IMG/VR virus record: IMGVR_UViG_2731957577_000001 | Location: 134,000-197,999 of that record | Origin: a virus | Lineage: Duplodnaviria; Caudoviricetes | DNA length: 64,000 nucleotides | Direction: 5' to 3' (one strand) | Part shown: positions 1-64,000 of the stretch, piece by piece | Position numbering within the stretch: position 1 is the first letter of the stretch | Layout of the letters: each line of letters begins with the position of its first letter | Translations under genes and position numbers: made by a program | The notes under the pieces: generated by a model | Told to the model about the DNA's origin: nothing | The model's input: the letters and a program-made list of their open reading frames with translations, nothing else | Databases searched by the model: none

Positions 1-58
1 TGGCGGGATACATGAAATCCTGCTCCTTTCCATCCGGGAAAACGAGCACGTTTCGCAT
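1..58 (-). CDS. 5' fragment of hypothetical protein running off the window (MRNVLVFPDGKEQDF...)
   Basis: ATG at 58 with GGGTGAT SD, directly after the stop of the 75..404 ORF. Confidence 0.55.
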   Translation of the reverse strand, partial: MRNVLVFPDGKEQDFMYPA

Positions 59-74
59 AGGGATCACCCGCCTT

Positions 75-404
75 TCACAAGGGCCGTAACTCAAAGGCCA
101 CAATGGAATGCTGCTGTTCCATTTTGTCACCACGATTGAGCGTGACCACATTCACAAATCCGCGGACGACGACGAAGTTGCCGATGACCAAGAGGTCCTT
201 GAAATGCTCCGCCATCTCCGTGGACATGTAGACGCGCATGGCGCCGACAAAATCGTCAATGGTGATGACGTGTAAATCCTGATCTAGAGAAAACGACTCC
301 GTGATCTTCCCTGCGACCGTCACCTCATCCCGAGGTTGAGCGCGCAGGCGAATCTCCTCGGTGAAATGCGTGACATGAGCCCGAATGTCCGCAATCGACG
401 GCAT
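75..404 (-). CDS. Stand-alone OB-fold protein resembling the DnaE (Pol III alpha) OB domain
   Basis: V.VAG.I...ITIDD..G.M.V...LL..G.FVVVRG.V pattern. Confidence 0.65.
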   Translation of the reverse strand: MPSIADIRAHVTHFTEEIRLRAQPRDEVTVAGKITESFSLDQDLHVITIDDFVGAMRVYMSTEMAEHFKDLLVIGNFVVVRGFVNVVTLNRGDKMEQQHSIVAFELRPL

Positions 405-638
405 TTACCCCTGACCTCTTTTCGTCTGTTGGTACTCAATGGCCAACTCCTCAATCAGTTGATTGACCTCGTGTTCATGGATAATGCCCTTGCGAAGCAA
501 TAACTGAAAAAGGGCGTTGACTAAAAGGTACGATGTGACGACTTCATCATTCCGGGTCACCCCTTGTGGAGTGTCCGCCAAGGAACGACGTTGCGGGATC
601 ATGTCCTCAAACAGGTCAAACTCTTGATCTTCGTTCAT
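405..638 (-). CDS. Hypothetical protein (NAL..LL.RKGII..E motif)
   Basis: Purine-rich SD before ATG at 638; abuts next gene. Confidence 0.65.
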   Translation of the reverse strand: MNEDQEFDLFEDMIPQRRSLADTPQGVTRNDEVVTSYLLVNALFQLLLRKGIIHEHEVNQLIEELAIEYQQTKRGQG

Positions 639-678
639 GAGTCTTCCTCTCCCCTCTTTGCATGCCGTGGTTATCATG

Positions 679-1329
679 TCAGTGCCCGGATTTGAGGATC
701 CTGAGCATGACTTTCGTTACGCCATAGCTTCGGTTTGCCAGGGGCACATAGATGTCGATATGGCGCCCCTTGATCGCGCCGCCTACATCGTCAGCCCTTC
801 GCACCTCCGTATGACCATCGGGAAACTTCAGTTCCACGACACTCCCAAGGGGAATGACCTTGGGATCCACAGCGATCGTGACCCCAGCTTGTACGTGCCG
901 GCCCGAAGCCGTCACGCCAAAGCCAGGGTCTCCCGGCCGCTTGCCCGTGGACTGCTCATAGGCGTCGTAATACGTGGCCTTAAAGGGCAGCCATGGATGG
1001 GCGGTGGATAGGGACTCAAGCTGTTGCAGCTTTTTCGTCGTCTGGTCAAGTTCTTGCTTCAGCTTGGCATTCTCTTGAGAGAGCTGTTGGTTCTCTTGAG
1101 AGAGATGCTGGTTTTGCTCAGAGAGTTGATGATCCTTCTCTGAGAGACGTTGGTTGTCATCTTGGAGTGCATTTTCCTTACGCTGAAGCTGCTTCATCTG
1201 AACACCTTGCGAATCGTATTCATGACGAAGCGTGCGAAGTTGAGAGCTGAAAGTGATGTGTTGGGCGATGGCAGACGCAATGAGCAGGCAAACGCCAAGC
1301 CAATACGCCATCTGTCTTCGCTTTTCCAC
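679..1329 (-). CDS. Membrane-anchored coiled-coil protein with C-terminal 3D domain (peptidoglycan lytic transglycosylase-like)
   Basis: N-terminal TM, heptad repeats (QLSQENQ), C-terminal AT.Y, TASG, IAVDPKVIPLGS, DVGGAIKG..IDIY; GTG start after GGAGG. Confidence 0.9.
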   Translation of the reverse strand: MEKRRQMAYWLGVCLLIASAIAQHITFSSQLRTLRHEYDSQGVQMKQLQRKENALQDDNQRLSEKDHQLSEQNQHLSQENQQLSQENAKLKQELDQTTKKLQQLESLSTAHPWLPFKATYYDAYEQSTGKRPGDPGFGVTASGRHVQAGVTIAVDPKVIPLGSVVELKFPDGHTEVRRADDVGGAIKGRHIDIYVPLANRSYGVTKVMLRILKSGH

Positions 1330-1363
1330 ATCAAACCTCCAGTTTTTAAGACCTTTCCCCTTC

Positions 1364-1401
1364 ATTATATACGTTTCCACAGGTCTATGCAATGTATTAC
1401 A
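1364..1401 (-). promoter_or_regulatory. Sigma-A promoter TTGCAT-17-TATAAT with 14-bp operator overlapping -35
   Basis: Minus strand reads TGTAATACATTGCATagacctgtggaaacgtaTATAAT. Confidence 0.7.
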
Positions 1402-1457
1402 AGAACACAAAAGCTCTATCCCAAAAGGACAGAGCCTTCGTTTCAAACCTGGGGTTG

Positions 1458-1736
1458 CTACATCATGGGGACTTGTCGGACCTGAGTTTCGGCTTCGTCC
1501 CGAATCGGGGCAGCCAGAGGCCGGGAAACGAGCCGTGTCGATTTCGGGGTCGGATCGCTATCCCCTGCGTTGACCGTCACCTGATCCAAGGTGATGTAGT
1601 CATTCGGGTCTGCGTACATGTGATAATACTGGTGCTGACGATCGACTTCGGCGATGGCTTTGTTCTGATCGTCATAGACAATCACATTGTCGACCGACCC
1701 GCTTCGCAGCAACGTGACGACAAATACGTCAGCCAT
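1458..1736 (-). CDS. Hypothetical protein, paralogue of 1751..1987
   Basis: AGGAGG SD; shares M.D...VT..GS...D...A...Y...D.VT...G with neighbour. Confidence 0.7.
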   Translation of the reverse strand: MADVFVVTLLRSGSVDNVIVYDDQNKAIAEVDRQHQYYHMYADPNDYITLDQVTVNAGDSDPTPKSTRLVSRPLAAPIRDEAETQVRQVPMM

Positions 1737-1750
1737 GCATCATCCCTCCT

Positions 1751-1987
1751 TTAGAACTGCTGCCAGTTGTTGAACTCACAGGCCATGCGAGCAATACGCT
1801 CCGTCTGAACCGCGCCGTTCTGTCCACTAGACAGTGTGACATGGTCAATGGCTACATAGCCATCAATCTGGCCTTTGTGCCGCCAACGAAGCTCGATGGC
1901 CTTTTGACGAGCCGTGTCTTCGTCGGTCGCCACATACATGTCGCCCAGAGAACCGCATGAATACGTGACAATGTACAGGTCGCCCAT
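1751..1987 (-). CDS. Hypothetical protein, paralogue of 1458..1736
   Basis: AGGAGG SD; upstream TTGTAA-17-TATGAT promoter. Confidence 0.7.
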   Translation of the reverse strand: MGDLYIVTYSCGSLGDMYVATDEDTARQKAIELRWRHKGQIDGYVAIDHVTLSSGQNGAVQTERIARMACEFNNWQQF

Positions 1988-2083
1988 GACTATCCCTCCT
2001 TTGGGCATAAAAAGTCCATGATGGGATAATCATAACACTCGGTGAAAGGCATTACAATACAACCGCAAAACCGGCGATAGCCG

Positions 2084-2932
2084 TCAATGCAACACCCGAG
2101 TGGATTCCTGGATCACATCCTCGGGGAGATACACGGGGCGGGAAAGTGCCGTTCGGGCATTGAAGTTCGTATAGTGAGAGACGACTTCCCCACTAGAGAG
2201 AATCGTATTGAGATACGAGGCAGCGATGAGCGCAGCCATTTCATTGGTCTGCATGCGCTGTGGCGCGTCCACCACCGTTTGGCCACAGGACTGCGTCGGA
2301 AGCCGGGAATCCTTATCCTCAAGGATATCCGGATACACCTCACCGACAGGCCCTAGAACGGTCTTCCCATGGATTTTGACACCACAGACGACATGTCCAC
2401 CATACCCGCTTTCTGCAATCTCTTCCTCGCTGCCTTCGGTCAACACAGCCTCGACACCGGTATCGATGTAGACCACCGTACCTTTGGATCCTTCAAACCA
2501 AGCATGCATCACTTGGCGAGAGGCATGATTGTCCACACAGCCAATGAGAATCCGAATGAGACGCCGGTATGCTGGAAAGACACCAAAACACGATTCAACG
2601 TCCTCAGGCGTCTCCACATACGACTCCTTATAGAACACCGGGATGTCGTAGACGGTACCATAACGCTCCGCGAGGACCTTAGACTTGGGGAGTCCAAGGT
2701 CCTCCGCGATGCAAGGCTGACGGAGAAGGTTCTTGGATTCGAACCGGTCTCCGTCGACGATGCAATAGCGAAAGCTGTCCAATGTACCTGCGGCATGGAA
2801 AGCATACAACATCTTGGCCAGTCTCTGGGTCAGGTATCCGCCATTTCCACCCGCACCTACCTGCACGATGTCAAAATGAAAATGGTGGGGCGTCCGATGA
2901 CGTGGCCAGACCCGAAGCACGGGATGAAACAT
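2084..2932 (-). CDS. ThiF/E1-like adenylyltransferase (PRTRC-type)
   Basis: VGAGGNGG, DGD, NLLRQ, GCVDN..SR, YID.G motifs, SC candidate catalytic Cys; GGAGG SD before MFHPV. Confidence 0.9.
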   Translation of the reverse strand: MFHPVLRVWPRHRTPHHFHFDIVQVGAGGNGGYLTQRLAKMLYAFHAAGTLDSFRYCIVDGDRFESKNLLRQPCIAEDLGLPKSKVLAERYGTVYDIPVFYKESYVETPEDVESCFGVFPAYRRLIRILIGCVDNHASRQVMHAWFEGSKGTVVYIDTGVEAVLTEGSEEEIAESGYGGHVVCGVKIHGKTVLGPVGEVYPDILEDKDSRLPTQSCGQTVVDAPQRMQTNEMAALIAASYLNTILSSGEVVSHYTNFNARTALSRPVYLPEDVIQESTRVLH

Positions 2933-3035
2933 ATCCTCCCTCCCGTTATGTGGAAAGTATCGCGGCAAAGCGCGGCAGAAGCAGTTGATCCTGTCGACTC
3001 AATGCCGTGTCTAGATACCGACACACTTCATAGAT

Positions 3036-3440
3036 TCAACCTTTCTTGGCTCCCTTAACGACCGGAACGATCTGTTTCTTCTCGGCATCAACCAGCATCT
3101 CGGTGCGCTCTTTTGACAGCTCAGGATAATCCGCCTCGAGCATCTGCCGGACTTCTTCCACCGTCATCTCATCCCGCGGCACGGGGATCTGATAGCCGGC
3201 ATAGTACACCATATAGTCTGTGCCAACCTTCTCAGGCGTCTTGGTGACGGTCTTCTTGACTGTGGTATTCTTCGACGACCGTTTCTGCGGCTTCGATGTT
3301 TCTGGCTCCTCAATCTCACCAAAGAGGTTGGTTACCGGTTCGTCGTCCTCTGGTTGCGGAGCGGCCGCTTCTGGTTGGTATCGATTCAATTCCTCGTTCG
3401 TGGTCACCTGATCCTCACGTTCCAGTTCCAAATCTGCCAT
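3036..3440 (-). CDS. Prokaryotic ubiquitin-like protein (PRTRC protein C-like) with acidic N-terminal extension
   Basis: Y.G..IP....MT.EEVR..L...YPEL and terminal ...GAKKG; adjacent to E1 and E2. Confidence 0.8.
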   Translation of the reverse strand: MADLELEREDQVTTNEELNRYQPEAAAPQPEDDEPVTNLFGEIEEPETSKPQKRSSKNTTVKKTVTKTPEKVGTDYMVYYAGYQIPVPRDEMTVEEVRQMLEADYPELSKERTEMLVDAEKKQIVPVVKGAKKG

Positions 3441-3455
3441 GGGTCCTCTCTCCTC

Positions 3456-3620
3456 TCAGTCCAAGGAATCATAGAATTTTCGAATCATCGAGCCGATGAT
3501 TTTCCATCCGATGTACACCACGAGAGCAAAAATCACGATGGGTGCAAGGAACATCAACACATGAAAGGCAATGTAGAGCACCAGCAAAATCAGGGCAATG
3601 AGACACAGAAATCGAAGCAC
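3456..3620 (-). CDS. Small hydrophobic membrane protein (54 aa, below ORF-track cutoff)
   Basis: GAGGTG SD, GTG start, MLRFLCLIALILLVLYIAFHVLMFLAPIVIFALVVYIGWKIIGSMIRKFYDSLD. Confidence 0.7.
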   Translation of the reverse strand: MLRFLCLIALILLVLYIAFHVLMFLAPIVIFALVVYIGWKIIGSMIRKFYDSLD

Positions 3621-3642
3621 AGGATTCACCTCATATTCTTGA

Positions 3643-4323
3643 TCACCGCCGAATGGTTTTCTCGGCCCATTCGGAGAAGGTGAGGTTCAGCGGTGTCAAA
3701 ATGTCATTGTCAAACTCACCTCCCTGAAAGGTATCAAAAACTTGGCGCAGGGGCCAACCGGTCTGATTCGACCGTCCTTGAATGTAGAGGTGGTCATTAT
3801 TCGGGGTTTGTACCCACCGATATGGAAACGTCTGTAGCTGAGTCAGAGACTTGACTTTCTCGTTGTCAAAGTAACAAAGCATCCCTCCGTGGTGGACGTT
3901 TGAATAGGGAAACTGATAGACTGGTGAATCGTCTTTCAGGAACTGGTCGGTATAACAGCACACAGCCGCATGGACCAGGCGCTCCCCTTTCACCCGGAAA
4001 GCAAAAACCATTTTGGGATAGGGCACTTGGTGAAAGGTATCCGTGTGGTACACGACGTCAAACTGTCCGCCTTCCCAGGTCAAAAAGACCCACTCCGACT
4101 CATCCCCCATCTTGGCGTATTTGACCGTCCCGGGCGGCAGGGTCGGTGACGCAGCAACGAGCTCATATTGCTGGGCGGATGATTCCGAAGGCTCAATGGA
4201 CGAGAGTTCAATATAGTGCAACAAGCGATCGGTGGTGATATGAAACGAGCGCTTGACCCCGTCGTCATCAAACTCAATCAGGGGCAAGTGCTCATCATCC
4301 AACGTGATTACAACGGCAGCCAT
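3643..4323 (-). CDS. Prokaryotic E2 family D-like protein (PRTRC protein B-like)
   Basis: VP.P.MVF and Y.FPYSNV..GG.LC motif with candidate catalytic Cys. Confidence 0.8.
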   Translation of the reverse strand: MAAVVITLDDEHLPLIEFDDDGVKRSFHITTDRLLHYIELSSIEPSESSAQQYELVAASPTLPPGTVKYAKMGDESEWVFLTWEGGQFDVVYHTDTFHQVPYPKMVFAFRVKGERLVHAAVCCYTDQFLKDDSPVYQFPYSNVHHGGMLCYFDNEKVKSLTQLQTFPYRWVQTPNNDHLYIQGRSNQTGWPLRQVFDTFQGGEFDNDILTPLNLTFSEWAEKTIRR

Positions 4324-4958
4324 AACTGTTCGTACACCTCTTCCGGAACCGGAGATACACGGCTTTTACGTTTCTGAAAGAACTCATCCCATTCCCTCCA
4401 CGACGAGATGAATTCCTCAAGGGCTGAACTCATGATATTCCAGCCTTCCGCACTCACACAAAGAATTGGGGATTCTTCATCCAGCCAACCAGCATACAGC
4501 CAATAGCCGTCATACGTTTCTCCAAAACAGGCCGCAATGCTGCGTCGAAGGTCCTGGTACCGCTCGACTTCCCAATCGAACAGCCAGAAGTTCTCCATGT
4601 CATGAAAGACGAGACGAAAGAGCAAATTCTCTCCGGGAATGCTGTCATAATCCGTGGCTTGTGGATCCTCCACGGAAACTCGGTCACCCGTAATCACCTT
4701 CAACATATCCAGAAACATGTTGGTGGTATCGCAATAGGGGTCATACCCTTCATCAAAGACGAGCAACTTTTCCTCGAGCGGATACCCGTTCATTTGCATG
4801 AGCTTCATCATGCGAAGCCGGTCAAGACACGCCAGATAATGGACGACGGTTTCATAGTCCGGGAGCATCGAACCACTCTCCCCTAAAAGAATGTGACAGA
4901 CCGCTTGGCGGCTGGCAACATGGAAAAGCCATAGATCAAATCCTTCATACGAATCCAC
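4308..4958 (-). CDS. Acidic hypothetical protein of the ubiquitin-like operon
   Basis: Long ORF overlapping neighbours in operon; start uncertain. Confidence 0.6.
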   Translation of the reverse strand: MDSYEGFDLWLFHVASRQAVCHILLGESGSMLPDYETVVHYLACLDRLRMMKLMQMNGYPLEEKLLVFDEGYDPYCDTTNMFLDMLKVITGDRVSVEDPQATDYDSIPGENLLFRLVFHDMENFWLFDWEVERYQDLRRSIAACFGETYDGYWLYAGWLDEESPILCVSAEGWNIMSSALEEFISSWREWDEFFQKRKSRVSPVPEEVYEQLWLPL

Positions 4959-5218
4959 TCATAGACGGGATGACCTTGGGCATCCTCCAGATTGTCGGCC
5001 TCAGCTGTCGGACAATACGCCATCGAATCCATGGCAAAGTCAATGCTCTGCAGGTCGATCTGTTTCAACTCCTCAAGGGTGACACGATCCCGATTGTGAA
5101 TCAGGTCAAAAAGCGGGAACTGAACCTCGGTCTGGCGAACCTCCGACTCTGGCAATGACGCCGTTGTAAGGAGAAGCTGCTTGAACTTATCGGTGTAGAT
5201 CCTTGGCACGGCGCTCAT
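4883..5218 (-). CDS. Hypothetical protein, first gene of the ubiquitin-like operon
   Basis: GGAGGAGG SD; two operator copies upstream at 5281-5312. Confidence 0.7.
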   Translation of the reverse strand: MSAVPRIYTDKFKQLLLTTASLPESEVRQTEVQFPLFDLIHNRDRVTLEELKQIDLQSIDFAMDSMAYCPTAEADNLEDAQGHPVYEWIRMKDLIYGFSMLPAAKRSVTFF

Positions 5219-5374
5219 ACTCCTCCTCCCCCCCCTTGTTCTTCAACGGCTGAATACACCATCTACCCTATGTTTCCCCATGTAATGCACTTCAAGTATG
5301 AAAAGGATTACAAGGAAGATCAACTACGGGAAAGAAAAAGCCCAGATCACGAAGTGACCCGGGCCAAAGGCGGC

Positions 5375-7237
5375 TCAGCCAGCCGCTTGCCGTCGCTCTC
5401 GGTTTTTGAGCATCCACTCGACTGCAAGTTTCGTGACATCCACCTTTCTCGCAGCCTTGCCACTCTCAAGAATCTGATCGGCCAGCTCCGCCTTGCGCTG
5501 GATAATCTCTAGGATCTGCTCATCAAACGAATTGCTCATCACGTAGTAATAGATCGTAATGTTCTTGGCACGGTTTCCGGTACGGTCAATTCGACCAATT
5601 CGTTGTTCAAGGAGCGTGTGATCCCAAGGCAAATCGATCATGACCATATAGTTCGCGACCTGCAGATTCAAGCCAGTAGAGGCCGCATCGGTGGCCACGA
5701 ACGCCTTGACGCTTGGATCCTCGACAAAGCGACGAACCGCTTCCTCCTTCTCAGAGGTCGGTAGCTGACCGTGATACAAGACACTGTTGGGAAGCTCGCG
5801 ATGAATGATTTCGGCCATGCGAGCAAACCGCGTAAAGATCACGACCTTGGATTCAGGTTCATCATAGGTCATGCTCTTATAGAATTCCTTGAGCTGCTCA
5901 ATCTTTGGAGACTTAAAGTCCTTATCTGTAATGGCCAGTTCTTTGACGATCTGGTCGGCCATCGTGGAGCCCGACATGTGAAATAGCTCAAGGGTATCAC
6001 ACGCACCCACAAGGAAGTTGTAATACCCCTGGACGCGCGCGTCGATGGCATCCAGCGCTTCCTCGGTCGAGACCAGCTGACCATGCAGGAACTGAAACGA
6101 CTTTCCGGACGAGCGGAGTTTGCTGGACTCCTCCCTCGCCTCTGCGATTTTCTCCAGGATCGCATCATGAACTTGTGCCTGTTTCGGCGTCATGTCAAGG
6201 AACAGGTGGCTATGCTGCACCTCCGGAAGCTGTTGCTGAATCTCCGGCATGTCCTTCGTCCGCCGGATGAAATGCGGCGCAATCCGGTAATGCAACTCAC
6301 CCATGTTCTGATACCCATTGATCCCGTACCGTGGATGATACTTGCAGTAACGCTCACGGAAGCGCTCCCACGGCCCCAGAATGTTCTCATCCAGAAAGTA
6401 GAACAGACTCCAAATCTCCTCGGCCTTGCCCACAACCGGGGTTGCCGTAGCGAGAAAGCGATATGGGATATGACGAAGCTGATGCACCGCCGCCGCATTT
6501 TGGGACGGCTTGAGCCGCAACATCTTGTCGGTCACACCGGTCTTGATCTTTTGGGCCTCATCGAGAGCCACAATGTCAAGCGGTAGTTTCTTGATCCGCT
6601 CCAGATAGTCCTTGGTCCGAAAGGTTTCATAGTTGACGATCAAGAAACGGACATCGCTGTTCTCGAATTTCTCAATGGCGCCAATGCGCTGCGCCGGCGT
6701 GCCGGCCACGACGATGGCGTCCTCTCCGGTAAACTTGTCAATCTCTCGCGCCCACTGACGCTTGAGGGAATTCAGGGTCACAATCAATGCCCGACGGGCC
6801 TTCCCACGCTCAAAAAGGCGCATACAGGCACCAATGAGCTGCGGGGTTTTACCTAGGCCACAGCCGTCAAATGTGGCAGCACAACCTCGGTCGACCAGGA
6901 AGTTGGCACCGACTTTTTGATATGGATACAGTGGGACCTTGAACGACGGAAAATCCGTGTCCTGCTCCCACTGGAGATGTCTCTGAACCAATTCATCTTC
7001 AATCGGGAGGCCCTCCGCCTCAACAATTTCGCGAAGCGGCGTCATCCAAATGATCTGATTTGGGAACAGCACAAGTAGACGTGAGACCTGTTCGCGGCCA
7101 CACATCCATTCCCCCGTTTTCAAGTTGAAACTCCGGCCTGGAATGGTGCGGATCTTCTCGAGGGTAAAATCAAACGTCTCTTGGGAATCAAGAATCTTCA
7201 TGTAGAGGTTCCCAAATTGCATTCGTACCTGGATCAT
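5375..7237 (-). CDS. SNF2-like SF2 helicase/ATPase
   Basis: LYPYQ, GLGKT, DEAQ, TATP, GLNLQ, QRIGRIDR motifs. Confidence 0.93.
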   Translation of the reverse strand: MIQVRMQFGNLYMKILDSQETFDFTLEKIRTIPGRSFNLKTGEWMCGREQVSRLLVLFPNQIIWMTPLREIVEAEGLPIEDELVQRHLQWEQDTDFPSFKVPLYPYQKVGANFLVDRGCAATFDGCGLGKTPQLIGACMRLFERGKARRALIVTLNSLKRQWAREIDKFTGEDAIVVAGTPAQRIGAIEKFENSDVRFLIVNYETFRTKDYLERIKKLPLDIVALDEAQKIKTGVTDKMLRLKPSQNAAAVHQLRHIPYRFLATATPVVGKAEEIWSLFYFLDENILGPWERFRERYCKYHPRYGINGYQNMGELHYRIAPHFIRRTKDMPEIQQQLPEVQHSHLFLDMTPKQAQVHDAILEKIAEAREESSKLRSSGKSFQFLHGQLVSTEEALDAIDARVQGYYNFLVGACDTLELFHMSGSTMADQIVKELAITDKDFKSPKIEQLKEFYKSMTYDEPESKVVIFTRFARMAEIIHRELPNSVLYHGQLPTSEKEEAVRRFVEDPSVKAFVATDAASTGLNLQVANYMVMIDLPWDHTLLEQRIGRIDRTGNRAKNITIYYYVMSNSFDEQILEIIQRKAELADQILESGKAARKVDVTKLAVEWMLKNRERRQAAG

Positions 7238-7428
7238 GTGCAGACCTCCCTTCTCGCTCGAATAACAAGACTCCTACTTTGCATTATAGCACAATGGGAA
7301 TGCCCGCAGTATCAAGCCTTGGATTTCACCGGTTTTCGCGGCCTTTTTCTAAAAATCGAGTGGATGTCGGTCCGGAAGGGCCTCGGTTTTTAGAAAAAGA
7401 CGGGGAGCATGAACGCTCCCCTGCCCTC

Positions 7429-8415
7429 TCACTTTGTTCCGACGAGTGTACCCCAAGCCGGCTTGTTCAGTGCGCCCCAAGTTGTCGCTTGCGAGGACGG
7501 GGTCTGGGGCGCACCAAACGAAGCATTGGGTTGGCCTTGGCCGGAAGACGCCGCAGCAAATGGATTGTTCCCGGTTCCATTGGGAACCATACCGGCAAAC
7601 AGCGGTGACGGCTGACTCTGAGGCTGTGTATTCGCTTGGGCCGGCGGTTGGACAGCCTGCGCTTGTAGCTGTTTGAGAGCTTCCGCCAACGCGTGTTCCA
7701 GAATCTCTTGCTCCACGATATATGCCATCGCCGCATACTTACTGGAGATGGGCTGTAGGTATACAATCTCCGCGTTTTCCGTGGAGATGAGCGCGCCTTG
7801 CTCACTCATGCCAGTCACCAACGCACGAATCTTCGGCTGGTCCTCCCGGCTCTCCTGGTGGATGCGGAGGAAACGCGCCTTGGAGGGGGCAAACTGAGCA
7901 TTATGCTCCACAAACGTATCGGTGTTTGCATCCCACTGCGCATCCGAACCAATCAAGTGACGCTGACCCGGAGCTGACTTGGAATCCGTGACCTTGAAGT
8001 TGATCATCAGCATGTAGAACGGACTGCGTTCGTCCGTAATGACCATGTTCACGCTGACACTGTTCTGGTTCTGACGAACGCTAAACCGCGCCACACCCGG
8101 ATACTCATACACCGCATAGGCACCGCGTTGACTCTGCTGGACTCCATCGCCGGCCCGGAATCGCTGATCCAGCGACAGCACCTCGTTATACACGGGAGTG
8201 AAGTTCGCAATCCGAAGGGCGCTGAACGTCTCCTTGCCGTCATACAGGCGCGGGTTGCCCTGCGTGTACAGACGCGGATAGTACGTCAGGCTCCAGCCCT
8301 TTGTAATGGACTCCGAGGCATCGGTGACGATGACCGGATAGGCTCCGTTTGGCGTCTGTGCCTTCACTTCGACCTTGGTGTTGGCCTTGATGATCTCCGC
8401 AATCCGATTGAACAT
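7429..8415 (-). CDS. Hypothetical protein with Q/P/G-rich disordered tail (possible ssDNA-binding or replication protein)
   Basis: AAGGAG SD before MFNRIAE; followed by terminator hairpin 7402-7421. Confidence 0.7.
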   Translation of the reverse strand: MFNRIAEIIKANTKVEVKAQTPNGAYPVIVTDASESITKGWSLTYYPRLYTQGNPRLYDGKETFSALRIANFTPVYNEVLSLDQRFRAGDGVQQSQRGAYAVYEYPGVARFSVRQNQNSVSVNMVITDERSPFYMLMINFKVTDSKSAPGQRHLIGSDAQWDANTDTFVEHNAQFAPSKARFLRIHQESREDQPKIRALVTGMSEQGALISTENAEIVYLQPISSKYAAMAYIVEQEILEHALAEALKQLQAQAVQPPAQANTQPQSQPSPLFAGMVPNGTGNNPFAAASSGQGQPNASFGAPQTPSSQATTWGALNKPAWGTLVGTK

Positions 8416-8437
8416 GCAAAACCACTCCTTTGAAGGG

Positions 8438-8548
8438 TTAATGGACTTTCTTTGCAAGCGCCCAGAGGGCGAGAATCATAAGCCAAAAGGGCAGATATTC
8501 GAGTTGACCTGTAATGACGAGCAAGATGAACGACAGCACCCAAAACAC
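8438..8548 (-). CDS. Small membrane peptide (36 aa)
   Basis: MFWVLSFILLVITGQLEYLPFWLMILALWALAKKVH fills the intergenic gap; weak SD. Confidence 0.4.
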   Translation of the reverse strand: MFWVLSFILLVITGQLEYLPFWLMILALWALAKKVH

Positions 8549-8614
8549 CGGTTTGTATCAACCCCCTGCCCTGTCGGCTTTCCCCTAAATGCGGTGATAA
8601 CCGCAACAAAGAGG

Positions 8615-9124
8615 CTACGCATAGCTCACTTCGAGGAGACGACGTTTCGCTCGTTGAGCATACTCAGAGGCAGTATGAGCGACGAGGATGTTGTTGTCAG
8701 GAATCGGAGAATCCTTCTGGTACATGACCTTGTAGTTCAACACTCTGTGTTCTGGCCCCGCCAGCAACTCATAGAGTTGCATCCATAGGTCACGGTTATG
8801 AAGGTCCTCCCCATCCCTCCGCTTGAAGTCATTGCGTGCCCATTCATGGAGGTACTTATTGATGCCCGTACTGACCTGCGGTTGCGTCGTATAGATGGTC
8901 AAAAAGCACTGGTTCCGAAGGGTCTTCACCCCTTCCACGACAGCCTTCAGCGCCATACGGGTCTGTGTGGTCTCTAACGCATAGCCAGCCAGTGTCTTTG
9001 TCACATGGCGACCTAGGAGATAGGAGTGAAGGTGTGCAGCCCACCCTCCTGCCCCATCCGAGCCGACCGATCCCGCGATCCACATCTCAACCTTGAGCCG
9101 GTCCCACACCAGCTTATTGGACAT
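8615..9124 (-). CDS. RNase HI-fold protein lacking catalytic carboxylates
   Basis: IAGS, G.GGW, TT..RMAL.AV, IYTT, N.DLW..L aligned to the RNase HI pattern. Confidence 0.8.
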   Translation of the reverse strand: MSNKLVWDRLKVEMWIAGSVGSDGAGGWAAHLHSYLLGRHVTKTLAGYALETTQTRMALKAVVEGVKTLRNQCFLTIYTTQPQVSTGINKYLHEWARNDFKRRDGEDLHNRDLWMQLYELLAGPEHRVLNYKVMYQKDSPIPDNNILVAHTASEYAQRAKRRLLEVSYA

Positions 9125-9272
9125 GCCTCTCCCCTCCCCTTGAGCTTTCTCATAGGCGGTGTGCAAAACAAAAAAGCCCCTAGAGAACCAGGAGCTTGGG
9201 TTGCCGTGGGTAATTCCCCAAAAGGCGCCGAAAGGCGCAGGAAAAAGATTGTCAGAATCATGATCCAATCGA

Positions 9273-9818
9273 TCAAGGAACAAAGATCCGCTTTTCGTTA
9301 GGATGAAATGCAATCACCGGCACACCTCGTTCCTTCGCATAGGAAACGATCATCCCTGTCCCGCTTGGCGTCCCATCCCATACGGCAATGAGCCCATCGG
9401 ATCGATCCACCATGTACCGGTTCCTCCGCATCAAGCACTCGGGGCCGTCATATGGCCCCTGTGTGACAAAGTTCACGAAATCCGCAGATTGCATGTGTGC
9501 ATGGAGTTTTCTCCGGTCCTCCTCCCTCCAATTCCTCCCGTGATCCGTTGACGGAAGACAAAGCACCAGATGGATGTTGTACTTTCCGTGCCCCTCTGCC
9601 CTCCTCTTCGCTTCGAGGACTAAATCGGCAGCCCAGGTATCGACGCCTAATGCACCTCCGGTGACGAAGCCAACGGTTTTGTACTTGTAGACAACGCGAT
9701 GAATCATTTGTCGCAGGAATTGAATGACAGAACGCCGGATGGGATTGTCTTTATACCCTCCTAACCGTCCCGGCCGATGGCCGGTAAACGCATAGATTGG
9801 CATCTTGTTCACCTCCAA
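9273..9818 (-). CDS. SLOG family protein (DUF1273/YspA-like)
   Basis: FTGHRP, TGGALGVDTWAA, RNRYMVD, AVWDG..SGT. Confidence 0.88.
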   Translation of the reverse strand: MEVNKMPIYAFTGHRPGRLGGYKDNPIRRSVIQFLRQMIHRVVYKYKTVGFVTGGALGVDTWAADLVLEAKRRAEGHGKYNIHLVLCLPSTDHGRNWREEDRRKLHAHMQSADFVNFVTQGPYDGPECLMRRNRYMVDRSDGLIAVWDGTPSGTGMIVSYAKERGVPVIAFHPNEKRIFVP

Positions 9819-9847
9819 GATAGCTCAGATAGACTCGGTAAGTGTCT

Positions 9848-10350
9848 ACCTATGACACTTCATGGCGAGCGAGTGATAAATGAACTATGACATAGATTAT
9901 GAGATACGACGACCTATGAGACTTGAGGGCGAGCGAGTTATAAATGATCGAGTGAGATTTGATATCTATGATAACTCGACAAATTACATAAGGAGCTATC
10001 TATGAACTTGCAAGACGGGCGACATGGATTCAATAGACGCACCTATGAATTCTGGAGATAGTCGATATATCTATGAATGAAATATCTATGAGATATGAAA
10101 CGGAGCGGGTTATCAATGATAGATATCGATATGACATATGGAGATTGGCGAGATATACGATAGAAGCTACGATATGAGACGTGAGAGATGTCTGGGAAAA
10201 ACTATCGAAACCTAGCTATGAGATGTGATGGCGGGCGGGATATATGTCGAAGGGGAGGTGGTGACATTTCGCGACGGGCGGGTTCTGGCAAAGGGTCTGG
10301 AACAAATCATATCGATGAGATTGCAAGATGAGCGAGATGGATACGAGCTA
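9848..10350. repeat. Non-coding array of ~11 degenerate units phased at 43 bp (centromere- or origin-like)
   Basis: Unit starts 9850, 9914, 9957, 10000, 10043, 10086, 10129, 10172, 10216, 10259, 10313; TGA at unit positions 4-6 in all, CG at 21-22 in 10 of 11. Confidence 0.8.
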
Positions 10351-10429
10351 TTCCAGAGCCTTTGACATGGCTCGAAAGGTGGGGTACAACGGAGGAAAGA
10401 GGGCAGGCCATGAAAGGTGAGATAGCTAT

Positions 10430-11017
10430 ATGGTAGAGTGGCCAGAGCTTGAATATGTCACGTTGGGTGACGCAGCCGAGATTCTCAAGGTGCCTGCGCC
10501 AACTCTTCGAGGTTGGGCAGACAAACTGGAGGAACTCGGGGTACATATGCTCCAAAGAAATCATCGGAAAGAACGAATATTCACAAAACAAGATCTGGAG
10601 ATCTTCGAGTTTATCAAGCAACAAAAGGATCTGTATGGCCGGAAGACCACAACGGTTGACTTGGCCATGATGGTGAAGAATCGGTTTGAGTGTCGGAGTG
10701 TAGAGTTGCATCCGGAACTCACGGAGTATCAGCCAAGACCGGATTTCACGCCGGCCACCGCGAAGGCCATCTTGGAACACGAGGGATTCCAGCAGCTCAT
10801 GAATGCGATGGTCAACGCTGCGGCGGAAAAGGCGGTAGAGACGGTGAGAGAGGAAATGGAGGAGGAGAGACGCAAGTTCTGGGACGAGTATCAACGCCAG
10901 AGGGCAGAGGACACAGACTTTCTGCTGAACAAGATCAAAGAGAACAAGGAGCTGTACCAAGAGATCATTCGACTACAAAAGAGACCACTGTGGAAGCGGC
11001 TCTTCGGAAAAGAATAG
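10430..11017 (+). CDS. MerR-like HTH + coiled coil + C-terminal amphipathic helix (RocS/TubY/pSK1 Par-like segregation factor)
   Basis: TLGDAAEILKVPAPTLRGW...RIFT..DL; coiled coil; ends KRPLWKRLFGKE. Confidence 0.8.
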   Translation: MVEWPELEYVTLGDAAEILKVPAPTLRGWADKLEELGVHMLQRNHRKERIFTKQDLEIFEFIKQQKDLYGRKTTTVDLAMMVKNRFECRSVELHPELTEYQPRPDFTPATAKAILEHEGFQQLMNAMVNAAAEKAVETVREEMEEERRKFWDEYQRQRAEDTDFLLNKIKENKELYQEIIRLQKRPLWKRLFGKE

Positions 11018-11019
11018 GG

Positions 11020-11047
11020 GAGGGGCAGAAACGCGCCCCTCTTTTTT
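11020..11047 (+). terminator. Intrinsic terminator
   Basis: GAGGGGC-loop-GCCCCTC followed by T6. Confidence 0.75.
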
Positions 11048-11131
11048 ATGGATGAATGATAAAAAGATTCATTGGATAAGAGAATCATGATTATGGGATA
11101 CCAATGAAAAAGATTCTATGAAAAAATATGC

Positions 11132-11392
11132 TCAGCGAATCGGTGAAGTAGGGAAGGGATTTGGTGGGGGAGGATAGCTGCCCGCGTGTGACTCTTCGTC
11201 GAGAAAGATGACACGATAGAGCTGGCCAAAGCCCTGCATGACATCCACCACAGCGCTTGCATACTCCTTCATCTGAAGGTCGGATACCTCAATCGTCAAC
11301 TCATCAATCTTGACGGTGGACGGATTCTGGCTGAGGACGGAAACGCGAGGGAGGTCAATGTGAAGTCCTTTGAGAGTAAACTTAGTGTTCAT
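11132..11392 (-). CDS. Hypothetical protein
   Basis: AAGGAG SD, ATGA overlap with upstream gene. Confidence 0.65.
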   Translation of the reverse strand: MNTKFTLKGLHIDLPRVSVLSQNPSTVKIDELTIEVSDLQMKEYASAVVDVMQGFGQLYRVIFLDEESHAGSYPPPPNPFPTSPIR

Positions 11393-11670
11393 TGAGGGTC
11401 ACGCTCCTTCTGAGGTCTGTGAGAGGTCGTGTTTGACCTACGAATTTCGTCTTGGTTCTGAGATAGAACGTCATTGTAATACCGATACCCAGTGCGGGTG
11501 GCCTTAATCAGCAATTCCGAGCTCGTTCGCATCGTTATGACGTATCCTCGATCCTCAAGTAGCATCACCTGTGGGAGAGTTAGGCCATACTTGGCCAAAA
11601 GGCTCAAGGAAACCCAATGGTTCCGTTGCTTGGCATAGACCAGAACAAGCGCGAGATCCCGAAGGTTCAA
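11389..11670 (-). CDS. Putative winged-helix protein, paralogue of 25147..25359
   Basis: GGAGGTG SD; LED.G.V...T..GY..Y motif. Confidence 0.7.
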   Translation of the reverse strand: MNLRDLALVLVYAKQRNHWVSLSLLAKYGLTLPQVMLLEDRGYVITMRTSSELLIKATRTGYRYYNDVLSQNQDEIRRSNTTSHRPQKERDPQ

Positions 11671-11676
11671 CAGATG

Positions 11677-12048
11677 TCACCTCCCGGATCCCTTCACCAC
11701 GGGAATCTCTAGCTGCTGTCCAGGATGTAGGACCGAGGGGATATGTTGATGCTTCTCGGTGAGATAGATGAGATAGTTCAAGTCCGCGTTGTGATTATGT
11801 GCTGAAATGAGACCATAGAGGGTATCGCCGGGCTGAACCGTCACCGTCGTCCAGGTAACGTGGCTGGCCGACACTGGGGGACGAAGCCACGCCCACGCAA
11901 ATACGAGGACGAACCCTACGAACAGGGCAAGGGAGAGCGCCAGACCCGAGTAGCGGCGCTCCTTACGCGGTGTGGACAGTGGAATCCGACGCGTCTGCGG
12001 CAAGTACCTCGCGTACCCGCGATTCAAGCTGAGTGCGGTCTTTGACAT
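11677..12048 (-). CDS. TM-anchored LysM protein (YneA-like cell-division inhibitor candidate)
   Basis: Hydrophobic segment, then VTVQPGDTLYG...LHPGQQLEIP. Confidence 0.8.
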   Translation of the reverse strand: MSKTALSLNRGYARYLPQTRRIPLSTPRKERRYSGLALSLALFVGFVLVFAWAWLRPPVSASHVTWTTVTVQPGDTLYGLISAHNHNADLNYLIYLTEKHQHIPSVLHPGQQLEIPVVKGSGR

Positions 12049-12175
12049 AGTACAGAAACCTCGCTTTCACATAGGGTAAAGCTCCAGATTCCACGATGAG
12101 TTCCTGGTTATTCGAAAGAACGGCGACTACGCAGAAGCCATTGGTTTGCTTGCGAATGAAGAACCGCTTGACCAT
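11963..12175 (-). CDS. Hypothetical protein
   Basis: AAGGAGG SD; overlaps the LysM gene by 86 bp. Confidence 0.5.
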   Translation of the reverse strand: MVKRFFIRKQTNGFCVVAVLSNNQELIVESGALPYVKARFLYYVKDRTQLESRVREVLAADASDSTVHTA

Positions 12176-13084
12176 ATGCGACCCTCCTTAGTGACATTCC
12201 CCAAAATCCGCTGATAAGCGGATTCTTAAAGCCGGACATTGACATACGAACCTTTGACCTCCCGCAGAGGCGACACATAGGCCTGACAGACGGAAGAAGG
12301 CAGGGGACAAAGTGGCTGAGAAGGAATCGGGATCACAACGAGCATGGTGGGAACCAAGGGTAGGGGAGGGGGCAAGGCTGGCGTCGATTCCTCGGATTCC
12401 CGAAGGGCCTCCTGCAAGATGCGTTCAAATTCACTGGTCATGCATTTCAACTCCAAGAGGGGTCAAGAGTCGGGGAGGAGCAACCAAGAACTGACAACTA
12501 AAAAGCGAACAAACCGGGGTGAAAATACGAACATCATGTGAACTTTTTAAGAAGGAAATATCTAGGGTTCATTTTCCATAGGTTTGACCGGTCTTAATGG
12601 TTTATAGAGAGGCTTCGAACAGGGAGGGAGATGACGAACCGTGAGTTCCATGAAACCCGAGTTCAAAGAGAAAAAGAACGTCATCCCCCAAAACCCCAGT
12701 GACCTTGAGGAACACCCGATCCAAGCCAAAAGCAGGAGATGAGACCATGAGAACCCGAGGACCATGAAGCACAAACGCATGAAACCTCCAGGCCGGGGCC
12801 ATCGTATGCCCTTTTCCAGGGCGGAGGCATTGGGCTATACATTGGGGTGGGCTGACAGGAAGGATGGAGGCTTCATTCTCAACATGTCGCTGAATGAACT
12901 CAGAATATCCGCCGCGCGCACCGCCGGGCCGCCCTTGCAAATGGGGTTCAGCTGAATACATTTAAGAGATAGCCGGACCTGCTAGAACCATCACAAGTAC
13001 CAGTCACAGTCAATACAGTCACCTCCAATTGGAAAGGTGGGTCCGGCTTTCTCCCAAAAACACGCGTACATAATTGGTCCATCG

Positions 13085-13549
13085 TCACACCATTTCCGAT
13101 TCTAACAAGCGAGAAACCGCCTGGTTAGCCAGTTCATCGCAGCGTTCATTGTATTGATTTCCCGCGTGGCCTTTGACCCAAACAAAGCTCACATCATGCC
13201 CGCCATCTTCGACGAGGGACACAAGTTCTTGCCAGCACTCGGCATTGGCTACAGGCTTCTTGCTGGCGGTTCTCCAGCCATGCTTGCGCCAACTGGCCAG
13301 CCAGCCGCGGTTGAAGGCAGAACAGACGTATTCAGAATCGGAATACAGCGTGACCTGACATGGCTTGCGGAGCGATTTTAGACTCTCGATCACCGCACGC
13401 AGTTCCATACGGTTATTCGTGGTCTCTTTCTCCGCACCGCACTTCTCCAATGTCTTACCCGTAACTTCATCCTCAATGACGAATGCCCATCCTCCCGGAC
13501 CAGGATTGCCTTTACAGGCTCCATCGGTCCAAATGTTTACACGACGCAA
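13085..13549 (-). CDS. rnhA: Ribonuclease HI
   Basis: TDGACKGNPGPGGW, TTNNRMEL, SDSEYV, WVKGHAG, NERCDELA; all four acidic residues present. Confidence 0.95.
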   Translation of the reverse strand: MRRVNIWTDGACKGNPGPGGWAFVIEDEVTGKTLEKCGAEKETTNNRMELRAVIESLKSLRKPCQVTLYSDSEYVCSAFNRGWLASWRKHGWRTASKKPVANAECWQELVSLVEDGGHDVSFVWVKGHAGNQYNERCDELANQAVSRLLESEMV

Positions 13550-13627
13550 GAAAACGCCTCCTTTGGTTAAGATCAAGAATGCGGGACCAAAGGCCCCGCA
13601 TTATGTTTCAAGGTCAAAACGATAAGT

Positions 13628-14098
13628 TCAATTCTCAGTACCCTGCCGAGCCGAAATTAGCTGTTTTTCTAGCCATTGCACATAGGACATAGGCGGGGTG
13701 CCTTTCGATGAACCCCGAGACTCCAAGAACTCGTCAAAGAGACGCATCGAATCGTCCTTCAGGACTTCAAACAGATGATCATTCTCCTCCGAGTATGAGA
13801 GATACAAGCTATCCTCATAGGATTCGGGATAGTAGGGTGTTTCACTGCACCGAAGGGTCGGATTTTTATTCCGATCGAAGTACACAGGCTTCTCAAGGCT
13901 CTTGTTGTACTCTACAAACTCTTTGAAGCTAAACACCACATAGACGGAGTCTTCGATGCCCAGAGCTTCACTGGCCTCGATGACACGCGCCAGCATTCCC
14001 TCCTCGAAGTAGATGTCAAACTGCTCGATGCCTTCCTTGAAACGCACGATAGGATGGACACCAGACCGAACCATGTCTAGGAGTTCTAAGCCCCGCAC
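13628..14098 (-). CDS. Hypothetical protein
   Basis: GAGGTGG SD before GTG at 14098. Confidence 0.65.
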   Translation of the reverse strand: MRGLELLDMVRSGVHPIVRFKEGIEQFDIYFEEGMLARVIEASEALGIEDSVYVVFSFKEFVEYNKSLEKPVYFDRNKNPTLRCSETPYYPESYEDSLYLSYSEENDHLFEVLKDDSMRLFDEFLESRGSSKGTPPMSYVQWLEKQLISARQGTEN

Positions 14099-14277
14099 GA
14101 AACACCACCTCGTAGCCAATTCGCATTGGGCGGACTGAAATTGCTTGTTCTCATGGTCAAAGGCAACGGAAAAGAACCCTCTCGATTCAGGAAGGGGGAG
14201 AGGACTACAACTAGCAAATAAGACCAAAAGTACAAGAATAGAATAAAGCATCACAAGTATACATGAATCCCATCCGT

Positions 14278-14403
14278 TCAGAAAGGCAAATCGTCCTCGG
14301 TATAGTCCTCCGATGTGACGGGCGGGTCCGAAAACAATTCTTGAAGGATACGTACCCGCTCGTCGTCATCAAACAGCTCAGGATCCTGGAACCGCGCCGA
14401 CAT
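14278..14403 (-). CDS. Small acidic peptide ending in SSB-tail motif EDDLPF
   Basis: 41 aa; TGATG coupling to upstream small ORF 14403..14540. Confidence 0.6.
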   Translation of the reverse strand: MSARFQDPELFDDDERVRILQELFSDPPVTSEDYTEDDLPF

Positions 14404-14583
14404 CAAATCATCCCTTTGAAATGCACTGCATACATGCGGATATAACAAAGAATAGGGTAGGGGAGCACAAGCAATACGCCAGAGCACCAACCAAAGTGAC
14501 GAAATCCAAAGAAACGGTACGTTCTCTTTCTACGACTCATTTGCAAACCCCCTTCCCCATGAAGCCATGCAATCTAAGATGGA

Positions 14584-15000
14584 TTAACCCCAAGTGTTGT
14601 TGGGTACGAAACCAAAGGGCGGATATGACTGCGCTCCCGATGCCACTGGCTGATTCGATGAATCTGTAGGATTCGAAGTCTCTGCGCGGTCCAGGAACCG
14701 CACATTCTCAGCAATGACCTCTGTGACACGCACACGCTGGCCCTCTCGATTCTCATAGCTACGCACCTGGATCCGGCCATCGACGGCGGCTAGACGGCCT
14801 TTACGCAGGTACTGAGCGCAATTCTCGGCCATCTTGGACCACACAACGATCGGGATGAAGTCCGTCTCCGTCTCTCCGTTTTGATTCGTGCGGGGACGGT
14901 CGACGGCCAGTGTGAAAGACGCGACAGCCGTCCCGCTGTTCGTGTAACGCAATTCAGGATCGGCGGTCAGACGACCAATCAAGACAACACGATTCAACAC
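14584..15000 (-). CDS. ssb: Single-stranded DNA-binding protein lacking the acidic C-terminal tip
   Basis: [35 protein letters not shown]...V.GR.Q.R.Y. Confidence 0.95.
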
Positions 15001-15113
15001 GATCTCATCATCTCCTCTGTTACTACTAAGACGGAAAACTATTCACCAAAAATGCCGATAGGCATAAAAAAGAGCGGCCGAAGCCGCATATAGGGAAGGA
15101 GATAATGAACTGC

Positions 15114-15509
15114 TCACGGGTTGTCATCCCATACGGCACCGCCGGAAATAGAAGAGTCATACGAGTACGATGGGGCCGAGCTGCTGCCTCCCGAGTGAGA
15201 GGCCCACACAGCGAATCCAATCACGATGCCCAGACAGATGAAGAAGACCATGACACAAACCCAACCTAATGCCTTAACACTCGGCGGTGCATTCTTATAC
15301 TCATTGTGGCGAAAGACGAAAAAGAACATCGTGATAATGGCTACAGCAATCATCTCCGGAGCAGTCATATTTGTGAGATGCATGCCATTTTGTCGCCGAT
15401 CCCGAAGGCGCTCCTTCTCCCGTTGAATCTTGCGCTGACGACTCGCGCGCATCGCTCGACGAACCACATAATGCCGAAAACCATAATAACCAGGCCCGTG
15501 GCGGCTCAC
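15114..15509 (-). CDS. Two-TM membrane protein with basic N-terminus
   Basis: GGAGG SD; two hydrophobic segments. Confidence 0.6.
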   Translation of the reverse strand: MSRHGPGYYGFRHYVVRRAMRASRQRKIQREKERLRDRRQNGMHLTNMTAPEMIAVAIITMFFFVFRHNEYKNAPPSVKALGWVCVMVFFICLGIVIGFAVWASHSGGSSSAPSYSYDSSISGGAVWDDNP

Positions 15510-15776
15510 CCAAACCCCTCCCAAAATGGAAATCCCCACTCATCGTACATTGTATACGACCAGGAACGAGCGCGACAAGAAACATGCTATAGATTCGCCA
15601 TTGTCCGAGTGATTTATAGTAACGAAAAACTCTCCTTACAACCCGATCTTGGCAATCTGCCTGAGTTCATCAAGACGATGGACCCTACCTGGTTCACCCC
15701 GAAAACCACTGAGGATCAAGAGCAGGCTATCCAAGAGGACATATCGGATGGATCCGGTCAATCCAATCCCTGATCT

Positions 15777-16409
15777 TCACGATGGCACCTCCACACACTG
15801 TCGATTCATGAGTGGCTCTACACACACCAAAGGAACGGGGCAGGCGGAGACAAACGCATCAAACCGTGCATCCAACCAAGGAGGCGTCCAAGGGGATGAG
15901 CGGCATACAAACACCCGGTCAAAGACCACAGGGACCTTCAATCCATCGTCATACTGCCGATCCATCTTCACGGCAGGCTCTTTATTCTCTGGAATCACTT
16001 CTCTCCACTTTGGGTATCGCATATGGACTTTGGCCAGTGGATAACCAATGAGCCAATCATCACAGTTGAAGAATCCGCGGAAGCAGGCCTCCCACACATC
16101 CCCTTGATAGCCGCCATCATGATGGGCGTCAAAGAGCCAAATCTCATCGACAAGATCCACCCAATCTTCGCGATAGGCATACCGGTTGCTGTCTGCATAG
16201 TAGCCGGAGGCGGCGGGAGAGAACGTAAACCGATCCCAAAACCCAATCTCCATATCCAGAGTATCTGGGAGTCTCCCAAACCACTCCATCAACTCAGGTT
16301 TGCGCTTCTCCCAATAGTCCACCATGAACTCCTTGGTCTCTCGCCGGCCTGTGCTACACCGGGGATCCATGAAGAAGTAGTCCCAGTCAACGACCAATAG
16401 CTTCAACAC
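15777..16409 (-). CDS. UPF0489/arginase-fold-like metal-binding protein
   Basis: VDWDYF, FDAHHD and S.PWTPP motifs. Confidence 0.65.
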   Translation of the reverse strand: MLKLLVVDWDYFFMDPRCSTGRRETKEFMVDYWEKRKPELMEWFGRLPDTLDMEIGFWDRFTFSPAASGYYADSNRYAYREDWVDLVDEIWLFDAHHDGGYQGDVWEACFRGFFNCDDWLIGYPLAKVHMRYPKWREVIPENKEPAVKMDRQYDDGLKVPVVFDRVFVCRSSPWTPPWLDARFDAFVSACPVPLVCVEPLMNRQCVEVPS

Positions 16410-16767
16410 ATTCGCCTCCACAAGGGAACGCCAGATTGACGCCGCGGATCGTGATTCCGTCGTCATTCAACGTGAAGCGGAAGTCTCCGAACAAAGACCG
16501 ATACACATACACATCGTCATCCATGTGCGAAAAACGGAGACTGAATATCGCGTACAAATCGTGTTCATCAGTGCTGCGAACCGAGAACTTAAACGGCCAA
16601 TTGCGAAGCACAGACTGCATCAAATACTCTCGCGCTTCGTCCTGGGACGTGATCACATCACCAAGAACCACAAACTCATCGTTACCCTTCGCTTGAACCT
16701 GAAATAGCATGCGTTTCACCTCAGAAAGAAAGAGGGTAGTATCGATATACGACCGCAATAGCTCCAT
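16387..16767 (-). CDS. Hypothetical protein starting MELLRSYI
   Basis: GAGGTG SD before ATG at 16767. Confidence 0.65.
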   Translation of the reverse strand: MELLRSYIDTTLFLSEVKRMLFQVQAKGNDEFVVLGDVITSQDEAREYLMQSVLRNWPFKFSVRSTDEHDLYAIFSLRFSHMDDDVYVYRSLFGDFRFTLNDDGITIRGVNLAFPCGGECVEAIGR

Positions 16768-16777
16768 GAAATGCACC

Positions 16778-17023
16778 TCATGGACGGCGGGGATAGGCCC
16801 ACACAAAACGGATTTCATCAAGAGGGAAATACATACGTGTATTGTCCTCCACCCGAATCCCGATCTCCCGCCTTGAGAACCAAAACAAATCTCCTCGATA
16901 CCGCCGACCATAATGAACAAATACGATCCGATCTCCTTGTCGTAATCGACACCCGCTAATCTCTATAAAATCGGGCGGGAGAGCCTCTGCCAGATAGGGC
17001 TGAATCAACTCCGTAACCATCAC
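16778..17023 (-). CDS. Small Sm/SH3-like beta-barrel protein (array member)
   Basis: TELIQPYL...GD.I.....Y.G.L.....I.I...FP...I pattern. Confidence 0.65.
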   Translation of the reverse strand: MMVTELIQPYLAEALPPDFIEISGCRLRQGDRIVFVHYGRRYRGDLFWFSRREIGIRVEDNTRMYFPLDEIRFVWAYPRRP

Positions 17024-17025
17024 CC

Positions 17026-17268
17026 CTAATCAATCAACAACCGACCATCCTCACTAACCCACCCAAGGCGGAGGGCGAAGGCAAAAGCCACAGATCCATT
17101 CCCATATAACACCGCGGTACCATCTCGAAAATGCTCCATCATGTCAGGATATACTAACTTGAATAACTCCGTAGGAGACAGGTTCATCACGTCTTTCCGC
17201 TTGTACCCGAGGTAGGTCACCAAGTGCGCGCGGCAACACCGGGCCAGATGCCTCTCCAGTTCCTCCAC
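17026..17268 (-). CDS. Hypothetical protein
   Basis: AGGAGGT SD before GTG; the longer ORF-track start lies in the IS end. Confidence 0.6.
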   Translation of the reverse strand: MEELERHLARCCRAHLVTYLGYKRKDVMNLSPTELFKLVYPDMMEHFRDGTAVLYGNGSVAFAFALRLGWVSEDGRLLID

Positions 17269-17363
17269 AATGCCACCTCCTATCCTGAAGACTAAAGTCT
17301 CTCGATCCACAAAATATAATGGCCTTAAGAATTTAGACACGAAAAAAGGATGTGTTAAGTTGT

Positions 17364-17666
17364 ATGTCAGCGATACGAAGGAACCATCCTCCGGAATTCA
17401 AGGCCAAGGTTGTACTGGAAATTTTGCGAGAAGAAAAATCGATTTCCGAGCTGGCTTCCGAGCATGGGATTCACCCCAATGTCCTTCAGCGGTGGAAAAA
17501 TGATGTCGTTCAAAATCTGGCGCAACTTTTTGTCGATGATCGCAAGGGCATTACGAAAATGAAAAACGAATACGAACAGAAAATCAACCAACTCTATGCG
17601 GAGGTGGGAAAACTTACGACACAGAACGCATGGCTCAAAAAAAAATCTGGCCTCCCGATTGACTAG
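17364..17666 (+). CDS. IS3 transposase OrfA (HTH)
   Basis: EFKAKVVLE...ELASEHGIHPN.L.RWK; ends WLKKK over an A9 slippery run at 17637-17645. Confidence 0.92.
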   Translation: MSAIRRNHPPEFKAKVVLEILREEKSISELASEHGIHPNVLQRWKNDVVQNLAQLFVDDRKGITKMKNEYEQKINQLYAEVGKLTTQNAWLKKKSGLPID

Positions 17667-18522
17667 ACAAGAGCGTTTGGCATTGCTGGATTGGGATTGT
17701 ACCGAACTGCCGCTCAGTCAACAAGCAGAGCTTCTCAGTCTCAATCGATCCAGTTTGTATTACCAGCCAAGACCGCCGTCGCCGGAAGAAGTGGCCATCA
17801 AACATGCCATCGATCGGATCTATACCCAATACCCGATGTTCGGTTCAAGGCGCATCACTGCGATTCTCAGACGGGATGAAGGCTTCCGTGTTCACCGCAG
17901 CACGATTCAGCGTTATATGCAGGAGATGGGAATATCCGCCATCTATCCCGGTCCCAATCTCAGCAAGCGTCATTTGCAACATCGCATTTATCCGTATTTG
18001 CTCCGCGGTCTGGACATCGTCCGACCGAATCAGGTGTGGGGCATTGATCTGACTTACATCCGATTGCAGCGCGGCTGGATGTATCTGGTCGCCGTCCTGG
18101 ATTGGTATTCCCGGTATGTCGTCGCCTGGCAGCTGGATCAGAGCCTGGAGATCGATTTCGTCCTGGAAACGGTGAAAACCGCTTTGGCTGTGAACAAGCC
18201 TGAAATATGGAACAGCGATCAGGGCAGCCATTTTACCAGTCCACAGTACATCGAACTGTTGAAAGCCGAACAAATCCGCATCAGCATGGATGGGAAAGGA
18301 CGGGCTGTGGACAACATTTTCACCGAACGGTTTTGGCGCAGTCTCAAATACGAGGAAGTCTATCTTCACGATTACGCCAATCCGCGAGAAGCTCGAAAAG
18401 GCATTACCCGGTACATCGAACTCTACAATCATTACCGGCCTCATCAATCCTTGAACAATCATACGCCGGCATCGATCTACTGGGGAAACGTGCAACTGCC
18501 CGATCTGGTTATCCACAGGTAA
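17596..18522 (+). CDS. IS3 transposase OrfB (DDE integrase core), expressed by -1 frameshift
   Basis: PNQVW..DLTYI, SDQGSHFT, DN...ERFWRSLKYE. Confidence 0.95.
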   Translation: MRRWENLRHRTHGSKKNLASRLTRQERLALLDWDCTELPLSQQAELLSLNRSSLYYQPRPPSPEEVAIKHAIDRIYTQYPMFGSRRITAILRRDEGFRVHRSTIQRYMQEMGISAIYPGPNLSKRHLQHRIYPYLLRGLDIVRPNQVWGIDLTYIRLQRGWMYLVAVLDWYSRYVVAWQLDQSLEIDFVLETVKTALAVNKPEIWNSDQGSHFTSPQYIELLKAEQIRISMDGKGRAVDNIFTERFWRSLKYEEVYLHDYANPREARKGITRYIELYNHYRPHQSLNNHTPASIYWGNVQLPDLVIHR

Positions 18523-18712
18523 GCCTGAATACAAGGCGGGCTCCCGCGCTTCGCTTGGGCTATGTCCGCCACCAGTGGACAGTCTCACTATCCATCATAT
18601 TCCAATTATGGAATCCGAGAATGGGGGTAAGATAAACAAAACAAAAGACTTTGTGAAAATATTCACCCCTTAATTTTTTTGAAAATCTGTCTTGACAAAT
18701 AGGGCCACCTTA

Positions 18713-18917
18713 AAACGAGGTCGCGGGGAATGCCATATATCCAAGGACGCTCTTTCTGAACCTCAATCTCAAAAAGCTCTTGGTTATACGAGAGCAACTT
18801 CCCCTTTAACACTTTGACCTTCGCATCCCTGATATAGCCGTCTATATACTCAACACGAACCATATCTCCAACCTCAAAGGTGCGCCTGCATTCAAGATAC
18901 TCTTGAACCAACTCCAT
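18713..18917 (-). pseudogene. Sm/SH3-like array gene (MELVQEYLE) whose last codons are displaced by the IS3 to 17292-17314
   Basis: Rejoined flanks read IPRDLVLWIERL*, matching paralogue LPRALLLSIEKL; current reading continues into the IS to 18663. Confidence 0.75.
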
Positions 18918-18954
18918 ACACATTTCTCCTTCACAAATCCCGAAGGGCATTACA

Positions 18955-19203
18955 TCACCAAGGCTTATCCAGCTTCTCTATCGAGAGAAGAAGGGCGCGG
19001 GGAAGGGCATACATGCAATGATACTTATTCCTCACATGAATCGTTTGATCATCATAGTCCACCAACTCACCCCGGCATACGTTCACCTTGGATAAACCCC
19101 GAAACACTTCTATGTACGCTACACGAACCATGTCTCCAACCCTAAAGTACCGGTCACACAGGATACACCCATCCCGTTGAAGATACTCACTGACTAGTTC
19201 CAC
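18955..19203 (-). CDS. Small Sm/SH3-like protein (MELVSEYL)
   Basis: F.VGDMVRV.YI shared with neighbour. Confidence 0.75.
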   Translation of the reverse strand: MELVSEYLQRDGCILCDRYFRVGDMVRVAYIEVFRGLSKVNVCRGELVDYDDQTIHVRNKYHCMYALPRALLLSIEKLDKPW

Positions 19204-19441
19204 ACGTCATCACCTTACTCACAGACACCAAAAGCCTTATCGGAATCCTCCTTGCCGTATCTTTACCCTCCAGCCATATATCCTCCTCATCAAACTCCAC
19301 TAGCTTGCCCCGAAACACACGCTGTTTAATACCGTGCGGGGATAAATCAAAGTACACCACACCCACGGTCTCACCACGCTGAACATAGCAACCATTTAGG
19401 ACAAAGCTCTTGTCCCTTATGTATTCACGAACTAGTTCCAT
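19187..19441 (-). CDS. Small Sm/SH3-like protein (MELVREYI)
   Basis: GE.V.V.Y...RG.LV.FD...I pattern. Confidence 0.75.
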   Translation of the reverse strand: MELVREYIRDKSFVLNGCYVQRGETVGVVYFDLSPHGIKQRVFRGKLVEFDEEDIWLEGKDTARRIPIRLLVSVSKVMTCGTSQ

Positions 19442-19442
19442 A

Positions 19443-19676
19443 TCACCACCCCATATGCACTTCAATATACTCAATGCTCCGGATCGACATCGTAATCCAA
19501 GAGCCACTCCTGGTCTCAATGGCGACTTGTTCCTCTGAAAGCCACACTACACGTCCATCATAGTCGGTGCCACGATAGCGAAGAGATACTACGTCGCCAA
19601 CACATACTTCGATACCACGAATGAGCACGGACTGTGGATTCAATCGACCACTGTATGCTTTGATCAACTCCATCAT
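19443..19676 (-). CDS. Small Sm/SH3-like protein (MMELIKAY)
   Basis: VGD.V...Y.G..Y.G.V.W.S...I. Confidence 0.7.
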   Translation of the reverse strand: MMELIKAYSGRLNPQSVLIRGIEVCVGDVVSLRYRGTDYDGRVVWLSEEQVAIETRSGSWITMSIRSIEYIEVHMGW

Positions 19677-19764
19677 ATAACCCCCAAGGTGGCGCATCCA
19701 TTCTCCAAGATGAGCCGACAGGATTCTTGGGTAAGGAAAGGACGGCGGGGAAGATGAAGCCGCC

Positions 19765-19929
19765 CTAACACCCAATGTACTCTGCAATATAGTCCGTAAT
19801 CACACCCTCATCCTCTGGTTCATATCCATGCCGTTCACAATACCGACGATAATGCAGGCTGTTTCCATCACTTGTCACCCATGCACGTAACTCTTTATCA
19901 TACCAGTACAAAGTCACTGAATTCTGCAT
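19765..19929 (-). CDS. Small hypothetical protein (54 aa, MQNSVTLYWYD...)
   Basis: AAGGAG SD; followed by a GC hairpin. Confidence 0.55.
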   Translation of the reverse strand: MQNSVTLYWYDKELRAWVTSDGNSLHYRRYCERHGYEPEDEGVITDYIAEYIGC

Positions 19930-20115
19930 AAACAACACTCCTTTCCGAGCTTCATGAACAAGTCACAGCACATTCATCACAAATCGCTCTCCTAAATCAG
20001 CCGATAGGCTTGAAGGGCATTACACAACCAGAAACACAGTATACCCTAACTTACCACCACTTTGAACATCCCGTAGGGGACATGAAACACCATACACATG
20101 ACACATGGATGACCA

Positions 20116-20290
20116 TTAGATGAACCTTGTATGACTGAAAAGAAACTTGTGAGATATGTCCTTGAAACACCGAAAAGACCCTCGTGTAATATGCTCTTGA
20201 AACAACCAAAAGACCATTTCGAGATATGCACTTGAAACCTCGAAAAGCCCCTTTTTGTGTGGGCTTGAAACACCAAAAAGACCCTGCCAA
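20116..20290. repeat. Five ~35-bp direct repeats (core CTTGAAACACCNAAAAGACC)
   Basis: Cores at 20126, 20161, 20196, 20231, 20264 in non-coding DNA. Confidence 0.8.
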
Positions 20291-20520
20291 ACCCCGCACG
20301 AGGCACCGCCAAGGACCTGCACACGATAATGCCGGATTACCACAAGTTGATGATGTATCGGCTTGCATCGAGTCATGGACATGGGGCACAGAGAGAGAAG
20401 CAGAGAGGGGAGGATGGGAGTGTGCATGTGGGGTAGGGGAGAGACATGCGTACATCCGCATCCCGGAGGGTTGGGACAGGGGCTGCATCGTTCCAGCCCC
20501 CATCCCGGTCTGCGTGATGC

Positions 20521-23500
20521 TTACTCGTAGACACAGAAGCCCACAATGGCAAACTTCACAGTATGCTTGCCATTGAACTCGGCTTCCTCGACGTCGGCCA
20601 CAAAGGCCTTGTGTCCGCTGAAGAAGGGATAGGCAGAGGCATAGAGACGGCCAACCTTGAGACCATTGAAATAGACAAAGGCTACAAGGTTGCCGGTGAG
20701 TTTCTCTTCTTCATAGCGGATGCCGATGATGCCACCATTCTTGAGGGCGGCTTCGACTTTCTCACCAGAGATGCCACGCAACACACTCATGGAGACGTTG
20801 AAGTGGCTTGGCGCGACTGCCTCAATGGTGTTCGGTGTCTTGGTACCAGAGACGACCATGCAAGCCGCCAACAGTTGACGCTTGGCCGCCACCCACGGGA
20901 AGGCATGGGCTTCACTCTTGGATTCGGCATAGGTCATGTGATAGGCGACATAGCCAATCTCTTCAGGAGCAAAACCAGCTTCGAGAGCGGCGATGGCTCG
21001 TTGAGCCTTCTCGACGATGGCACCGATCTTGTTCTTGCGTTCTTCCTCGATGCGATTCTTGCCGGTCACATAGAGCGGCGATTTATCGTCTCCATCGACC
21101 GCAGCCAGCAGGTTCTCGAGTTGCTTCTCGGAATACTCGAACGCCTGGGAGATCGCATAGCCATATTCCCGCTTGATCGGCGCGATATGCTTCTTCAACG
21201 CCTCGAAGCGCGCGGGATCCATGACGATGCAGGAGCTGAGTTCACCAAGGATGTTACAGCTCATGTCCTCCTTGTTCATGGACTCGACCACATCGAGGAT
21301 GTTGGCCTCGAGATAGTCCTGAACATGCTTGCGGACCTGAGACAACACACTTCCAGTGAAGCGCCCTTCACGACCACGACGAGCGGCCATCCAGTCTGGA
21401 TTGAACCAGACGCGACGACCGAGTTTCTCGTTCCACACCGAGACAAACTCAGGTGGATTGCCGATGAAGGACAGCTCATCCTTCAGATGCTCTTCATACG
21501 CGCCACCATGCTTCGGACGGTCAATCTCCCAACCTTGGCACAGACGCAGGAGTTCGATCCAACGTTCATACCGCTCGATCTCCGCCAGCAGGTCTTCCTT
21601 ATTGCCGACGCCCATCGCCACCATATAGCCAAGGCGGCGGACGGCATCGGCCAAACGAGTCGCATAGTTCGTCAGCTGGCCGATCTTATTCGGCACGAGC
21701 TTGCGAACCACCCAAGCCTTGGACATGTCATGAATGGCCTGAATCAGTTCATGACCATACAACGTATCCTCGAACTTGAGTGTCCAACCATCCTGCTCCA
21801 CGTCATCAAAGGCAATGGCCTGAGCTTCGCCCCAATCCATCGCCCACGGGCAACCTTCGACCCACTCATAGTTGCCATCCTCCAGACGGCGGAAGGATTT
21901 ATCGAGGATGGCGGGATAGGACTTCTTCTTCAGAACCTCGACGATCTCCGCCTGTGTCGTCGCCAGAGTGGTATCACCATCATTATCGGCGCCACCCTGC
22001 TGAACAGTGGCAAAGTCATGGACACTCATGACACACAGGTTCTCAAAGCCACCCTTGGCCGCGGCACGCACATAGTTCTGCGGCGCCACGCATTTAACCA
22101 GAGCGGCTTCACCCTTGGCAATCGCGGGATTACGCATAAGCGCCACTTCCCGAGTCTCAATGCTGCGGCTGTCGTCGGACACCATGAAGACGGTGTTCGG
22201 ACGCAGACCGATGTGTTCCGGCACGATGACTTCGCCTTCTGGGCAGAGCCGGTGCGCTTCCAGAATCGCATACGGATCTTGCACCATCCAGCGATAGTGA
22301 CCTTCGACCGGAATCATGCCCTTGGTCCACATGTCCGCGATGTTCATCAGGATGTCCCGAGCGTACTTCTTCATCTGCAAGTCTTTCAGGGTGAAAGGCG
22401 CTGCAAACAAGAAGTGGGTGAAGGTCGATACCAGTGTCTTGTTCAGCACCTCTTCGGCTTCTTCGTCCTCCAGGCTCAGGATCTCCTCTTGAGACGGAAG
22501 TCCGACATACTCAGAGATCAACTCGGGATCATGCAGCATGTCGACCAGACGATCCAGATGCCGTGTGACAATCTTCTTCGCCGTCTCCGCGCCCATGCTC
22601 ATGATGTGCATGAACTGATACGGAAGCAGCGTGAACTTCTTGCAGTTACGCGCCTGCTTGTTGAACAAGGCAATGCGCAGGGTGATGGTATGCTTCATCA
22701 GGTCGATATTGCGATAATCGCCCTTGACAGCGCCCTCCATCGCCACAATGTCTTCCTCGAAATACTTCTCAAGGCCTGGGACATAGACCATCAGACCCTT
22801 GGTGAAGGGAGTAATGCGAATCTGGAACGCCGAGCTGCGGACATCAAATTCCTTGCAGAGCGTCTTCCAGACCCGAGCATTGCAGAACACCAGGCCATCA
22901 CCCACCGCAAACTTCTGCGGGAACTTCGCGGCATCAAAGACCTCGAACTGCTTGGTCTCCATGTTGAAGGCCTTGAACTTTCCGGTCTTCACAATGGCAT
23001 GGGCCTGACGCGCCACACGCATGGTAAACTTGCCGCCGACGATGGAATACTCACCATTGGCATGCTCCACAATCTCCGTGCCAAACGTAATCGCCCGGCT
23101 CGGGATGGTGTTGGTGGACGCCAAGCCAAAGCGCTTCATGCCCTTGGTGATGTCCAGCACCCATTTGCCGTCCTTCTTCTTGGCAAAGGCGCGGAAGTCC
23201 ATGCCGATTGCCTCAAAGACTTTCGGCACCGACAGATCGACCAGGAACACACCTTGCAGCGTGCGGTCCTGAGATGGAGAGGCCATGAAATACTCAGCCT
23301 TGTGAACCCTGTTGCCACCCTTGATGAAGAAGCCGTTGTGAACGACATGTTCACGCATCGCTTCGCTCTCCGGCTCCATGTTCTTGAGGTTCAGGTTCAC
23401 ATAGCATAGAACCGGAAGCACACGCACACCATTGACCTCGACGACCTTGTGAAGCAGAGCGTCCGTCAAAGCGCTCTGATTCTGACGCTGATACCCTGAG

Positions 23501-23688
23501 CGTGGATCCTCATCGACCAAGACGCGGGGATCCGCATAGTTGAGCGTGGAGACATAGCCATTGAGTTCTGCATCCCAAACCATTGCATTGACGTCGGCGC
23601 GAAGGACGGTGATGCCATAACGCTTCTTGCTGCTCTTCATGATGATCTCCTCCTGGATGTGGTTGTTGATGAGGGTGGTGTGGTTCAT
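20521..23688 (-). CDS. Single-subunit two-barrel RNA polymerase of the cellular RdRP family (SPbeta YonO-like)
   Basis: SPSQ.R, R.GLA.TNT, GDG, SAFQIR...KG, RNP.I..GE and catalytic GGADNDGD motifs in RdRP order; start ambiguous (23640, 23688 or ~23757). Confidence 0.85.
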   Translation of the reverse strand: MNHTTLINNHIQEEIIMKSSKKRYGITVLRADVNAMVWDAELNGYVSTLNYADPRVLVDEDPRSGYQRQNQSALTDALLHKVVEVNGVRVLPVLCYVNLNLKNMEPESEAMREHVVHNGFFIKGGNRVHKAEYFMASPSQDRTLQGVFLVDLSVPKVFEAIGMDFRAFAKKKDGKWVLDITKGMKRFGLASTNTIPSRAITFGTEIVEHANGEYSIVGGKFTMRVARQAHAIVKTGKFKAFNMETKQFEVFDAAKFPQKFAVGDGLVFCNARVWKTLCKEFDVRSSAFQIRITPFTKGLMVYVPGLEKYFEEDIVAMEGAVKGDYRNIDLMKHTITLRIALFNKQARNCKKFTLLPYQFMHIMSMGAETAKKIVTRHLDRLVDMLHDPELISEYVGLPSQEEILSLEDEEAEEVLNKTLVSTFTHFLFAAPFTLKDLQMKKYARDILMNIADMWTKGMIPVEGHYRWMVQDPYAILEAHRLCPEGEVIVPEHIGLRPNTVFMVSDDSRSIETREVALMRNPAIAKGEAALVKCVAPQNYVRAAAKGGFENLCVMSVHDFATVQQGGADNDGDTTLATTQAEIVEVLKKKSYPAILDKSFRRLEDGNYEWVEGCPWAMDWGEAQAIAFDDVEQDGWTLKFEDTLYGHELIQAIHDMSKAWVVRKLVPNKIGQLTNYATRLADAVRRLGYMVAMGVGNKEDLLAEIERYERWIELLRLCQGWEIDRPKHGGAYEEHLKDELSFIGNPPEFVSVWNEKLGRRVWFNPDWMAARRGREGRFTGSVLSQVRKHVQDYLEANILDVVESMNKEDMSCNILGELSSCIVMDPARFEALKKHIAPIKREYGYAISQAFEYSEKQLENLLAAVDGDDKSPLYVTGKNRIEEERKNKIGAIVEKAQRAIAALEAGFAPEEIGYVAYHMTYAESKSEAHAFPWVAAKRQLLAACMVVSGTKTPNTIEAVAPSHFNVSMSVLRGISGEKVEAALKNGGIIGIRYEEEKLTGNLVAFVYFNGLKVGRLYASAYPFFSGHKAFVADVEEAEFNGKHTVKFAIVGFCVYE

Positions 23689-23756
23689 GAACATTTCCTC
23701 CTTGGAATTCATAAGATTCTGATATTGATAGGCATTGAAAGGCACTTCATGATTCA

Positions 23757-24182
23757 TCACAGATCCAGCTCCTTGTTCTCGTATTTGTCGACCCATTCCC
23801 AGTAGAGGTCGAATGCAGACTCCACACTGGCTTTGTCGATGAGTTTGACCAAGGTGTGTTGGAGGCCATATCGCCCTTTGAAGGAGAATGAAATGCCAAA
23901 CACAATGACGGGCTGCGGAAACACCTCATGGCGATTGCGCCACCTTGCCCCAACCGCGATACTATAGACGCCAAGCACATCGACTTGGCCCAAGAAGAAC
24001 GTATGGTCCTTCTTGTCAAAGGCGGTGGTGAAGTCGACGGGAACCCCATAGAGATACCCATCGGCTCCATAGAGTCGGTCCTCCACTTGCGTGGAGACGC
24101 GGAAGTCGCGTCCGAAGACCTGCTCAAAGTGCAAAATGAGCATGTCCTCGATCCGTTGACCATAGCTTTGACGAATCCACAT
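23757..24182 (-). CDS. Putative PD-(D/E)XK nuclease-fold protein
   Basis: G..IE helix, then ED...GAD......VDFT; AAGGAGG SD; coupled to the polymerase gene. Confidence 0.55.
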   Translation of the reverse strand: MWIRQSYGQRIEDMLILHFEQVFGRDFRVSTQVEDRLYGADGYLYGVPVDFTTAFDKKDHTFFLGQVDVLGVYSIAVGARWRNRHEVFPQPVIVFGISFSFKGRYGLQHTLVKLIDKASVESAFDLYWEWVDKYENKELDL

Positions 24183-24211
24183 AGGGAACTCCTCCTTCGA
24201 GCGTTTTTGAG

Positions 24212-24528
24212 AAAAAAGAAAAAGCCTCATGTAGGGACAATGACGAACTCATCCCTACAAAAGGCGGGGAATCAAGAATTCTCTCCATGCTTGGATAGGG
24301 TTTCTATCGTGCGACAAGCATGGCGTCTTTGTCCTTGTACCCTGTGTGCTATGGACAAAGACACAGCATCACACACAGGGAGCGTGTGGTGTTTCACGGA
24401 TCGAATGCAGCCACGCTTCCTGCATTCGACCGGACCACGGCATCCTCTGAATCACCTGTCGTCATCACAGGACTGCAGATCCAGAGAACCCATGATCATC
24501 TGCTCGTCTGAGCCAATCAGACGAACAG
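24212..24528 (-). ncRNA. Candidate structured RNA/leader: six stems, two pseudoknots, terminal intrinsic terminator
   Basis: Perfect 9-10-bp stems, loop complementarities, G-U wobbles that favour the minus strand. Confidence 0.6.
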
Positions 24529-25041
24529 CGTCAGCACAATGAACTCCACAGCTTGCCAAGCGATGAAGAAGGGCCAGAACAATCCCATCGTCGCCAGGAT
24601 CACGAGACCCGCAAACCACAAGCTGCCATACGAAAGACCATCTAAGAGATTGCCAAATGTCAATTGGCGACCTAATAGATAACGCTTAATCAACCAAATC
24701 AATGCGGTGACAAAGAACACCACAGCAAATCCCGTCAACAAGGCACCCGTGATGGTGGAGCAACCCCAACTCGCCAGAACCGCAGCACTCGCCACGGTCA
24801 CATGGCTGGTGTGCTTGCGAATCATCGCCTCCAACTTCCGAGCTCCAGCCTGGATCTTCTCCCACACCTTGCCGCCAATCGTCTTAAAGAAGCATTTTGC
24901 TTTGTCCACAAAGCCCATCTTCTCTTCCTCCTTCTTCTCTTCGTTCACAATCTCTGCATCAATCACCAACGACGTCTTTGTGTCCTTCGCCTCAGCACCC
25001 ACACGACCAAACCCACCAAACAACAGCTCATGCAACGTCAT
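24517..25041 (-). CDS. Multi-pass membrane protein
   Basis: AAGGAGG SD; 3-4 hydrophobic segments. Confidence 0.75.
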   Translation of the reverse strand: MTLHELLFGGFGRVGAEAKDTKTSLVIDAEIVNEEKKEEEKMGFVDKAKCFFKTIGGKVWEKIQAGARKLEAMIRKHTSHVTVASAAVLASWGCSTITGALLTGFAVVFFVTALIWLIKRYLLGRQLTFGNLLDGLSYGSLWFAGLVILATMGLFWPFFIAWQAVEFIVLTLFV

Positions 25042-25146
25042 GACAACATTCCTCCTTGCGTACCATGCTCGCCAGCAGATTGGTTTTGGTGTACCGAGTA
25101 CACCATGAGACCCACCTCATCAGAGGTGAGTCCGAGCTGTACTCGG

Positions 25147-25359
25147 TCAGGACGCCAAGTGCGCATACATCTTGTATCCCTTCAGCGTCAGGTTCACGGC
25201 AAAGCCCTCTTGCTTCGTGTGCCAAACATGAACAATGCCCTCGTCTTCGAGGGCACGGAAGTTTTCCAAGTGTAGTCCATACGGCACCAGCGTCTTCACC
25301 AGCACAAACTTGTTTTGGCGACGTGCATCTACGAGAATCCTTGCGAGGCTTTCCGACAT
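25147..25359 (-). CDS. Putative winged-helix protein, paralogue of 11389..11670
   Basis: AGGAGG SD; LA.ILV.A...N..V...L..YGL.L...LED.G.V...T..GY..Y. Confidence 0.7.
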   Translation of the reverse strand: MSESLARILVDARRQNKFVLVKTLVPYGLHLENFRALEDEGIVHVWHTKQEGFAVNLTLKGYKMYAHLAS

Positions 25360-25720
25360 GAAGTTCACCCTCCTGCAGATGTTTTTGGGCATGAAAAGGG
25401 GGTGGGGCATCGAACGCCGCCACCCACATGCCAACAATTCAACCTATCACCCCGCGCAATTTTTTATATTTTGTGGCCCCTATATGGCGTTTCCTTTTCC
25501 TGTAAACTATGGAGGGAGAGAAAAAGGGAGAGGGGAAGAGAGGAAATCGGTGCAGTGTACAATAAAGGTGTTCTATGAATTACCCCACCGGGGACAAGCC
25601 CATATGACTGGCTATGACCCCTGGCCGTGGCCACGCGCAGTCAGGTATCGTTTTATGTTCTGAGGCGTCTTGGCCAAAAATTTTTTTATACTACCTGTAG
25701 GTCTCTATAGCGAAATTTCG

Positions 25721-25748
25721 TATAATGGGAATGATGAAAGGCATTACA
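25721..25748 (+). promoter_or_regulatory. -10 box TATAAT followed by operator TGAAAGGCATTACA
   Basis: Start of the plus-strand gene block; motif repeated through the window. Confidence 0.7.
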
Positions 25749-25764
25749 GAGGGGAGAGGGGATC

Positions 25765-26346
25765 ATGCTGCTCTTTATCGACACAGAAACCGGAGGACTG
25801 AATCCAGACAAACATTCCTTGTTGCAAGTTGCGATGCAACTGTATGACGGAGAGAACGAGCATGAACCGTTCACCCTCTTTATCAAGCATGAGGAGTATG
25901 TCGTGACAGAAGAAGCCATGCGGATCAATGGTCTCAGCCTTAGCGACATCAACAAGTACGGCTTCACGCCAACGGAAGCTGTCAGTCAAATCCTGTCCTG
26001 GATACGGGAAATGGACCTGATGAAAGAGAAACCGACCCTGGCCGGGCACAACATCCATTTTGACCGAAGGTTCTTGCAGAAGTTGTTTCGGGACGGTAGT
26101 TGTGACCTTGATAATTTCTTCAGCTATCGAACGCTTGATACAGCCTCGGTGATTCGGTTTCTGAAGGATGCCGAGATCCTCCCAGCGGACTTTCCGGATG
26201 GGTTGCACGACGCCGCGAAGGCGCTTGGGATCCGTGTCGTGGATGCACACACCGCGATCGGAGATGTCCGTGTGAACATCCAGCTCTATAAGCGACTGAA
26301 ACAACTCGTGAGAGGAGAATTCCAATGGGAAGAGTGCTTGCCATGA
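25765..26346 (+). CDS. DEDDh 3'-5' exonuclease (DnaQ-like)
   Basis: IDTETGGL, AGHN..FD, LDT, H.A..D. Confidence 0.92.
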   Translation: MLLFIDTETGGLNPDKHSLLQVAMQLYDGENEHEPFTLFIKHEEYVVTEEAMRINGLSLSDINKYGFTPTEAVSQILSWIREMDLMKEKPTLAGHNIHFDRRFLQKLFRDGSCDLDNFFSYRTLDTASVIRFLKDAEILPADFPDGLHDAAKALGIRVVDAHTAIGDVRVNIQLYKRLKQLVRGEFQWEECLP

Positions 26347-26942
26347 GCGACATTCATGGACAATACATTCCGTTCCAACAGGTTCTCTATGACGCAAAGT
26401 ATGACCCGAAGGAAGATACTTTGATTCTCTGTGGAGACTATTGTGACCGCGGTCCGCAGACGAAACAGGTGATCGAAGAAGTGATGAGTCTGGTGGCCAA
26501 AGGCGCCGTGGCCCTAAAGGGCAATCACGACGACTGGATGATCCGCTACGCTCTGCGAGAGATGGAGATAGACGAGGAAAGCTCATGGCTGGAGCAGGGT
26601 GGGAGAGAGACCCTCGAATCCTATGAAGATGAGATGGACGATTTATATTGGCATGCCCGATGGATGGACTCGAATCTCAAGCTCTACCACGAAACCGACC
26701 AATTCATCTTCGCGCATGCCGGCGTCTTGCCGGGTGTTTCCCTGGAGTCCCAACCGCCGTGGGCGCTGCTTTGGCGACGCTACCAGGGACCTTGCCAATT
26801 GGGGAAACTCGTGGTTCATGGCCACACGCCCGTGAAAGAAGTCACTCAGGTCTTTGACCAACTGTTTATTGATACCGGCTCGGTATTCGGCGGAAAATTG
26901 AGCCTCGTCGACCTCACCAATGGAATTGTCTATGCGGCATAG
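26325..26942 (+). CDS. Calcineurin-like metallophosphoesterase (phage Ser/Thr phosphatase-like)
   Basis: SDIHG, GDYCDRG, GNHD, HAG, HGHTP, IDTG. Confidence 0.93.
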   Translation: MGRVLAMSDIHGQYIPFQQVLYDAKYDPKEDTLILCGDYCDRGPQTKQVIEEVMSLVAKGAVALKGNHDDWMIRYALREMEIDEESSWLEQGGRETLESYEDEMDDLYWHARWMDSNLKLYHETDQFIFAHAGVLPGVSLESQPPWALLWRRYQGPCQLGKLVVHGHTPVKEVTQVFDQLFIDTGSVFGGKLSLVDLTNGIVYAA

Positions 26943-26996
26943 ATCTATCGTGTTATACTGGTCATGAAGTGCATTACACATAGGGCGGGGATAATC

Positions 26997-27224
26997 ATGA
27001 GATTCTTGCCAGATGAAGCCGAGATCATCTTGAACTACATTCGGGAGGCCGGCTTCATGAAGTTTCAAAAGAAGAAGGATGCCGAGGAGATTGTGAAACT
27101 CGGCAAGCAGGAAGGACTGACGCTCCGCAAATTGCATGCGCGTGGCGGGTACTACGTGTATGTGCCGGGGCAAGGGCCGTGGGATCAGTTCAAACTCGGA
27201 CCGATTCCGGTCATGGAGAAGTAG
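26997..27224 (+). CDS. Hypothetical protein
   Basis: Downstream of TGnTATACT and an operator at 26965-26978. Confidence 0.6.
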   Translation: MRFLPDEAEIILNYIREAGFMKFQKKKDAEEIVKLGKQEGLTLRKLHARGGYYVYVPGQGPWDQFKLGPIPVMEK

Positions 27225-27239
27225 TCAGGGGCGATTGAT

Positions 27240-27446
27240 ATGGAACTGGTCGAGCAATACCTAGAGTCTGTACAAAAGGTGCAAGGTCTGTATGTGCTCA
27301 GTCTCGATATTGAGGATGTTGCAACCGCACATCACATCGCAGAGCAGATTCGTGAACGCTGGAAACAGATGACCAGTGAGCCGTTGCTGGTGTTGCCCAA
27401 GGGTGCGAAGCTGGAATACTTGGAGTTAACCTCGACCGCTGGGTAG
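27240..27446 (+). CDS. Hypothetical protein starting MELVEQYL
   Basis: In operon; shared N-terminal motif. Confidence 0.65.
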   Translation: MELVEQYLESVQKVQGLYVLSLDIEDVATAHHIAEQIRERWKQMTSEPLLVLPKGAKLEYLELTSTAG

Positions 27447-27509
27447 GCATGGATCACCGTCAGGAATCTCCGGGAAGCGCATGAACGCATAGTGAGGGGA
27501 GAGGTTGAC

Positions 27510-27680
27510 ATGAGGGACGCTTGGATTCAGACGCTGTTTGACGCCGATCTGCGCACGGTCCATCCGGGATTTCGAGAACATATCGAGGACATCACCATTT
27601 ACGATCTACTCTGTCAGTACGCACTGGACAGCAAACCCGATGTGGTGGTGAAGTTCGTTGATGATGACGTGTACCACTGA
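27510..27680 (+). CDS. Hypothetical protein
   Basis: GAGGT SD. Confidence 0.5.
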   Translation: MRDAWIQTLFDADLRTVHPGFREHIEDITIYDLLCQYALDSKPDVVVKFVDDDVYH

Positions 27681-27858
27681 GCCGACGCTTCGCGTCGGGG
27701 ATCGGGTGGAAGATGGACGCCATGCCAAGCGCGTCGGCATAGTGATGAAACTCACCCCGGATGGACAGCGCGCGCTGGTGAAGTGGGAGCCGTATCGGAT
27801 TGCGACCACGTATTATGCGGTCCGAAATTTGAGGAGGGTTGGACATGCAAGCTACTGA
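27658..27858 (+). CDS. Small SH3-like protein
   Basis: LRVGDRV....VGIV....LVKW....Y...NL. Confidence 0.6.
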   Translation: MMMTCTTEPTLRVGDRVEDGRHAKRVGIVMKLTPDGQRALVKWEPYRIATTYYAVRNLRRVGHASY

Positions 27859-28240
27859 CCAAATGACGGTGTTTGTACGGGTGCAGGCAGATGGACCGAC
27901 GGATGTTCGATACGCCTTGATCCACAAACTCGAACAGCTGATTGACTCATTGGAGTGCGCGGAAGGATATGTGTCCGGAGGCGCGATCAATGACGACTCT
28001 GGTTTCTTGGAGTATGACATTCGTTCCGTCCCGAGACTCCAAGTTGGGATGAAGGTCAAACATCGAAAACATGATTATGGGGTTGGAGAGATCACGATGG
28101 TCTCAAAGTCAGGGAGACGTTTTTATGTCCGGTGGTCACGGACCGATTACCTATTATCGGCATGGTATGAGGCGACCAATCTGGAGGTTGTCGATGAACG
28201 GAGTGGGATGGATGAAACGGCTGAAGCTGTTCTTTCATGA
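27845..28240 (+). CDS. Hypothetical protein with C-terminal SH3-like domain
   Basis: GAGGAGG SD; LQVGMKVKH...YGVGEI...VRW....Y..NL. Confidence 0.65.
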   Translation: MQATDQMTVFVRVQADGPTDVRYALIHKLEQLIDSLECAEGYVSGGAINDDSGFLEYDIRSVPRLQVGMKVKHRKHDYGVGEITMVSKSGRRFYVRWSRTDYLLSAWYEATNLEVVDERSGMDETAEAVLS

Positions 28241-28373
28241 ACTCATGGTCCGCTTCTATAGCTGGCGATTGGAAGACGACAACGACATGTTCACCCATTA
28301 TGAACTCCTGCGAAAGCACGACCATCACTTGTTACAGGCACTAAAGATCAGCAAGGAGCTTGAGGCCAAGTGA
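28212..28373 (+). CDS. Small hypothetical protein
   Basis: GTGA overlap with the next gene. Confidence 0.45.
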   Translation: MKRLKLFFHELMVRFYSWRLEDDNDMFTHYELLRKHDHHLLQALKISKELEAK

Positions 28374-28636
28374 CGCAGAACATCCCGCAGGCATGCGAAC
28401 TGTTCCAGCACTTTAAAGGCGGACTTTATACCGTCGTGGGTGTCGGCAAGCACTCAGAGACACAAGAAGATATGGTTGCGTATGTAGACGAAAACGGAGA
28501 TCTGTGGTTCCGGCCGCTCTCGATGTGGAACGACCTCGTAGAGAAAGATGGAGAGCGCGTGCCGAGATTCAAAAGTTTGGGGATGCTCCATGGAATTATT
28601 GCAGCTTTATCTGACGCAAGTGAATCTGGGAGTTGA
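28370..28636 (+). CDS. DUF1653 family protein
   Basis: HFKGGLY.V...HSET.E.MV.Y....W.RP..M. Confidence 0.88.
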   Translation: MTQNIPQACELFQHFKGGLYTVVGVGKHSETQEDMVAYVDENGDLWFRPLSMWNDLVEKDGERVPRFKSLGMLHGIIAALSDASESGS

Positions 28637-29210
28637 ACCGGCTCCCGAAAGTCATGCTCGCACACTCAGTCCCTTTGACTGGGACCCGGTTTTGTCGGCG
28701 CCTGGGCCGATTGTGACGGTGTTGGCCGAACGTCGAACCGGAAAGACAACGGCGGCGGTACGACGTGCGATCTTATCACCATACGATACGCTCATCGTCG
28801 GTCCTCGGTATGAAACGGTGCGCTATATAGCCCAGGTATTGGCTGAACAGTTGGATGAGATGGGAATCAACGCGGCGATCCAACGAACCCACGCTGGAAA
28901 TACGATCTTTATCTTGGATATGGGGCGGCAACCGGACAAACAAATTCGTGTCGCACCAATTGGGGACCGATCGGCCATGTGGTCCCTGTATGAAGAAATC
29001 ATCTTTGATGATGCCAGTTGGTATGACTCTCGGATTCCTATGGACTACATTCAGCAAAGCGTGGGCGACAGGACATTTGTCATCATGGGGTCGTTTGAAC
29101 GCGATTTTGTGCCATATCCCGCAGAACAAGGCGAAAACTTCAGGGCGTTAGTGGCCCAAGCCAATCAACACTTCCAGATGTTCTACAACGATCTTGAACC
29201 CGCTTTGTAA
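28590..29210 (+). CDS. Stand-alone terminase-like P-loop ATPase domain (starts MELLQLYL)
   Basis: Walker A AERRTGKT, Walker B-like IIFDDA. Confidence 0.65.
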   Translation: MELLQLYLTQVNLGVEPAPESHARTLSPFDWDPVLSAPGPIVTVLAERRTGKTTAAVRRAILSPYDTLIVGPRYETVRYIAQVLAEQLDEMGINAAIQRTHAGNTIFILDMGRQPDKQIRVAPIGDRSAMWSLYEEIIFDDASWYDSRIPMDYIQQSVGDRTFVIMGSFERDFVPYPAEQGENFRALVAQANQHFQMFYNDLEPAL

Positions 29211-29361
29211 TGCTTTTCATGCCATGCTATGCTTCACCTAAGCAGACCCTCTTGCTTCTGCATGTGGTCATGATAGCCTCTCTCCTCCGAAAGTGGTCTT
29301 TGTCCCAGCTCCCACGGGGCAGAGGCCACTTTCCATTTCATGAACAGGGAGGACAGGTAGA

Positions 29362-29610
29362 ATGGGAGACATTCAACACGAACCGCGCGATGTTGATGTG
29401 TCGTACCTCGATGACTTTGCGTTGCATTACATTGAAACGCATCTTCGAGCGATGGGGTACGAGGTCGAGCCGAACCTGGTCATGAACGTACTCAGGTTGG
29501 AAGCTGAAGCGTTGAATGAACTCGGCTACGAACTTGTTTTTGTAAGAAATCGAGAGAAAAACGGAGGATCTCTTCGTAATCCTTCAAACGCACCGATGAC
29601 ATCATCCTGA
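29362..29610 (+). CDS. Hypothetical protein
   Basis: GGAGG SD. Confidence 0.6.
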   Translation: MGDIQHEPRDVDVSYLDDFALHYIETHLRAMGYEVEPNLVMNVLRLEAEALNELGYELVFVRNREKNGGSLRNPSNAPMTSS

Positions 29611-29810
29611 GTGATTTCCCGATGCGAGGAACAGAATGGGGTTCCAAGACATCCGAATTGTTTGCCGGCAGGATTCCTTATACGATGGATAGAGAAAGCG
29701 CGCTTTGTTCGCACTCCCATTCGTCGACACTCGCCATTCAAGCTGTTTGCTTTTAGCTTACGGCATTCAGGCTTTGGACGTTGTGCCCGAAAACAACGTC
29801 CACCGTGCCT

Positions 29811-29885
29811 TGTGGGGTAGCTCATCGGTAGAGCGGTCGGCTGTTAACCGATTGGTCGTGGGTTCGATCCCCACCCCCACAGCCA
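29811..29885 (+). tRNA. tRNA-Asn (GTT)
   Basis: Acceptor TGTGGGG/CCCCACA, anticodon loop CT-GTT-AA, T-loop TTCGATC, encoded CCA. Confidence 0.95.
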
Positions 29886-29892
29886 CTTTCGT

Positions 29893-29968
29893 GCCAGTGT
29901 AGCTCAGTTGGGAGAGCAGCTGCCTTGTAAGTAGCGGGTCACGGGTTCAAATCCTGTCACTGGCTCCA
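29893..29968 (+). tRNA. tRNA-Thr (TGT)
   Basis: Acceptor GCCAGTG/CACTGGC, anticodon loop CT-TGT-AA, T-loop TTCAAAT, encoded CCA. Confidence 0.95.
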
Positions 29969-30194
29969 GACCCTCCTCACTGGAGGATGGTTCCACTCGA
30001 TGTGGAACGAAGTCGCTGCAAGGCCCGTCGATTTTCTCATAACGTGGAGTCTAAAAATGATGACTTAGTTCGTGCAAGGGAAGCGGACGCCAGGATTGCA
30101 GCAGCCACCAAATCAGTGTTTCTCGCACCTCTATCAGGGTTTCGGACGCTGTACTCCTAAACAGCGTCCAATTTCACAAAGGGAGCATCTTTTC

Positions 30195-30392
30195 ATGGCA
30201 AAAGTGAAGAAGGGTTTCCGAGCTGTGTTCTATGCACATGGACAGATTATGCTGTGGGGCCCAATCCGTGAGGACGAAGCCGCAGCGATTCGGGACATCT
30301 ATGAGTACCACCATGAAGCGGACCTGTGTTTGAGAGACCCATACACTCATGCCGAGGTGCATGAGGTTTGGTATCCATACTACGACGTATAG
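30195..30392 (+). CDS. Hypothetical protein
   Basis: GGGAG SD before MAKVKK. Confidence 0.55.
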   Translation: MAKVKKGFRAVFYAHGQIMLWGPIREDEAAAIRDIYEYHHEADLCLRDPYTHAEVHEVWYPYYDV

Positions 30393-30404
30393 GAGGGGCT
30401 ATCG

Positions 30405-30626
30405 ATGGAGTACGCGATTCAGGCTCTGCGTACTGAGGTCAAGATGTGCAGCCGTCGAATTGAGGAGCTGGAGCTAACCCTTCAAAGGCTTCGCAAGAAA
30501 GAAGAAGACACGTTGGCAGAGATCTGGAGGCTGAAGGCTGAAAGGCAGCAATATGCAGAAGCGATCGCTCGTCTCGAGGCTCACCGCGACGAGAATTCAA
30601 CACTCCGAGAAGGAGGAGATGCATGA
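30405..30626 (+). CDS. Small coiled-coil protein
   Basis: AGGAGG SD; heptad pattern. Confidence 0.65.
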   Translation: MEYAIQALRTEVKMCSRRIEELELTLQRLRKKEEDTLAEIWRLKAERQQYAEAIARLEAHRDENSTLREGGDA

Positions 30627-30829
30627 TGTTGGTCGAGAAGTTCATCGGAGTTGTGTATGTGCAGAGCGAAGAAGATGCGGGATTCGAGAATGCGGTTCTG
30701 GCCGAAGGCATCTTTAGCGACGAGTTCGACACCTATGAAGAAGCCGTGGCTTGGATCAACGAGGAACATGAAAAGCATGACAACTTCCTCAGCGCGGAGA
30801 TCAAGCACATCTGGGTGAGATCGGAGTAA
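30623..30829 (+). CDS. Small acidic hypothetical protein
   Basis: AAGGAGG SD; ATGA overlap. Confidence 0.65.
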   Translation: MMLVEKFIGVVYVQSEEDAGFENAVLAEGIFSDEFDTYEEAVAWINEEHEKHDNFLSAEIKHIWVRSE

Positions 30830-31275
30830 TGGATCTTCAGTTTGATAAGTCATTGCAAAACAACACGTACATCGTCACGGCGTCCACAAACAACTTTGCC
30901 CAGACGGATTTGGACTTGTTTGCGAAATTCGGGGAGCCTCAAGTCAATGTGGGCGGCCCCATCTACGATGACGAGAATGCCCTCGTTGAGGGGCTGCCCA
31001 GCCGGTGGCTGTACATCAAGTCCAACTTTCCTCTAACCGTTTCGTTCCAGAATGGAACGATGGTGTATGTGCATTACAACGGCATGCCCGACCCGAATCC
31101 GCCGATCAATGGACCAGAGCCTGTGGCCGGCACCGTGACCATTCCTCCGGATGTCGATCCAGAACGGCTCGCCAATGCGTGGATCAACACGCTCAAGTCC
31201 AACATGACCAAGGTACTGACGCAACTCAGAGCCAAGGCAGATGACTTCACCGGTCAGGATCAGATCACGATCTGA
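30829..31275 (+). CDS. Hypothetical protein
   Basis: TAATG coupling; coherent codon usage. Confidence 0.7.
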   Translation: MDLQFDKSLQNNTYIVTASTNNFAQTDLDLFAKFGEPQVNVGGPIYDDENALVEGLPSRWLYIKSNFPLTVSFQNGTMVYVHYNGMPDPNPPINGPEPVAGTVTIPPDVDPERLANAWINTLKSNMTKVLTQLRAKADDFTGQDQITI

Positions 31276-31297
31276 GATCCTGAAAGGAGGTGAGTCT

Positions 31298-31360
31298 GTG
31301 CTGACGTTGCACGTGTTTGGTCATGTCTTTGTCATCTGGCCGAACTTGAATCGGCATTGA
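31298..31360 (+). CDS. 20-aa peptide upstream of endolysin
   Basis: AAGGAGGTGA SD with GTG start; MLTLHVFGHVFVIWPNLNRH. Confidence 0.45.
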   Translation: MLTLHVFGHVFVIWPNLNRH

Positions 31361-31411
31361 CGACGCAGAAACCGTGAAATTCAGCATCCTAAGGAGAATG
31401 AGGGATCGTCT

Positions 31412-32518
31412 ATGCAGCCTCGCAATGATCAAATGGCACACATTGTAGACGCCTCAAACAACAATGGAACGATTGATTGGAAAACGGCTGTCCAGCAGAA
31501 CATCGCAGGTGCGATCTTCAAAGTGACGGAAGGCGTAACCTATCATGACCCGACCTTCCAGAGAAATCTGCAAGGGGCCTTGGATGTCGGCTTGCCGGTT
31601 GGTGGCTATTGCTTTGCACGACCCAGGACCAGCTCCGCCAACGATGAAGCGGATGAGTTCGCGCGGACGTTGGAAGCCGCCGGCGGCCACGAAAAGATCA
31701 AACCCGTCCTCGACCTTGAGGACAATGGCGGGCTGTCCCGGGAAGGCGTTGTGGAGTTTGTTCATACCTTCATGGAACGGCTGAAGGGCCACTTTGGAGA
31801 CTATGGCATGCTCTACACCTATACCGCCTTCGCTCAGGCCTATTTGGACGATTCTATGTCCAAGTATGACCTTTGGATTGCGGACTATCGAAACATCTTG
31901 GCGCCCCCGGATGTCGCTGGACATAACCGGTGGAAGATGTGGCAATTCACCAGTAAAGCCTCGATTCCCGGTTTCAGCGGCGCCGTAGACCTGAGTGTGT
32001 TCGATGGCACGGTAGAAGATTTCAGAGCGTGGTGTGGTCTAGTCGGCAAGGTTCAGACGCCGGCCCGAGCTGTCGTGACAGCGCCCTCGAGCACTCGGCC
32101 AACTCTCCGCATGGGGGACAAGGGGGCTGACGTGATCCAGCTTCAGCTGCTCCTGTATCGGATTGGACAGCATCCGGGTGCCGTGGATGGTATCTTTGGA
32201 GTGCAGACACAATCGGCCTTGAAAGCCTTCCAGGCAGCCTGCGGCATTGCCGTCGATGGGATTTGCGGCCCACAGTCTTGGTCCCATCTTCTGTCGGCAC
32301 ATCCGGCGTCTCGTCCGCTCTTGGCACTTGGGAGTCGAGGGGATCAGGTCACAGATGCCCAGTATCTGTTGGCGTACCATCACCAAAGCGTAGGCACGGT
32401 CGATGGATTGTTCGGGCCCAAGACCGATAGCGCGACTCGGAGTTTCCAGAAGGCCAACGGCCTCCAGGTGGACGGGAAGATCGGACCGCAAACCTGGAAC
32501 GCGCTGTTGAAATTGTGA
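31412..32518 (+). CDS. Endolysin: GH25 muramidase + two PG_binding_1 domains
   Basis: D.S..NG.IDW, KVTEG, LDLE, W..WQFT; DG.FG..T..A...FQ...DG..GPQTW twice. Confidence 0.93.
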   Translation: MQPRNDQMAHIVDASNNNGTIDWKTAVQQNIAGAIFKVTEGVTYHDPTFQRNLQGALDVGLPVGGYCFARPRTSSANDEADEFARTLEAAGGHEKIKPVLDLEDNGGLSREGVVEFVHTFMERLKGHFGDYGMLYTYTAFAQAYLDDSMSKYDLWIADYRNILAPPDVAGHNRWKMWQFTSKASIPGFSGAVDLSVFDGTVEDFRAWCGLVGKVQTPARAVVTAPSSTRPTLRMGDKGADVIQLQLLLYRIGQHPGAVDGIFGVQTQSALKAFQAACGIAVDGICGPQSWSHLLSAHPASRPLLALGSRGDQVTDAQYLLAYHHQSVGTVDGLFGPKTDSATRSFQKANGLQVDGKIGPQTWNALLKL

Positions 32519-32773
32519 TGATGTGGCCAAAAGGCTCTTGCAGTCGATTTTGAAATGCATTACAATACGTATAGTCATACTTGATCAATCCCTGATCAAT
32601 CCCCTTTGCATACAACACAGACAGGACCAAGTGGAATCCGGCACATCCGCTTGGTCCTGTCTACGTATTTCGACAAAAAATCCCGTTGCGGAGAAAGATT
32701 TACTCGTGGTACGATGTTAGACACGAGGATACAAGGTGCAACATTGTCAGACAGGAGCAAGAGGAGGGGGCTT

Positions 32774-33964
32774 ATGTCAAAGACTGCTGCAAAAGCCGCA
32801 TCCACGCCAAAGGCAACGACTGTTCCGTATCTGGTGGCTCCGGACATTGGATTCGGCGTGGTGAAGGTGTTGTCGAGCGCACCGAACGTACGTGATTCCT
32901 CCATTGTGATGCCGGCCACTGCGGCACCAGGCGTCCAGTCCACCAGCCGGTTGTTTAACCTCAATCACATCGACCGCAAGAAGCTAATTGTGACCACGAG
33001 CGAAGGCACCTATTTCGTCGGGGAGAACGCAAATACGAAGACCGAAGGGCGCTCGAATCGTACGCAGGAGAGCGACCGCGCCAACGACCCCATCAGCCGT
33101 ATCCTGTTTAAGACCGGCATTGCGCTTGGTGTTCCCGATGAGGAAGGCGAGTATGATGTCTTTGTCGTCACGGGTCTGCCCAATCGTGACTATGACAGTG
33201 TGGTCAAAGAGAATCTTGAGAAGTTCCTCAGCGAGCCTTACGAGATTACCTTCCATCTGGGTGGGAAGGACATCACCAAGAAGATCAATTTCGTGGGCTG
33301 TGTGATCCTGCGCCAGCCGGAAGGCTCAATTCTCAACAATACATTTTCGTTTACACCAGACTACAAAGAAACCGGATCCCTGTTGGCCTACAATCCGAGC
33401 ATCAAGGAGTTTGTCGGCATCATTGATATTGGTCATTTCACCACGGACTATGCCCTATTCCAGGATGGATTCTTGGTGCCCAGTGATAAGACCTGCGGCT
33501 CCTCGGAGGCGGCCCATCTCGTATATAGCCGCTTACGTGTCGAACTGATGTCGAAGTTCCGGAACGAGTATGGTATGCGGTATGAGCCGACCGACAAGGA
33601 TTTGGACCGCGCCGTTCGCCAGAGGAAAGTCCAGTTCAATGGTGTGGATCATGACGTGACTGCGGAAGTCGATGCTTGTGTCCAGGAAGTGGCGGCGACC
33701 ATCGCGAAGGACGTCTTTGAGGCATGGGGGCCCGAAGCGACCCGTCTCGATCAGATTCTCTTGACGGGCGGTGGCGCGCATCTGTTTGAGGAAGCGCTGG
33801 CGAATGAGTTTGCGGCCCGCAAGATCCAGCCCTTTACCATTATTCCGAACCCGCAATTTGGGAACACTGTTGGGTATTATATGTTTGGCGCGATGGAATT
33901 GGCGGGACGGTACGACATCGATCAGGTCTATCAAGAGGTTGTGGCGCACCTCTTTGCGGACTGA
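32774..33964 (+). CDS. ParM/StbA-family actin-like ATPase
   Basis: DIGFG.VK, VTGLP, QPEG, IIDIG.FTTD, LTGGGA, PQF.N..GY. Confidence 0.9.
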   Translation: MSKTAAKAASTPKATTVPYLVAPDIGFGVVKVLSSAPNVRDSSIVMPATAAPGVQSTSRLFNLNHIDRKKLIVTTSEGTYFVGENANTKTEGRSNRTQESDRANDPISRILFKTGIALGVPDEEGEYDVFVVTGLPNRDYDSVVKENLEKFLSEPYEITFHLGGKDITKKINFVGCVILRQPEGSILNNTFSFTPDYKETGSLLAYNPSIKEFVGIIDIGHFTTDYALFQDGFLVPSDKTCGSSEAAHLVYSRLRVELMSKFRNEYGMRYEPTDKDLDRAVRQRKVQFNGVDHDVTAEVDACVQEVAATIAKDVFEAWGPEATRLDQILLTGGGAHLFEEALANEFAARKIQPFTIIPNPQFGNTVGYYMFGAMELAGRYDIDQVYQEVVAHLFAD

Positions 33965-33977
33965 GGTGATGGGCTGA

Positions 33978-34154
33978 ATGGTCGACAAGATCCATGTTCG
34001 CTTGCGCGAGGAAGATACGTTACTGCGAGAACACTTCAGCAAGATCAAAAAGGGCGACCACTCTCATGAAGCCCGGCGATTGATGGAAAAAGCTCTGCTA
34101 ATCGAGAAAAAAGAGCAGGAAGCCCTCAAGCAACTGCAAGTGAAGGCCCCGTAA
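33978..34154 (+). CDS. ParR-like ribbon-helix-helix adaptor (58 aa, below ORF-track cutoff)
   Basis: GAGGTG SD; KIHVRLRE.D..L......S.EARRLM..AL directly after ParM. Confidence 0.7.
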   Translation: MVDKIHVRLREEDTLLREHFSKIKKGDHSHEARRLMEKALLIEKKEQEALKQLQVKAP

Positions 34155-34165
34155 TGGGGCCTTTT
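34143..34165 (+). terminator. Intrinsic terminator
   Basis: AAGGCCCC-GTAAT-GGGGCCTT-TT. Confidence 0.75.
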
Positions 34166-34316
34166 GTCGTATATGCTCATTGACTTTGTTCGATGGGGTC
34201 TACCGTGTCAGTGTACAATGGAATCGAAAGGGATACGCTACCCTACCTAGCACCGACTGGCCGAGAGGGGTTAAGCCGTATCCCCTCTTAATTATGGTGC
34301 CAAAAGGAGGGGCTGT

Positions 34317-35063
34317 ATGTCAGAGGGAAAGCGGACTGGGCCCAAGACTGCCGCGGGTTTGCAGGTAGCATCGCGTAACCTCGACCCGGTCGGGTGGACG
34401 CAAAACCCGGAGGCCGTTGAGGCCATCAACGTCGCGCGGCGACTTCGTCAAACCAAACATGGACTGTATGCTTCCGTGCCGATCATCTGCAAGGCTCGGG
34501 CATGTCCCTATGCGCATTCTTGTCCCCTGTTGGAAATGGACATGGCGCCGTTTGGAGAGAAGTGTCCGATTGAGATTGCCGCGATTGAAGACTTGTTTCA
34601 TCGGTACTGTAAAGAGCTTGGGATTGACCCAGACAACGAAGAAAACACCGTTGATCTCATCATGGTCAAAGAATTGGTGGACATTGATATTTCGCTGCTT
34701 CGATGTGATAACAAGATGGCCATCGACGCGGACTTCATCATTGATCAAGTCGTTGGAATGACCGAAGAAGGTCACGCCCTCACCCGACAAGAACTTCATC
34801 CTGTAGTGTCTTACAAAGAGAAACTCCTCAATCAGAAACACAAGACGCTCCAACTCTTGAACTCCACACGAAAAGACAAGCAGGGGAGTAGGGTCACACA
34901 CGTTCTCGATGCTTCGGAGCGGGCGGCGGAACTCTTGCGGGTCAAAAACGATATGCAGTCCCTCGAAGAAAACGAGAAAGAGGCGGAGCAAACCTTTTAT
35001 GCGAAGTTTAAGGGCAAGGTGATTGACGTCGAACCCATTGGGTTTGAGGAACAAGATTCATGA
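34317..35063 (+). CDS. Probable terminase small subunit
   Basis: TGPKT..G and KHGLYA motifs, Cys cluster; first gene of the virion module. Confidence 0.55.
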   Translation: MSEGKRTGPKTAAGLQVASRNLDPVGWTQNPEAVEAINVARRLRQTKHGLYASVPIICKARACPYAHSCPLLEMDMAPFGEKCPIEIAAIEDLFHRYCKELGIDPDNEENTVDLIMVKELVDIDISLLRCDNKMAIDADFIIDQVVGMTEEGHALTRQELHPVVSYKEKLLNQKHKTLQLLNSTRKDKQGSRVTHVLDASERAAELLRVKNDMQSLEENEKEAEQTFYAKFKGKVIDVEPIGFEEQDS

Positions 35064-35069
35064 AGGAGG

Positions 35070-35366
35070 ATGATGGCAATGCCGGGGGTGCTCAATAAAA
35101 TCACTGGGATTGCAACCCGTCCAAAGGCTTATCTCCAAGATACTTACCGTGATGTTGTGAGAGGGTTGCAATCAAAGCAATTGCCATTCTACTATGGCAC
35201 TCTCAACAATGAAGCTCGCGTGAAAGCTCTAAGTGGAAATTACACATTCCGTATGAGAGATCTCGATTCTGGGCGTGTCAGCGTGCTGGCAGGCACTGCC
35301 CTTGGAGCTGGCTATCTTGGCTATCGGATTGTTCGACCAAATGGGCAGTCTGATGTGTATATCTAA
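35070..35366 (+). CDS. Small protein with glycine-rich TM segment
   Basis: AAGGAGG SD; AGTALGAGYLGY. Confidence 0.65.
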   Translation: MMAMPGVLNKITGIATRPKAYLQDTYRDVVRGLQSKQLPFYYGTLNNEARVKALSGNYTFRMRDLDSGRVSVLAGTALGAGYLGYRIVRPNGQSDVYI

Positions 35367-35386
35367 TCCGATGGGAGTGACGAGAG

Positions 35387-35755
35387 ATGCCATCCATGTC
35401 AGGAGCAGCACGGTGGTTAATCAAGCACTCGATCAAGAAAACGGGCGTCCGGAACTTTGATAACTTCTTCTCCGGCTATGAGTATACCAAGCCAGCGAAG
35501 ATCATTGGAGGCAGCGTCCTGGGGCTAGGCGTCGCGACCTATGAAGTGCTGACCAATCATCAACGGCCGATGGATGAGTACGCTCGTGCCACCGTGAATC
35601 CGGACATTGAGTCATTGCCCTTATCACGAGCCGATCAACTTGGGTATCAGGCTCCAGTTCCGCGCGCTCGGCCAAACGCACAACCTGAGTTCACATCGAC
35701 CGGTGATTTGGTCTTTGCATTGCATAACACGAGATACGGAGGATACTTAGGATGA
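35387..35755 (+). CDS. Protein with a single glycine-rich TM segment
   Basis: IIGGSVLGLGVATY; in operon. Confidence 0.65.
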   Translation: MPSMSGAARWLIKHSIKKTGVRNFDNFFSGYEYTKPAKIIGGSVLGLGVATYEVLTNHQRPMDEYARATVNPDIESLPLSRADQLGYQAPVPRARPNAQPEFTSTGDLVFALHNTRYGGYLG

Positions 35756-36216
35756 CCGTGGCATACACCGGAAAGTATATCGGCAACCCAAACGCATCCT
35801 ATGAGACGGATGTTACCCCCAAAAATGCGGCCGGCAGACTGAGTCGGATATGGAAGAACACGAGTTTTCCGCTCTTTACTGGCCTCGGAACAGCCGTTGG
35901 CATGGCCAGCGGTGAGAGCCTTCCGGTTGCGCTTGGCAAGTCTGTGATGGAGAACGCCTTGTGGTCTTTGGTTCCTGGCGGATTTGCCACGATGCTGGGT
36001 GTAACGGCAGCGCAGATGCTCCCTGAGATTATGAACGCGACCACAATGGCTGAGTCAAGGCTCGGGCAACGGAGTGCCATGTTTGGTGCCGGTTACATCG
36101 ATACGGAAGCGGCCGCTTCGCTTCGGCAAACCACATTGAACCAGATGATGCAGGCTCGACAAAATGCGTCTCTGGCCGTGATGGGACATGCCCGAAATGC
36201 CGCGAAGGCCTATTAA
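35752..36216 (+). CDS. Gly/Ala-rich membrane-associated protein
   Basis: ATGA overlap; hydrophobic G/A-rich segments. Confidence 0.7.
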   Translation: MTVAYTGKYIGNPNASYETDVTPKNAAGRLSRIWKNTSFPLFTGLGTAVGMASGESLPVALGKSVMENALWSLVPGGFATMLGVTAAQMLPEIMNATTMAESRLGQRSAMFGAGYIDTEAAASLRQTTLNQMMQARQNASLAVMGHARNAAKAY

Positions 36217-36234
36217 GAAAGCGGGTGAAAAATA

Positions 36235-37029
36235 GTGAACGAGTCCTATTTGGATACGTATGACGACCTCTATGACGGCAACAATCAAAACGATGGAGGC
36301 TCCATAGTCAAAAACTTGGCTGTTGGGACGGGTATTGATTTCGGTGAAACGGTGGCCGAAGAAGGCATCCTCTTGGGTGGGGTCGGCTACGTGCTCCCAA
36401 AGGTGCTGAAGAACGGTCCAAACATTGCAACCCAAGCGGCCAAGTACATGTTTCGAGAAGGCCATATAGACCCGGATAAAAACAGACCGAGCCTCAAGGC
36501 GATCGGGAAAAACTATGGTGCCATGGTTCTGGCCGGCGGCTTGATGATGGGACTGGGTCTTGAATTCCTAAAGTCCAACAGGCCGTACAATCCCATCAAT
36601 AGCAATGAACCCGCCACTGGGTACAACATTGCGACCGGCGCGGCAGGTGGCGCCATTTTAGGAGCGTCAGCTGGGCTTCATCTGGCCGGTGCGATGCATC
36701 TAGCGCCGAAGTGGGTACGTGGTTTCGCAGACAGCGACCTTTCTAAGGGATTTGTCAGCGATGCAAGAAGACAAGCCATCATTGACGATGAAACCGGCAC
36801 TGAGGCCATTCGAGCGATGAAGGAATATCGGGATCGCTTACCGGGATTCCGTAGCCAAGTAGGCAAGGCAGTAACGGGAGTCGCGGATAAGGCCTTGGGC
36901 AAATTATACAATCTCAGCCCGCCTGGAAGCGGCAAGTTCTCAAAGCGAAACGTCGTCACAATGGCCGGAAGTATCCTGCTTGGGGCAGCGGTCGGAGCTG
37001 GATATAAAGCCGCTGCCAATTCAGATTAG
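36235..37029 (+). CDS. Multi glycine-zipper membrane protein
   Basis: GAAGGAILGASAG, GSILLGAAVGAG. Confidence 0.7.
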   Translation: MNESYLDTYDDLYDGNNQNDGGSIVKNLAVGTGIDFGETVAEEGILLGGVGYVLPKVLKNGPNIATQAAKYMFREGHIDPDKNRPSLKAIGKNYGAMVLAGGLMMGLGLEFLKSNRPYNPINSNEPATGYNIATGAAGGAILGASAGLHLAGAMHLAPKWVRGFADSDLSKGFVSDARRQAIIDDETGTEAIRAMKEYRDRLPGFRSQVGKAVTGVADKALGKLYNLSPPGSGKFSKRNVVTMAGSILLGAAVGAGYKAAANSD

Positions 37030-37037
37030 AAGGTGGG

Positions 37038-37412
37038 GTGCGGAATGTGCTGTATAGTAACGAGCCCTATGAGCGAGTGGATCAGTCGGTAGCATGGGGC
37101 GCATTGCCGGGAGCCATTGGTGGCACTGCTGTCCTCGGGCACATGGCTGGAATCAGTGCGCTATCGCGCGCTGTAACTCGAGCAAGGTTGGCTCGGCTCG
37201 ATCGAATTGCCGAGAGTGGGCCACTGACACTGGAACAACAGCAGACGCGAAGTCGACTTCTAGAAAAGATGGACTCGCGTCCGCTGTATAAGACCATGTT
37301 TGGCTCATGGAAGAGGTCTGGAATTTCTATGCTGCTGGGATCAGGTCTTGGTACCGTCGCAGGTATTGGCCTGCAGGCAATTAGAAATCAAGATTATGAT
37401 TACAATTCATAA
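37038..37412 (+). CDS. Glycine-zipper membrane protein (SNEPY.RV motif)
   Basis: GALPGAIGG, GSGLGTVAGIG. Confidence 0.7.
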   Translation: MRNVLYSNEPYERVDQSVAWGALPGAIGGTAVLGHMAGISALSRAVTRARLARLDRIAESGPLTLEQQQTRSRLLEKMDSRPLYKTMFGSWKRSGISMLLGSGLGTVAGIGLQAIRNQDYDYNS

Positions 37413-37440
37413 TGGCGCATCACAAGTAGGGATGGTTCAT

Positions 37441-37851
37441 TCATCCCTCTGATGTGCTGTTGCGATACTTCTGGTGGAGACGTTTGCAGTTTTCCATGTA
37501 CTGGTTGACAGTCTCCTTTAGGAGTTCATCCAGTTGGCTTCGCTCATCGGGCGTGCATGAAGGTGAACTCATGTTATGGGAAATGTCTACTATCTTGTCC
37601 CATAGTTGAAGGCATTGTTCAAAGAGTTCAGGATCGCACGTCCGCATGTCCTTTTCAGGGTGTTGATCAAACTCATGTGGAATGTGTCTCTGGATATATA
37701 ATTCCTTGCGGATGTCACGCTGAATGCCACGCAGAATAGACGTTGCGTATCCCACTGGGTCGTTGATGAGTTTTTGATACTCCTCGGGGTTCTTTTCCTT
37801 CCAGCGATTCCAAGCCAACCTCGCAGCTTGGCTTGCCAGAAAACCTAGCAT
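37441..37851 (-). CDS. Hypothetical protein, antisense insertion (moron-like) in the late operon
   Basis: AAGGAGG SD; AT-richer upstream region; no competing plus-strand ORF. Confidence 0.7.
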   Translation of the reverse strand: MLGFLASQAARLAWNRWKEKNPEEYQKLINDPVGYATSILRGIQRDIRKELYIQRHIPHEFDQHPEKDMRTCDPELFEQCLQLWDKIVDISHNMSSPSCTPDERSQLDELLKETVNQYMENCKRLHQKYRNSTSEG

Positions 37852-37953
37852 ATATCTTCCTCCTTTGGCTCTAATAGAATAATTACGCCGTATTGCTCAA
37901 ATTTCCTGCTCATTTTTCGCTTGTAGTTCAATCTCTGGGAAGGAGAAGGAGAG

Positions 37954-39717
37954 ATGTCAGCAGTTATGGACAACAGGTCGCTCGCTGATTTGGAGATTGA
38001 AGTTCGTTCTGACCCAGTCAAATGGGCCTATTGGAAACTGAAAGATCCCAAGGGGAATCCGTGGAGGGCCCGATGGTATCAGAAGAAAATTATTGATGGC
38101 ATCATGAAAGGCGACCGGCGGATCGCAGTCCGCATGGGCAGGCGTGTAGGGAAGACGGAGACCCTGGTTGTTTTCTGTTTGTGGTACGCTTTTCATCACA
38201 GGAATGCACGTCTTCTCATAGCTGCGCCGTATGAAAACCAGGTTCGCCTGATTTTCATGCGTCTGAACGAGATGATCGACGACTGTGATGAGCTTCGGGA
38301 ATCCATCCGGACTCGAACCAAGAACCCGTTCATTATTCAATTCAACAACGGAAGCAGCATCATGGGCTTTACAGTAGGGGCAACTTCCGGTCAATCGGGT
38401 GCGTCTGTCCGCGGTCAACGTGCAGATTGGATCTTCCTTGACGAGATTGACTACATGGACCGCGACGGCATTGATGCGGTTACGGCCGTTGCACTGGAAG
38501 ATCCGGCGCGCATCGGGATCTGGTGCAGCTCGACACCTACCGGTAAGCGAAGTTTCTTCTATGAGATTTGTACGAACCCGGATACTGGGTACAAGGCATA
38601 TCACTTTCCATCTATGGTGAACCCTGATTGGGATGAACGGATGGAGGCCCAAATGCGGGCCACGATGACGGAACAAAGCTACATCCACGAGGTATTGGCC
38701 GAGTTCGGAGAAGAGACGGTCGGAGTTTTCGCCAAATCGGCGGTAGAACGAGCAAAGTCGCAATTCCTGTATAGCTATCGGGAACTGAATGCATACGAGC
38801 GGGAACAGTACGAGAGACAGGGCTTCAAGATGGATGAAATTATCTACTATGGCCCGTATACTGTAAGCAAACCCGCTCCCCCTGCGATTCGCATTATCGG
38901 GGTGGACTGGGATAAATACGCCAATGATACGCAGATCATTGTGACGGAGTTTGATGAGTTCCTGAAGAAGTTTCGGGTTGCCTTTCGGGCGGAGATTCCA
39001 AGAGGGGAATTCACGCTCGACAATGCGGTCAAAAAAATTATCGAACTCAACGCAATTTATGATCCTCGTCTGATCTACATAGACCGAGGGTTTGGTGAGT
39101 ATCAGATTGAGACACTTCGCTTGTATGGCCGGGAGCATCCTGAGACAGGCCTCGATCGAAAGATCCGGCCAGTGCATTTTGGACAAAAGATTGAAGTTCG
39201 GGATCCTGCAACACGAGAAGTGGACATGAAGGATGTAAAGCCATTCATGGTAAACCAGACGGCGCTCTTGCTTGAACGTGACAAGATTGTGCTGTCTCCC
39301 TTTGACGATATGGTCTGGAAGCAGATGATGGACTATCAGGTCGTCAAGATCACGCAGAACGGCCGGCCGGTGTACACCTCCGAAAACGAACATGCGCTCG
39401 ATGCCTTTATGCTCACCATTCTCGGCTTTACGCTTGAGTTTCCGGACATCACACAGATTCTTGAAGAAGTGAAGGTCGCCCGGACCAACAAGTTCATTCA
39501 CGGCAAATCCATCGTGGAGAAAGTCACTGAGAAGGTCTTTGGTGGCACGCGCGATGTGTACAAGCCTAGGGATACACGAGAGTTTGAGCCCAAGGACGAT
39601 CCGAACTGGCGCCTGCGGAAAGTGCCGCTTGGATATGCCAAGCCGCGCGGCGGGCAATGGGGAATGAGAGGGACTTCGAGATATTCACGATCGCCGTTTG
39701 CCAGAAGGTCAATCTAA
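37954..39717 (+). CDS. Terminase large subunit
   Basis: YQ adenine motif, GRRVGKT, FLDE, STP.G, nuclease IGVDW...IYID.G...EHALDA. Confidence 0.93.
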   Translation: MSAVMDNRSLADLEIEVRSDPVKWAYWKLKDPKGNPWRARWYQKKIIDGIMKGDRRIAVRMGRRVGKTETLVVFCLWYAFHHRNARLLIAAPYENQVRLIFMRLNEMIDDCDELRESIRTRTKNPFIIQFNNGSSIMGFTVGATSGQSGASVRGQRADWIFLDEIDYMDRDGIDAVTAVALEDPARIGIWCSSTPTGKRSFFYEICTNPDTGYKAYHFPSMVNPDWDERMEAQMRATMTEQSYIHEVLAEFGEETVGVFAKSAVERAKSQFLYSYRELNAYEREQYERQGFKMDEIIYYGPYTVSKPAPPAIRIIGVDWDKYANDTQIIVTEFDEFLKKFRVAFRAEIPRGEFTLDNAVKKIIELNAIYDPRLIYIDRGFGEYQIETLRLYGREHPETGLDRKIRPVHFGQKIEVRDPATREVDMKDVKPFMVNQTALLLERDKIVLSPFDDMVWKQMMDYQVVKITQNGRPVYTSENEHALDAFMLTILGFTLEFPDITQILEEVKVARTNKFIHGKSIVEKVTEKVFGGTRDVYKPRDTREFEPKDDPNWRLRKVPLGYAKPRGGQWGMRGTSRYSRSPFARRSI

Positions 39718-39894
39718 CAGTTGGAATGCCTGAGATAATGCGTTGTGACCCTCTCGGCAGAGAGGTGGAAGGCAAATCAAACCCCTGTGTCCTTCTTGGC
39801 GGCTCATCTTTCACCCTCTCTTTCCCGGCCCGCCGCGAAAGCGGCGGGTTACATACATATTGGGGATGCAGCCAGAAAGAAGGGATCTTCAGTG

Positions 39895-40125
39895 ATGAAA
39901 AGCAACGAGCCCTACGATCGAGTGTACTACAATCCTATGACATATGGCATGTACACAGGGCTGGCATCGGCCGGAGCTGGTGTGGGTTATGGTTTACTGA
40001 CGAGCATGATGGCACCCCGGTCTATCAAGATCAAGAATGCAGCGCGCTTTGGAGCCATCGGGCTTGCGACCGGATTGGCCGGTGGCGCCTTGGGCGCGAT
40101 GATAAAGAATCACATGGATAACTAG
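39895..40125 (+). CDS. Glycine-zipper membrane protein, paralogue of 37038..37412
   Basis: MKSNEPYDRV; GLASAGAGVG; GAIGLATGLAGGALGA. Confidence 0.7.
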   Translation: MKSNEPYDRVYYNPMTYGMYTGLASAGAGVGYGLLTSMMAPRSIKIKNAARFGAIGLATGLAGGALGAMIKNHMDN

Positions 40126-40141
40126 ACGGGAGAGAGACGCC

Positions 40142-41401
40142 ATGACGGACGATCTCTATGGGGGCAAGGGGATAGATACGCCCTACGAGCGGCAAATTTT
40201 TGATTACCATCCGAAACTCGAATATCCCATCGAACATTCCATTCATCTGATTCCTCCGGTCGTCGTCCAGAAGATTGAACGCGCACAGAACTTCACCATC
40301 ACACAGAGTCTGATGGATTATGACAGTTTGTCGCAGGATATCTCCGACCTGATGGCCATTATTGAAGACCGGCAGTCCTCGGATTTCCAGTCCTTTGAGG
40401 ATTTGTTGGCCGCCGATGACTATCAGCAGGTCATGGCAGTCGAAGATGAAAAGTCGGGGTATGACGGTACGGGTGACTATGAGATCTATGACCTCCTGTA
40501 CCGAATGAAGCGCTCTGTAGATCGGAGACGGGACTTTTTGGACCAGTATTACCGAAGCCAGATTACCGATGCGACGGATGTCTCGGACGCCGCCGACGAT
40601 GAGGCCAATGCGATTCAATCTTGGTCGCAATCCGTGATCGATGGGACAAACCTCGAGAACAGCCTCATGGACCTATACAAGTCCAGCTATGAGGTGGATG
40701 ATCCGACCACGACCCAGCAGATCCAGCAGCTGCAGGATCAGATTGCTCAGAACCAACTGGATACGAACAACATGGAGACATTCCACACCACGATCGCGGA
40801 TGTGGCCTACGTCCACAAAAACCGGTACACCCAGTTTCAAGACATCGTGGATTCGCTTCGCGATCTTGTCACCAATCCGGCTTCGGTCATGGAAAGCAAC
40901 GGGATGAAATCCTTTCTTCAAACCATCTCCAGTCTCACGGACGTGTCCGCGATTAAATCACATCTGATCCTGGCCTTTCAGTCCTTGAAACAGCAGCACA
41001 ACAACCTCAAAGGTCAGGCCTTGATGGTCGACGATAACAAAGAGGATGCGATCTCCAAGCAGCTCTGGATGTACCAACAGGTGCATACCAAAACCACCAA
41101 TCCCCTGATTTATTTTCTGTACAACCAGGACGAGGGACAGAGCGCAACCTTCGATCGGTTTGCAACGATCATCACGGATTCGATGCAGAACGTGCAGGAT
41201 CAGTACAATCAGTCGATCATCGACCTCGTGAAGCTGTACCAACAAGAGGCGGTGTTCTACGGTCGGCAAGTGGACCTCCTGCAAAAGAAGGAGGAAATCC
41301 GTCAATTCTTGAGGATCCTAGAGGATTTGGGAGATGTCACGGAAGTGACGGATGACTGGATTGATGATTATCTCAAGGCACATGGATACAGCAACTCTTG
41401 A
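40142..41401 (+). CDS. Acidic alpha-helical/coiled-coil virion-module protein
   Basis: 419-aa ORF between terL and portal. Confidence 0.75.
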   Translation: MTDDLYGGKGIDTPYERQIFDYHPKLEYPIEHSIHLIPPVVVQKIERAQNFTITQSLMDYDSLSQDISDLMAIIEDRQSSDFQSFEDLLAADDYQQVMAVEDEKSGYDGTGDYEIYDLLYRMKRSVDRRRDFLDQYYRSQITDATDVSDAADDEANAIQSWSQSVIDGTNLENSLMDLYKSSYEVDDPTTTQQIQQLQDQIAQNQLDTNNMETFHTTIADVAYVHKNRYTQFQDIVDSLRDLVTNPASVMESNGMKSFLQTISSLTDVSAIKSHLILAFQSLKQQHNNLKGQALMVDDNKEDAISKQLWMYQQVHTKTTNPLIYFLYNQDEGQSATFDRFATIITDSMQNVQDQYNQSIIDLVKLYQQEAVFYGRQVDLLQKKEEIRQFLRILEDLGDVTEVTDDWIDDYLKAHGYSNS

Positions 41402-41485
41402 ACTTCGTAATGCATTACGCCTATGGGATATAATTGCCTAAGATAGACATTGTTCACACTTGGCAGGTAAAGGAGGGCTCATTGT

Positions 41486-43687
41486 GTGGCTCGGTTTCTG
41501 AATAACGTCATCAAGCGATTTGCCACAGCCAATGAAGCGCCTTCTCCTCCCAGTCGCAGTAGCGGCTCCGCCGGTGTGGGTTTTGGTCCATCCTTCAAGC
41601 GAGATCCGAAGGCAACGCAAGTGAAACGGGTCGGCTATCAGCTTCCGTCTGCGAATGCCACGGGTGGAGGTGGCGGGCGCGCGAATTTTGAGTCGCCTGA
41701 CATTGACTTCGCCCAAATCGATGCGGCGATTGAGCGTGACAGCTATGTGATGCAGACGGTCCTCAAATACTCGGAGTTGGTCTTTAAGAGTGGCTGGCAG
41801 TTCAAGAGCAAGAACCAGCAGGCCCTCGATTATGTGAAGCTCCGTCTCGACATGATTGCCGTCGGGACCGATACGCCGACGGAGATGTTGTTCCAAGGGA
41901 TTGCGGATGACATTGTCCGGTATGCCAATGCCTTTATCGTAAAGGCGCGCGGAAAGGGAAACCAAGGTCTGCCGCCTGGTCTGTCTGCGATTCCGATGCC
42001 CCCGGCCAAGGGCCCTGTGATTGGTTACTTTCGGCTTCCGCCCAGCACGATGCAGGTCGGACGGGATCTGAACGGGAACATCACGGGGTATCAGCAGACT
42101 GTACAGGGCCAGGACCCGATTACCTTTCGACCTGAAGATGTGATTCACATCAAGGTGAATGTCCCGGCCGGCAAGGCGTTTGGTGAACCGTGGTTGGCAC
42201 CGGTCATCGAAGATGTGCGTCTGCTACGGAAAGTGGAAGAGAATGCAGCGCTGCTGCTCTATCGACACATCTTTCCCCTTCTCGCGTACACCGTGGGCCT
42301 AGACAAGCCAGGATACGAAGCCACGGACGAGGAACTTAACGAGATTCGGTCCACGATTGAGAACATGCCAACCGATGGGGCTATCGTGCTTCCGGAACGG
42401 CACAAGATCGATGCGGTCAATCTGACTGCGATCGATGGAAAGCCATATCTGGACTACTTCGAGGCTCGCGTGTTCTCAGGACTTGGCATGAGCCAGGTAG
42501 ACATGGGTCGAGGCGATACAGCAAACCGGAACACCGCTGACGCGATGACGGGGATCAAGGCGGACCGGATCAATGGCTGGCAGCGCCAGATTGCCCTTCA
42601 AATCAACAAGTACATCATTGAGGAACTCTTGGTTGAGGGCGGCTTTGATCCTCTGGCGGATCCGAATAACAAAGTCGAATTCGTGTTCAACGAGATTGAA
42701 GCCGAGATGCGGATCAAGCTCGATACGCACGAGATTTACAAGTACGAGCACAACGTCCAGACCTTTGAGGAAACACGGATCAACCTCAAGCTCGAACCGC
42801 AAGTGGATGAATCTCGATTGTATTTGAACATGGTCAAGATCCCGGAGATTGAGGCGGCCGCTCAAGCGAAGGCTACTGTGGCATCCACGCCAGGAACGCC
42901 GGAAACCAATAACAAGCAGCAGCCGACGAACCAACATGGTACTCGATCCGGACCCAAGCGATCGACTGAGTCCTTGCGAGAATCTGCACCCGACTTCATC
43001 TCAACCTCCACTCTGGATCGTCTCCAGAAGCGTCTTGCATCGACGTATGAACAGATGGAAGCCGATGTGGTGGATGAGGTTCGCAAGCACATGTCGGGTC
43101 GATCCTTCCCGATCAAGGATCCAAAAACGCTGTTGTCTGCGGTGCATTTCGCCAAAGACACGATGTGGCACGACATCGAATATGCGGCCCGGCAGTGTCT
43201 GATGGATGGCGTTGTGGCCGCCAAAGACGATCTGAATCGCGGGTCGCTCGCCAATGTGAACTACTCCAGTTCGCTTCGTTTGATTGGGGAGGACGCCAAT
43301 CGATCCTTGGGCCGGCTGGAGCAGGCGATTCAAAAGACACTGTCTGCCAAGCTGGCGGATGCCAAGGACTTGAGTGAAGCGATTCTCAAGACACGCGCCG
43401 TGTTCCAATCGCTCCGCTATCGTGTCGAATTCCTCGCGCTCTACACGCTGGCGAAGGCATTCAACTACGGATATGCGCTGAGCTTCCTTCAGTACGAAGA
43501 AGACCAGCTTGTCGTAGAAAAAGGATCCGATGGGTGTGTGACCTGTCAGGAGAAATCCGGCACCTCGATTCATGTGGGCAATCATTCATCTCTCGATGAA
43601 GTTGCTATATATCATCACATTCCGCCTTGGCATCCACATTGCAATTGCCGACTGACTCCGGCGAAAGAACCGGAAGCCAAAGCGTGA
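41486..43687 (+). CDS. Portal protein with C-terminal MuF/gp7-like domain
   Basis: Y.NAFIVK.R, F.PEDVIH...FG.P portal motifs; C-terminal C..C...IPPWHPHC.C. Confidence 0.85.
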   Translation: MARFLNNVIKRFATANEAPSPPSRSSGSAGVGFGPSFKRDPKATQVKRVGYQLPSANATGGGGGRANFESPDIDFAQIDAAIERDSYVMQTVLKYSELVFKSGWQFKSKNQQALDYVKLRLDMIAVGTDTPTEMLFQGIADDIVRYANAFIVKARGKGNQGLPPGLSAIPMPPAKGPVIGYFRLPPSTMQVGRDLNGNITGYQQTVQGQDPITFRPEDVIHIKVNVPAGKAFGEPWLAPVIEDVRLLRKVEENAALLLYRHIFPLLAYTVGLDKPGYEATDEELNEIRSTIENMPTDGAIVLPERHKIDAVNLTAIDGKPYLDYFEARVFSGLGMSQVDMGRGDTANRNTADAMTGIKADRINGWQRQIALQINKYIIEELLVEGGFDPLADPNNKVEFVFNEIEAEMRIKLDTHEIYKYEHNVQTFEETRINLKLEPQVDESRLYLNMVKIPEIEAAAQAKATVASTPGTPETNNKQQPTNQHGTRSGPKRSTESLRESAPDFISTSTLDRLQKRLASTYEQMEADVVDEVRKHMSGRSFPIKDPKTLLSAVHFAKDTMWHDIEYAARQCLMDGVVAAKDDLNRGSLANVNYSSSLRLIGEDANRSLGRLEQAIQKTLSAKLADAKDLSEAILKTRAVFQSLRYRVEFLALYTLAKAFNYGYALSFLQYEEDQLVVEKGSDGCVTCQEKSGTSIHVGNHSSLDEVAIYHHIPPWHPHCNCRLTPAKEPEAKA

Positions 43688-43702
43688 AGGCCGCAGAAGG
43701 GG

Positions 43703-45073
43703 GTGAGCAGAGTGAACTACACGTTTGAAGAGCATAAAGCCAAGAAGCTGATTACCAACCCGATGATCTATGAAACCGTAGCGGTTCGCACCACGCCACT
43801 CTCTCAGGAAAACCTTCAGCGGTTGACCGAGTCGGCAAAGGGGCAGGTACGGAAGCTGCGGGTTCAGATGGAGGCCATTCATGTTGGCCGTACAGCCAAC
43901 TACAACTACTACACCGCGGAAGGTCTCAAAGCCGGTGTTCATACATGGACCCAGCCGTATAACAAGCCAGTTCTGACGCACCACAACTCGTATGATGGCG
44001 AACCGATTGGGCGCATCCTCAAGGCACAGTTCTCGGAAGCCACAAAGTCAGGTCGCCCTGGACTCATCTTCGATGTGGAGCTTACCGATCCAGACGCCAT
44101 AGAGAAAGTTCTGGATGGGCGTTACCAGACCGTCTCTATCGGCGCAACCACGGATAAGGTGACCTGCAATATTTGCGGAACCGATCGTACGAAGGAATGG
44201 TGCGATCACTGGCCTGGAGAGTCCTATGACGGCCAAACCGCACACTTCATCATTGGTACCGTATTAGGCCACGAGGTCTCCTATGTGAACGTCCCGGCCG
44301 ATGCACACGCAGGCAACGTGAGCGTTACACAGGAGGGAGAGCCTTCCGGCTCCGGGGACAAAACCGAATCGACGGACTTTCAGGTCCTCCAAATTGCCGA
44401 GAAGACGTATCGCATTACAAATGCACCTCATGTAAATGAAAGGAGTGGATCGAGTGCAATGAACGGGCAAACATCCCCAACCCCTGTACAGACACCGGCG
44501 CAACCCCCTCAGCAGCAGCCGGTCCAAGAGTCTCCGACGCAGACCCCTGCATCCCCAACTCCAGAACCCCAGGCTTCGGTGACACAGACACCAGTTCAAG
44601 AATCCGAACTGAAGGCCCAACTCACGGAGGCCGCCAACAAGATTGCAACCCTTGAGTCAACCATTGCGAATCTGGTCCTTGAAAAACAAGGACTTGAAAG
44701 CAAGGTTGCAGAGATGGAGGCCGAACACAACCAACTGGTTCAGGAGAACGCGGACCTTCATGCAGAGCTGCACAAGATGCTCGCTGAAAAAGTCTTGGAT
44801 CTCAAGATCGCTCTGCGCAAGCCAGATGTGGTGAGCCTGGATCGAGAAGAAGCGCTCAAGATGCATGTCGAGCGCACCAAGGAATCCTTAGAGAACACGC
44901 TTCAGGATCTATTGGCCGAGATGAAATCCTGGCGGCCGGAGCCTGGTAGCGTGCAAAATCCGGGTCTCGCTGAGAACGAAGACGGAAAAACCCAGAAGAC
45001 TACGATGACGCTGGCGGAAGCCGAGGACATCTTCAAAGGGCTCTTCGGTGGCGGACGCAAGCGAAACAACTGA
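43703..45073 (+). CDS. Prohead protease / scaffold fusion
   Basis: KPVL.HH, PIGRI, DGRY.TVSIG, EVSYVNVPAD; P/Q linker and coiled-coil tail. Confidence 0.85.
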   Translation: MSRVNYTFEEHKAKKLITNPMIYETVAVRTTPLSQENLQRLTESAKGQVRKLRVQMEAIHVGRTANYNYYTAEGLKAGVHTWTQPYNKPVLTHHNSYDGEPIGRILKAQFSEATKSGRPGLIFDVELTDPDAIEKVLDGRYQTVSIGATTDKVTCNICGTDRTKEWCDHWPGESYDGQTAHFIIGTVLGHEVSYVNVPADAHAGNVSVTQEGEPSGSGDKTESTDFQVLQIAEKTYRITNAPHVNERSGSSAMNGQTSPTPVQTPAQPPQQQPVQESPTQTPASPTPEPQASVTQTPVQESELKAQLTEAANKIATLESTIANLVLEKQGLESKVAEMEAEHNQLVQENADLHAELHKMLAEKVLDLKIALRKPDVVSLDREEALKMHVERTKESLENTLQDLLAEMKSWRPEPGSVQNPGLAENEDGKTQKTTMTLAEAEDIFKGLFGGGRKRNN

Positions 45074-45091
45074 CCAAAGGAGTGAGTCGAC

Positions 45092-46417
45092 ATGGCACTA
45101 TTCCATGGTGCAAAGCCTGTACAGGATACGAAAGACACCTACTTCCGGTCCAATACGAAGCTGCAGGCCGGTACGCATGACGCCCCTGGTGAAAAGTTTC
45201 TCGTTGACCCGCGGTTGCGGCGTTTGTTCCGCTACCACTTCGGTGACTTGTATGGGATCAACTGGGTCGTGATTCCGAAAGGCCGCGTGGTCGCGCCGGC
45301 GACGAATGGGGGCCCGAACGACGATGGTCGCTTTGTGGACTTTGACAGCAACCAGAAGTACAATGCGCTGACACTGGCCAACGGCGGTGTGGACGTGAAT
45401 GACATTGACCGTGACGGCGCGCCGTATGTTCGCAAGGCCAACAAGGCGATTGGTGTAGCCTATGCCAACTTGTACGAAGAAATCGTTGATGGCTTCAATG
45501 GCATGCAGCCGACCATCGAAAACGAGATTTACATTGAGCTTCCGTACATTCCGCTGAAGGAACAGGCTGAGCAGATCGAATGGGGTTCTTTCTACGATGT
45601 CGATCCGTCCCGTCCGGTTCGAGCTGGCGACTATGTGATGTCGGATGAAAACGGCCGCTGCATCAAGGCGGACTTCGACTATGTGAAAGAGCAACTGGAT
45701 GCAGCCAATGCGCAGGTTCAGGCTGCAGCTGATTTGGACAGCCTGAAGGCTGCGATTGCCAACGTGGTCCAGTGGCAGAAGGAACTGTCTCGCCTGCATG
45801 AACAGGTGATTGGCCAGGTCTGGGCCGTTGAGTCTCCGATTGCCGACGGCGTAGCACCACAGGGTTGGCTGAAGTGGGTTGGCTGGGCACAATCCGACAT
45901 TCTGAATGATGAGCGCTGGGTCAATAGCTCTGGTGAGCGTCCAAGCGACATCGGTTCTCAGGATGGCTTCCCCGGTTATCCCTATGAAGAAAGCTATCTG
46001 CGTGGGATGCTCGAGTTCACGAACAAATACTTCCCACATGGTATCCCCGGTTTGACAGATGGTTCCCGGATTGAAGTGCCCTTCACGGATCTGACCATCG
46101 GTACGGTTCAACCGGGTCAGAGCGGCCGGCATGACTTCCGTGTGTTCCAGTTCCCGATGGTTCCGGGCTCCTTGACGGTGACCGCCAATGGCACGCAATT
46201 GCCGCTGTCGCCGACCCCGCCAAGCGGTACGTCAAACTATGTCTCCTATGTGGACTACAACGCGGGCTTGATCGTCGTGCAGTACGACAACAGCCAAGGC
46301 TCTGCGCCGGTGGAAATCAAAGCGACGTTCAAGGCCTACGGACAGATTCCGGGTATTCCGACGGGTTGGGACTGGACCGGTTCGGTCGGTGCCGTCCGAA
46401 TCCTGCTGCAGAAGTGA
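45092..46417 (+). CDS. Capsid-associated/decoration structural protein
   Basis: Between scaffold and capsid; VVIPKGRVV and AGDYV.SD.NG beta-rich motifs. Confidence 0.65.
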   Translation: MALFHGAKPVQDTKDTYFRSNTKLQAGTHDAPGEKFLVDPRLRRLFRYHFGDLYGINWVVIPKGRVVAPATNGGPNDDGRFVDFDSNQKYNALTLANGGVDVNDIDRDGAPYVRKANKAIGVAYANLYEEIVDGFNGMQPTIENEIYIELPYIPLKEQAEQIEWGSFYDVDPSRPVRAGDYVMSDENGRCIKADFDYVKEQLDAANAQVQAAADLDSLKAAIANVVQWQKELSRLHEQVIGQVWAVESPIADGVAPQGWLKWVGWAQSDILNDERWVNSSGERPSDIGSQDGFPGYPYEESYLRGMLEFTNKYFPHGIPGLTDGSRIEVPFTDLTIGTVQPGQSGRHDFRVFQFPMVPGSLTVTANGTQLPLSPTPPSGTSNYVSYVDYNAGLIVVQYDNSQGSAPVEIKATFKAYGQIPGIPTGWDWTGSVGAVRILLQK

Positions 46418-46435
46418 TGAAGGAGGTCATCCAAC

Positions 46436-47521
46436 ATGATGAACGTAAGCGAACATCAGCTTTCCGAACAATCGCTGGATATTCTTCGCCGGATCAAGCG
46501 GCAGCTTGATCTGAACGAAGATTGGACCCAGATTCCGAAAGGCGAATTGGTCACGGTTCAAGAAGCGCTGACCACACAGGACGCGAGCATCTTGATCCCG
46601 CGCGTGGTCGTGGGTCTGATGCGGGAGGCAGCCGAACCCAACTACATCGCCACCCAGCTGCTGCAGACCGTTCGCCTGACGGAAGGCCGCTCCATCGAAT
46701 TCCCGTCGATCGGTGCGATGCGTGCCCACGACGTCGGTGAATCGCAGAGCTACCTGGAAGAGACCGTGGACTTCCAGCTGCACCGCACGCAGGAAGTCAA
46801 GGTCGGTAAATCCGGTCTCATTGTTCGAGTTACGGACGAGATGATCCGAGACTCGCAGTGGGACGTGATAGGGATCCTATTGCGGAAGGCCGGCGAGGCG
46901 ATGGCTCGATGGAAAGAAGAGAAGGCGTTTATTCAGTTTTCGAAGCATGGCCACATCGTTTTCGACAATGACATCCGGCAGAAATACCCGGATGCAGGGA
47001 CCACCGGCGTGGATATGCACGGTAATATAAATAATACCCTGTCTACCGAAGACCTGATCGACATGTTCATCGCCGTCATGATGAATGGCTATCAGCCGGA
47101 TACGGTTCTGATGCACCCCTTGAGCTGGTCGGTGTTCTTCAAGAACGAAATCCTGCAGTCGCTGACCCATGCGGCGCTGGGCGGCAGCCAAGTCACCAAC
47201 CTCACGATCCGTCCGGACCAGGTACAGGGCCGCGTACCGTTTGCGATCAACATCATGTTCACGCCGTTCATTCCGTTCGACTACCAGAACAAGAAGTTCG
47301 ATATGTATGTAGTCGACTCGAAGAACATCGGCATCCTGCTTGTGAAGGATCCGCTCTCGACGGAGCAGTTCGATGATCCCATGCGGGATATCCAGTCTAT
47401 CAAGGTGAAAGAAAGGTATGGAATCGGAATTCTCAACGAGGGCAAAGCGGTTGCGGTCGCTCGCAATCTAGCATTCGAGAAGACCTTCCCGATTCCGCCG
47501 GCAATTCGTATCGTCTCGTAA
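46436..47521 (+). CDS. Major capsid protein (HK97 fold)
   Basis: LIP......EAAEP, V.E...Y.E, K.G....TDEMI.DS.WD, D..LMHP; position and size. Confidence 0.88.
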   Translation: MMNVSEHQLSEQSLDILRRIKRQLDLNEDWTQIPKGELVTVQEALTTQDASILIPRVVVGLMREAAEPNYIATQLLQTVRLTEGRSIEFPSIGAMRAHDVGESQSYLEETVDFQLHRTQEVKVGKSGLIVRVTDEMIRDSQWDVIGILLRKAGEAMARWKEEKAFIQFSKHGHIVFDNDIRQKYPDAGTTGVDMHGNINNTLSTEDLIDMFIAVMMNGYQPDTVLMHPLSWSVFFKNEILQSLTHAALGGSQVTNLTIRPDQVQGRVPFAINIMFTPFIPFDYQNKKFDMYVVDSKNIGILLVKDPLSTEQFDDPMRDIQSIKVKERYGIGILNEGKAVAVARNLAFEKTFPIPPAIRIVS

Positions 47522-47568
47522 TCTGGTGGTTCTTCTTGGCGTGACTATTTTCGGAAAGGGGATCTAGT

Positions 47569-48108
47569 ATGCCTCAGTTGAAAATTGGTTTGGCACCCAA
47601 AAAGGTCAGCTTCTATGATCCCCTCACCAACACGTATTTGACCCTGAGTGAACCCGTGGAGATCATCAACTTCGATGACTCCACGGACCTCTCAGGCATT
47701 TGCCGGGGGCTCTTTTGTCAGCAACCGGCACTTGTGTTGTATGAGGGAAAACTTCCGCAAGCTGCGATCGACGCGTGGAAAGCGAAGTTTACAACGAAAA
47801 TGACGGAGGGTGGAGCGCTCACTCGAGCGGATGCGATCCAGGCCCACTCCGCAGATGTTGTAACCGCGATGGCGTACTTCACGGATACGGGGGATCCGGT
47901 CAAGATTGAGATCCCGACCGAGGCGCTCCAGAAGCAGTTGAAGGTTCAGCAAGCCGGGGAGCCGGAGTCCGAGCCGGACAGTGAGGCGGACAGTGAGGCG
48001 GACAGTGAGCCGGAGCCGGCTGGACCTGCGGAGGAGAATGACCAAGAAGCTCAGCCAGCGCCTGATACGAAAAGCAAACGCGGAGGACGTGGACAAAAGG
48101 CGGAGTAA
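47569..48108 (+). CDS. Virion-module protein with acidic tandem-repeat tail
   Basis: 12-bp repeats (GACAGTGAGGCG) at ~47971-48018 encoding DSEA. Confidence 0.7.
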   Translation: MPQLKIGLAPKKVSFYDPLTNTYLTLSEPVEIINFDDSTDLSGICRGLFCQQPALVLYEGKLPQAAIDAWKAKFTTKMTEGGALTRADAIQAHSADVVTAMAYFTDTGDPVKIEIPTEALQKQLKVQQAGEPESEPDSEADSEADSEPEPAGPAEENDQEAQPAPDTKSKRGGRGQKAE

Positions 48109-48126
48109 TCGGAAGGCAGGGACGAT

Positions 48127-50151
48127 GTGATGCTAGAGTCACTTTTCTCAAACCAAGTGCTCGTCTCCTTTTTGGACGTGCCTCTCCCTGTCATTGATCA
48201 AAAGCCACTCTCTCGCGGAAATCAAACCTTCAAACAGGTGGCCTTCCCGGGTACCGCAGGCACCTATCGGATCCAGACGATCAATGCGAGCAATCGGCTC
48301 ACTAATGAAACGATCGTGAAGACGATCAGCACGGGGCTTGCATTGCCAGACATTCACCAGGAACGCTTTCGGATCAAGGCTGTCCTTCGTCAGCCGGCCG
48401 ATGGGATTCAAGAGTCATACTGGCTGACGATGGACAATCAGGGTTATGACCGTGTTCAGACGCATAACCAGTACCGGATGCGTGGCGTATCGGCCGACGG
48501 CATTTACTCCGATTGGGTCTACAGTCCAATGGTGGACGAAACAAGCCGCCTCCTGATCTATCAAATGCTGTATGACCTCATCGACATGATGCTGATGGCG
48601 GATGACCAAGCGGTGGATGCTCTGCTGACAACCATCGTCTCGGATACCTTCCGATCCGTCTATGAGGAAATCTCGGCTCGGTGGGAGTGGTTACAAGAGG
48701 TCGAGGAATCCATCGCCCAACAATTGAACGAATCCTTCACATTCATTGGCGAGGAATTGTCTCAGGAATTTCGTGAACATCTGATGGGGTCTTTTACCGA
48801 GTTTGCGACCTTGCTTCAGGTCTATCAGGTCTTTGAAACGGCCGACTTGGATCTCTCGTCGGTCTTCACTACCATCGTGCAGCATTTTCTTGAAGACCGT
48901 CTCGATGACGTGATTCGGGCTTCCGGACTCGAGGTGTTTCTCGAAAACGACGGAAATCTGCAGGTTTTGTTAGACGGCGACTACCATTTGGACATCCGTG
49001 GGGAACTCTTGCGGCATGCACTTCATGTAATGCCCCACGACGACTTTGTAGCGCAAATCAATGCTGCAGTAGAATTCATCATAGGACCTTATGTGATGGA
49101 AACCGTGGATTACAAGCTGCTCGAATCCGCGTGTCAATCCACACACCAGATGAAATCGGAAGTCCAAGAAATCCTCGAGGCAGGGAAGACGGAAGAACTG
49201 GACCTCTTTTTTAACTTAGTCCTCACACATCTGTATATTCCGTCCCTCTGGATCGACCACCGGCTGGCCGAACTGCAAGTGCAGGCCGCGGCAGACGTCG
49301 CTTCGATGATACCGGATGACGGGGTTGAAGTCGTGGCGTTTGATGATGACCAAAGTCAGTTTCGGATTTTTGTGCTTCGAGACATCATCGAAGAATTGAT
49401 CCGGGGCGATCAACTGCCCATGACCGAGCATGAAATAGCGTTGCTGGATCGGTGGTTAGAGTGGTGGGATGAAACACGATGTGCGCTTCTGGATTACAAC
49501 TTCTATGAATTCCTTGACGTCTTTTCGAGGATGGGCGAACAATTCACCCAGTCCTATGAGAAGTGGATGGCGACTCACAATGAGTCCATGTCGATCGATC
49601 CTCGGGAACTGACCCAGTCTATAGCCAGTTTGAAGGCTCAGTCCGATGAGTCGGTACAGATGTCATGGGCGGATGCCGTCACCAGTAAAGGGCGATGGGA
49701 AGCCGAGTCACAGGAACCGTTCCCGATCCAAACGGATGAAGGGACGGCCGCCATCCAGACGAAGAAGGCGCAAGTTCTGGAGGATCAAATTTCCGCACTT
49801 ATCAACGAGAGCTTGTCGGCTCCATCGACAAAGCACTTCGTAGGGTTCGATGAGTATCTTCGGGTGATCTCTGGAGAGGGCGCAGAGATCCGTTTCAGAG
49901 ACCGTGTGGATGTCTCTGAACCACTTTCCGTTGGCATCTCACCGGCGTTCAACCCGATCTACATGCCGAACCCGACGGATTCGAGGATGTCCGTGATCTA
50001 TACAAACAAGCAACAGGAGTTCTCGTTCGATCTCTCCGATGTCTATTTCATGCCCGGACGAGAGAAAGTCCAATATGCGCTTGGCGATCTTGGATCTTCC
50101 TGGCCGCTTGGCAAGTTTATCCTCGGCAAAAATACGCTCAAAGGGGTGTAA
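48127..50151 (+). CDS. Large acidic structural protein (fibre/chaperone candidate)
   Basis: 674-aa ORF in the late operon. Confidence 0.65.
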   Translation: MMLESLFSNQVLVSFLDVPLPVIDQKPLSRGNQTFKQVAFPGTAGTYRIQTINASNRLTNETIVKTISTGLALPDIHQERFRIKAVLRQPADGIQESYWLTMDNQGYDRVQTHNQYRMRGVSADGIYSDWVYSPMVDETSRLLIYQMLYDLIDMMLMADDQAVDALLTTIVSDTFRSVYEEISARWEWLQEVEESIAQQLNESFTFIGEELSQEFREHLMGSFTEFATLLQVYQVFETADLDLSSVFTTIVQHFLEDRLDDVIRASGLEVFLENDGNLQVLLDGDYHLDIRGELLRHALHVMPHDDFVAQINAAVEFIIGPYVMETVDYKLLESACQSTHQMKSEVQEILEAGKTEELDLFFNLVLTHLYIPSLWIDHRLAELQVQAAADVASMIPDDGVEVVAFDDDQSQFRIFVLRDIIEELIRGDQLPMTEHEIALLDRWLEWWDETRCALLDYNFYEFLDVFSRMGEQFTQSYEKWMATHNESMSIDPRELTQSIASLKAQSDESVQMSWADAVTSKGRWEAESQEPFPIQTDEGTAAIQTKKAQVLEDQISALINESLSAPSTKHFVGFDEYLRVISGEGAEIRFRDRVDVSEPLSVGISPAFNPIYMPNPTDSRMSVIYTNKQQEFSFDLSDVYFMPGREKVQYALGDLGSSWPLGKFILGKNTLKGV

Positions 50152-50156
50152 CCTGA

Positions 50157-52043
50157 ATGGACCTGAAGACGGTTGAAAAGCTCGTTTCGATGCTTCCGGA
50201 TGGTCCAAAGAAGAACGAGTTTCTGGCCAAACTGAGGGCCGCTCGTCAACGGAATCAGGGAGGTTTGCACGACACCGTGGAGTATCGACCGGTCGGGCAC
50301 ATTAAGATTGAAGCCATTGACGAAGAAGGGAAAGTCACAGGCGTTCTGGCGGAACAACCGAACCTGGTTGTTCATGGCGCAGAAGAGATTCTTTTGCGGG
50401 CCTTTGCCGGTGATCCGGAGCGCTGCTTGTACAAGAACCGGATTCCGAAGACCAATCCGTCTCCGGTGTACTTTGTCGCGCTGCCAGATGGCGTATTCTC
50501 GACCACAGACTCGGCAGGGAATACACAACTCAATCACAAGCCGAACACCTTCTGGGCCGCGGTGAATGATGCAGACTTCAACATTACGTATTCGTACCGT
50601 CCGATCACCATGTGGATTAAGCAGGTCACGCCGTCTCCGCAGCCCGACAAAGTGGCGTTCCAGATCTATAGCTCGCCGGTCTCTGATGGTATCCCAATTT
50701 CGTCCGAAATCTATAGCTCGGCGACCAACATGTTCATTGGGATTGGCGATGGTTTGCGAAAGTCGGTCCCGTTGAGTGACACGCGTTTGACATGGACCGC
50801 AGGTTTTGCTGCAGATGCATCGGGGCACATGGTTTCCACTACCGTTGGCGATACGGTGTCCTTTGCTGAAAAGATCAGTAACTTTGCAGTGTCTTACCAG
50901 AAGTCCAATACCGGTGGGCAGATTGGCGTTTACATCAACGGCGTGCTGAAAGAGACGATTGAGACGTACGATTCTTCCTTGGATACACCCGTTGAAGAGC
51001 AGAAGGTCTACGACAGTTTGGACCCGACCGTCGCGACGAATGTTGAGCTTCGGTTTGCTGGAGCCGATGAATCCATCGCCTCTCCTCAGCTTGTGATCAC
51101 AGACTTGCAGTGGGATGCTCTTCAGGTCTCAGACGCAAGTCTCATCCATGAGTTCGAGAACTACACGAACGTGTTTGACACGCCGAGCGCCTTCAGTACG
51201 ACGACGACATCTCCGTTTACCGTTCAGCTTCCAAACTACCCAGTCGATCCGGAATCTGTCGTCGTCACGTACAACAACGTGACACTCACGCAGGTTCAAA
51301 AGCAGAGTGACGTGGTGGATGGCACGTACTATGTCGACGGGTTGCACGGCAAGCTGTACTTCTCCCGCGCTCTTAGCCACTTGCTCATCACGTACAACAC
51401 GACCGGTGAGATCTACAACCTGGTCAATCCTGCGATCTTGACGAGCGTTACAGCAAACAGTCGTCCGGCTTGGGAGTTCGTGCATGAGGAAAAGTATCGA
51501 CCGACCGACGGCACCATCATCGTTCGGAACCCGGATACGGGCGCCCAATACACGCAGGTTTCCGCGGATACGGCCATGGGCCAGGGCAAGTTCATGATCG
51601 ACACGGCAGATGGGGCCAACAAAAATATTGGCATCATCATCGACCAGCAGGACCCGGATGGCAACACACCGACCAAACTTGAGATCCTCTTCAAGTCTGT
51701 CGATCGCCCGGGCGTTCCGACTGGATATACGCGCCAGGTCATTCAGAAACCCAAATCCGGCGTCGGGTATCCCTGGTACAGCCTCGACAGCGGTTCAGTC
51801 AGCTTTGTCACTGAATTTCCGGCAGGCGTCCCGGCCGGCGATGTGACGATTCGAGAGATGATTCTGGCCGATGGTCCGCGCGTGGAGGATGGCATTCCGG
51901 GCTACAACAACTATCCGGTTCACACGTTCTCTCTCGTGCGTGTTGGCGAGACTCGTAAAGAATCGACCACTGGGATCCGTGTAACCTGGACGATTACCCT
52001 GCAGAACTCTTCCGGACAGCCGTTCACCGGCGGTACGCAGTAA
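50157..52043 (+). CDS. Beta-rich structural protein, paralogue of 52064..53857
   Basis: Shared N-terminal G.I.IE.....NLVV.GA and C-terminal G...K...TG.R.TW. Confidence 0.75.
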   Translation: MDLKTVEKLVSMLPDGPKKNEFLAKLRAARQRNQGGLHDTVEYRPVGHIKIEAIDEEGKVTGVLAEQPNLVVHGAEEILLRAFAGDPERCLYKNRIPKTNPSPVYFVALPDGVFSTTDSAGNTQLNHKPNTFWAAVNDADFNITYSYRPITMWIKQVTPSPQPDKVAFQIYSSPVSDGIPISSEIYSSATNMFIGIGDGLRKSVPLSDTRLTWTAGFAADASGHMVSTTVGDTVSFAEKISNFAVSYQKSNTGGQIGVYINGVLKETIETYDSSLDTPVEEQKVYDSLDPTVATNVELRFAGADESIASPQLVITDLQWDALQVSDASLIHEFENYTNVFDTPSAFSTTTTSPFTVQLPNYPVDPESVVVTYNNVTLTQVQKQSDVVDGTYYVDGLHGKLYFSRALSHLLITYNTTGEIYNLVNPAILTSVTANSRPAWEFVHEEKYRPTDGTIIVRNPDTGAQYTQVSADTAMGQGKFMIDTADGANKNIGIIIDQQDPDGNTPTKLEILFKSVDRPGVPTGYTRQVIQKPKSGVGYPWYSLDSGSVSFVTEFPAGVPAGDVTIREMILADGPRVEDGIPGYNNYPVHTFSLVRVGETRKESTTGIRVTWTITLQNSSGQPFTGGTQ

Positions 52044-52063
52044 TGAGGAGGCGAAACAAGCAG

Positions 52064-53857
52064 ATGAATGCGATGCTTGAAAATGCGCATGTGAACGCCA
52101 AAGGCCGCGTGAAGGTGGAACTGTATGACGAACACGGTGTTCTCCAGACCTTCGAGAAAAAGAACCTGGTGGTGATTGGCGCCAATAAGATTATCGGGAA
52201 GGTCATGGCCGACCCCGCAAAAATGACTCGAGTTCATCAGACGGACACTGGTGCAACGGCCGGCATGCGCGGCGCCAATGGGTTCTATTCCTTCCAACTC
52301 TCCACACAGCGCGAGAGCCTTGGCGTATACGATTTCGATCCAGGCGCGATGAACTCGAATCGGGCCTTCACCTTGCCGGCCAATAACATTCTGTCCATCG
52401 ACAAGGCAACCGTAGGTGGGGCCGATGTAATCCTGGATCAAGATGTGTACTTGGTGGACGCTGCGGAAGGTGGCATCGAGTTTGCATCGGCTCCGACACA
52501 GCCGATTCATGTGGAGTTCCGGTACCGATCGAACCCCTATGTGGAGATGATCGCCGGCACCGAAACGGTTGTGGTCGATGGCGTGACGTTCAAGCGGGGC
52601 ACATCGCCCTCCGATGCGGCTCGGACGTACACGATTGACTATGGCTTAGGGCAGATCTATTTCGAGTCGGCCAAGTCGGATGTATCCGTGACGTATGACT
52701 ATAACATCCGATATGGTTTAGCCTTCATGGGCATCGGTGGCAAACCCGACGGCCACCCGGATTATGTCCCCGTGGCTTTTGGTCCATCGGATAAGACCAA
52801 GGCGAACATGCCCGAAGAGTTTGCGGATGCACGCCAGCCCATTCAATATCCGTGTGTGGTGTCGGATGGCGATCCAGAAATCGAAGTGTTTCCGACCGTC
52901 CCGATCCATTTCGTTTCACAGAACGCCACCGTCATGGTGACGGATGATGGGACTGGAAACCCGACTCGTTCCTACACGGTCCCACATCAAATCAATGGCG
53001 TCGATAACCGTGTGCTTCGCCTCACAAGGGTACACAATGCGACGAGCAATGTCGATTACGTCATTGACACCGATGTGGTTCTCACGGACCCCGTAAACGG
53101 TGTTGTATCCTTCCAGCCTTCCGCCACGATAGCGGCAGGAGATCAAATTGTCGTGACCTACGACGTTCAGGCCGACAGCAACTACTTGAACTACCAGATG
53201 TCCAATGCCCCGATTTTACAGTTGATTTCCGTGACGCATGAGGACAACGAAGGCAACGTCCGGGCCTACAACGTGGTGGGTGGCGGTTTGACGATTGGAC
53301 AGGGCGACGTATGGCTGCTCAATGCCAATGCTGGCATTGTCCAGTTCAGTGCATCGCCTCATGGAATTCCAGGTCAACCGACACCGCCGACACCGGATAC
53401 TCCGGGCCAGCTGACCTTCACCTATATGGTGAACTCGGGTACCACCGTGCAGTTTGTGGCGGACTTCCCGAAGGGCGTCCCAGGGCCGGTGCTGACGCCG
53501 ACCTCAAAGACCCTTGCCGCGACCAACGGCCAGGCTGCATATACGTTGGATTATCCTGTGGCCAAGGATGAGGGCGGCAACCCGATTATTAGCATCACGA
53601 AGAATGGTGTGGGGCTGACTCTAGGGACCGATTACACGGTCTCGGCCGACGGGACTACGGTGCAGTTCAATACACCGACCGTCAACACGGACGTCATCCT
53701 CGTGAACTACTCGTACCTGGAAGCCACCCATACGATCTACCAAGTCGCGATGTTCACGGACAAGACAGACGGCGAGATGTTCAACATCGCCGGCATTGGC
53801 CCGGTCACGAAAGATAACAATACCGGCATGCGGATCACGTGGTCGGTGACCTTCTGA
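52064..53857 (+). CDS. Beta-rich structural protein with repeated DY.ID...G.I.F modules
   Basis: GAGGAGG SD; repeated Ig-like modules. Confidence 0.75.
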   Translation: MNAMLENAHVNAKGRVKVELYDEHGVLQTFEKKNLVVIGANKIIGKVMADPAKMTRVHQTDTGATAGMRGANGFYSFQLSTQRESLGVYDFDPGAMNSNRAFTLPANNILSIDKATVGGADVILDQDVYLVDAAEGGIEFASAPTQPIHVEFRYRSNPYVEMIAGTETVVVDGVTFKRGTSPSDAARTYTIDYGLGQIYFESAKSDVSVTYDYNIRYGLAFMGIGGKPDGHPDYVPVAFGPSDKTKANMPEEFADARQPIQYPCVVSDGDPEIEVFPTVPIHFVSQNATVMVTDDGTGNPTRSYTVPHQINGVDNRVLRLTRVHNATSNVDYVIDTDVVLTDPVNGVVSFQPSATIAAGDQIVVTYDVQADSNYLNYQMSNAPILQLISVTHEDNEGNVRAYNVVGGGLTIGQGDVWLLNANAGIVQFSASPHGIPGQPTPPTPDTPGQLTFTYMVNSGTTVQFVADFPKGVPGPVLTPTSKTLAATNGQAAYTLDYPVAKDEGGNPIISITKNGVGLTLGTDYTVSADGTTVQFNTPTVNTDVILVNYSYLEATHTIYQVAMFTDKTDGEMFNIAGIGPVTKDNNTGMRITWSVTF

Positions 53858-53882
53858 TGTGCAAAGAAGGAGGTTGATCTGA

Positions 53883-54395
53883 ATGGCCACGCCCAACTAC
53901 ATGACTCGGATCAGCTTCCTCGATGGGCAAATCCTGCATGACTTTCACTTGAACATCATGCAGTCCAACATTGCCGAGGCGATCAAGTTGAAGACGACGA
54001 CGGAGCGGTATGATATGCTGCTCCTCATCTCGCCTTACAACTACTACTTTGCGGAGCCGTTCGTAGACACAACCAACCGGGATGCCTCCAGCACTGCAGA
54101 GTTAGATACGCTGAGCTTTTCGATCAACCAAGACAGCTGGATCACGCCGATGATGCAACTGCCGGAGGATGCCAGCGAGATCTACCTGCTGTGCAACAAA
54201 CAAGAGAACCCGGATTACGGCGCCACGGTGTCATTCTTCTATCGAACGAGTTCCACCGGGAGCTGGATTCCGATTGAGCCGGATACACAGACCCCATTGG
54301 GTACCACAACCCGGTTCATTCAACTCAAGGCGACGTGCAATTACACCGGCACGGTTCGGCCTATTCTCTATGATTTCTGCCTGATGTGGAAGTAA
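53883..54395 (+). CDS. Structural protein
   Basis: AAGGAGG SD; F.DGQ.L....LN..Q motif. Confidence 0.7.
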   Translation: MATPNYMTRISFLDGQILHDFHLNIMQSNIAEAIKLKTTTERYDMLLLISPYNYYFAEPFVDTTNRDASSTAELDTLSFSINQDSWITPMMQLPEDASEIYLLCNKQENPDYGATVSFFYRTSSTGSWIPIEPDTQTPLGTTTRFIQLKATCNYTGTVRPILYDFCLMWK

Positions 54396-54406
54396 GGAGG
54401 ATCGGC

Positions 54407-54718
54407 ATGGCACATGTGGAGCAGCACCCTACGTACCCTTTGTTCCGCAGGAAAGTAGGAGTCGTCCCGGACTTCACAGGGGCGAACTACATCTTTCAGG
54501 AAGTGCCGACGCCGGCTCCCGACGGCGTACAACGAACGTTTACGCTGAAGCATCAACCATTGCCGGACTCCGAGATGGTGTTTAAGGATGGCATGTTCAT
54601 GAGCAGGGGAGACGCGAACGACTACACACTCACGGGGAATCAGATCACCTTCGCAGAGCCACCTCCGTTTGGCTCTGTGATCCTGGTGAACTACCGATAT
54701 GCGGGGTTGGGTACATGA
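54407..54718 (+). CDS. Small Ig-like structural protein
   Basis: DG....FTL...P...DY...G..ITF..PP..G..I.V.Y. Confidence 0.75.
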   Translation: MAHVEQHPTYPLFRRKVGVVPDFTGANYIFQEVPTPAPDGVQRTFTLKHQPLPDSEMVFKDGMFMSRGDANDYTLTGNQITFAEPPPFGSVILVNYRYAGLGT

Positions 54719-55599
54719 ACTTTGTTTTACGTACCACCCCGAACCCCCTCGCTCGAAACGTGCCCTTGGACATTCAGATCGAAGTGATCTTCATGGTGGA
54801 CATCGATGTGTCTACCGTGGTTGAAGAGAACGTCATTCTGCTGGATGTCGGCCAACAGGCGGGTGTGCCCGTAGACCTCTCGTACGATCGTCGGGTTCTG
54901 ACCATCAAACCCAGGGCAAACCTGAATCCCGGTACCCATTATCAGGTGCAGTTGATTGGTGGCAAGGAAGGGTTCCGGGACATCACAGGCAACTACCTGG
55001 ATGTCGGTTACACCTTTGATTTCTATACCGATCATACCCGCGGGATTGAACCACCCGAGGTCTTTGAACCCGAGGATCTTTCGGAATGGAGCGCGCCGGT
55101 TCACTTTCGGTGGTCAGTGGCTGAGAACGCGGACCATTACGAACTCGAAGTATCCCAGAGTAACACCTTCTCTCCAATTGTGTGGAGTGGAGAGGTGCAT
55201 GACACTGAGGTGACGCCCGTCATCGATTATGAACCAGGTCCGTACTTCGCGCGGATTCGCTCGGTCGATTACAAAGGTCAGAAGAGCGAATACTCGCCGA
55301 TGATCCGGTTCTATTACACGGGCGGATTGCAGTCCGAGCCTGTCGAACAACTCGTCAGTGAGTTAACGAGTGAACAGCTCTCTGCCTTACAATCGTACTT
55401 CGCCCAGCAAGCTCCCTCCAATTCGCTGCATGTGGTTGGCTCGACACCCAAAGACGGGGCCGTTCACGTTGCCCATGACCAAGGACTCATCAACAACTGG
55501 CCGAATGCGCTCAAAGAGATTGTCATTGAGTTTGACGATACCATTGATCCCGCATCGGTGGACGGAACGGTCGTATACCTGGTCTCCGATCGGAACTAG
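54715..55599 (+). CDS. Ig-like (Big_5-type + FN3-like) protein ending in half a Big_5 domain
   Basis: T.P...A.NV...I.V.F..DID; HFRW...A.HYELEVS. Confidence 0.8.
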   Translation: MNFVLRTTPNPLARNVPLDIQIEVIFMVDIDVSTVVEENVILLDVGQQAGVPVDLSYDRRVLTIKPRANLNPGTHYQVQLIGGKEGFRDITGNYLDVGYTFDFYTDHTRGIEPPEVFEPEDLSEWSAPVHFRWSVAENADHYELEVSQSNTFSPIVWSGEVHDTEVTPVIDYEPGPYFARIRSVDYKGQKSEYSPMIRFYYTGGLQSEPVEQLVSELTSEQLSALQSYFAQQAPSNSLHVVGSTPKDGAVHVAHDQGLINNWPNALKEIVIEFDDTIDPASVDGTVVYLVSDRN

Positions 55600-55610
55600 A
55601 CCAAAGCCCT

Positions 55611-55895
55611 GTGACTCAACAGTTGCAGGGCTTTCCACGTCCATTTTTCGAGTCGCCGCATGACGCTGGAGAATACACGCAAAAGTCCACGATTTTGCTT
55701 GAATTCATGACCAACAAAGAGAAAAACAATCCACCGGATATGGATCTCCTGCGCATAGTCGCGATCGGCTCCCTTGGCGCAAATGGAGTGACCATCCTAG
55801 GCCGTGTTACACTTGACCTGATAGAAACTGGCCACGATACCAACGTGTATCCAGTATGGATCAAACAGTTCAAGAATCATTTCTTGAACTGGTAA
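55611..55895 (+). CDS. Doubtful hypothetical ORF within the insert between Ig-like genes
   Basis: Open frame but no clear SD; start lies in a terminator-like hairpin. Confidence 0.3.
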   Translation: MTQQLQGFPRPFFESPHDAGEYTQKSTILLEFMTNKEKNNPPDMDLLRIVAIGSLGANGVTILGRVTLDLIETGHDTNVYPVWIKQFKNHFLNW

Positions 55896-55926
55896 CGTGG
55901 TGTTGTTGAGAGGACGGTGATGGTGT

Positions 55927-56640
55927 ATGGGACAATCCGACTCGACGGATGTGAATCAGCTCCCTTCGAGTGCGTATGCCTTACCGGCAAGCATTCGGGT
56001 GGAAGGCAATAAGCTGATCCTCACGCCGCAGGCGGGTTTTCAGTTCAATACCAACTACACCGTCGTCTTGATGCCAGGGATTAAATCCACCAGCGGTAAG
56101 GTCCTCCTCGAGCCTCAGACGATCAACTTCTCCTCGGAGTTCGCTCCCCTGTATACCTCGCCTACTGCTGTGCGACAGATCTTGCGAACCTTCGCCGATA
56201 ACTTCTCTCTCCAAGAGATCTACGTGGCGATTCGGGATGCAGGCTATAAAGCGCAGAACCTAACCGGGCGATTCTCCGATCCGAACGATCCTCGTTTCCG
56301 TCCGATCCTGTCGATGTATGTGGAGTATTTCCCGGCCACACGCTTTTGTGCGTATGAGGCAGCACGGACGCTCCTCAGTTCGCTGCTCCTCAAGATGCTT
56401 GAAGATCCCATGCTCGTGGACATCGGGACGAATGTGCAGGTCTCCTTGGGCGACTTTCGAGTCGCAGAGTCTTCCAATACCGACGCCTTTCAGGCGGTTG
56501 AGGAGATGCTCTCCCAAATCGACCGTGAATTGGTCTACTGGAGAGACGCGCTCATGGGTCGCACCAAGCGTGGATATGCGAAGCCGCAGTCGGCACAGTT
56601 CCGGACCGCGAGCGGATCCCCGACATCGAGGGACTTCTGA
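55927..56640 (+). CDS. Head-tail connector-like protein starting with the C-terminal half of a Big_5 domain
   Basis: LILTP....NTNYTV....GIKS.SG..L...F, then PLY....VR helical connector-like domain. Confidence 0.7.
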   Translation: MGQSDSTDVNQLPSSAYALPASIRVEGNKLILTPQAGFQFNTNYTVVLMPGIKSTSGKVLLEPQTINFSSEFAPLYTSPTAVRQILRTFADNFSLQEIYVAIRDAGYKAQNLTGRFSDPNDPRFRPILSMYVEYFPATRFCAYEAARTLLSSLLLKMLEDPMLVDIGTNVQVSLGDFRVAESSNTDAFQAVEEMLSQIDRELVYWRDALMGRTKRGYAKPQSAQFRTASGSPTSRDF

Positions 56641-57140
56641 TGTTTACATTTGAGAATGTCCCGGACATTCGACAGATCATCGGGCAACTGTTTGATCGTT
56701 TTAGCTACAAGATCGTCTACGTTCGGAGAAACCGCAAGTTCAAATGTACCTGCTACTCCGAGCGAAGTGGTGAAGGAGACCCATCCTGTCCAAAGTGCTT
56801 TGGGACCGGAAATGTGGTCACAATTGAGACGGTACGTACACGGCGCCGGTTTCAGACCATTCCTGAAACGCTCCCAGGTGCCGGGAAATATACATCCGCG
56901 GGTACGTTCTCCATTCAGGCCTATGTCTACTACTTCGAAGCCGGAACGAATCCGCAGATGGGCGATTTGATTCTGGAGGTCGATTGGGACCAAGACAAAC
57001 CCATTGGCGTCCGGGAGAAACTCTACATCTCCACGATCCAGACCATGCAGGAATTTGAAGGTAATCCAGCCTTCTATCAAGTCTATGCCCGTTCGAACTG
57101 GAAGGGGGATGCGGATGACATCGCCCTCTCCGAGCATTAG
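56640..57140 (+). CDS. Head closure/neck protein with Zn-finger
   Basis: C.C....CPKC.GTG; P..GD.I.EV.W. Confidence 0.65.
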   Translation: MFTFENVPDIRQIIGQLFDRFSYKIVYVRRNRKFKCTCYSERSGEGDPSCPKCFGTGNVVTIETVRTRRRFQTIPETLPGAGKYTSAGTFSIQAYVYYFEAGTNPQMGDLILEVDWDQDKPIGVREKLYISTIQTMQEFEGNPAFYQVYARSNWKGDADDIALSEH

Positions 57141-58167
57141 CTATCAGCAGCTCCCCTTTGTGTACGTCGAGCCATCCATCGAACCCGGAAAGCAACTGGT
57201 GCTTGCTGCGGCCTCCGAACAAGGCGATCTGTATCAGCCTATGGAAGTGACCAATCCCGATATGGTGACGCGCCTTTTTGGATCGGGGCCCTTGGTCGAC
57301 CGGTACAAAGAGATGGCGAACACAGGGCTCACGACTATGTATGTGATGCGGATCGAAGATGGCCAGTTCGAGAAGGCATTTCAAGCACTGGCGCCCTTTG
57401 TTTTTGACCTGGCCTATATCGATGGGCTGTACTTTCACACTCACCCCGATGCGATTCAACAGTTCATTGAGTTCGCCAAGGAACGGGAGTATGAAGGCCG
57501 ACTGATTCATGGAATCTTTGATGTTCCAGGCCTTTCAACCTATGCCGACCTCCGGGGTATCTTTCCGCAAATCGCGTCGCTGACGATCCCCGTTTCCGAT
57601 GGGGTCGATGAGACCGGGAAGTACATTTCGGTGGTGGCGGATCAATTCAGTGACGCAAGGGCCGGCGCCGTATATGCCGCGCTGGTCGCCAGCTTGGATC
57701 CCCAGGTCAGTCCGGTAAACAAGCCGGTGACGGCCACACTGCAGAGTGAGTTCACGAATGACCAGATTCTTGATCTTCGAACCAAAGGTGTCGTGTGTTT
57801 CAGGAACTCGATCAAAAAAGGTCTGGTCTGTACCTCCTCGACCTGCGCGGTTGCCACCGAAGGCAGTGTCCATCAACACATCTCCAACTTTCGAATCGCC
57901 CAGCGTTGTATCCAAGCCATTGCGGAACAACTGGAACAGTTCATTGGACGCTTGGGTTCCTTTATACAGACGGATCAACTGGAGTCCATCGTCGAAGCCG
58001 CCCTCATGCAACAGTTGAAGGATGGCCTCATTCGAGACTACCGCTATGACATCCGCATTGACCGTCAAGACCCACGGATCTATGTGATCCACACCACCAT
58101 CGAGATTGTCCCCTTATTTTCCGTCCATTCGATGACCCAAACATCTCAGGTGCAGGTGAGAATTTGA
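57115..58167 (+). CDS. Short tail-sheath paralogue
   Basis: G...QP..V, LFG, RI, GA.YAAL...L....SP.N.P, S..RI shared with the main sheath. Confidence 0.75.
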   Translation: MTSPSPSISYQQLPFVYVEPSIEPGKQLVLAAASEQGDLYQPMEVTNPDMVTRLFGSGPLVDRYKEMANTGLTTMYVMRIEDGQFEKAFQALAPFVFDLAYIDGLYFHTHPDAIQQFIEFAKEREYEGRLIHGIFDVPGLSTYADLRGIFPQIASLTIPVSDGVDETGKYISVVADQFSDARAGAVYAALVASLDPQVSPVNKPVTATLQSEFTNDQILDLRTKGVVCFRNSIKKGLVCTSSTCAVATEGSVHQHISNFRIAQRCIQAIAEQLEQFIGRLGSFIQTDQLESIVEAALMQQLKDGLIRDYRYDIRIDRQDPRIYVIHTTIEIVPLFSVHSMTQTSQVQVRI

Positions 58168-58769
58168 TGCCGCTACGTGTGACCAACGAGTATCTGGACA
58201 CTCGACTTCGATCGGACAAACCGATCACGGTGCTTGGCTTTATCGATGAACTGAAGCGCATGTGGGAGGCTGCTGGGAAGAAAGGCAAGATCGTGCGAAA
58301 AACGCCGTTTTCCGACGATGCCGAGTTCCCCGTGATTACGTTCCACATGCTCCGGCGGCTTATTAGCCAGCAGTACAAAGACGTCAAGCCGCGCTACCGG
58401 GACACGATCGAACATCCCTATATCCCTGGCGAGCTGATTGAGCTGAGGGGCCAGATGTTCGAGGTTTGGCTCCAGTTCACCGTCTACTCGCAGTCTCAAG
58501 AAGAGGCGGATGAACTCGTCGAGGAACTGGATGACTTTCTGAATACCTACGCCGGTTACTTCAAACGGATGGGGGTTCATGAGATCCGGTTCTTTGCCCA
58601 AGAAACCGATGATGTGGACACGTCCTACCGCTTTCCGTTGGCGGTTAGGCCTGTTCAATACACGTTCTACTTCGAGAAGATCACACCCGTCTTCTTGAAT
58701 CGCATTGCACAAATTGCAGTTCAAGCCAAAGTTCATCATTCCCCAGATGAACTACAAGAGAAGGAGTGA
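58164..58769 (+). CDS. Tail terminator/completion protein
   Basis: P.IT...RR, KPR.R, QF.VY....EADEL; just before sheath. Confidence 0.65.
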   Translation: MMPLRVTNEYLDTRLRSDKPITVLGFIDELKRMWEAAGKKGKIVRKTPFSDDAEFPVITFHMLRRLISQQYKDVKPRYRDTIEHPYIPGELIELRGQMFEVWLQFTVYSQSQEEADELVEELDDFLNTYAGYFKRMGVHEIRFFAQETDDVDTSYRFPLAVRPVQYTFYFEKITPVFLNRIAQIAVQAKVHHSPDELQEKE

Positions 58770-58777
58770 ATCTCAGT

Positions 58778-61576
58778 ATGGCAACCACGTCTACGAACCC
58801 GTTGGACCAGTTTCCGAACCTGCCTGGTGTGAAGGTCACGTATGAAGACGGAAATCTGCTTTCCGGTACGGTCACTCAGGCGAATACGGGATCCGTGCTT
58901 GTCATCGGTACAGCGGTGGACGGTCCGGTTGGACAACCCGTTTCCGTGAACACCATTGGTGGGGTCAAAGTCGCTGACAAACTGTTTGGTGGGATCCTGG
59001 ACCGGAAGACCAAGCTGCCCAATGGCGCGAGCCTCATTCGGGCCATGTATGAACTGGATCAGATGGGATGTGAGGACATCCGCTTGCTGCGGATTAACGG
59101 ACGCTACGCCTATACGGAACTGAAGGCGCAGGACATTGCTCGCACCTTTGATCAGTTCCTGGATTATGCGGCCGGCAACACGGCGTTCTCGGTGGATCTG
59201 AATATCCCCGATGGCAGTCAGTTCGTTCAGGTCACGAAGGTGGAGCAGCTTGAGGGCGATGGGACTACGCTGACGATGAATCTGGCCGATGTGATGGACT
59301 ACACCGATAGCTCCAAGAACCCGGTCAAAGTGTTCTTCTTGGCCAACAAGATGCGTCCTGGCAATGAGGTCAAAGTCAGCTACGATGTCGAGAATCGGAC
59401 CTATACGCTGGTTCCGAGGTCGGATACGAATGGCGTGCCGGATTACAGCGATCCGGACTACACCCTGACGCGTGATACGACCAACAACCACTATTTCTAT
59501 AGCTCGAAAAAGAACTGGTCGAACCAGCTCATCTCCGGGCATATTCCTGTGGTGACGGTCATCGACAACAACACGAGCCAGGTCTACACGGTTTCTTCCG
59601 TGCTGCCGGACGGAACCTTCCTGTACCGTGTCGGTAACGGTGCCACGCCGGATCCGCTGCACGATCCTTGGTCTGCGGCCGATTACCAGCAAGGCGGTAT
59701 CTTCTTCACCTCGGCGTATGATGATCAGGTGAAGGCAGGTGCCTATCCGGACATCACCGGGAACGTCACCGTCCACTGTGAGTACGCTTGGTACACCTCC
59801 TCGATGGCTTCTGAATCCGCGACACAGACGATCCCCGGCACGGCTTCGACCTATACGCTGGATCGCACCCCGTTGTCCGATGACTTTAATGTCTACTACC
59901 TGGACGGCAACAACAACAAGGTCCTGTTGCAAGCCGGGAAGGATTACGGCTTTAGCGCTCTGGATCGGACCGTGACCGTCAATGCGGGTGCCGCTCCGGT
60001 TGGTGTTCGCTTGTATGCGTCGTATAAGACCATGCAGCAGACGGCGGACAGCCCGAAACTGATGGTCAAGGGTAAGTATCCGGGTTCGGTCTATGGCCGG
60101 TTGGTGGATCCCTACGACCAGAAAAGCATCACCGGCGTGCAGATCGAAGTCCAGGTCGACACCGATCCCCGGAATGTGACCGGCAACGACAAGGTGATCA
60201 TCATCACCAAGCCGGACGAGAAGCGCACCTCCTATAAGGATATTCAGATCATCTATCGGACTCTGGACATGCCCAACATCCGGACATTGCGTGAGTTCGT
60301 GAACTACGTGAATAACGACGCTCGCAACAATGTTGTGACGCTCGAATGTCCGAATGAATTTGGAGATATTCCGGTTCAAGGTCTCTTGCCGACGAACGGT
60401 CCCATCTTCTTGGGGCAAGAATCCCCCGGCGTGATGCATGAAGATCCGTCTTACGGTCCCACGGATCCGGCCCGGTTTACATGGTTGGGTGATGATGGAC
60501 TGTTTGACGTGACGAACCAGGAGGATATGCAGCGTCTGTATGAAATCCTCGGCGGCAAGTACGAGGTCGACGAGAACGGCGATGCGACACTTGTTCAAGA
60601 AGGCATCTACAGCCTGCTTCAGAACTATGTCGTCGACGAGATCCTCTTGGTGGATGCGTACGCCAATACCCTGATTGATCCGGCCGATACGTCCAAGAAC
60701 TTTGCCACACAGTTGGCTCAGCACTGCGCCGTTGTGACCGCAAAGACTTGGGAGACGATCGGTGTCATCGGGGTGGCTCCGGCGCCGAATGCGGACTTGC
60801 TCAGTGTTCAGGAATACGTGAACTTCCTGAGCGGACAGGTGCAACCGACCCAAGATGACCGCGACCGGTATGCGCAGTACGGCATCAACCTCGACTTCAA
60901 CAACGAGCATTACCTCTATGACGAAGGAACTGGCGACATCATCCTCAGTGACTCCGGCGAACCGCTCGATGTCGGCCGTTACGTCCAGGTGGTGTTTGGT
61001 CCAGAGGTTGGCTTGACCAACCAGTACCTCGGCAACTATGTCACGAACGGTGCTTCGCTGTATGCGGCTCTGATTTCGAAGTTGCCGATTGAACAGTCCA
61101 CGACCAACCAGCCGATCGACACCATCCAGGGGCTGCGCTATGACCTCTCTGAAGCGCAGCACAACCTGCTCTCTGGCGCACGCTACGTGGCGTTCCAGAA
61201 GAAGCAGAACATCAGCACCAATGGCTTGACCTCGAGCTTTGTGGTGAAGGATGGCGTCACGGCGGCCCTGGCGACCTCCGACTACAATCGCCTCTCGACC
61301 CTCCGGATTGTCCATGCCGCGGTGCAGATGGTGCGTAAGCAGGCAGATCCGTTCATCGGCTTGCCGAATGGTCTGGCGCAACAGAATGCGCTCAGTGCCG
61401 AGATCCAGGCCGGACTCGATGCGCTCAAGTCGGCCGGTGTCCTGCAGGCCTTCTCGTTCACCATCTACAGCTCCGTACAGGACGATGTCCTCGGCAATGC
61501 CTTTATCACCCTCGAACTTGTGCCGCAGTTTGAGACCCGCCGGATTAACACTTCCGTGGTTCTCCGAGCTGCGTAA
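58778..61576 (+). CDS. Tail sheath protein
   Basis: LPGV.V...DG, IGTA.DGP...PV; C-terminal DY..LST.RI...FIG.PN...L.P.FE.R.I. Confidence 0.9.
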   Translation: MATTSTNPLDQFPNLPGVKVTYEDGNLLSGTVTQANTGSVLVIGTAVDGPVGQPVSVNTIGGVKVADKLFGGILDRKTKLPNGASLIRAMYELDQMGCEDIRLLRINGRYAYTELKAQDIARTFDQFLDYAAGNTAFSVDLNIPDGSQFVQVTKVEQLEGDGTTLTMNLADVMDYTDSSKNPVKVFFLANKMRPGNEVKVSYDVENRTYTLVPRSDTNGVPDYSDPDYTLTRDTTNNHYFYSSKKNWSNQLISGHIPVVTVIDNNTSQVYTVSSVLPDGTFLYRVGNGATPDPLHDPWSAADYQQGGIFFTSAYDDQVKAGAYPDITGNVTVHCEYAWYTSSMASESATQTIPGTASTYTLDRTPLSDDFNVYYLDGNNNKVLLQAGKDYGFSALDRTVTVNAGAAPVGVRLYASYKTMQQTADSPKLMVKGKYPGSVYGRLVDPYDQKSITGVQIEVQVDTDPRNVTGNDKVIIITKPDEKRTSYKDIQIIYRTLDMPNIRTLREFVNYVNNDARNNVVTLECPNEFGDIPVQGLLPTNGPIFLGQESPGVMHEDPSYGPTDPARFTWLGDDGLFDVTNQEDMQRLYEILGGKYEVDENGDATLVQEGIYSLLQNYVVDEILLVDAYANTLIDPADTSKNFATQLAQHCAVVTAKTWETIGVIGVAPAPNADLLSVQEYVNFLSGQVQPTQDDRDRYAQYGINLDFNNEHYLYDEGTGDIILSDSGEPLDVGRYVQVVFGPEVGLTNQYLGNYVTNGASLYAALISKLPIEQSTTNQPIDTIQGLRYDLSEAQHNLLSGARYVAFQKKQNISTNGLTSSFVVKDGVTAALATSDYNRLSTLRIVHAAVQMVRKQADPFIGLPNGLAQQNALSAEIQAGLDALKSAGVLQAFSFTIYSSVQDDVLGNAFITLELVPQFETRRINTSVVLRAA

Positions 61577-61643
61577 TGTCCTTTGCAAACCGGGGGTCGA
61601 CATGACCCCCGTCCATTCTTGAACAGATAAGGAGTGAGTGTGT

Positions 61644-62363
61644 ATGGCAGCTCCGAATATGGAGGAATACATTCGCACATTCAGTTCGTTCTCGGGCGCC
61701 GACATTGTTGCGACGTTCAATGGTCGCGTCATTGGCGAGCTGCAGGCCATTTCCTACAGCGTGACTCGCGAAGTCGCCCCGATCTACACGATGGGATCTC
61801 CGGATCCTCGGAGCTTTAGCCGAGGCAAACGAGGCATCTCTGGAACTCTGATTTTCACGACGTTTGACCGTGACGCTCTGATGGCCGAGATGACCAAGGA
61901 TTATTCTGGGGCGCCGCCGCTTCAGACCTATCAGCAGTTCAAGGCCAATGCCGGACAGATTGAGAATGACTTGCTCAATGGTCTGCGTGCCACACAGGGC
62001 GGCTATGGCATTGTGTCCTGGGACGAGCAAATGACTCGACTTGGTTATGGTTTGGCTGGCAACAGCTTCAATGCCGACAACCTGACTGGGTTCTACGTAC
62101 CTGAGTATGCCGACCAGCTGATGCCGTTTAATATCTCGATCACCGCAGCCAATGAATTCGGCCAGCGTGCCGGGATGGAGATCTACGGCGTCCAGATTCT
62201 CAATGAAGGGTCTGGCTTCTCGGTCGATGACGTCGTGACGGCGAAGGCCTACACGTTTGTGGCCCGCAAGGTGACCCAGCTCACGCCGAAGGAAAACCTG
62301 CGGAGTCAGGGTTCCGCTAGCCCGACCCCGTCGGCCGGCGACTTGTTCGGTTTCCGTCTGTAA
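61644..62363 (+). CDS. Tail tube protein
   Basis: SFSGADI, GELQ.ISYS..RE..PIY..G..DPRSFSRGKRGI.GTL.F..FD; follows sheath. Confidence 0.85.
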   Translation: MAAPNMEEYIRTFSSFSGADIVATFNGRVIGELQAISYSVTREVAPIYTMGSPDPRSFSRGKRGISGTLIFTTFDRDALMAEMTKDYSGAPPLQTYQQFKANAGQIENDLLNGLRATQGGYGIVSWDEQMTRLGYGLAGNSFNADNLTGFYVPEYADQLMPFNISITAANEFGQRAGMEIYGVQILNEGSGFSVDDVVTAKAYTFVARKVTQLTPKENLRSQGSASPTPSAGDLFGFRL

Positions 62364-62434
62364 TCCACCAAGCCAATGTGAAGGGCAGCAAGTGGGCTGC
62401 CCTTTTGTACATAAGGGGCAAGGAGGGGAGTGCG

Positions 62435-62917
62435 GTGAGCAAGCACTTTGGTGGATACTCAAGGACCTTTACGTCCTATTCAGGCGCAGACATGGTGGCC
62501 TCCATCACGGTTCCGGGACAGGGGCCCGTGGTGTTTGGTGAACTTCGATCGATCTCCTATTCCGTCTATCGAGAGAAGTATCCGGTTCGCGCTCTGGGAC
62601 GCGTGAGTATGAAAGGCTACACGCGCGGCATGCGGACCATCAGCGGCATCATGTCCTTTATGGTGTTCGATGAAACCATTGTATACCGCTGCATGGAAGC
62701 GATCCGGGACCAGGGTTACAAGATTCTGATGGACGAGTTACCCATGTTTGATGTCACGATTTCGTCCATGAACGAGTTCGGAGACAAGAGCCGCCTGACC
62801 ATCTATGGCATCTCTACCTACATGGAAGGGCAGGCGATGACGATTGACCAGATCTACACCGAGAATGCGTTCCAATTCTATGCGCTGGACATCGATCCAT
62901 TGACCCGCGTGGAGTAA
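62435..62917 (+). CDS. Tail tube-like paralogue
   Basis: SYSGAD, GEL..ISYS..RE..P, RG.R.ISG, LP.FD.TI...NEFG. Confidence 0.8.
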   Translation: MSKHFGGYSRTFTSYSGADMVASITVPGQGPVVFGELRSISYSVYREKYPVRALGRVSMKGYTRGMRTISGIMSFMVFDETIVYRCMEAIRDQGYKILMDELPMFDVTISSMNEFGDKSRLTIYGISTYMEGQAMTIDQIYTENAFQFYALDIDPLTRVE

Positions 62918-62929
62918 GGAGGTGTCTCA

Positions 62930-63697
62930 ATGGGAAACTTTGTATACGTCAAGAAGCCGGCGCCGGTCGGAAACTTGTATCAGCGCCCAGAGATCCATAC
63001 GGAGTACCAGATCTTCTCGGAAGACTATTTCTCCTATGCCGACGTCAACATCTACTTTGGAGATATCTGGGTCGATGAGGCGACGAGCTTCTCCTTTGTC
63101 TTGCAGGAAGAGGTCCTGCCGATCTACGGGTATCACTCCTATACCTTTGACACCATTGCCCGAGGGCGACGCATTGTTTCAGGCACCTTCAGTATTAACT
63201 TCAAGCAGACCGGCTACTTGCAAGCGATCCTGGAGAATGCCCTGGCGATTCAATATGCCGTCGACCAAGCCAAACAAAACGGAAAGATTCCGCAGGATTA
63301 TTTCTCGAAGCACACTTTAGATGAGTTCTTGCAGGAGAACGACTATGAGAGCTTCGACCAGTTGGCCACGCAGTTCGAGGACGCTCTATGGGGGACGGCA
63401 CCGGATAAGAATAATCTCTTATCGCCACTCGATGGACCCTATTTCCGATCGGACGCGTTTGGCTTTGACATCAAGATCAACTATGGCGCGGTGAGCGAAG
63501 CGATGGACCCCAACCGAAAGCCGTACTTCACGGCGATACGGCATGCCCCCAAAGCCAACATTACGGTGGAGACGGTCAATGGAGTACAGATCGTCTCGTA
63601 CCAAAAGGAAATGTCCACGGCTCAGGAAGGCATGCCAATCCAGGAGGTTTATAGCTTTGTGGCACGGGATGTCAACGGACCTTTATACGTCCGATAG
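62930..63697 (+). CDS. Tail tube-like/baseplate hub paralogue
   Basis: FS.AD, PIYGY.S.TFD..A.G.RIV.G.F.INF, E.Y.F.ARD. Confidence 0.75.
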   Translation: MGNFVYVKKPAPVGNLYQRPEIHTEYQIFSEDYFSYADVNIYFGDIWVDEATSFSFVLQEEVLPIYGYHSYTFDTIARGRRIVSGTFSINFKQTGYLQAILENALAIQYAVDQAKQNGKIPQDYFSKHTLDEFLQENDYESFDQLATQFEDALWGTAPDKNNLLSPLDGPYFRSDAFGFDIKINYGAVSEAMDPNRKPYFTAIRHAPKANITVETVNGVQIVSYQKEMSTAQEGMPIQEVYSFVARDVNGPLYVR

Positions 63698-63747
63698 CCA
63701 ATGATATAATCATCCATGAAATGCATTACACAGGAGGGAAAGTGACG

Positions 63748-64000
63748 ATGGATGAGCTAAAGGAACAGGAGCGAGTTTCAGAAGATCAAGAACCCGAATT
63801 GCAGTATGGATATACGAAAGAAGAGTTGGAGGCGCCTGTCTTTGAAGGCGGCCCCACACGTCTTGAAGTGGAGCAGTGGAAGGAAAAGTACGGAGCGATC
63901 TACTTCACACCCTTTGAGGATGAGGTCTTTATCTGGCGAACCCTGACCCGGCCGCGATACCGACAGATGATTCAAGACAAAGACCTGACCACCATGGACC
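63748..64000 (+). CDS. Probable tail assembly chaperone (truncated by window end)
   Basis: AGGAGG SD; GGPT..E.E.WK.KYG.IY....FIWRTL.R; own promoter and operator at 63702-63730. Confidence 0.65.
   Translation, partial: MDELKEQERVSEDQEPELQYGYTKEELEAPVFEGGPTRLEVEQWKEKYGAIYFTPFEDEVFIWRTLTRPRYRQMIQDKDLTTMD

Follow-up and report, generated by a model that had tools for sequence, protein, structure and literature searches.

The window analysed here is a stretch of 64,000 nucleotides from a ~198-kb phage-like contig (C7) found within an Alicyclobacillus assembly. It carries a cassette whose genes encode an E1-like enzyme, an E2-like enzyme, a ubiquitin-like modifier (Ubl), and two accessory proteins, p111 and p186, which together with their surroundings present the following features.

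2084..2932, minus strand: E1-like adenylating enzyme of the ThiF family, PRTRC_ThiF-like; ORF open to 2968
3036..3440, minus strand: Ubl of 134 aa, with a disordered N-terminal tail, a beta-grasp domain, and a free C-terminal G-A-K-K-G
3456..3629, minus strand: small, hydrophobic two-helix membrane ORF between E2 and Ubl, with its own GAGG ribosome-binding site
3643..4323, minus strand: E2-like conjugating enzyme of the Prok-E2_D family, with candidate catalytic Cys150
4308..4868, minus strand: p186, fast-evolving accessory protein; likely ATG at 4868 (186 aa), ORF p216 open to 4958
4883..5218, minus strand: p111, small conserved accessory protein of 111 aa from the first cassette gene; ends V-T-F-F-COOH
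5281..5292, minus strand: copy of the phage-wide 12-mer AAGTGCATTACA, ~60 nt upstream of the p111 start
5339..5365, minus strand: terminator-like hairpin with a 12-pair stem and then a T-run, TTTTTCTTT, 3' of the SNF2 gene
5375..7237, minus strand: SNF2-family helicase (Pfam SNF2-rel_dom and Helicase_C), given as context, with no claim to membership in the system

Genomic setting and upstream region

The phage origin proposed in an initial annotation of this DNA is borne out by the terminase, portal, and protease encoded within the window and by a GC content of ~52% vs ~60% in the host; C7 is a low-GC jumbo phage or plasmid-prophage of Alicyclobacillus. That annotation had also described a co-directional operon of two unknown genes, an E2-D-like gene with its Cys motif, an unannotated 54-aa hydrophobic protein, a Ubl, and a ThiF/E1 gene, and all of these gene-level claims hold, with every cassette ORF on the minus strand. 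The surrounding replication genes comprise SNF2 and an adjoining RNase H-like gene. SNF2 is a recurrent upstream neighbour, lying upstream of the cassette in the related loci L006, L008, L009, L014, L023, and L024, and in L040 a gene annotated as a DEAD/DEAH-box helicase is found upstream.

In C7, the terminator-like hairpin sets the SNF2 gene apart from the cassette's own upstream region. Two operator copies had been reported upstream but were not reproduced; a single copy of the 12-mer was seen instead, with a 6-bp inverted half-site nearby, and positions 5150-5450 contain no direct or inverted repeats of 10 bp or more. The 12-mer has 17 matches with up to two mismatches in the window (3.4 expected), a number reached by none of 100 shuffles, and its copy at 5281-5292 is a possible promoter or operator element.

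Proteins of the cassette

The likely start of the E1-like enzyme is the ATG at 2932, which aligns with the starts of its orthologues, and the protein matches Pfam ThiF above the cut-off at 29.1 bits. Across 12 diverse E1s, G-x-G-G-x-G-G and V-D-N-x-x-x-R are kept throughout, as are the Asn and Gln of the N-L-x-R-Q motif (the Arg is replaced in one), and Cys228, within L-P-x-x-x-C-G, is the only invariant cysteine. No rhodanese domain was detected in the E1 with Pfam or NCBIfam. The E2-like protein is matched over residues 95-164 by Pfam Prok-E2_D (PF14460) at 25.2 bits, against a gathering cut-off of 25. Its Cys150 lies in G-x-L-C-Y, preceded by P139 and N142 and followed by D177-H178, and is invariant in the seven phage orthologues and in 69 diverse relatives; Prok-E2_D itself matches 61 of the 69 profile-found relatives (best E 2e-14). 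The AF2 model of this protein (pLDDT 79) has E2/UBC enzymes as its best structural matches over residues ~52-212, at the modest Z of 4.0-5.3 over 117-133 residues, and matches bacterial BubB (Z 4.2) and a CBASS E2 (Z 4.0) over 93-96 residues; Foldseek by itself gave no match.

The ~70-aa acidic/basic extension and free Gly (KKG) first ascribed to the Ubl are both present: residues 1-70 form an acidic, Lys-rich tail that is predicted to be disordered, and the reading frame stops directly after GAKKG. The initial annotation had expected the Ubl to model as a beta-grasp, as it does, with residues 72-128 folding in AF2 (pLDDT ~85) as strand-strand-helix-strand-strand. In comparison with all PDB representatives, Z was 4.5-5.8 over 50-62 residues among the matches listed, and the best 50 were, with few exceptions, Ub, SUMO, ISG15, MoaD, or other ubiquitin-like domains; structural Z-scores of 4-6 are modest, and Foldseek returned nothing significant. 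Pfam Prok_Ub (PF14454) scores 21.7 bits (E 1.8e-4), below the gathering cut-off of 25, and PRTRC_C is likewise weak and below its cut-off. Prok_Ub matches only 14 of 46 Ubl homologues at E<=0.01, none scoring better than the Ubl of the window. The terminal KKG is invariant in seven Ubl orthologues, and a K[KN]G C-terminus is found in 36/36 long-class homologues.

The two genes at the head of the operon had been recorded simply as unknown, and their status as conserved core members of the cassette, new here, was overlooked. An orthologue of p111, recognizable by position and sequence, lies directly upstream of p186/E2D in all seven related phages; the p111 profile detects L024_p116, L021_p109, and L023_p121 at E ~1e-5 to 1e-4, and the C-terminal aromatic F-[FIY] is kept family-wide. 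No match to p111 was obtained in Pfam, NCBIfam, PHROG, PADLOC, or PDB, and a language-model match to winged-helix domains (score 0.93) is a lead only. The gene for p186, whose stop overlaps the E2 start, is always located between p111 and E2 among the relatives examined; the p186 alignment has a mean column identity of only 29%, L023 encodes four paralogues, and searches gave no family, fold, or PDB match. Neither protein matches NCBIfam at E<=0.1, a result that bears on PRTRC proteins D, E, and F. Both may be obligate partners of the cassette, although any role assigned to them is conjectural; being fast-evolving and paralogue-prone, p186 could serve as an adaptor, as a subunit that sets specificity, or as a substrate.

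The hydrophobic ORF is 57 aa long from its first GTG and 54 aa from the second (3620), which stands behind the GAGG. With tblastn, no homologue was found in any related cassette examined (the six closest relatives and more distant cassettes). The E2-Ubl interval of relatives is a gap of only 20-30 bp, and L009 alone has a hydrophobic ORF, unrelated and placed after its E1. Because it is absent from related cassettes, the ORF looks inserted rather than a component of the system, and is newly described here as what looks like a lineage-specific, unrelated insert.

Relatives and the absence of JAB and ParB

The same five cassette genes are found, differently ordered, in six other phage contigs of 93-216 kb, which keep the E2 Cys, the Ubl terminal Gly, and the E1 nucleotide-binding motifs invariant. 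All five ORFs are intact in the seven phages at 38-55% identity; the order of the genes has changed, but none has been lost. The wider family numbers 886 representatives at E<=1e-3, and the layout p~110 / p~180 / E2 / Ubl / (JAB) / E1 also occurs on metagenomic contigs, one bacterial assembly contig, and plasmids. Homologues are reported here for the first time on sequenced plasmids of Bacillota, 154 in number and for the most part large replicons from Bacillus. Among them is pBtic235, a jumbo prophage of B. thuringiensis israelensis whose inducibility is proven.

JAB genes resembling PRTRC_A, and genes resembling PRTRC_parB, occur in intermediate relatives. The initial annotation had seen no JAB peptidase at the locus, and this extends to the whole 198 kb of C7: the Prok-JAB, JAB, and PRTRC_A models match nothing there, tblastn with the JAB of a relative gave no homologue, and a credible JAMM motif is lacking. 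JAB is also missing from three of four complete relatives. The search of the rest of the genome that had been suggested did locate JAB-domain proteins on host contig C19, and in pBtic235 a JAB-like gene lies ~26 kb away from the cassette, both of which bear on the irreversibility of conjugation that had been envisaged. C7 has no ParB, the sole ParB_N matches in the genome being on host contig C15. The pairing of a missing JAB with an already exposed Gly proves general in the sample, the Ubl ending in Gly at 12/12 JAB-less loci, a new observation. At most JAB-bearing loci, Ubls end in GGC or in RKG plus 2-4 residues, or are Ubl-JAB fusions cut after GGKKG, and one such locus has a free-Gly Ubl and a separate JAB. 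With a Ubl that is already mature when made, the processing role of JAB would be dispensable.

The likeness to PRTRC-type E1/E2/Ubl clusters recognized from the start is reflected in the best NCBIfam matches, all of which fall short of the curated cut-offs: PRTRC_ThiF (76.1 vs 144.75 bits), PRTRC_B (14.7 vs 131.45), and PRTRC_C (18.4 vs 45.95). PRTRC (ParB-Related, ThiF-Related Cassette; NCBIfam TIGR03734-03742) is taken here to be the same as operon type 6d in the survey by Iyer, Burroughs & Aravind 2006, whose components are a small beta-grasp protein in which the C-terminal Gly is conserved, an E2-like protein in which a Cys and a His downstream of it are conserved, an E1 without rhodanese, and a JAB that is always fused or adjacent to the E1 (PMC1779556). 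The terminal Gly of the Ubl, Cys150 and His178 of the E2, and a rhodanese-free E1 are all present in the window, and no JAB is fused or adjacent to the E1.

Proposed function and known systems

The preferred reading, to which a probability of about 0.7 is attached, is that the locus is functional and represents a branch of the PRTRC-type Ubl conjugation cassette that lacks both JAB and ParB and is situated in the replication region of the element. The kind is already known (PRTRC, operon type 6d) and was predicted in 2006; this branch is diverged and stripped-down. Counted against the reading is that the Pfam and NCBIfam scores of the window's proteins are mostly at or below curated cut-offs. 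Of the original proposal that the phage conjugates its Ubl, possibly at the membrane, the first part is consistent with the conserved catalytic signatures and the membrane site is unsupported. Family knowledge and the conserved residues suggest three steps, in which the ThiF-type E1 would adenylate the exposed Gly134 of the Ubl, with Cys228 perhaps holding it, the Ubl would move as a thioester onto Cys150 of the Prok-E2_D protein, and from there it would be joined to lysines in one or several targets. The JAB gene would have been lost in this clade.

A possible site of action is suggested by the Ubl tail, which carries the motif NLFGE at residues 38-42, within the predicted disordered region. 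The beta-clamp-binding consensus is QL[S/D]LF or QxxLF (PMC12309361), and a QxxLF-type sequence motif, missed by the initial annotation and new here, is present family-wide in the N-terminal tail. QxxLF itself occurs in 25 of 36 long Ubls, in tails that are otherwise divergent and disordered (shuffle mean 0.44, maximum 3), and QMDLF, QSDLF, QMSFF, and QMSFL variants occur in distant JAB-bearing cassettes. An own DnaN is encoded by C7 and by eight of nine other elements (9/10 of those checked). It is tentatively proposed, at somewhat less than even odds, that the motif and Lys-rich stretch dock on the beta sliding clamp, be it the DnaN of the phage or that of the host, and that the clamp is itself tagged or serves as a tether for tagged proteins at replication forks. 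Rather unlikely as it stands is the fuller version, in which the Ubl would be a transferable clamp-binding tag whose Gly is ligated by E1/E2D to the clamp or to proteins that thereby gain a clamp handle, allowing large phages and plasmids to control replication-fork traffic. The window's own copy, V-T-N-L-F, is degenerate, keeping positions 4-5 and having lost the Gln; several repeats of the form DLF/GLF/NLF, also without Gln, occur in the Ubl of the pBtic235 type, and pBtic235 encodes no DnaN. The partner may therefore not be the clamp, and the tail motif may bind something else; large replicons may, moreover, carry dnaN for reasons unrelated to the cassette.

Host takeover or anti-defence tagging differs in the identity of the targets and is compatible with the enzymology proposed above, since the same cascade would act on host defence or proteostasis factors recruited by the N-terminal motif. 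A phage carries the cassette and probably expresses it together with early or replication genes, p186 evolves fast and duplicates as expected of an arms-race specificity factor, and bacterial Ubl systems are known in phage-host conflict. The same cassette is, however, carried by conjugative-type plasmids and by elements that are not obviously phages, which speaks for a role in the biology of the element itself, and E2D, Ubl, p111, and p186 match none of the PADLOC defence families; this explanation is considered improbable. It is considerably less probable again that the locus is a decaying, non-functional PRTRC remnant, as the loss from the whole contig of two family hallmarks, JAB and ParB, and the foreign small ORF between E2 and Ubl might imply, given the intact ORFs, invariant catalytic Cys, terminal Gly, and ATP-binding motifs, and reshuffling without gene loss noted above; a Ubl C-terminus that is precisely mature in 12/12 JAB-less loci looks like adaptation, not decay.

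The small ThiF/MoeB type of the E1, the presence of MoaD among the Ubl structural matches, and the PAPS-reductase/DndC-like genes near some distant relatives would suit a sulfur carrier, in which E1 and Ubl act like ThiF/ThiS or MoeB/MoaD and a Ubl thiocarboxylate thiolates a nucleic acid or cofactor without conjugation. This is very unlikely for a cassette that always includes an E2-fold protein with an invariant Cys, whose E1 has no rhodanese, whose window contains no adjacent sulfurtransferase or PAPS-reductase, whose Ubl ends in K-K-G rather than G-G and has a long docking tail, and whose JAB-bearing relatives have the Ubl-JAB fusions typical of modifier processing. Least credible is membrane-directed conjugation, the initial idea, under which the 54-aa membrane protein would either be an anchor for the E2/Ubl machinery or be targeted by it. 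Its ORF does lie within the operon and has a ribosome-binding site of its own, but it occurs at this position only in this phage.

PRTRC-type cassettes are annotated in many genomes, and the literature searched contained neither biochemical evidence on any of them nor a demonstrated function. The peptidase-free minimal form with its ready-made tag should make reconstitution simpler, and knock-outs are feasible in pBtic235, which carries a relative of the cassette. The conserved short motif of the Ubl suggests the DNA sliding clamp as a partner that can be tested, and this would fit the constant placement of the cassette in the replication regions of both phages and plasmids.

With PRTRC, the cassette shares a small E1, an E2 with Cys and His, a small Gly-ended Ubl, extra small proteins, and residence on mobile elements; it differs in scores far below the cut-offs, in having no JAB and a contig without ParB, in a Ubl made mature with a ~70-aa disordered tail and QxxLF-type motif, and in its carrier, a Bacillota jumbo phage or plasmid-prophage. 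Bil (BilABCD) and CBASS Cap2/Cap3 have in common with it the catalytic-cysteine chemistry of E1 and E2 (and Ubl) on mobile or defence loci, but serve the host in defence, include a JAB deubiquitinase, and draw on other E2 and Ubl families, whereas the present cassette is phage-encoded. PADLOC-DB v2 has no model that matches E2D, Ubl, p111, or p186, and its Cap2-type E1-E2 models match the E1 Rossmann region weakly and partially (E of at least 1e-4). Bub operons also combine E1, E2, and Ubl, their Ubls have variable N-terminal regions, and BubB resembles the E2 model; Bub uses oxyester intermediates, no catalytic cysteines, and a Ser-His protease (Ye et al. 2024, bioRxiv 10.1101/2024.11.21.623953), whereas the E2 Cys is invariant here and the family is Prok-E2_D rather than DUF6527.

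The comparison with eukaryotic PCNA ubiquitination/SUMOylation applies only if the clamp idea is right, and is then a functional analogy, a ubiquitin-fold modifier acting at the clamp beside an SNF2-family ATPase, with no homology claimed beyond the E1, E2, and Ub folds. The eukaryotic Rad5/HLTF proteins are SNF2-family ATPases. In the present cassette, unlike the eukaryotic system, the modifier itself would carry the clamp motif. Were the clamp tag real, it would be a prokaryotic counterpart of PCNA ubiquitin/SUMO signalling, and ubiquitin-like control of the replication clamp would not be a eukaryotic invention.

The carrier element and its cassette

The window occupies positions 134000-197999 of a contig that is 197,999 bp long and has a GC content of 52%, as against approximately 60% for the other contigs of the 3.6-Mb assembly. 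Terminase, portal, and head-protease genes are present in the window, and the DnaN of the host shares 95% identity with its Alicyclobacillus kakegawensis counterpart. The GC contrast, the phage genes, and the host DnaN thus point to a phage or plasmid-prophage of jumbo size that was assembled together with an Alicyclobacillus genome, and the contig looks like a complete element of this kind from an Alicyclobacillus. Its relatives are contigs or plasmids of 190-216 kb from Oceanobacillus, Virgibacillus, Bacillus, and Paenibacillus. Outside the window, near 34 kb on the plus strand of the contig, lies a single open reading frame (ORF) of ~2,826 aa.

An SNF2 helicase gene is followed by a terminator-like hairpin and then by the six tightly packed ORFs of the cassette.

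Features of the cassette region (window positions)
5375-7237, minus strand: SNF2 helicase
4883-5218, minus strand: p111, small protein, first gene of the cassette
4308-4868, minus strand: p186, small protein (ORF open to 4958)
3643-4323, minus strand: E2-like protein
3456-3629, minus strand: hydrophobic ORF of 54/57 aa
3036-3440, minus strand: ubiquitin-like modifier (Ubl), 134 aa
2084-2932, minus strand: ThiF-type E1 (ORF open to 2968)
5281-5292 (minus), 26967-26978 (plus), 18943-18954 (plus), and 20013-20024 (plus): example sites of the 12-mer AAGTGCATTACA

None of the six cassette ORFs has a PHROGs family, and a megablast of the cassette region against phage records returned no match. With up to two mismatches, the 12-mer occurs at 17 sites in the window versus 3.4 expected; it is a candidate promoter or operator of the phage, for which an operator role is not claimed. 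The initial annotation had placed two operators upstream of the cassette, where a repeat search found no repeat pair; apart from these, the gene module that it described is real.

Relatives of the cassette and its two small proteins

Six further phage contigs, ranging from 93 to 216 kb, carry the five cassette genes other than the hydrophobic ORF; CheckV rates four of these contigs as 97-100% complete. One belongs to an Oceanobacillus profundus assembly, and the protein sources of the relatives also name Virgibacillus and Bacillus. In these phages the block p111-p186-E2-Ubl is constant, and E1 lies either before or after it. Every relative examined has the two small proteins in the same position: this holds in metagenomic contigs (L020, L023-L025), in a contig from a bacterial genome (L021), in JAB-bearing PRTRC-like loci (L034-L037, of which one also has ParB), and in plasmids of Bacillus, Thermobacillus, Paenibacillus, Peribacillus, and Thermoanaerobacterium. 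p111 and p186 therefore belong to the conserved cassette block.

Neither protein has a family, a fold match, or a match in a PDB profile search. For p111, a structure atlas offers a winged-helix-like domain (0.90-0.93) as a lead only, and the C-terminus of p111-type proteins is invariably an aromatic pair (F-F, F-I, or F-Y). p186 has no language-model or structure-atlas match (score 0.77; Atlas model pLDDT 0.35) and is fast-evolving, with a mean column identity of 29%. Four p186-like paralogues surround the E2 gene of a metagenomic relative (L023:2856-6195), suggesting that proteins of this type may act as diversifying specificity factors or substrates. That either protein might be a degenerate JAB was rejected, as both lack the H-x-H...S-x-x-D motif and a profile match.

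Homologues of the E2-like protein are carried by 154 PLSDB plasmids, 120 of them from Bacillus and all but one typed as non-mobilizable. Among the records listed these plasmids range from ~110 to 333 kb, mostly ~200-240 kb, and among the matches listed nearly all of the homologues are annotated as 'hypothetical protein'. One of the 154 plasmids, pBTHD789-2, is the jumbo plasmid-prophage pBtic235, whose inducibility is proven (PMC8026635).

Several neighboring genes were also recorded. The cassette E1 of Bacillus phage vB_BceM_WH1 is directly followed by a gene for a NADAR domain (ADP-ribose processing; L004:5851-6324). Several distant cassettes have DndC/PAPS-reductase-like genes no more than a few kb away (L021:11480-15000, additionally with a DNA methylase; L034:2276-3751; L043:11886-12654).

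The putative conjugation components and the absence of a JAB gene

The E1 passes Pfam ThiF, and its best NCBIfam match is PRTRC_ThiF, at 76 bits versus a cut-off of 145. Across 12 diverse orthologues the Gly-rich loop, the Asn and Gln of N-L-x-R-Q (the Arg being substituted in one), and V-D-N-x-x-x-R are invariant, and Cys228 is the sole invariant Cys.

The E2-like protein is barely over the Pfam Prok-E2_D cut-off (25.2 versus 25 bits). A profile built from seven orthologues and searched against 1.84 billion proteins recovered 886 representatives at E<=1e-3; among 69 sampled relatives the Cys is kept in all, 61 match Prok-E2_D, and 40 weakly match PRTRC_B. In its AF2 model (pLDDT 79), residues ~52-212 align best with eukaryotic E2 enzymes (VIA-align against PDB, Z 4.0-5.3), and bacterial BubB and a CBASS E2 are further structural matches of the model. 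Scanning species genomes with a single-sequence pattern for E2 gave no match. Residues 1-50 of the protein encoded at 3643-4323 form an additional N-terminal strand-strand-strand-helix domain, which shows weak structural similarity to COMM and PUR-repeat domains (Z 4.1-4.8); approximately one third of family members carry a different N-terminal extension of ~200 aa in its place.

In the Ubl model, 70 disordered N-terminal residues accompany a strand-strand-helix-strand-strand domain at pLDDT ~85. An exhaustive VIA-align comparison with 48,161 PDB representatives gave, among the best 50 matches listed, nearly all ubiquitin, SUMO, ISG15, Fubi, MoaD, or other ubiquitin-like domains (Z 4.5-5.8), and sequence matches to Prok_Ub and PRTRC_C fall under their cut-offs. 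Foldseek against PDB found no significant match for the Ubl or E2 model, and the two folds were revealed only by the exhaustive search; as both models reach Z-scores of 6 at most, the folds were assigned on the strength of consistent match lists. A modifier without a beta-grasp fold was to count against the proposed module; the model instead returned ubiquitin-like matches, at modest Z-scores. Interpretation of the cassette as a ubiquitin-like conjugation module appears to be right in kind.

The hydrophobic ORF fills the gap between the E2 and Ubl genes, which is 20-30 bp in relatives, and is read as a probable insertion, not a cassette component. It has no counterpart in any related cassette examined, and the earlier suggestion that conjugation possibly takes place at the membrane is not supported.

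The reported lack of a JAB gene was borne out on the contig: the Prok-JAB, JAB, and PRTRC_A models matched nowhere, the JAB of a relative had no homologue, and no convincing JAMM motif turned up. Three of the four complete relatives also lack one, and the fourth has a match of only 15.8 bits, far from the cassette. Every one of the 12 JAB-less loci sampled encodes a Ubl whose last residue is Gly, in the form K-K-G or K-N-G; that of the window has K-K-G. In one arrangement of JAB-bearing relatives the Ubl ends in G-G-C, or in R-K-G plus 2-4 residues; in another, on Thermobacillus pTHECO01 and Paenibacillus pAZOPL1, it is fused to the JAB at a junction ...G-G-K-K-G|S/A. A free-Gly Ubl with a separate JAB was found once, in Peribacillus.

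Fused and possibly fused JAB proteins
L040:6709-8082 and L043:6710-8143: Ubl-JAB fusion proteins of 457-477 aa, JAB right after ...GGKKG
L004:3513-4895, between the E2-like gene and E1: Bacillus phage WH1 gp215, 460 aa with a JAMM motif, which may be a third fusion

This comparison of termini supports Ubl maturation as the probable main job of the JAB in this family, in which case loss of the gene is explicable. In pBtic235 (NC_018509.1, L038) the cassette has no adjacent JAB, and a JAB-like (PRTRC_A-like) ORF of 403 aa lies at ~122.8 kb, ~26 kb away. Given this distant gene and the JAB proteins encoded by the host, absence of a JAB from the cassette does not imply irreversible conjugation.

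The Ubl tail and comparison with known systems

The 52 Ubl homologues comprise 36 long and 16 short forms, the former having a disordered tail that is acidic and then Lys-rich. An L-F motif is present in the tail of 34 of the long forms, and 25 of the 36 contain QxxLF (QLDLF, QLALF, QLNLF, QMALF, QFSLF, and others), compared with an average of 0.44 and at most 3 in residue shuffles, although such counts overstate independence because the sequences are related. Distant JAB-bearing cassettes carry QMDLF, QSDLF, QMSFF, or QMSFL at the N-terminus. The consensus beta-clamp-binding motif of bacteria is QL[S/D]LF, more generally QxxLF, and in Bacillus subtilis PolC carries QLSLF and DnaE QMGLF (PMC12309361). 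The contig encodes a clamp of its own, which scores 205 bits, over the cut-off:

98769-99881 of the contig (outside the window), minus strand: DnaN-type beta sliding clamp, 452-aa ORF with an acidic C-terminal tail

DnaN is likewise encoded by all four complete relatives and by four of the five cassette plasmids checked; large replicons may carry dnaN for reasons independent of the cassette. The motif of the window's Ubl is V-T-N-L-F, without Gln, the pBtic235-type Ubl has DLF/GLF/NLF/NPF repeats, also without Gln, and dnaN is absent from pBtic235. A link between the Ubl tail and the beta sliding clamp is put at a probability of roughly 0.4; a broader reading, in which the motif is a functional docking site for some partner, is considered far more probable.

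No experimental work on PRTRC was located in a literature search, E1, JAB, or Ubl genes go unmentioned in a comparative jumbo-phage survey, and two papers on pBtic235 refer neither to the ThiF gene nor to ubiquitin. Membership of the Bil, CBASS, and Bub systems was rejected on family grounds, and for Bub also on chemistry. The cassette most resembles operon type 6d (Iyer, Burroughs, and Aravind, 2006; PMC1779556), here equated with NCBIfam PRTRC, in its standalone E1 without rhodanese, its E2-like protein with a conserved Cys and downstream His, its small Ubl with a conserved terminal Gly, and its extra uncharacterized proteins. It differs in that its three shared components score far under the curated cut-offs, that it has no JAB, which was always fused or adjacent in the 2006 survey (PMC1779556), and that no ParB was found on the contig. 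These differences place it in a sister branch of PRTRC and not within PRTRC as defined by NCBIfam, and its value lies in a minimal architecture, a putative family-wide docking motif, and tractable relatives.

Follow-up and report, generated by a model that had tools for sequence, protein, structure and literature searches.

A seven-residue N-terminal sequence, M-E-L-[IVLAM]-x-x-Y, begins approximately 1 in 16 genes (5 to 9%) of a group of large phages and looks like a seemingly undescribed address or processing label on otherwise unrelated proteins. We examined a 64,000-nucleotide window, which is part of a circular ~198-kb phage contig (C7) and contains eight tagged genes (Table 1). The heptapeptide is a short linear motif, placed and kept on many unrelated accessory proteins, and we judge the chances slightly better than even that it is read in trans in the cytoplasm.

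Occurrence and sequence constraints of the N-terminal motif

All eight tagged starts that the initial annotation had proposed for the window were found, seven as exact matches and one as a decayed variant (MMVTELIQPYL). They are true starts: each is preceded by a purine-rich Shine-Dalgarno-like stretch 6 to 13 nt upstream (AAGGTGA in the case of the GTG-initiated MELVSEYL gene) and abuts the preceding gene tightly, orthologs in other phages start at the same residue, and a crude gene caller chose the tagged start unaided in 12 cases. When all six frames of the 3.63-Mb assembly were searched for [start codon]-E-L-[VIL]-x-x-Y-[LIVMS] in ORFs of at least 40 aa, 15 exact tags were found on C7 (198 kb), compared with 2 look-alikes in the other 3.4 Mb, both located after GTG/TTG codons and resembling in-frame codons within longer ORFs. 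The called genes contained 14 N-terminal matches versus 0.015 expected by composition (an enrichment of about 1,000-fold) and 9 internal matches versus 3.6 expected; the motif is therefore N-terminus specific.

Selection on the tag acts at the protein level. Synonymous codon variation, already noticed in the window, extends to all six Leu codons at position 3 and to both Glu and both Tyr codons. Since synonymous codons vary and the tag persists in genomes of 33 to 53% GC, an mRNA-level signal is argued against. Position 8, which had been included in the motif as [LIS], is variable across the wider clade and falls outside the core. The residue preceding Tyr7, at position 6, is Pro at roughly background frequency.

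Table 1. Tagged genes in the window and associated features (window positions unless indicated otherwise)
Feature	Position	Strand	Length (aa)	N terminus	Assignment and basis
Tagged gene	16387..16767	-	126	MELLRSYI	Body without a Pfam family
Tagged gene, decayed variant	16778..17023	-	81	MMVTELIQPYL	Small beta-barrel paralog
IS3-family insertion sequence (orfA/orfB)	17352..18522	+			HTH_Tnp_1 and rve domains
Tagged gene	18663..18917	-	84	MELVQEYL	SH3-like five-strand barrel (AlphaFold2 model)
Tagged gene	18955..19203	-	82	MELVSEYL (GTG start)	Barrel paralog
Tagged gene	19187..19441	-	84	MELVREYI	Barrel paralog
Tagged gene	19443..19673	-	76	(M)MELIKAYS	Barrel paralog (blastp and alignment A6)
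YonO/RdRP-type single-subunit RNA polymerase gene	20521..23796	-			PF05183, E = 1e-12
Tagged gene	27240..27446	+	68	MELVEQYL	Small alpha/beta protein
Tagged gene	28590..29210	+	206	MELLQLYL	Stand-alone terminase-ATPase-like P-loop protein
Intracellular subtilisin-like serine protease	C7 75657-76565 (outside the window)				PF00082, E = 3e-59

Carrier proteins and distribution among related phages

Five of the eight window carriers had been described as having an Sm/SH3-like body and three as lacking one, a division that our comparisons reproduced. The five are small β-barrel paralogs (blastp; alignment A6), and part of the tag sharing therefore reflects common descent. The MELVSEYL product is 43% identical to the MELVQEYL product (E = 4e-13), the MELVREYI product is 33% identical to the MELVSEYL product (E = 2e-7), and the decayed MMVTELIQPYL product is 24% identical to the (M)MELIKAYS product (E = 1.6e-4; blastp and alignment A6). 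Weak Foldseek matches link the MELVQEYL barrel to the bL19, Tudor, LSm, and Hfq barrels, and the MELVREYI product weakly matches the RimP C-terminal SH3 domain. For the remaining three carriers, no similarity could be detected, either with the barrel family or with one another. Of these, the MELLRSYI product is similar by eye to that of a gene at the same position in relative C (C_50924). The MELVEQYL family has invariant M1, E2, Y7, Y18, W41, and L49 (alignment A3); the tag is retained by its orthologs in related phages, some of which have a Tad2-like domain at the C terminus (L033:15353-15793; PF11195, E = 1e-6).

The third of these carriers, the MELLQLYL product, had been proposed to be a terminase-like ATPase, and its predicted fold agrees (best Foldseek match, the P74-26 large terminase ATPase domain; E = 4e-6). 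The phage's own terminase is a different protein, located at 37966-39717. M1, E2, L3, and Y7 are invariant in the family alignment (A2), as are the Walker A residues G51, K52, and T53, despite an overall identity of about 22% among the orthologs. The tag begins 32 of the 79 family representatives (clusters at 50% identity), and distant members lack it. The public gene call for the window ATPase omits the tag, which can thus be used to correct gene starts.

Overall, the carriers comprise orphan small barrels, Zn-ribbon proteins, helical proteins, a tail-anchored membrane protein, the terminase-ATPase-like enzyme, and the Tad2-like fusion. In orthologous families, the tag is conserved as strongly as Walker A or catalytic residues, and it was kept while carrier bodies diverged below 50% identity. 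Structure models predict that it lies outside both modeled folds (barrel and ATPase), either unstructured or detached. In the AlphaFold2 model of the MELVQEYL product (overall pLDDT of 75), the body has five strands and residues 1 to 9 (pLDDT of <50) are unpacked and free of secondary structure, in place of an Sm/Hfq-type N-terminal helix packed on the barrel; the same tag also occurs on nonbarrel folds. The AlphaFold2 model of the ATPase has a helix at residues 2 to 11, followed by low-confidence residues 12 to 28. It is highly improbable that the tag is functionless, that is, a remnant of common descent, an ordinary structural N-terminal element, or a translation-initiation optimum. Such an origin would suit the demonstrable paralogy of 5 of the 8 window carriers and the many carriers that are clustered orphans, possibly products of duplication, but not a tag found on P-loop ATPase, Zn-ribbon, helical, and membrane proteins, invariant in orthologs that are otherwise about 22% identical, positioned outside both predicted folds, and missing from distant ATPase family members. 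The synonymous codon variation and the persistence of the tag from 33% to 53% GC also speak against it.

The tag is specific to one clade of ~190- to 230-kb jumbo myophages or phage-plasmids with Bacillota-type hosts, whose members have roughly 5 to 24 tagged genes apiece. Searches with a DNA pattern, for which the reversed pattern gives 0 to 1 matches, identified 17 tags in relative B (24 with Ala or Thr allowed at position 4), 10 in relative C, and, in another four complete relatives, 11, 18, 7, and 12. Relative D, which is the sister of relative C in a core-protein tree (100% support), has only 2 to 3 tags, including two perfect MELVSEYL sequences, and its ATPase ortholog is untagged. No tags were found in MTATph1 or 0305phi8-36.

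The initial annotation had interpreted the motif as a modular address tag that could be involved in capsid loading, hub docking, degradation, or Ubl conjugation. The core of this proposal stands, namely that unrelated bodies share an N-terminal label that is modular and under protein-level constraint, but two of the suggested signals found no support. Relative B has 24 tags and no E1, E2, or Ub-like homolog by tblastn, whereas relative D has those genes and 2 to 3 tags, which does not support a Ubl-conjugation signal. A Leu/N-degron of the ClpS pathway is not supported either, because ClpS (PF02617) had no match in the host (G000; 99.7% complete) or in six relatives, while control genomes were matched, and because residue 8 is variable.

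Candidate readers of the tag

Capsid loading is disfavored as the general role of the tag. In this scenario, the tag would direct proteins to the capsid or virion as the T4 CTS does, docking cargo on the scaffold, portal, or prohead core for packaging and injection. Its architecture does resemble that of the T4 internal proteins (a shared N-terminal peptide on diverse, fast-evolving small proteins, some in tandem), two carriers head an operon running into structural genes, and one family of carriers includes fusions to a Tad2-like anti-defense domain, a type of counter-defense cargo that would gain from injection. However, the conserved carriers include a tail-anchored membrane protein, the carriers are mostly acidic (median pI of 5.2 to 5.5 in phages A and B), and most of them are located among replication, nucleotide-metabolism, and RNA polymerase genes. 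The tag has no sequence similarity to the T4 CTS and no consistent cleavage motif after it ([ILV]-x-E at positions 4 to 6 in 12 of 40 tags). Moreover, relative D, MTATph1, and 0305phi8-36 have homologous major capsid and sheath proteins but only 2 to 3, 0, and 0 tags, respectively. Together, these observations make capsid targeting unlikely.

The best candidate for the reader is the phage subtilisin-like protease, a putative assignment to which we give clearly less than even odds. The D53/H86/S239 triad and the oxyanion Asn are preserved throughout 11 orthologs, and the enzyme has neither a signal peptide nor an I9 prodomain. Among solved structures, Savinase, Carlsberg, BPN', and intracellular serine proteases are closest to it. 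The protease gene occurs in all eight of the tag-rich complete genomes, within 10 kb of two to eight tagged genes, and in six genomes the gene for the tagged tail-anchored protein is directly upstream of it; in relative D, the protease is absent by tblastn. This association depends on one loss event, that in relative D, and four other genes have an identical presence/absence profile. Relative D, although devoid of the protease, still has its two exact MELVSEYL tags. Moorella phage MTATph1 has a syntenic protease gene yet shows no enriched N-terminal motif, and position 4 of the tag shows no covariation with residues of the S4 pocket across the protease orthologs. Natural subtilisins have a strong hydrophobic preference at S1 and S4 and contact P1 to P5 (PMC7935941), and in intracellular subtilisins an N-terminal LIPY/F peptide is bound across the active site (PMC6220982). 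The tag conforms to the hydrophobic P1/P4 rule, with Tyr7 as P1 and I, V, L, A, or M at position 4 as P4, in a segment predicted to be accessible. The tolerance of Pro at position 6, adjacent to Tyr7, also fits. Against the protease, known subtilisin subsites offer no explanation for the invariance of Met1, Glu2, and Leu3.

We infer that a common cytoplasmic partner would read the tag in trans. If the protease is this partner, the tag would lie extended in its substrate cleft, where S1 would accommodate Tyr7, S4 would accommodate the aliphatic side chain at position 4, and residue 5, which varies, would be at the solvent-facing P3; the tag would either be clipped after Tyr7 or serve as a handle, like the LIPY/F pro-peptide of intracellular subtilisins. 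The phage would thereby gain a single switch over about 5 to 9% of its proteins. One speculative possibility is accordingly a proteome-wide proteolytic switch, in which the cytoplasmic subtilisin, by clipping or holding the tag as a pro-peptide, would activate, relocate, or retire all tagged proteins together; this set would include counter-defense effectors, the ATPase, and the protease's own membrane-anchored neighbor.

The YonO-like RNA polymerase family fits the origin of the tag equally well as the protease. The tag might be a helix through which many small regulators or effectors dock, without cleavage, on another hub of the phage or host, such as this polymerase. Every tag-bearing complete genome searched has a member of the polymerase family, and the tag-free MTATph1 and G011 have none. 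In the window, tagged genes form a tandem array immediately downstream of the polymerase gene, as they do in L005, L025, and L027, and tandem tagged arrays directly follow the gene in A, B, C, and L025. Judging from the motif, L3, residue 4, and Y7 would share one helix face, in keeping with the helix at residues 2 to 11 of the ATPase model. Yet relative D retains the polymerase and has lost the array and most tags, the barrel model has no helix at residues 1 to 9, and Pro at position 6 is near its background frequency. We also know of no precedent for 16 to 24 different partners of one polymerase, and we regard such docking as quite unlikely. The tagged-gene operon in the window is broken into by an IS3 element, which stands outside the tag system and for which no second copy was found in the assembly.

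Significance and comparison with known systems

To our knowledge, shared N-terminal tags on diverse phage cargo are represented by essentially one well-studied case, the T4 CTS. The T4 CTS became a tool for packaging foreign proteins. The tag described here is a different, seven-residue sequence that marks genes across a whole clade of ~200-kb phages or phage-plasmids of Gram-positive-type hosts, and it provides a single handle on dozens of orphan genes simultaneously. Its reader would define a functional class, probably of host-takeover or counter-defense effectors, and the tag could be borrowed as a portable label where delivery, processing, or timed control of a protein is wanted. Because a concrete candidate reader exists, the question of what reads the tag is directly testable with a few constructs.

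A conserved N-terminal module combined with variable cargo is also characteristic of MuF-fused phage toxins and double-glycine bacteriocin leaders. Those modules and leaders are whole domains or 15 to 30 residues long and have dedicated export or packaging machinery, whereas the tag has seven residues, and no transporter for tagged proteins was identified. The T4 CTS, a short N-terminal peptide on the internal proteins IPI to IPIII (PMC3012670), and the N-terminal packaging signal of P1 DarB (PMC9024508) are closer parallels: both are, like the tag, extreme N-terminal peptides on diverse, rapidly evolving phage accessory proteins with unrelated bodies, several of these carriers act against host defense, and the peptide is the sole conserved part, as it is here. 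The sequences differ (MKTYQEFIAE in the T4 CTS; M-E-L-h-x-x-Y, where h is aliphatic, in the tag), and the T4 CTS closes with a prohead-protease site (L/I-x-E), for which the tag has no consistent counterpart. Unlike the T4 CTS, the tag occurs on 5 to 9% of genes, including those for an ATPase and a tail-anchored membrane protein, and its distribution appears to track the cytoplasmic subtilase and the YonO-like RNA polymerase rather than the head module.

The LIPY/F pro-peptide of intracellular subtilisins resembles the tag in being a short N-terminal peptide with Leu-Ile and an aromatic residue, and it lies across the active-site cleft (PMC6220982). By sequence, the phage protease is a cytoplasmic subtilisin of this type, and a LIPY motif is absent from its own N-terminal extension. 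The spacing differs between the two peptides (L-I-x-x-Y in the tag versus L-I-P-Y), and whereas the pro-peptide of the intracellular subtilisins acts in cis, the phage tag would be supplied in trans by many proteins.

Tagged genes and the phage genome that carries them

All eight tagged N-termini reported in the initial annotation exist, and each start has a Shine-Dalgarno-like stretch upstream and abuts the preceding gene. Seven of them fit the proposed motif, M-E-L-[VIL]-x-x-Y-[LIS], exactly, whereas the eighth, at 17023 (MMVTELIQPYL), is a decayed copy. The motif is indeed more frequent on the element than in the rest of the assembly: in the whole 3.63-Mb assembly, it occurs at a start codon followed by an ORF of at least 40 amino acids 15 times on the phage contig (C7; phage A) and twice elsewhere, and both of the latter matches follow GTG/TTG and look like in-frame codons within longer ORFs. 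Among the ~251 called genes, there were 14 N-terminal matches versus 0.015 expected by composition, while internal matches (9 versus 3.6 expected) were near background. When residue triplets at N-termini were counted without bias in three related genomes, the tag motif alone was enriched. Position 3 uses all six Leu codons, and both Glu codons and both Tyr codons are present in the tags; this free synonymous codon use upholds the proposal that the constraint acts on the protein, i.e., that selection is on the peptide. An mRNA or translation-initiation signal was ruled out by the same variation together with the persistence of the tag across GC contents. A sigma-70-like factor starts with MSDELVLRYQQTGD, which looks like the tag; this start resembles the usual N-terminal region of sigma factors, is offset by two residues, and should not be scored as a tag.

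The carriers had been described as unrelated protein bodies. This holds for three carriers in the window, which show no similarity to one another or to the remaining five; the latter are paralogs (blastp E values of 4e-13 to 1.6e-4) and are predicted to form a five-strand SH3-like barrel. Some of the tag sharing among these five genes reflects common descent. The carrier annotated as a terminase-like ATPase, a 206-amino-acid P-loop protein, is terminase-like by fold only: the best matches to its structure model are ATPase domains of large terminases (P74-26; E = 4e-6), but the true large terminase of the phage is encoded elsewhere. A word-index search with this ATPase matched only the ATPase itself. 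Its public gene call (P0001; 196 amino acids) omits the first 10 codons and with them the tag, and for the same reason the start calls of several relatives in the databases are too long or truncated. The first 47 nt of the tagged ATPase gene are shared with a DUF1653 gene. Other carriers in the clade include Zn-ribbon proteins, helical proteins, a tail-anchored membrane protein, and a protein with a domain resembling Tad2 (Thoeris anti-defence 2). The Tad2-like domain was found in relatives' copies of the window gene at 27240-27446, including the ortholog in relative B, and is absent from the window copy. A Pfam search of 30 tagged proteins returned this Tad2-like match and otherwise only sub-threshold noise.

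Contig C7 (197,999 bp), of which the window is positions 134000-197999, has a GC content of 52.4%, compared with 59.2% for the remaining assembly, and had no blastn match to the other contigs; it was binned with a bacterial genome that is 99.7% complete. A single gene spans both contig ends (window 63600-64000 joins C7 position 1, with a 9-nt overlap), and its orthologs in relatives B and D are full length, indicating that C7 is a complete genome of ~198 kb, either circular or circularly permuted. Its gene content, i.e., terminase, portal, capsid, sheath, ParM/Alp7A, and polymerase genes, identifies C7 as a ~198-kb jumbo myophage or phage-plasmid. The ParM/Alp7A protein, encoded just 5' of the packaging genes, hints at plasmid-like carriage of a jumbo phage. 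The phage also bears a ubiquitin-like conjugation cluster, which is found in relatives C and D and is absent from B. An IS3-family insertion sequence, of which the assembly holds no second copy, sits inside the tagged-gene operon on the opposite strand.

Coordinates of tagged genes and other features of phage contig C7 and relative B
Feature	Coordinates	Strand	Remarks
Ubiquitin-like conjugation cluster	window 2084-4323	-	
ThiF-type E1	window 2084-2932	-	
Prok_Ub	window 3036-3440	-	weak match
Prok-E2_D	window 3643-4323	-	
Tagged gene	window 16387-16767		no similarity to barrels
Tagged barrel paralog	window 16778-17023		
IS3-family insertion sequence	window 17352-18522	+	HTH_Tnp_1 orfA, rve orfB
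Tagged barrel paralogs	window 18663-19673		four tandem genes
YonO/RdRP-type RNA polymerase	window 20521-23796		PF05183
Tagged small alpha/beta protein	window 27240-27446		no similarity to barrels
Ortholog of 27240-27446 in relative B	L033:15353-15793		C-terminal Tad2-like domain (PF11195, E = 1e-6)
DUF1653 gene	window 28370-28636	+	
Tagged ATPase	window 28590-29210	+	no similarity to barrels
Actin-like ParM/Alp7A segregation protein	window 32774-33964	+	ALP_N, MreB-like_C
Large terminase	window 37966-39717		
Portal	window 41486-43687		
Prohead protease/scaffold-like protein	window 43712-45073		
Major capsid protein	window 46439-47521		
Tail sheath	window 58778-61576		
Seven tags 5' of the window	C7 73145-84037		
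Subtilase, 302 aa	C7 75657-76565 (L001:15657-16565)		Peptidase_S8, E = 3e-59
Sigma-70-like factor	C7 77777-78532 (L001:17777-18532)		
One tag 5' of the window	C7 107688		

Distribution and conservation of the tag

Relatives were located via the RNA polymerase, capsid protein, and protease, and their tags were counted with a DNA pattern for which a reversed control gave 0 to 1 matches. Relative B (228,841 bp) carries 17 tags (24 if Ala or Thr is accepted at position 4), relative C (206,290 bp) carries 10, and four further complete genomes (191 to 216 kb) carry 11, 18, 7, and 12; the GC content of sequenced loci in tag-bearing relatives ranges from 33% to 53%. The tag is a feature of a phage clade and not of the C7 phage alone. 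Bacillus phage 0305phi8-36 and Moorella phage MTATph1, which are the closest isolated phages when sheath proteins are compared, lack the tag. No alternative N-terminal tag was detected among the 188 called genes of MTATph1, nor did tblastn (covering 150 of 176 kb) reveal orthologs of the tagged families there. The 123 distinct tags have I, V, L, A, or M at position 4 and are variable at positions 5 and 6 (position 6 favors Ala/Glu and accepts Pro); at position 8, ~60% of them have Leu or Ile, and any other residue occurs in the rest. This variation defines the core motif as M-E-L-h-x-x-Y; the eighth position of the original motif does not hold in the wider clade.

A profile search of 1.84 billion representatives yielded 79 members of the ATPase family, 32 of which carry the tag at residue 1 and four more behind an over-long start call. 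Distant members are without it, which indicates that the family already existed when it gained the tag, and that the tag was retained thereafter. In the alignment of this family (~22% identity), M1, E2, L3, and Y7 are invariant, as are those of Walker A and a small number of other positions; the small alpha/beta family shows the same pattern of tag invariance. In AlphaFold2 models, residues 1 to 9 of the barrel protein have a pLDDT of <50 and no structure, which rules out the tag as an Sm-like helix of the barrel fold, and the ATPase has a weak helix at residues 2 to 11 followed by a low-confidence stretch (residues 12 to 28). The tag is conserved like an active site yet, as modeled, lies outside the folds that it precedes. 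A conserved and unstructured segment is typical of a linear motif bound by a partner.

Proposed partners of the tag

Several partners or roles can be weighed for such a motif. Capsid loading, a role suggested in the initial annotation, is disfavored as a general one, since one carrier is membrane anchored, carriers are acidic by pI, no consistent cleavage site is present, and phages with homologous head and tail proteins have few or no tags. The suggested link to ubiquitin-like conjugation is rejected on gene distribution among relatives: E1, E2, and ubiquitin-like genes are absent from relative B, with its 24 tags, and present in relative D, where tags are few. A degron, in which ClpS would recognize a Leu exposed after cleavage, is contradicted by the variability of residue 8 and by the lack of ClpS in the host and six relatives. 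The YonO-like RNA polymerase is an alternative, as a hub for tagged proteins; its family occurs in all tag-bearing complete genomes and is absent from MTATph1 and sequence G011, and tandem tag arrays come after the polymerase gene.

A phage subtilase is a candidate for a reader that would recognize the tag in trans. Phylogenetic analysis of the terminase, portal, capsid, and sheath proteins, with MTATph1 as the root, groups the phages as ((A,B),(C,D)); the pairing of C and D has 100% support. Relative D, a 194,705-bp element of Oceanobacillus profundus DSM 18246, is therefore nested among tag-rich phages; its only tags are MELVSEYL (twice) and MDLATAYL, and its ATPase ortholog has none. Five genes kept in A, B, and C are missing from D by tblastn, the subtilase among them. 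The subtilase occurs in 8/8 tag-rich complete genomes, <10 kb from two to eight tagged genes (partial contigs G008 and G010 do not extend to the protease region and are uninformative on co-occurrence), and is 52 to 62% identical across tag-rich relatives. In six genomes, the gene directly 5' of it encodes the tagged tail-anchored membrane protein. Its catalytic triad is intact, neither a signal peptide nor a prodomain was detected, and the closest proteins of known structure are Savinase, Carlsberg, BPN', and intracellular serine proteases. The apparent link between subtilase and tag rests on one loss event, in D, and several observations sit less easily with it: MTATph1 has a subtilase at the same syntenic place and no tags, D retains two perfect tags without the protease, and no covariation of S4/S1 pocket residues with tag position 4 was seen. 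The model also leaves the invariance of Met1, Glu2, and Leu3 unexplained.

No description of the tag was found in the literature searched. The present analysis extends the census of tagged genes and of the genomes that carry them, corrects the core motif, adds model-based structural evidence placing the tag outside folds, rejects three readers that had been proposed, and offers one concrete candidate reader. If the subtilase bound the tag with Tyr7 in the P1 position, P4 would be the aliphatic residue at position 4, and the outward-facing P3 would be residue 5, which varies freely. Natural subtilisins contact P1 to P5 and have a strong hydrophobic preference at S1 and S4 (PMC7935941), and in bacterial intracellular subtilisins the LIPY/F peptide at the enzyme's own N-terminus is bound across the cleft (PMC6220982).

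Follow-up and report, generated by a model that had tools for sequence, protein, structure and literature searches.

The window analyzed here is a 64,000-nucleotide stretch of DNA that forms the end of a 198-kb contig in a 3.6-Mb genome. Its minus strand carries an operon in which genes for a 70-amino-acid (aa) protein and for a 174-aa protein with two transmembrane (TM) regions are followed by a 334-nt gap, a gene for a 141-aa protein, and an RNA polymerase gene; this order was taken from the gene calls on a near-identical public contig. The operon starts ~0.85 kb upstream of the RNA described below (first ATG at 25359). Genes for an RNase T-like exonuclease and a metallophosphatase are divergent from the operon. 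The polymerase open reading frame matches the Pfam family PF05183 (E value, 1.2e-12), and the metal-binding aspartate motif of two-barrel polymerases is invariant in an alignment of 23 homologues, for which reasons we assigned the protein to the YonO/RdRP family of single-subunit RNA polymerases. YonO-type single-subunit polymerases are distant kin of the cellular multisubunit RNA polymerases and of the eukaryotic RNA interference polymerases. Their promoters, cofactors, and regulation are not known (PMC5467207).

Pfam searches retrieved nothing for the 174-aa protein at E values of up to 0.01 and nothing for the 70-aa product of the first gene at E values of up to 0.1. The structural model of the 141-aa protein was confident (pLDDT of 86), and its structural matches were weak, with Foldseek E values of at least 0.085 and VIA Z scores of at most 4.3. 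PD-(D/E)XK nucleases were enriched among these weak matches, and the model-based comparison suggests that the protein may be PD-(D/E)XK-like, i.e., nuclease-like. A word-indexed search found no homologue of the 141-aa protein beyond itself and near-identical contigs, and its gene is absent from many of the related loci that bear the RNA. The coordinates of these genes and of the RNA features in the gap are compiled in Table 1.

TABLE 1 Genes and RNA features at the polymerase operon of the window
Feature	Position	Strand	Description
Upstream gene	24517-25041	minus	174-aa protein; conserved C-terminal two-TM module (18-homologue alignment)
H0 hairpin	24500-24528	minus	24528-17/24511-00, 12 bp; 5' boundary of the RNA
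P1 long hairpin	24433-24497	minus	24497-90/24440-33 (8 bp) plus 24488-78/24453-43 (11 bp)
H2 hairpin	24399-24431	minus	24431-20/24410-399, 12 bp; 9-nt loop 24419-24411
PK1	24417-12 (H2 loop) with 24386-81 (linker)	minus	6 Watson-Crick pairs
Second pseudoknot (H-type)	24325-24380	minus	24380-72/24348-40 (9 bp) interleaved with 24362-53/24334-25 (10 bp)
H4	24285-24323	minus	24323-15/24293-85, 9 bp, plus inner 5-bp hairpin
Intrinsic terminator	24209-24265	minus	Hairpin 24265-24224; 16-pair interrupted stem, 8-nt loop
Alternative linker hairpin	24370-24388	minus	7 bp; -10.4 kcal/mol, z score of -5.4
Alternative long-range helix	24496-24483 with 24271-24284	minus	13/14 positions pair; competes with P1
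141-aa gene	23757-24182	minus	ATG 24182; strong Shine-Dalgarno sequence 24195-91; heads the polymerase module
Polymerase	20521-23796	minus	1091-aa ORF; 1079 aa in the gene call for the near-identical contig

A structured RNA in the intercistronic gap

The 334-nt gap (24183-24516) between the two minus-strand genes is filled by structured RNA. Each inverted repeat was recovered with a repeat finder and then re-derived base by base. In this way, the stems, both complementarities between a hairpin loop and the linker, and the terminator that the initial annotation had placed on the minus strand were all found again at the same positions. That annotation had seen the middle and apical parts of P1, to which we add the base of the hairpin (24497-90/24440-33). 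It had also proposed an outer helix, 24386-390/24434-438; the 5 bp of this helix do pair, but they compete with PK1 and with the P1 base, the latter of which has family support.

The 5' arm of H0 contains the TGA stop codon (24519-17) of the upstream two-TM gene. The apex of P1 consists of a 5-bp stem (24471-67/24459-55) with a 7-nt apical loop (24466-24460) and a 6-nt 5' bulge. The loop of H2 provides the 5' strand of PK1, and the terminator hairpin is followed by a U-rich tract (24223-24209). Folding energies were -19.2 kcal/mol for H0 (z score, -4.7), -31.3 kcal/mol for P1 (z score, -4.1), -19.1 kcal/mol for H2, -16.7 kcal/mol for H4 (z score, -4.8), and -24.7 kcal/mol for the terminator hairpin (z score, -5.8); the z scores of the individual helices lie between -3.8 and -5.8. 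Two alternative pairings were identified. The linker hairpin uses bases of the PK1 3' strand and of the 5' strand of the second pseudoknot, so that it cannot coexist with either, and a closing helix of the same type as the long-range helix is also predicted in the related loci L007, L019, and L020.

The minus-strand RNA of the whole region folds with -149.3 kcal/mol, compared to -108.8 ± 5.6 kcal/mol for dinucleotide shuffles (z score, -7.3), and a second shuffle run gave a z score of -8.0. The plus strand of the same region reaches -128.8 kcal/mol and also beats its shuffles (z score, -5.3). That the RNA is read from the minus strand had been deduced from G-U wobbles; this reading is borne out by 9 G-U pairs in the model, which are valid on the minus strand only and turn into A-C mismatches when read on the plus strand. 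Among the related loci, the sense fold was more stable than the antisense fold in 15 of 17 cases, with z scores for the whole region ranging from -0.1 to -5.9.

We then compared the RNA with known families. A search of the whole window against Rfam 15 at the gathering threshold retrieved two tRNAs only. Relaxed searches of the segments 23700-25100 (E values of up to 10) and 24990-25800 (E values of up to 5) returned only subthreshold snoRNA and small RNA noise, and the latter search found no hammerhead in the preceding gap of the window. ARAGORN detected neither a tRNA nor a transfer-messenger RNA (tmRNA) at the element. In 14 related loci, the only Rfam matches were one tRNA and one type III hammerhead, the latter at L004 3612-3666, which is the preceding intercistronic gap of the same operon. 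These results agree with the initial annotation, which had recognized no known riboswitch, ribozyme, or tmRNA: no Rfam family matched this RNA, either in the window element or in the 14 related loci. Our literature search also found no description of this RNA.

Related loci and covariation of the pseudoknots

We compared ~30 loci around polymerase homologues, which are designated by L numbers where they need to be told apart. The homologues show 33 to 45% identity and are encoded on contigs and plasmids of ~190 to 260 kb from Bacillus, Paenibacillus, Virgibacillus, and Oceanobacillus, and the prophage-plasmids concerned include those of B. licheniformis, B. paralicheniformis, B. thuringiensis, and Paenibacillus. 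The polymerase nearest to that of the window (45% identity) is found on a 3.6-kb contig, and no closer relatives of the window locus were retrieved from 60 related genomes, a phage collection, or a first scan of genome contigs. A far more distant YonO-like match (~21% identity) is present on 235-kb B. thuringiensis plasmids. The B. thuringiensis plasmid pBtic235 is described as a circular jumbo prophage (PMC9700832).

A number of features emerged from this comparison. (i) Every related locus contains a gene for a two-TM protein that is directly followed by a noncoding stretch of 230 to 830 nt. (ii) The stop codon of the two-TM gene sits in a short hairpin in all related loci, and the sequence of this hairpin is lineage specific. 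(iii) The orientation of the RNA relative to the flanking genes is constant in all loci, and the RNA is upstream of the polymerase gene on the same strand. (iv) The distance from the noncoding stretch to the polymerase start ranges from 0 to ~1.7 kb, since other small genes are inserted in some lineages. Of the two flanking landmarks, the upstream two-TM stop codon shows a closer link with the RNA in the relatives than the polymerase start does. (v) The elements follow a common order, namely, stop-codon hairpin, long hairpin P1, hairpin H2, and further hairpins. The window RNA has all four family elements, i.e., the stop-codon hairpin, P1, H2 with PK1, and the second pseudoknot; counterparts of H4 and of the exact 3' half of the window RNA were not recognizable in the relatives.

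The length and shape of P1 differ widely among the relatives, and short loop motifs recur. In the P1 apex, 24 of 26 nt of the window RNA are the same in L020. The 7-nt apical loop, carried on a mini-hairpin, is common to the window, L004, L012, L018, L021, and L023, and a different conserved apical loop is found in L005/L014, L008, L013, L022, and L024. An 8-nt motif in the H2 loop is shared by the window RNA, L007, L019, L020, and L103. Inspection by eye suggested a kink-turn (K-turn) sequence pattern, defined as a 3-nt bulge flanked by tandem sheared G-A pairs between canonical and noncanonical stems, in the internal loop below the apical mini-hairpin of P1 in L004, L012, L021, and L023; at the equivalent site, the window RNA and L020 have a 5' bulge of 5 to 6 nt.

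The MAFFT alignments of the 5' domain from 14 lineages misaligned the stems, and covariation was therefore assessed by partner-swap permutations in place of column counts. The H2 loop of every lineage can pair with a segment beginning 5 to 13 nt past H2, and the sequences involved are unrelated between lineages. For PK1 in 10 lineages, the summed energy of each lineage's own pair was -122.3 kcal/mol, compared to -68.4 ± 6.6 kcal/mol with swapped partners, and 0 of 20000 derangements reached the observed sum. The helix length of PK1 was also compared with that obtained with shuffles of each lineage's own downstream window, and the observed value was reached in 0 of 2000 cases. PK1 is only 5 bp long in the subgroup of L007, L019, and L020 and contains a mismatch in L104 and L103. 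The sequence of the H2 loop is invariant in this same three-member subgroup; the weak PK1 combined with the invariant loop indicates that the loop may have another role there.

The topology of the second pseudoknot, in which a hairpin loop pairs just downstream, recurs with different sequences in L005, L024, and L022. In a swap test of six lineages, the true pairs amounted to -78.1 kcal/mol, compared to -44.5 ± 4.4 kcal/mol for the swaps, and 0 of 265 permutations reached the observed value; the signal was strong in the window, L005, L024, and L022 and weak in L013, L008, and L004. Both pseudoknots found by the initial annotation thus covary across the related elements, as measured by partner swaps. 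Taken together, these data show that the RNA structure is real, selected, and far beyond chance.

Profile searches were also conducted. A covariance model termed R1, built from L020, L104, L007, and L019, had an effective sequence number of 1.5 and aligned P1 poorly. It detected L103 (1161-1357) in a 259-kb B. thuringiensis plasmid with an E value of 2e-13; this four-sequence subgroup model did not find the window RNA, even with filters off. For this reason, the predicted homology of the window RNA with the family is based on synteny, the shared topology, and two short motifs. A scan of viral contigs with a pattern of the apical motif of the window RNA gave mostly chance matches. The corresponding scan with the group A motif matched only polymerase-bearing contigs and a 29-kb fragment, L099, on which no polymerase was found.

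The initial description of an undescribed structured RNA on the minus strand, with two pseudoknots and a terminator at its end, is upheld by this analysis. In our assessment, the window RNA very probably belongs to an as yet undescribed multi-pseudoknot RNA family and is encoded on the minus strand in the early operon of a ~200-kb prophage-plasmid.

Probable transcription through the RNA and its 3' end

The U tract and the ATG at 24182 are just 27 nt apart. A simple sigma-70 scan of the sense strand from the operon start to the polymerase revealed no promoter-like site in the window, and the same scan likewise revealed none in L004, L012, and L009. Since there is neither a promoter-like site nor room for one after the terminator, transcripts of the polymerase genes have to cross the RNA and the terminator, and they most likely start at the operon promoter. 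The same two observations make a gating of the polymerase, as suggested in the initial annotation, plausible.

The 3' ends of the elements are of two kinds. Terminator-like ends were read by eye from the folds of L004, L008, the L009 group, the L012 group, L013, and L018; by this reading, a terminator-like hairpin plus U tract closes the element in ~7 lineages. A terminator scanner flagged only the L012 end. The folds of the group A loci L005, L022, and L024 showed no terminator-like end, and the RNA there runs into the ribosome-binding region of the next gene. In the L005 fold, a short helix is formed with the ribosome-binding site.

Three further pairings were considered and rejected. (i) Sequestration of the ribosome-binding site was discarded as a family feature because occlusion is inconsistent across lineages. 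(ii) The best candidate for a classic antiterminator pairing, 24334-24 with 24245-35 (10 of 11 positions), is within chance by our estimate. (iii) A kissing interaction of the P1 apical loop with the terminator loop, comprising 5 to 6 pairs, is present in the window and L012 only and is not conserved. The terminator arms overlap no conserved core helix.

Candidate functions of the RNA

The reading that we favor, tentatively and by analogy with known systems, is that the RNA is a cis-acting element for the polymerase module that operates by read-through (antitermination) or attenuation. Its target in cis would be the very host RNA polymerase by which it was transcribed a moment before, and it would decide whether transcription continues past the strong 3' terminator into the polymerase genes or stops. 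The phage polymerase for the later program would then be made only when the RNA is in its active fold, consisting of P1, H2 with PK1, and the second pseudoknot, possibly aided by a protein from the same operon; the linker hairpin, which excludes both pseudoknots, would be a candidate for the inactive fold. Co-transcription, the action on RNA polymerase, and the switch are parts of this mechanism that we infer. We favor such an element because of (i) the lack of a promoter-like site in the sigma-70 scan and of room for one, (ii) the recurrence of terminator-like ends, and (iii) the precedent of conAn2 in Bacillus plasmids. In cis-regulators such as the riboswitch and leader families, a conserved core is typically followed by output domains that vary, and the present family shows two kinds of output domain, namely, a terminator-like end and a run into the ribosome-binding region.

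The conAn system is a bipartite antitermination system of B. subtilis plasmid pLS20 and other Gram-positive conjugative plasmids; conAn2 of pLS20, an intergenic RNA of 356 to 383 nt, starts right past the stop codon of the gene that opens the operon, and it enables RNA polymerase to read through terminators exclusively in cis (PMC8191782, PMC10325885). Like conAn2, the window RNA is intergenic, measures ~350 nt, and extends from an upstream stop codon; both are located close to the beginning of a long operon carried by an extrachromosomal element of Bacillus. Further points of likeness are the intrinsic terminators of the long operon and the poor sequence conservation between systems. There are also clear differences. 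(i) The operon studied here encodes a phage-type RNA polymerase and not conjugation genes. (ii) ConAn1, the protein encoded directly upstream of the RNA in that system, contains the pXO2-34 processivity domain (PF17362), which is absent from the upstream 174-aa and 70-aa proteins. (iii) conAn2 is described as having a GC-rich tract and two modest stem-loops, whereas the window RNA is characterized by covarying pseudoknots. (iv) The terminator of the window has the long-stem form that is resistant to conAn.

RNA-only processive antiterminators are represented by EAR, a pseudoknot-containing RNA of the Bacillus eps operon that is found between two cistrons in Bacillales, and by put of phage HK022. 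Both are structured operon RNAs that modify RNA polymerase during transcription and thereby enable it to read through terminators further downstream. The window RNA is likewise a structured RNA embedded in an operon. However, EAR and put are much smaller (~70 to 120 nt), and the window RNA has no match in Rfam 15.

Several observations speak against a cis-acting gate, among them the inconsistent occlusion of the ribosome-binding site and the failure of R1 to find the window RNA. Another is the terminator stem of 16 pairs, given that in pLS20 the terminators with stems of at least 14 pairs are insensitive to conAn and are found where operons end (PMC10325885); by this analogy, the terminator would fit a transcript end better than a gate. 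A further point is the architecture of the RNA: put and EAR are less elaborate than this RNA of 330 to 600 nt with its two or more pseudoknots and K-turn-like motif. The long terminator stem, its lack of overlap with the core, the missing ConAn1 domain, and the ornate fold favor the main rival explanation, namely, that the RNA is a stable, trans-acting noncoding RNA that functions in a ribonucleoprotein. It would correspond to the 3' end of the membrane-protein transcript or to a processed product, its partner would be, for example, the YonO-type polymerase, the two-TM protein, or a host factor, and the terminator would merely form its 3' end. We regard this explanation as possible, if on balance unlikely.

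In its size and fold, with a K-turn-like loop in several relatives, the RNA does resemble large functional RNAs more closely than simple leaders, and the constant link to the upstream stop codon, combined with the variable distance to the polymerase, is in accordance with a stable RNA. Large multi-pseudoknot RNAs of Bacillota mobile elements, such as those of the ROOL, GOLLD, and HEARO types, were found by comparative analysis and had no assigned role at their discovery. The window RNA shares with them the multi-pseudoknot fold and the location on a mobile element. However, none of their Rfam models match, the window RNA is shorter (334 nt), and it is fixed between a membrane-protein gene and the polymerase and not located by tRNA clusters. 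SPbeta, the model phage for YonO, also has an unannotated noncoding RNA by its polymerase module, located downstream of yonO at a YonO-dependent late transcription start (PMC5467207). Compared by position alone, both are noncoding RNAs adjoining a YonO-family polymerase gene in a Bacillus prophage, but the SPbeta RNA lies at the 5' end of a late operon transcribed by YonO, whereas the window RNA is upstream of the polymerase and inside the operon that encodes it. Several findings argue against a stable RNA, namely, that the sigma-70 scan found no promoter-like site of its own, that read-through is still required since the polymerase module has no room for a promoter past the terminator, that the group A relatives lack a terminator, and that there is no identifiable partner protein, the 141-aa gene being absent from many of the RNA loci.

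A specific form of the stable-RNA explanation, which the initial annotation had mentioned as an RNA partner, is that the RdRP-family (YonO-type) polymerase of the same operon uses this RNA as its dedicated template, its primer, or a cofactor of its specificity or activity. Structured RNAs beside retron and defense-associated reverse transcriptases, IscB/TnpB nucleases, and IS110 recombinases are obligate partners of these enzymes. By analogy with these cases, such a partnership is conceivable, yet we consider it very doubtful; if true, it would be a phage system with a two-barrel polymerase that is programmed by, or copies, an RNA.

That the RNA is an attenuator of the riboswitch or leader type, which senses a ligand or protein, appears improbable. 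A small molecule, a tRNA, or an operon protein would stabilize the double-pseudoknot fold over the linker hairpin and the long-range helix and thereby set termination or the translation of the next gene. The mutually exclusive folds of the window (linker hairpin versus pseudoknots and long-range helix versus P1), the high conservation of the H2 loop motif and the P1 apical loop, and the two kinds of output domain are consistent with such a sensor. However, these alternative folds have been described from the window RNA only, the conserved helices and the terminator arms do not overlap, the size of the RNA is well above that of known aptamers, the occlusion of the ribosome-binding site is inconsistent, and Rfam gave no riboswitch, T-box, or leader match.

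We judge it quite improbable that the RNA is a module for mRNA processing or stability, in which long hairpins such as P1 would be RNase III sites and the pseudoknots would block 3' or 5' exonucleases, so that the upstream cistron and the polymerase cistrons decay independently. RNase III sites occur between early genes of phages T7 and SP82, and the interrupted duplex of P1 (~24 bp) is in the size class of RNase III substrates, as exemplified by the T7 R sites. The hammerhead in the preceding gap of L004 implies that transcript cutting occurs in this operon in at least one relative, and the stop-codon hairpin could shield the upstream mRNA end. On the other hand, such sites need neither two covarying pseudoknots nor conserved loops, and the length and shape of P1 vary widely in the relatives.

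It is highly improbable that the site is a DNA-level element, such as an origin, a packaging site, or a promoter of the phage polymerase, or that its inverted repeats cluster by chance. In favor of these readings, the stems are inverted repeats that could be extruded from DNA too, the folding of the plus strand likewise surpasses that of its shuffles, and the promoters of YonO-type polymerases are not known (PMC5467207). On the other hand, the covariation of the pseudoknots has no DNA-level rationale, the G-U pairs and the greater stability in most loci are found on the sense strand, and the orientation to the flanking genes is constant.

Whichever of these functions applies, the RNA is a candidate new RNA family with clear covariation and is fit for Rfam-style curation. 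As a conserved RNA at a fixed operon site, it provides a handle on the timing of the switch from host to phage transcription in large prophage-plasmids. Were it a trans-acting partner of the polymerase, it would represent a new kind of RNA-protein system. If, as we tentatively favor, the RNA is a cis-acting antiterminator, RNA-based processive antitermination would extend from conjugation operons to the control of a phage polymerase, and a far more elaborate fold would be added to that class.

Protein-coding genes around the RNA

The RNA follows directly on the gene for the two-TM protein (see the table below), homologues of which are present in all related loci, that is, in the loci around polymerase homologues in Bacillales prophage-plasmids and contigs. 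The N-terminal part of this family is variable, and its conserved C-terminal module consists of two hydrophobic segments with a basic patch between them; no match to the family was found in Pfam or PHROG. The stop codon of this gene is part of the RNA's first hairpin, in the window as in every related locus. For the 141-aa protein, the structure was predicted with confidence (pLDDT of 86) and the structural matches of this model were weak (Z of at most 4.3), many of them being PD-(D/E)XK nucleases. Homologues of the 141-aa protein were found in loci L004, L010, L011, L016, and L017, and many loci bearing the RNA are devoid of one. Three long minus-strand ORFs of the window are probably not genes, since the genes called in a near-identical contig overlap them on the opposite strand or in another frame.

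Features of the window and of related loci (L numbers)
Feature	Coordinates	Strand	Remark
Long ORF	20051-20503	-	Translation rich in arginine, cysteine, and serine
141-aa protein gene	23757-24182	-	Between RNA and polymerase gene
Two-TM protein gene	24517-25041	-	Directly before RNA
Long ORF	25028-25429	-	Translation rich in arginine, cysteine, and serine
70-aa protein gene	25147-25359	-	First operon gene; no Pfam match
Divergent control region	25360-25765		~400 nt; precedes 70-aa gene, faces exonuclease gene
Long ORF	25744-26586	-	Translation rich in arginine, cysteine, and serine
RNase T-like exonuclease gene	25765-26346	+	Across control region from 70-aa gene
Metallophosphatase gene	26325-26942	+	With exonuclease gene, opposite control region from 70-aa gene
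tRNA Asn-GTT	29811-29885	+	~5 kb from RNA, opposite strand
tRNA Thr-TGT	29893-29968	+	~5 kb from RNA, opposite strand
Non-coding gap after polymerase gene	L005:8777-9295
Non-coding gap after polymerase gene	L007:8762-9334
Non-coding gap after polymerase gene	L008:8711-9297
Non-coding gap after polymerase gene	L009:8663-9389
Non-coding gap after polymerase gene	L010:8528-9811
Non-coding gap after polymerase gene	L011:8498-9666

Additional RNA elements in related operons

In a single relative, the gap separating the small first gene from the two-TM gene, in the same operon as the RNA, contains a type III hammerhead ribozyme (L004:3612-3666, plus strand; Rfam RF00008, 49.4 bits, barely over the gathering score); no hammerhead is detectable in the equivalent 105-nt gap of the window (25042-25146). 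Furthermore, the second hairpin of the RNA is followed in L008, L013, L004, and L009 by a small hairpin with a stem of 5 bp and a loop of 6 nt that is rich in purines and resembles a Shine-Dalgarno sequence. This small hairpin is kept across these four lineages with compensatory changes in the stem, and is absent from the window.

Region downstream of the polymerase gene and nature of the element

Directly 3' of the polymerase gene, relatives contain non-coding gaps of 0.5 to 1.3 kb; the ORF listed at this place in the window (20051-20503) is of implausible composition. These gaps may be the counterpart, in position, of the non-coding RNA and the YonO-dependent start that have been reported downstream of yonO in SPbeta (PMC5467207). 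The contig containing the window comprises 197999 bases, a size like that of the 190- to 260-kb circular plasmids and viral contigs with polymerase homologues, and may therefore represent an entire jumbo prophage-plasmid that is extrachromosomal, as opposed to a prophage integrated into the chromosome.
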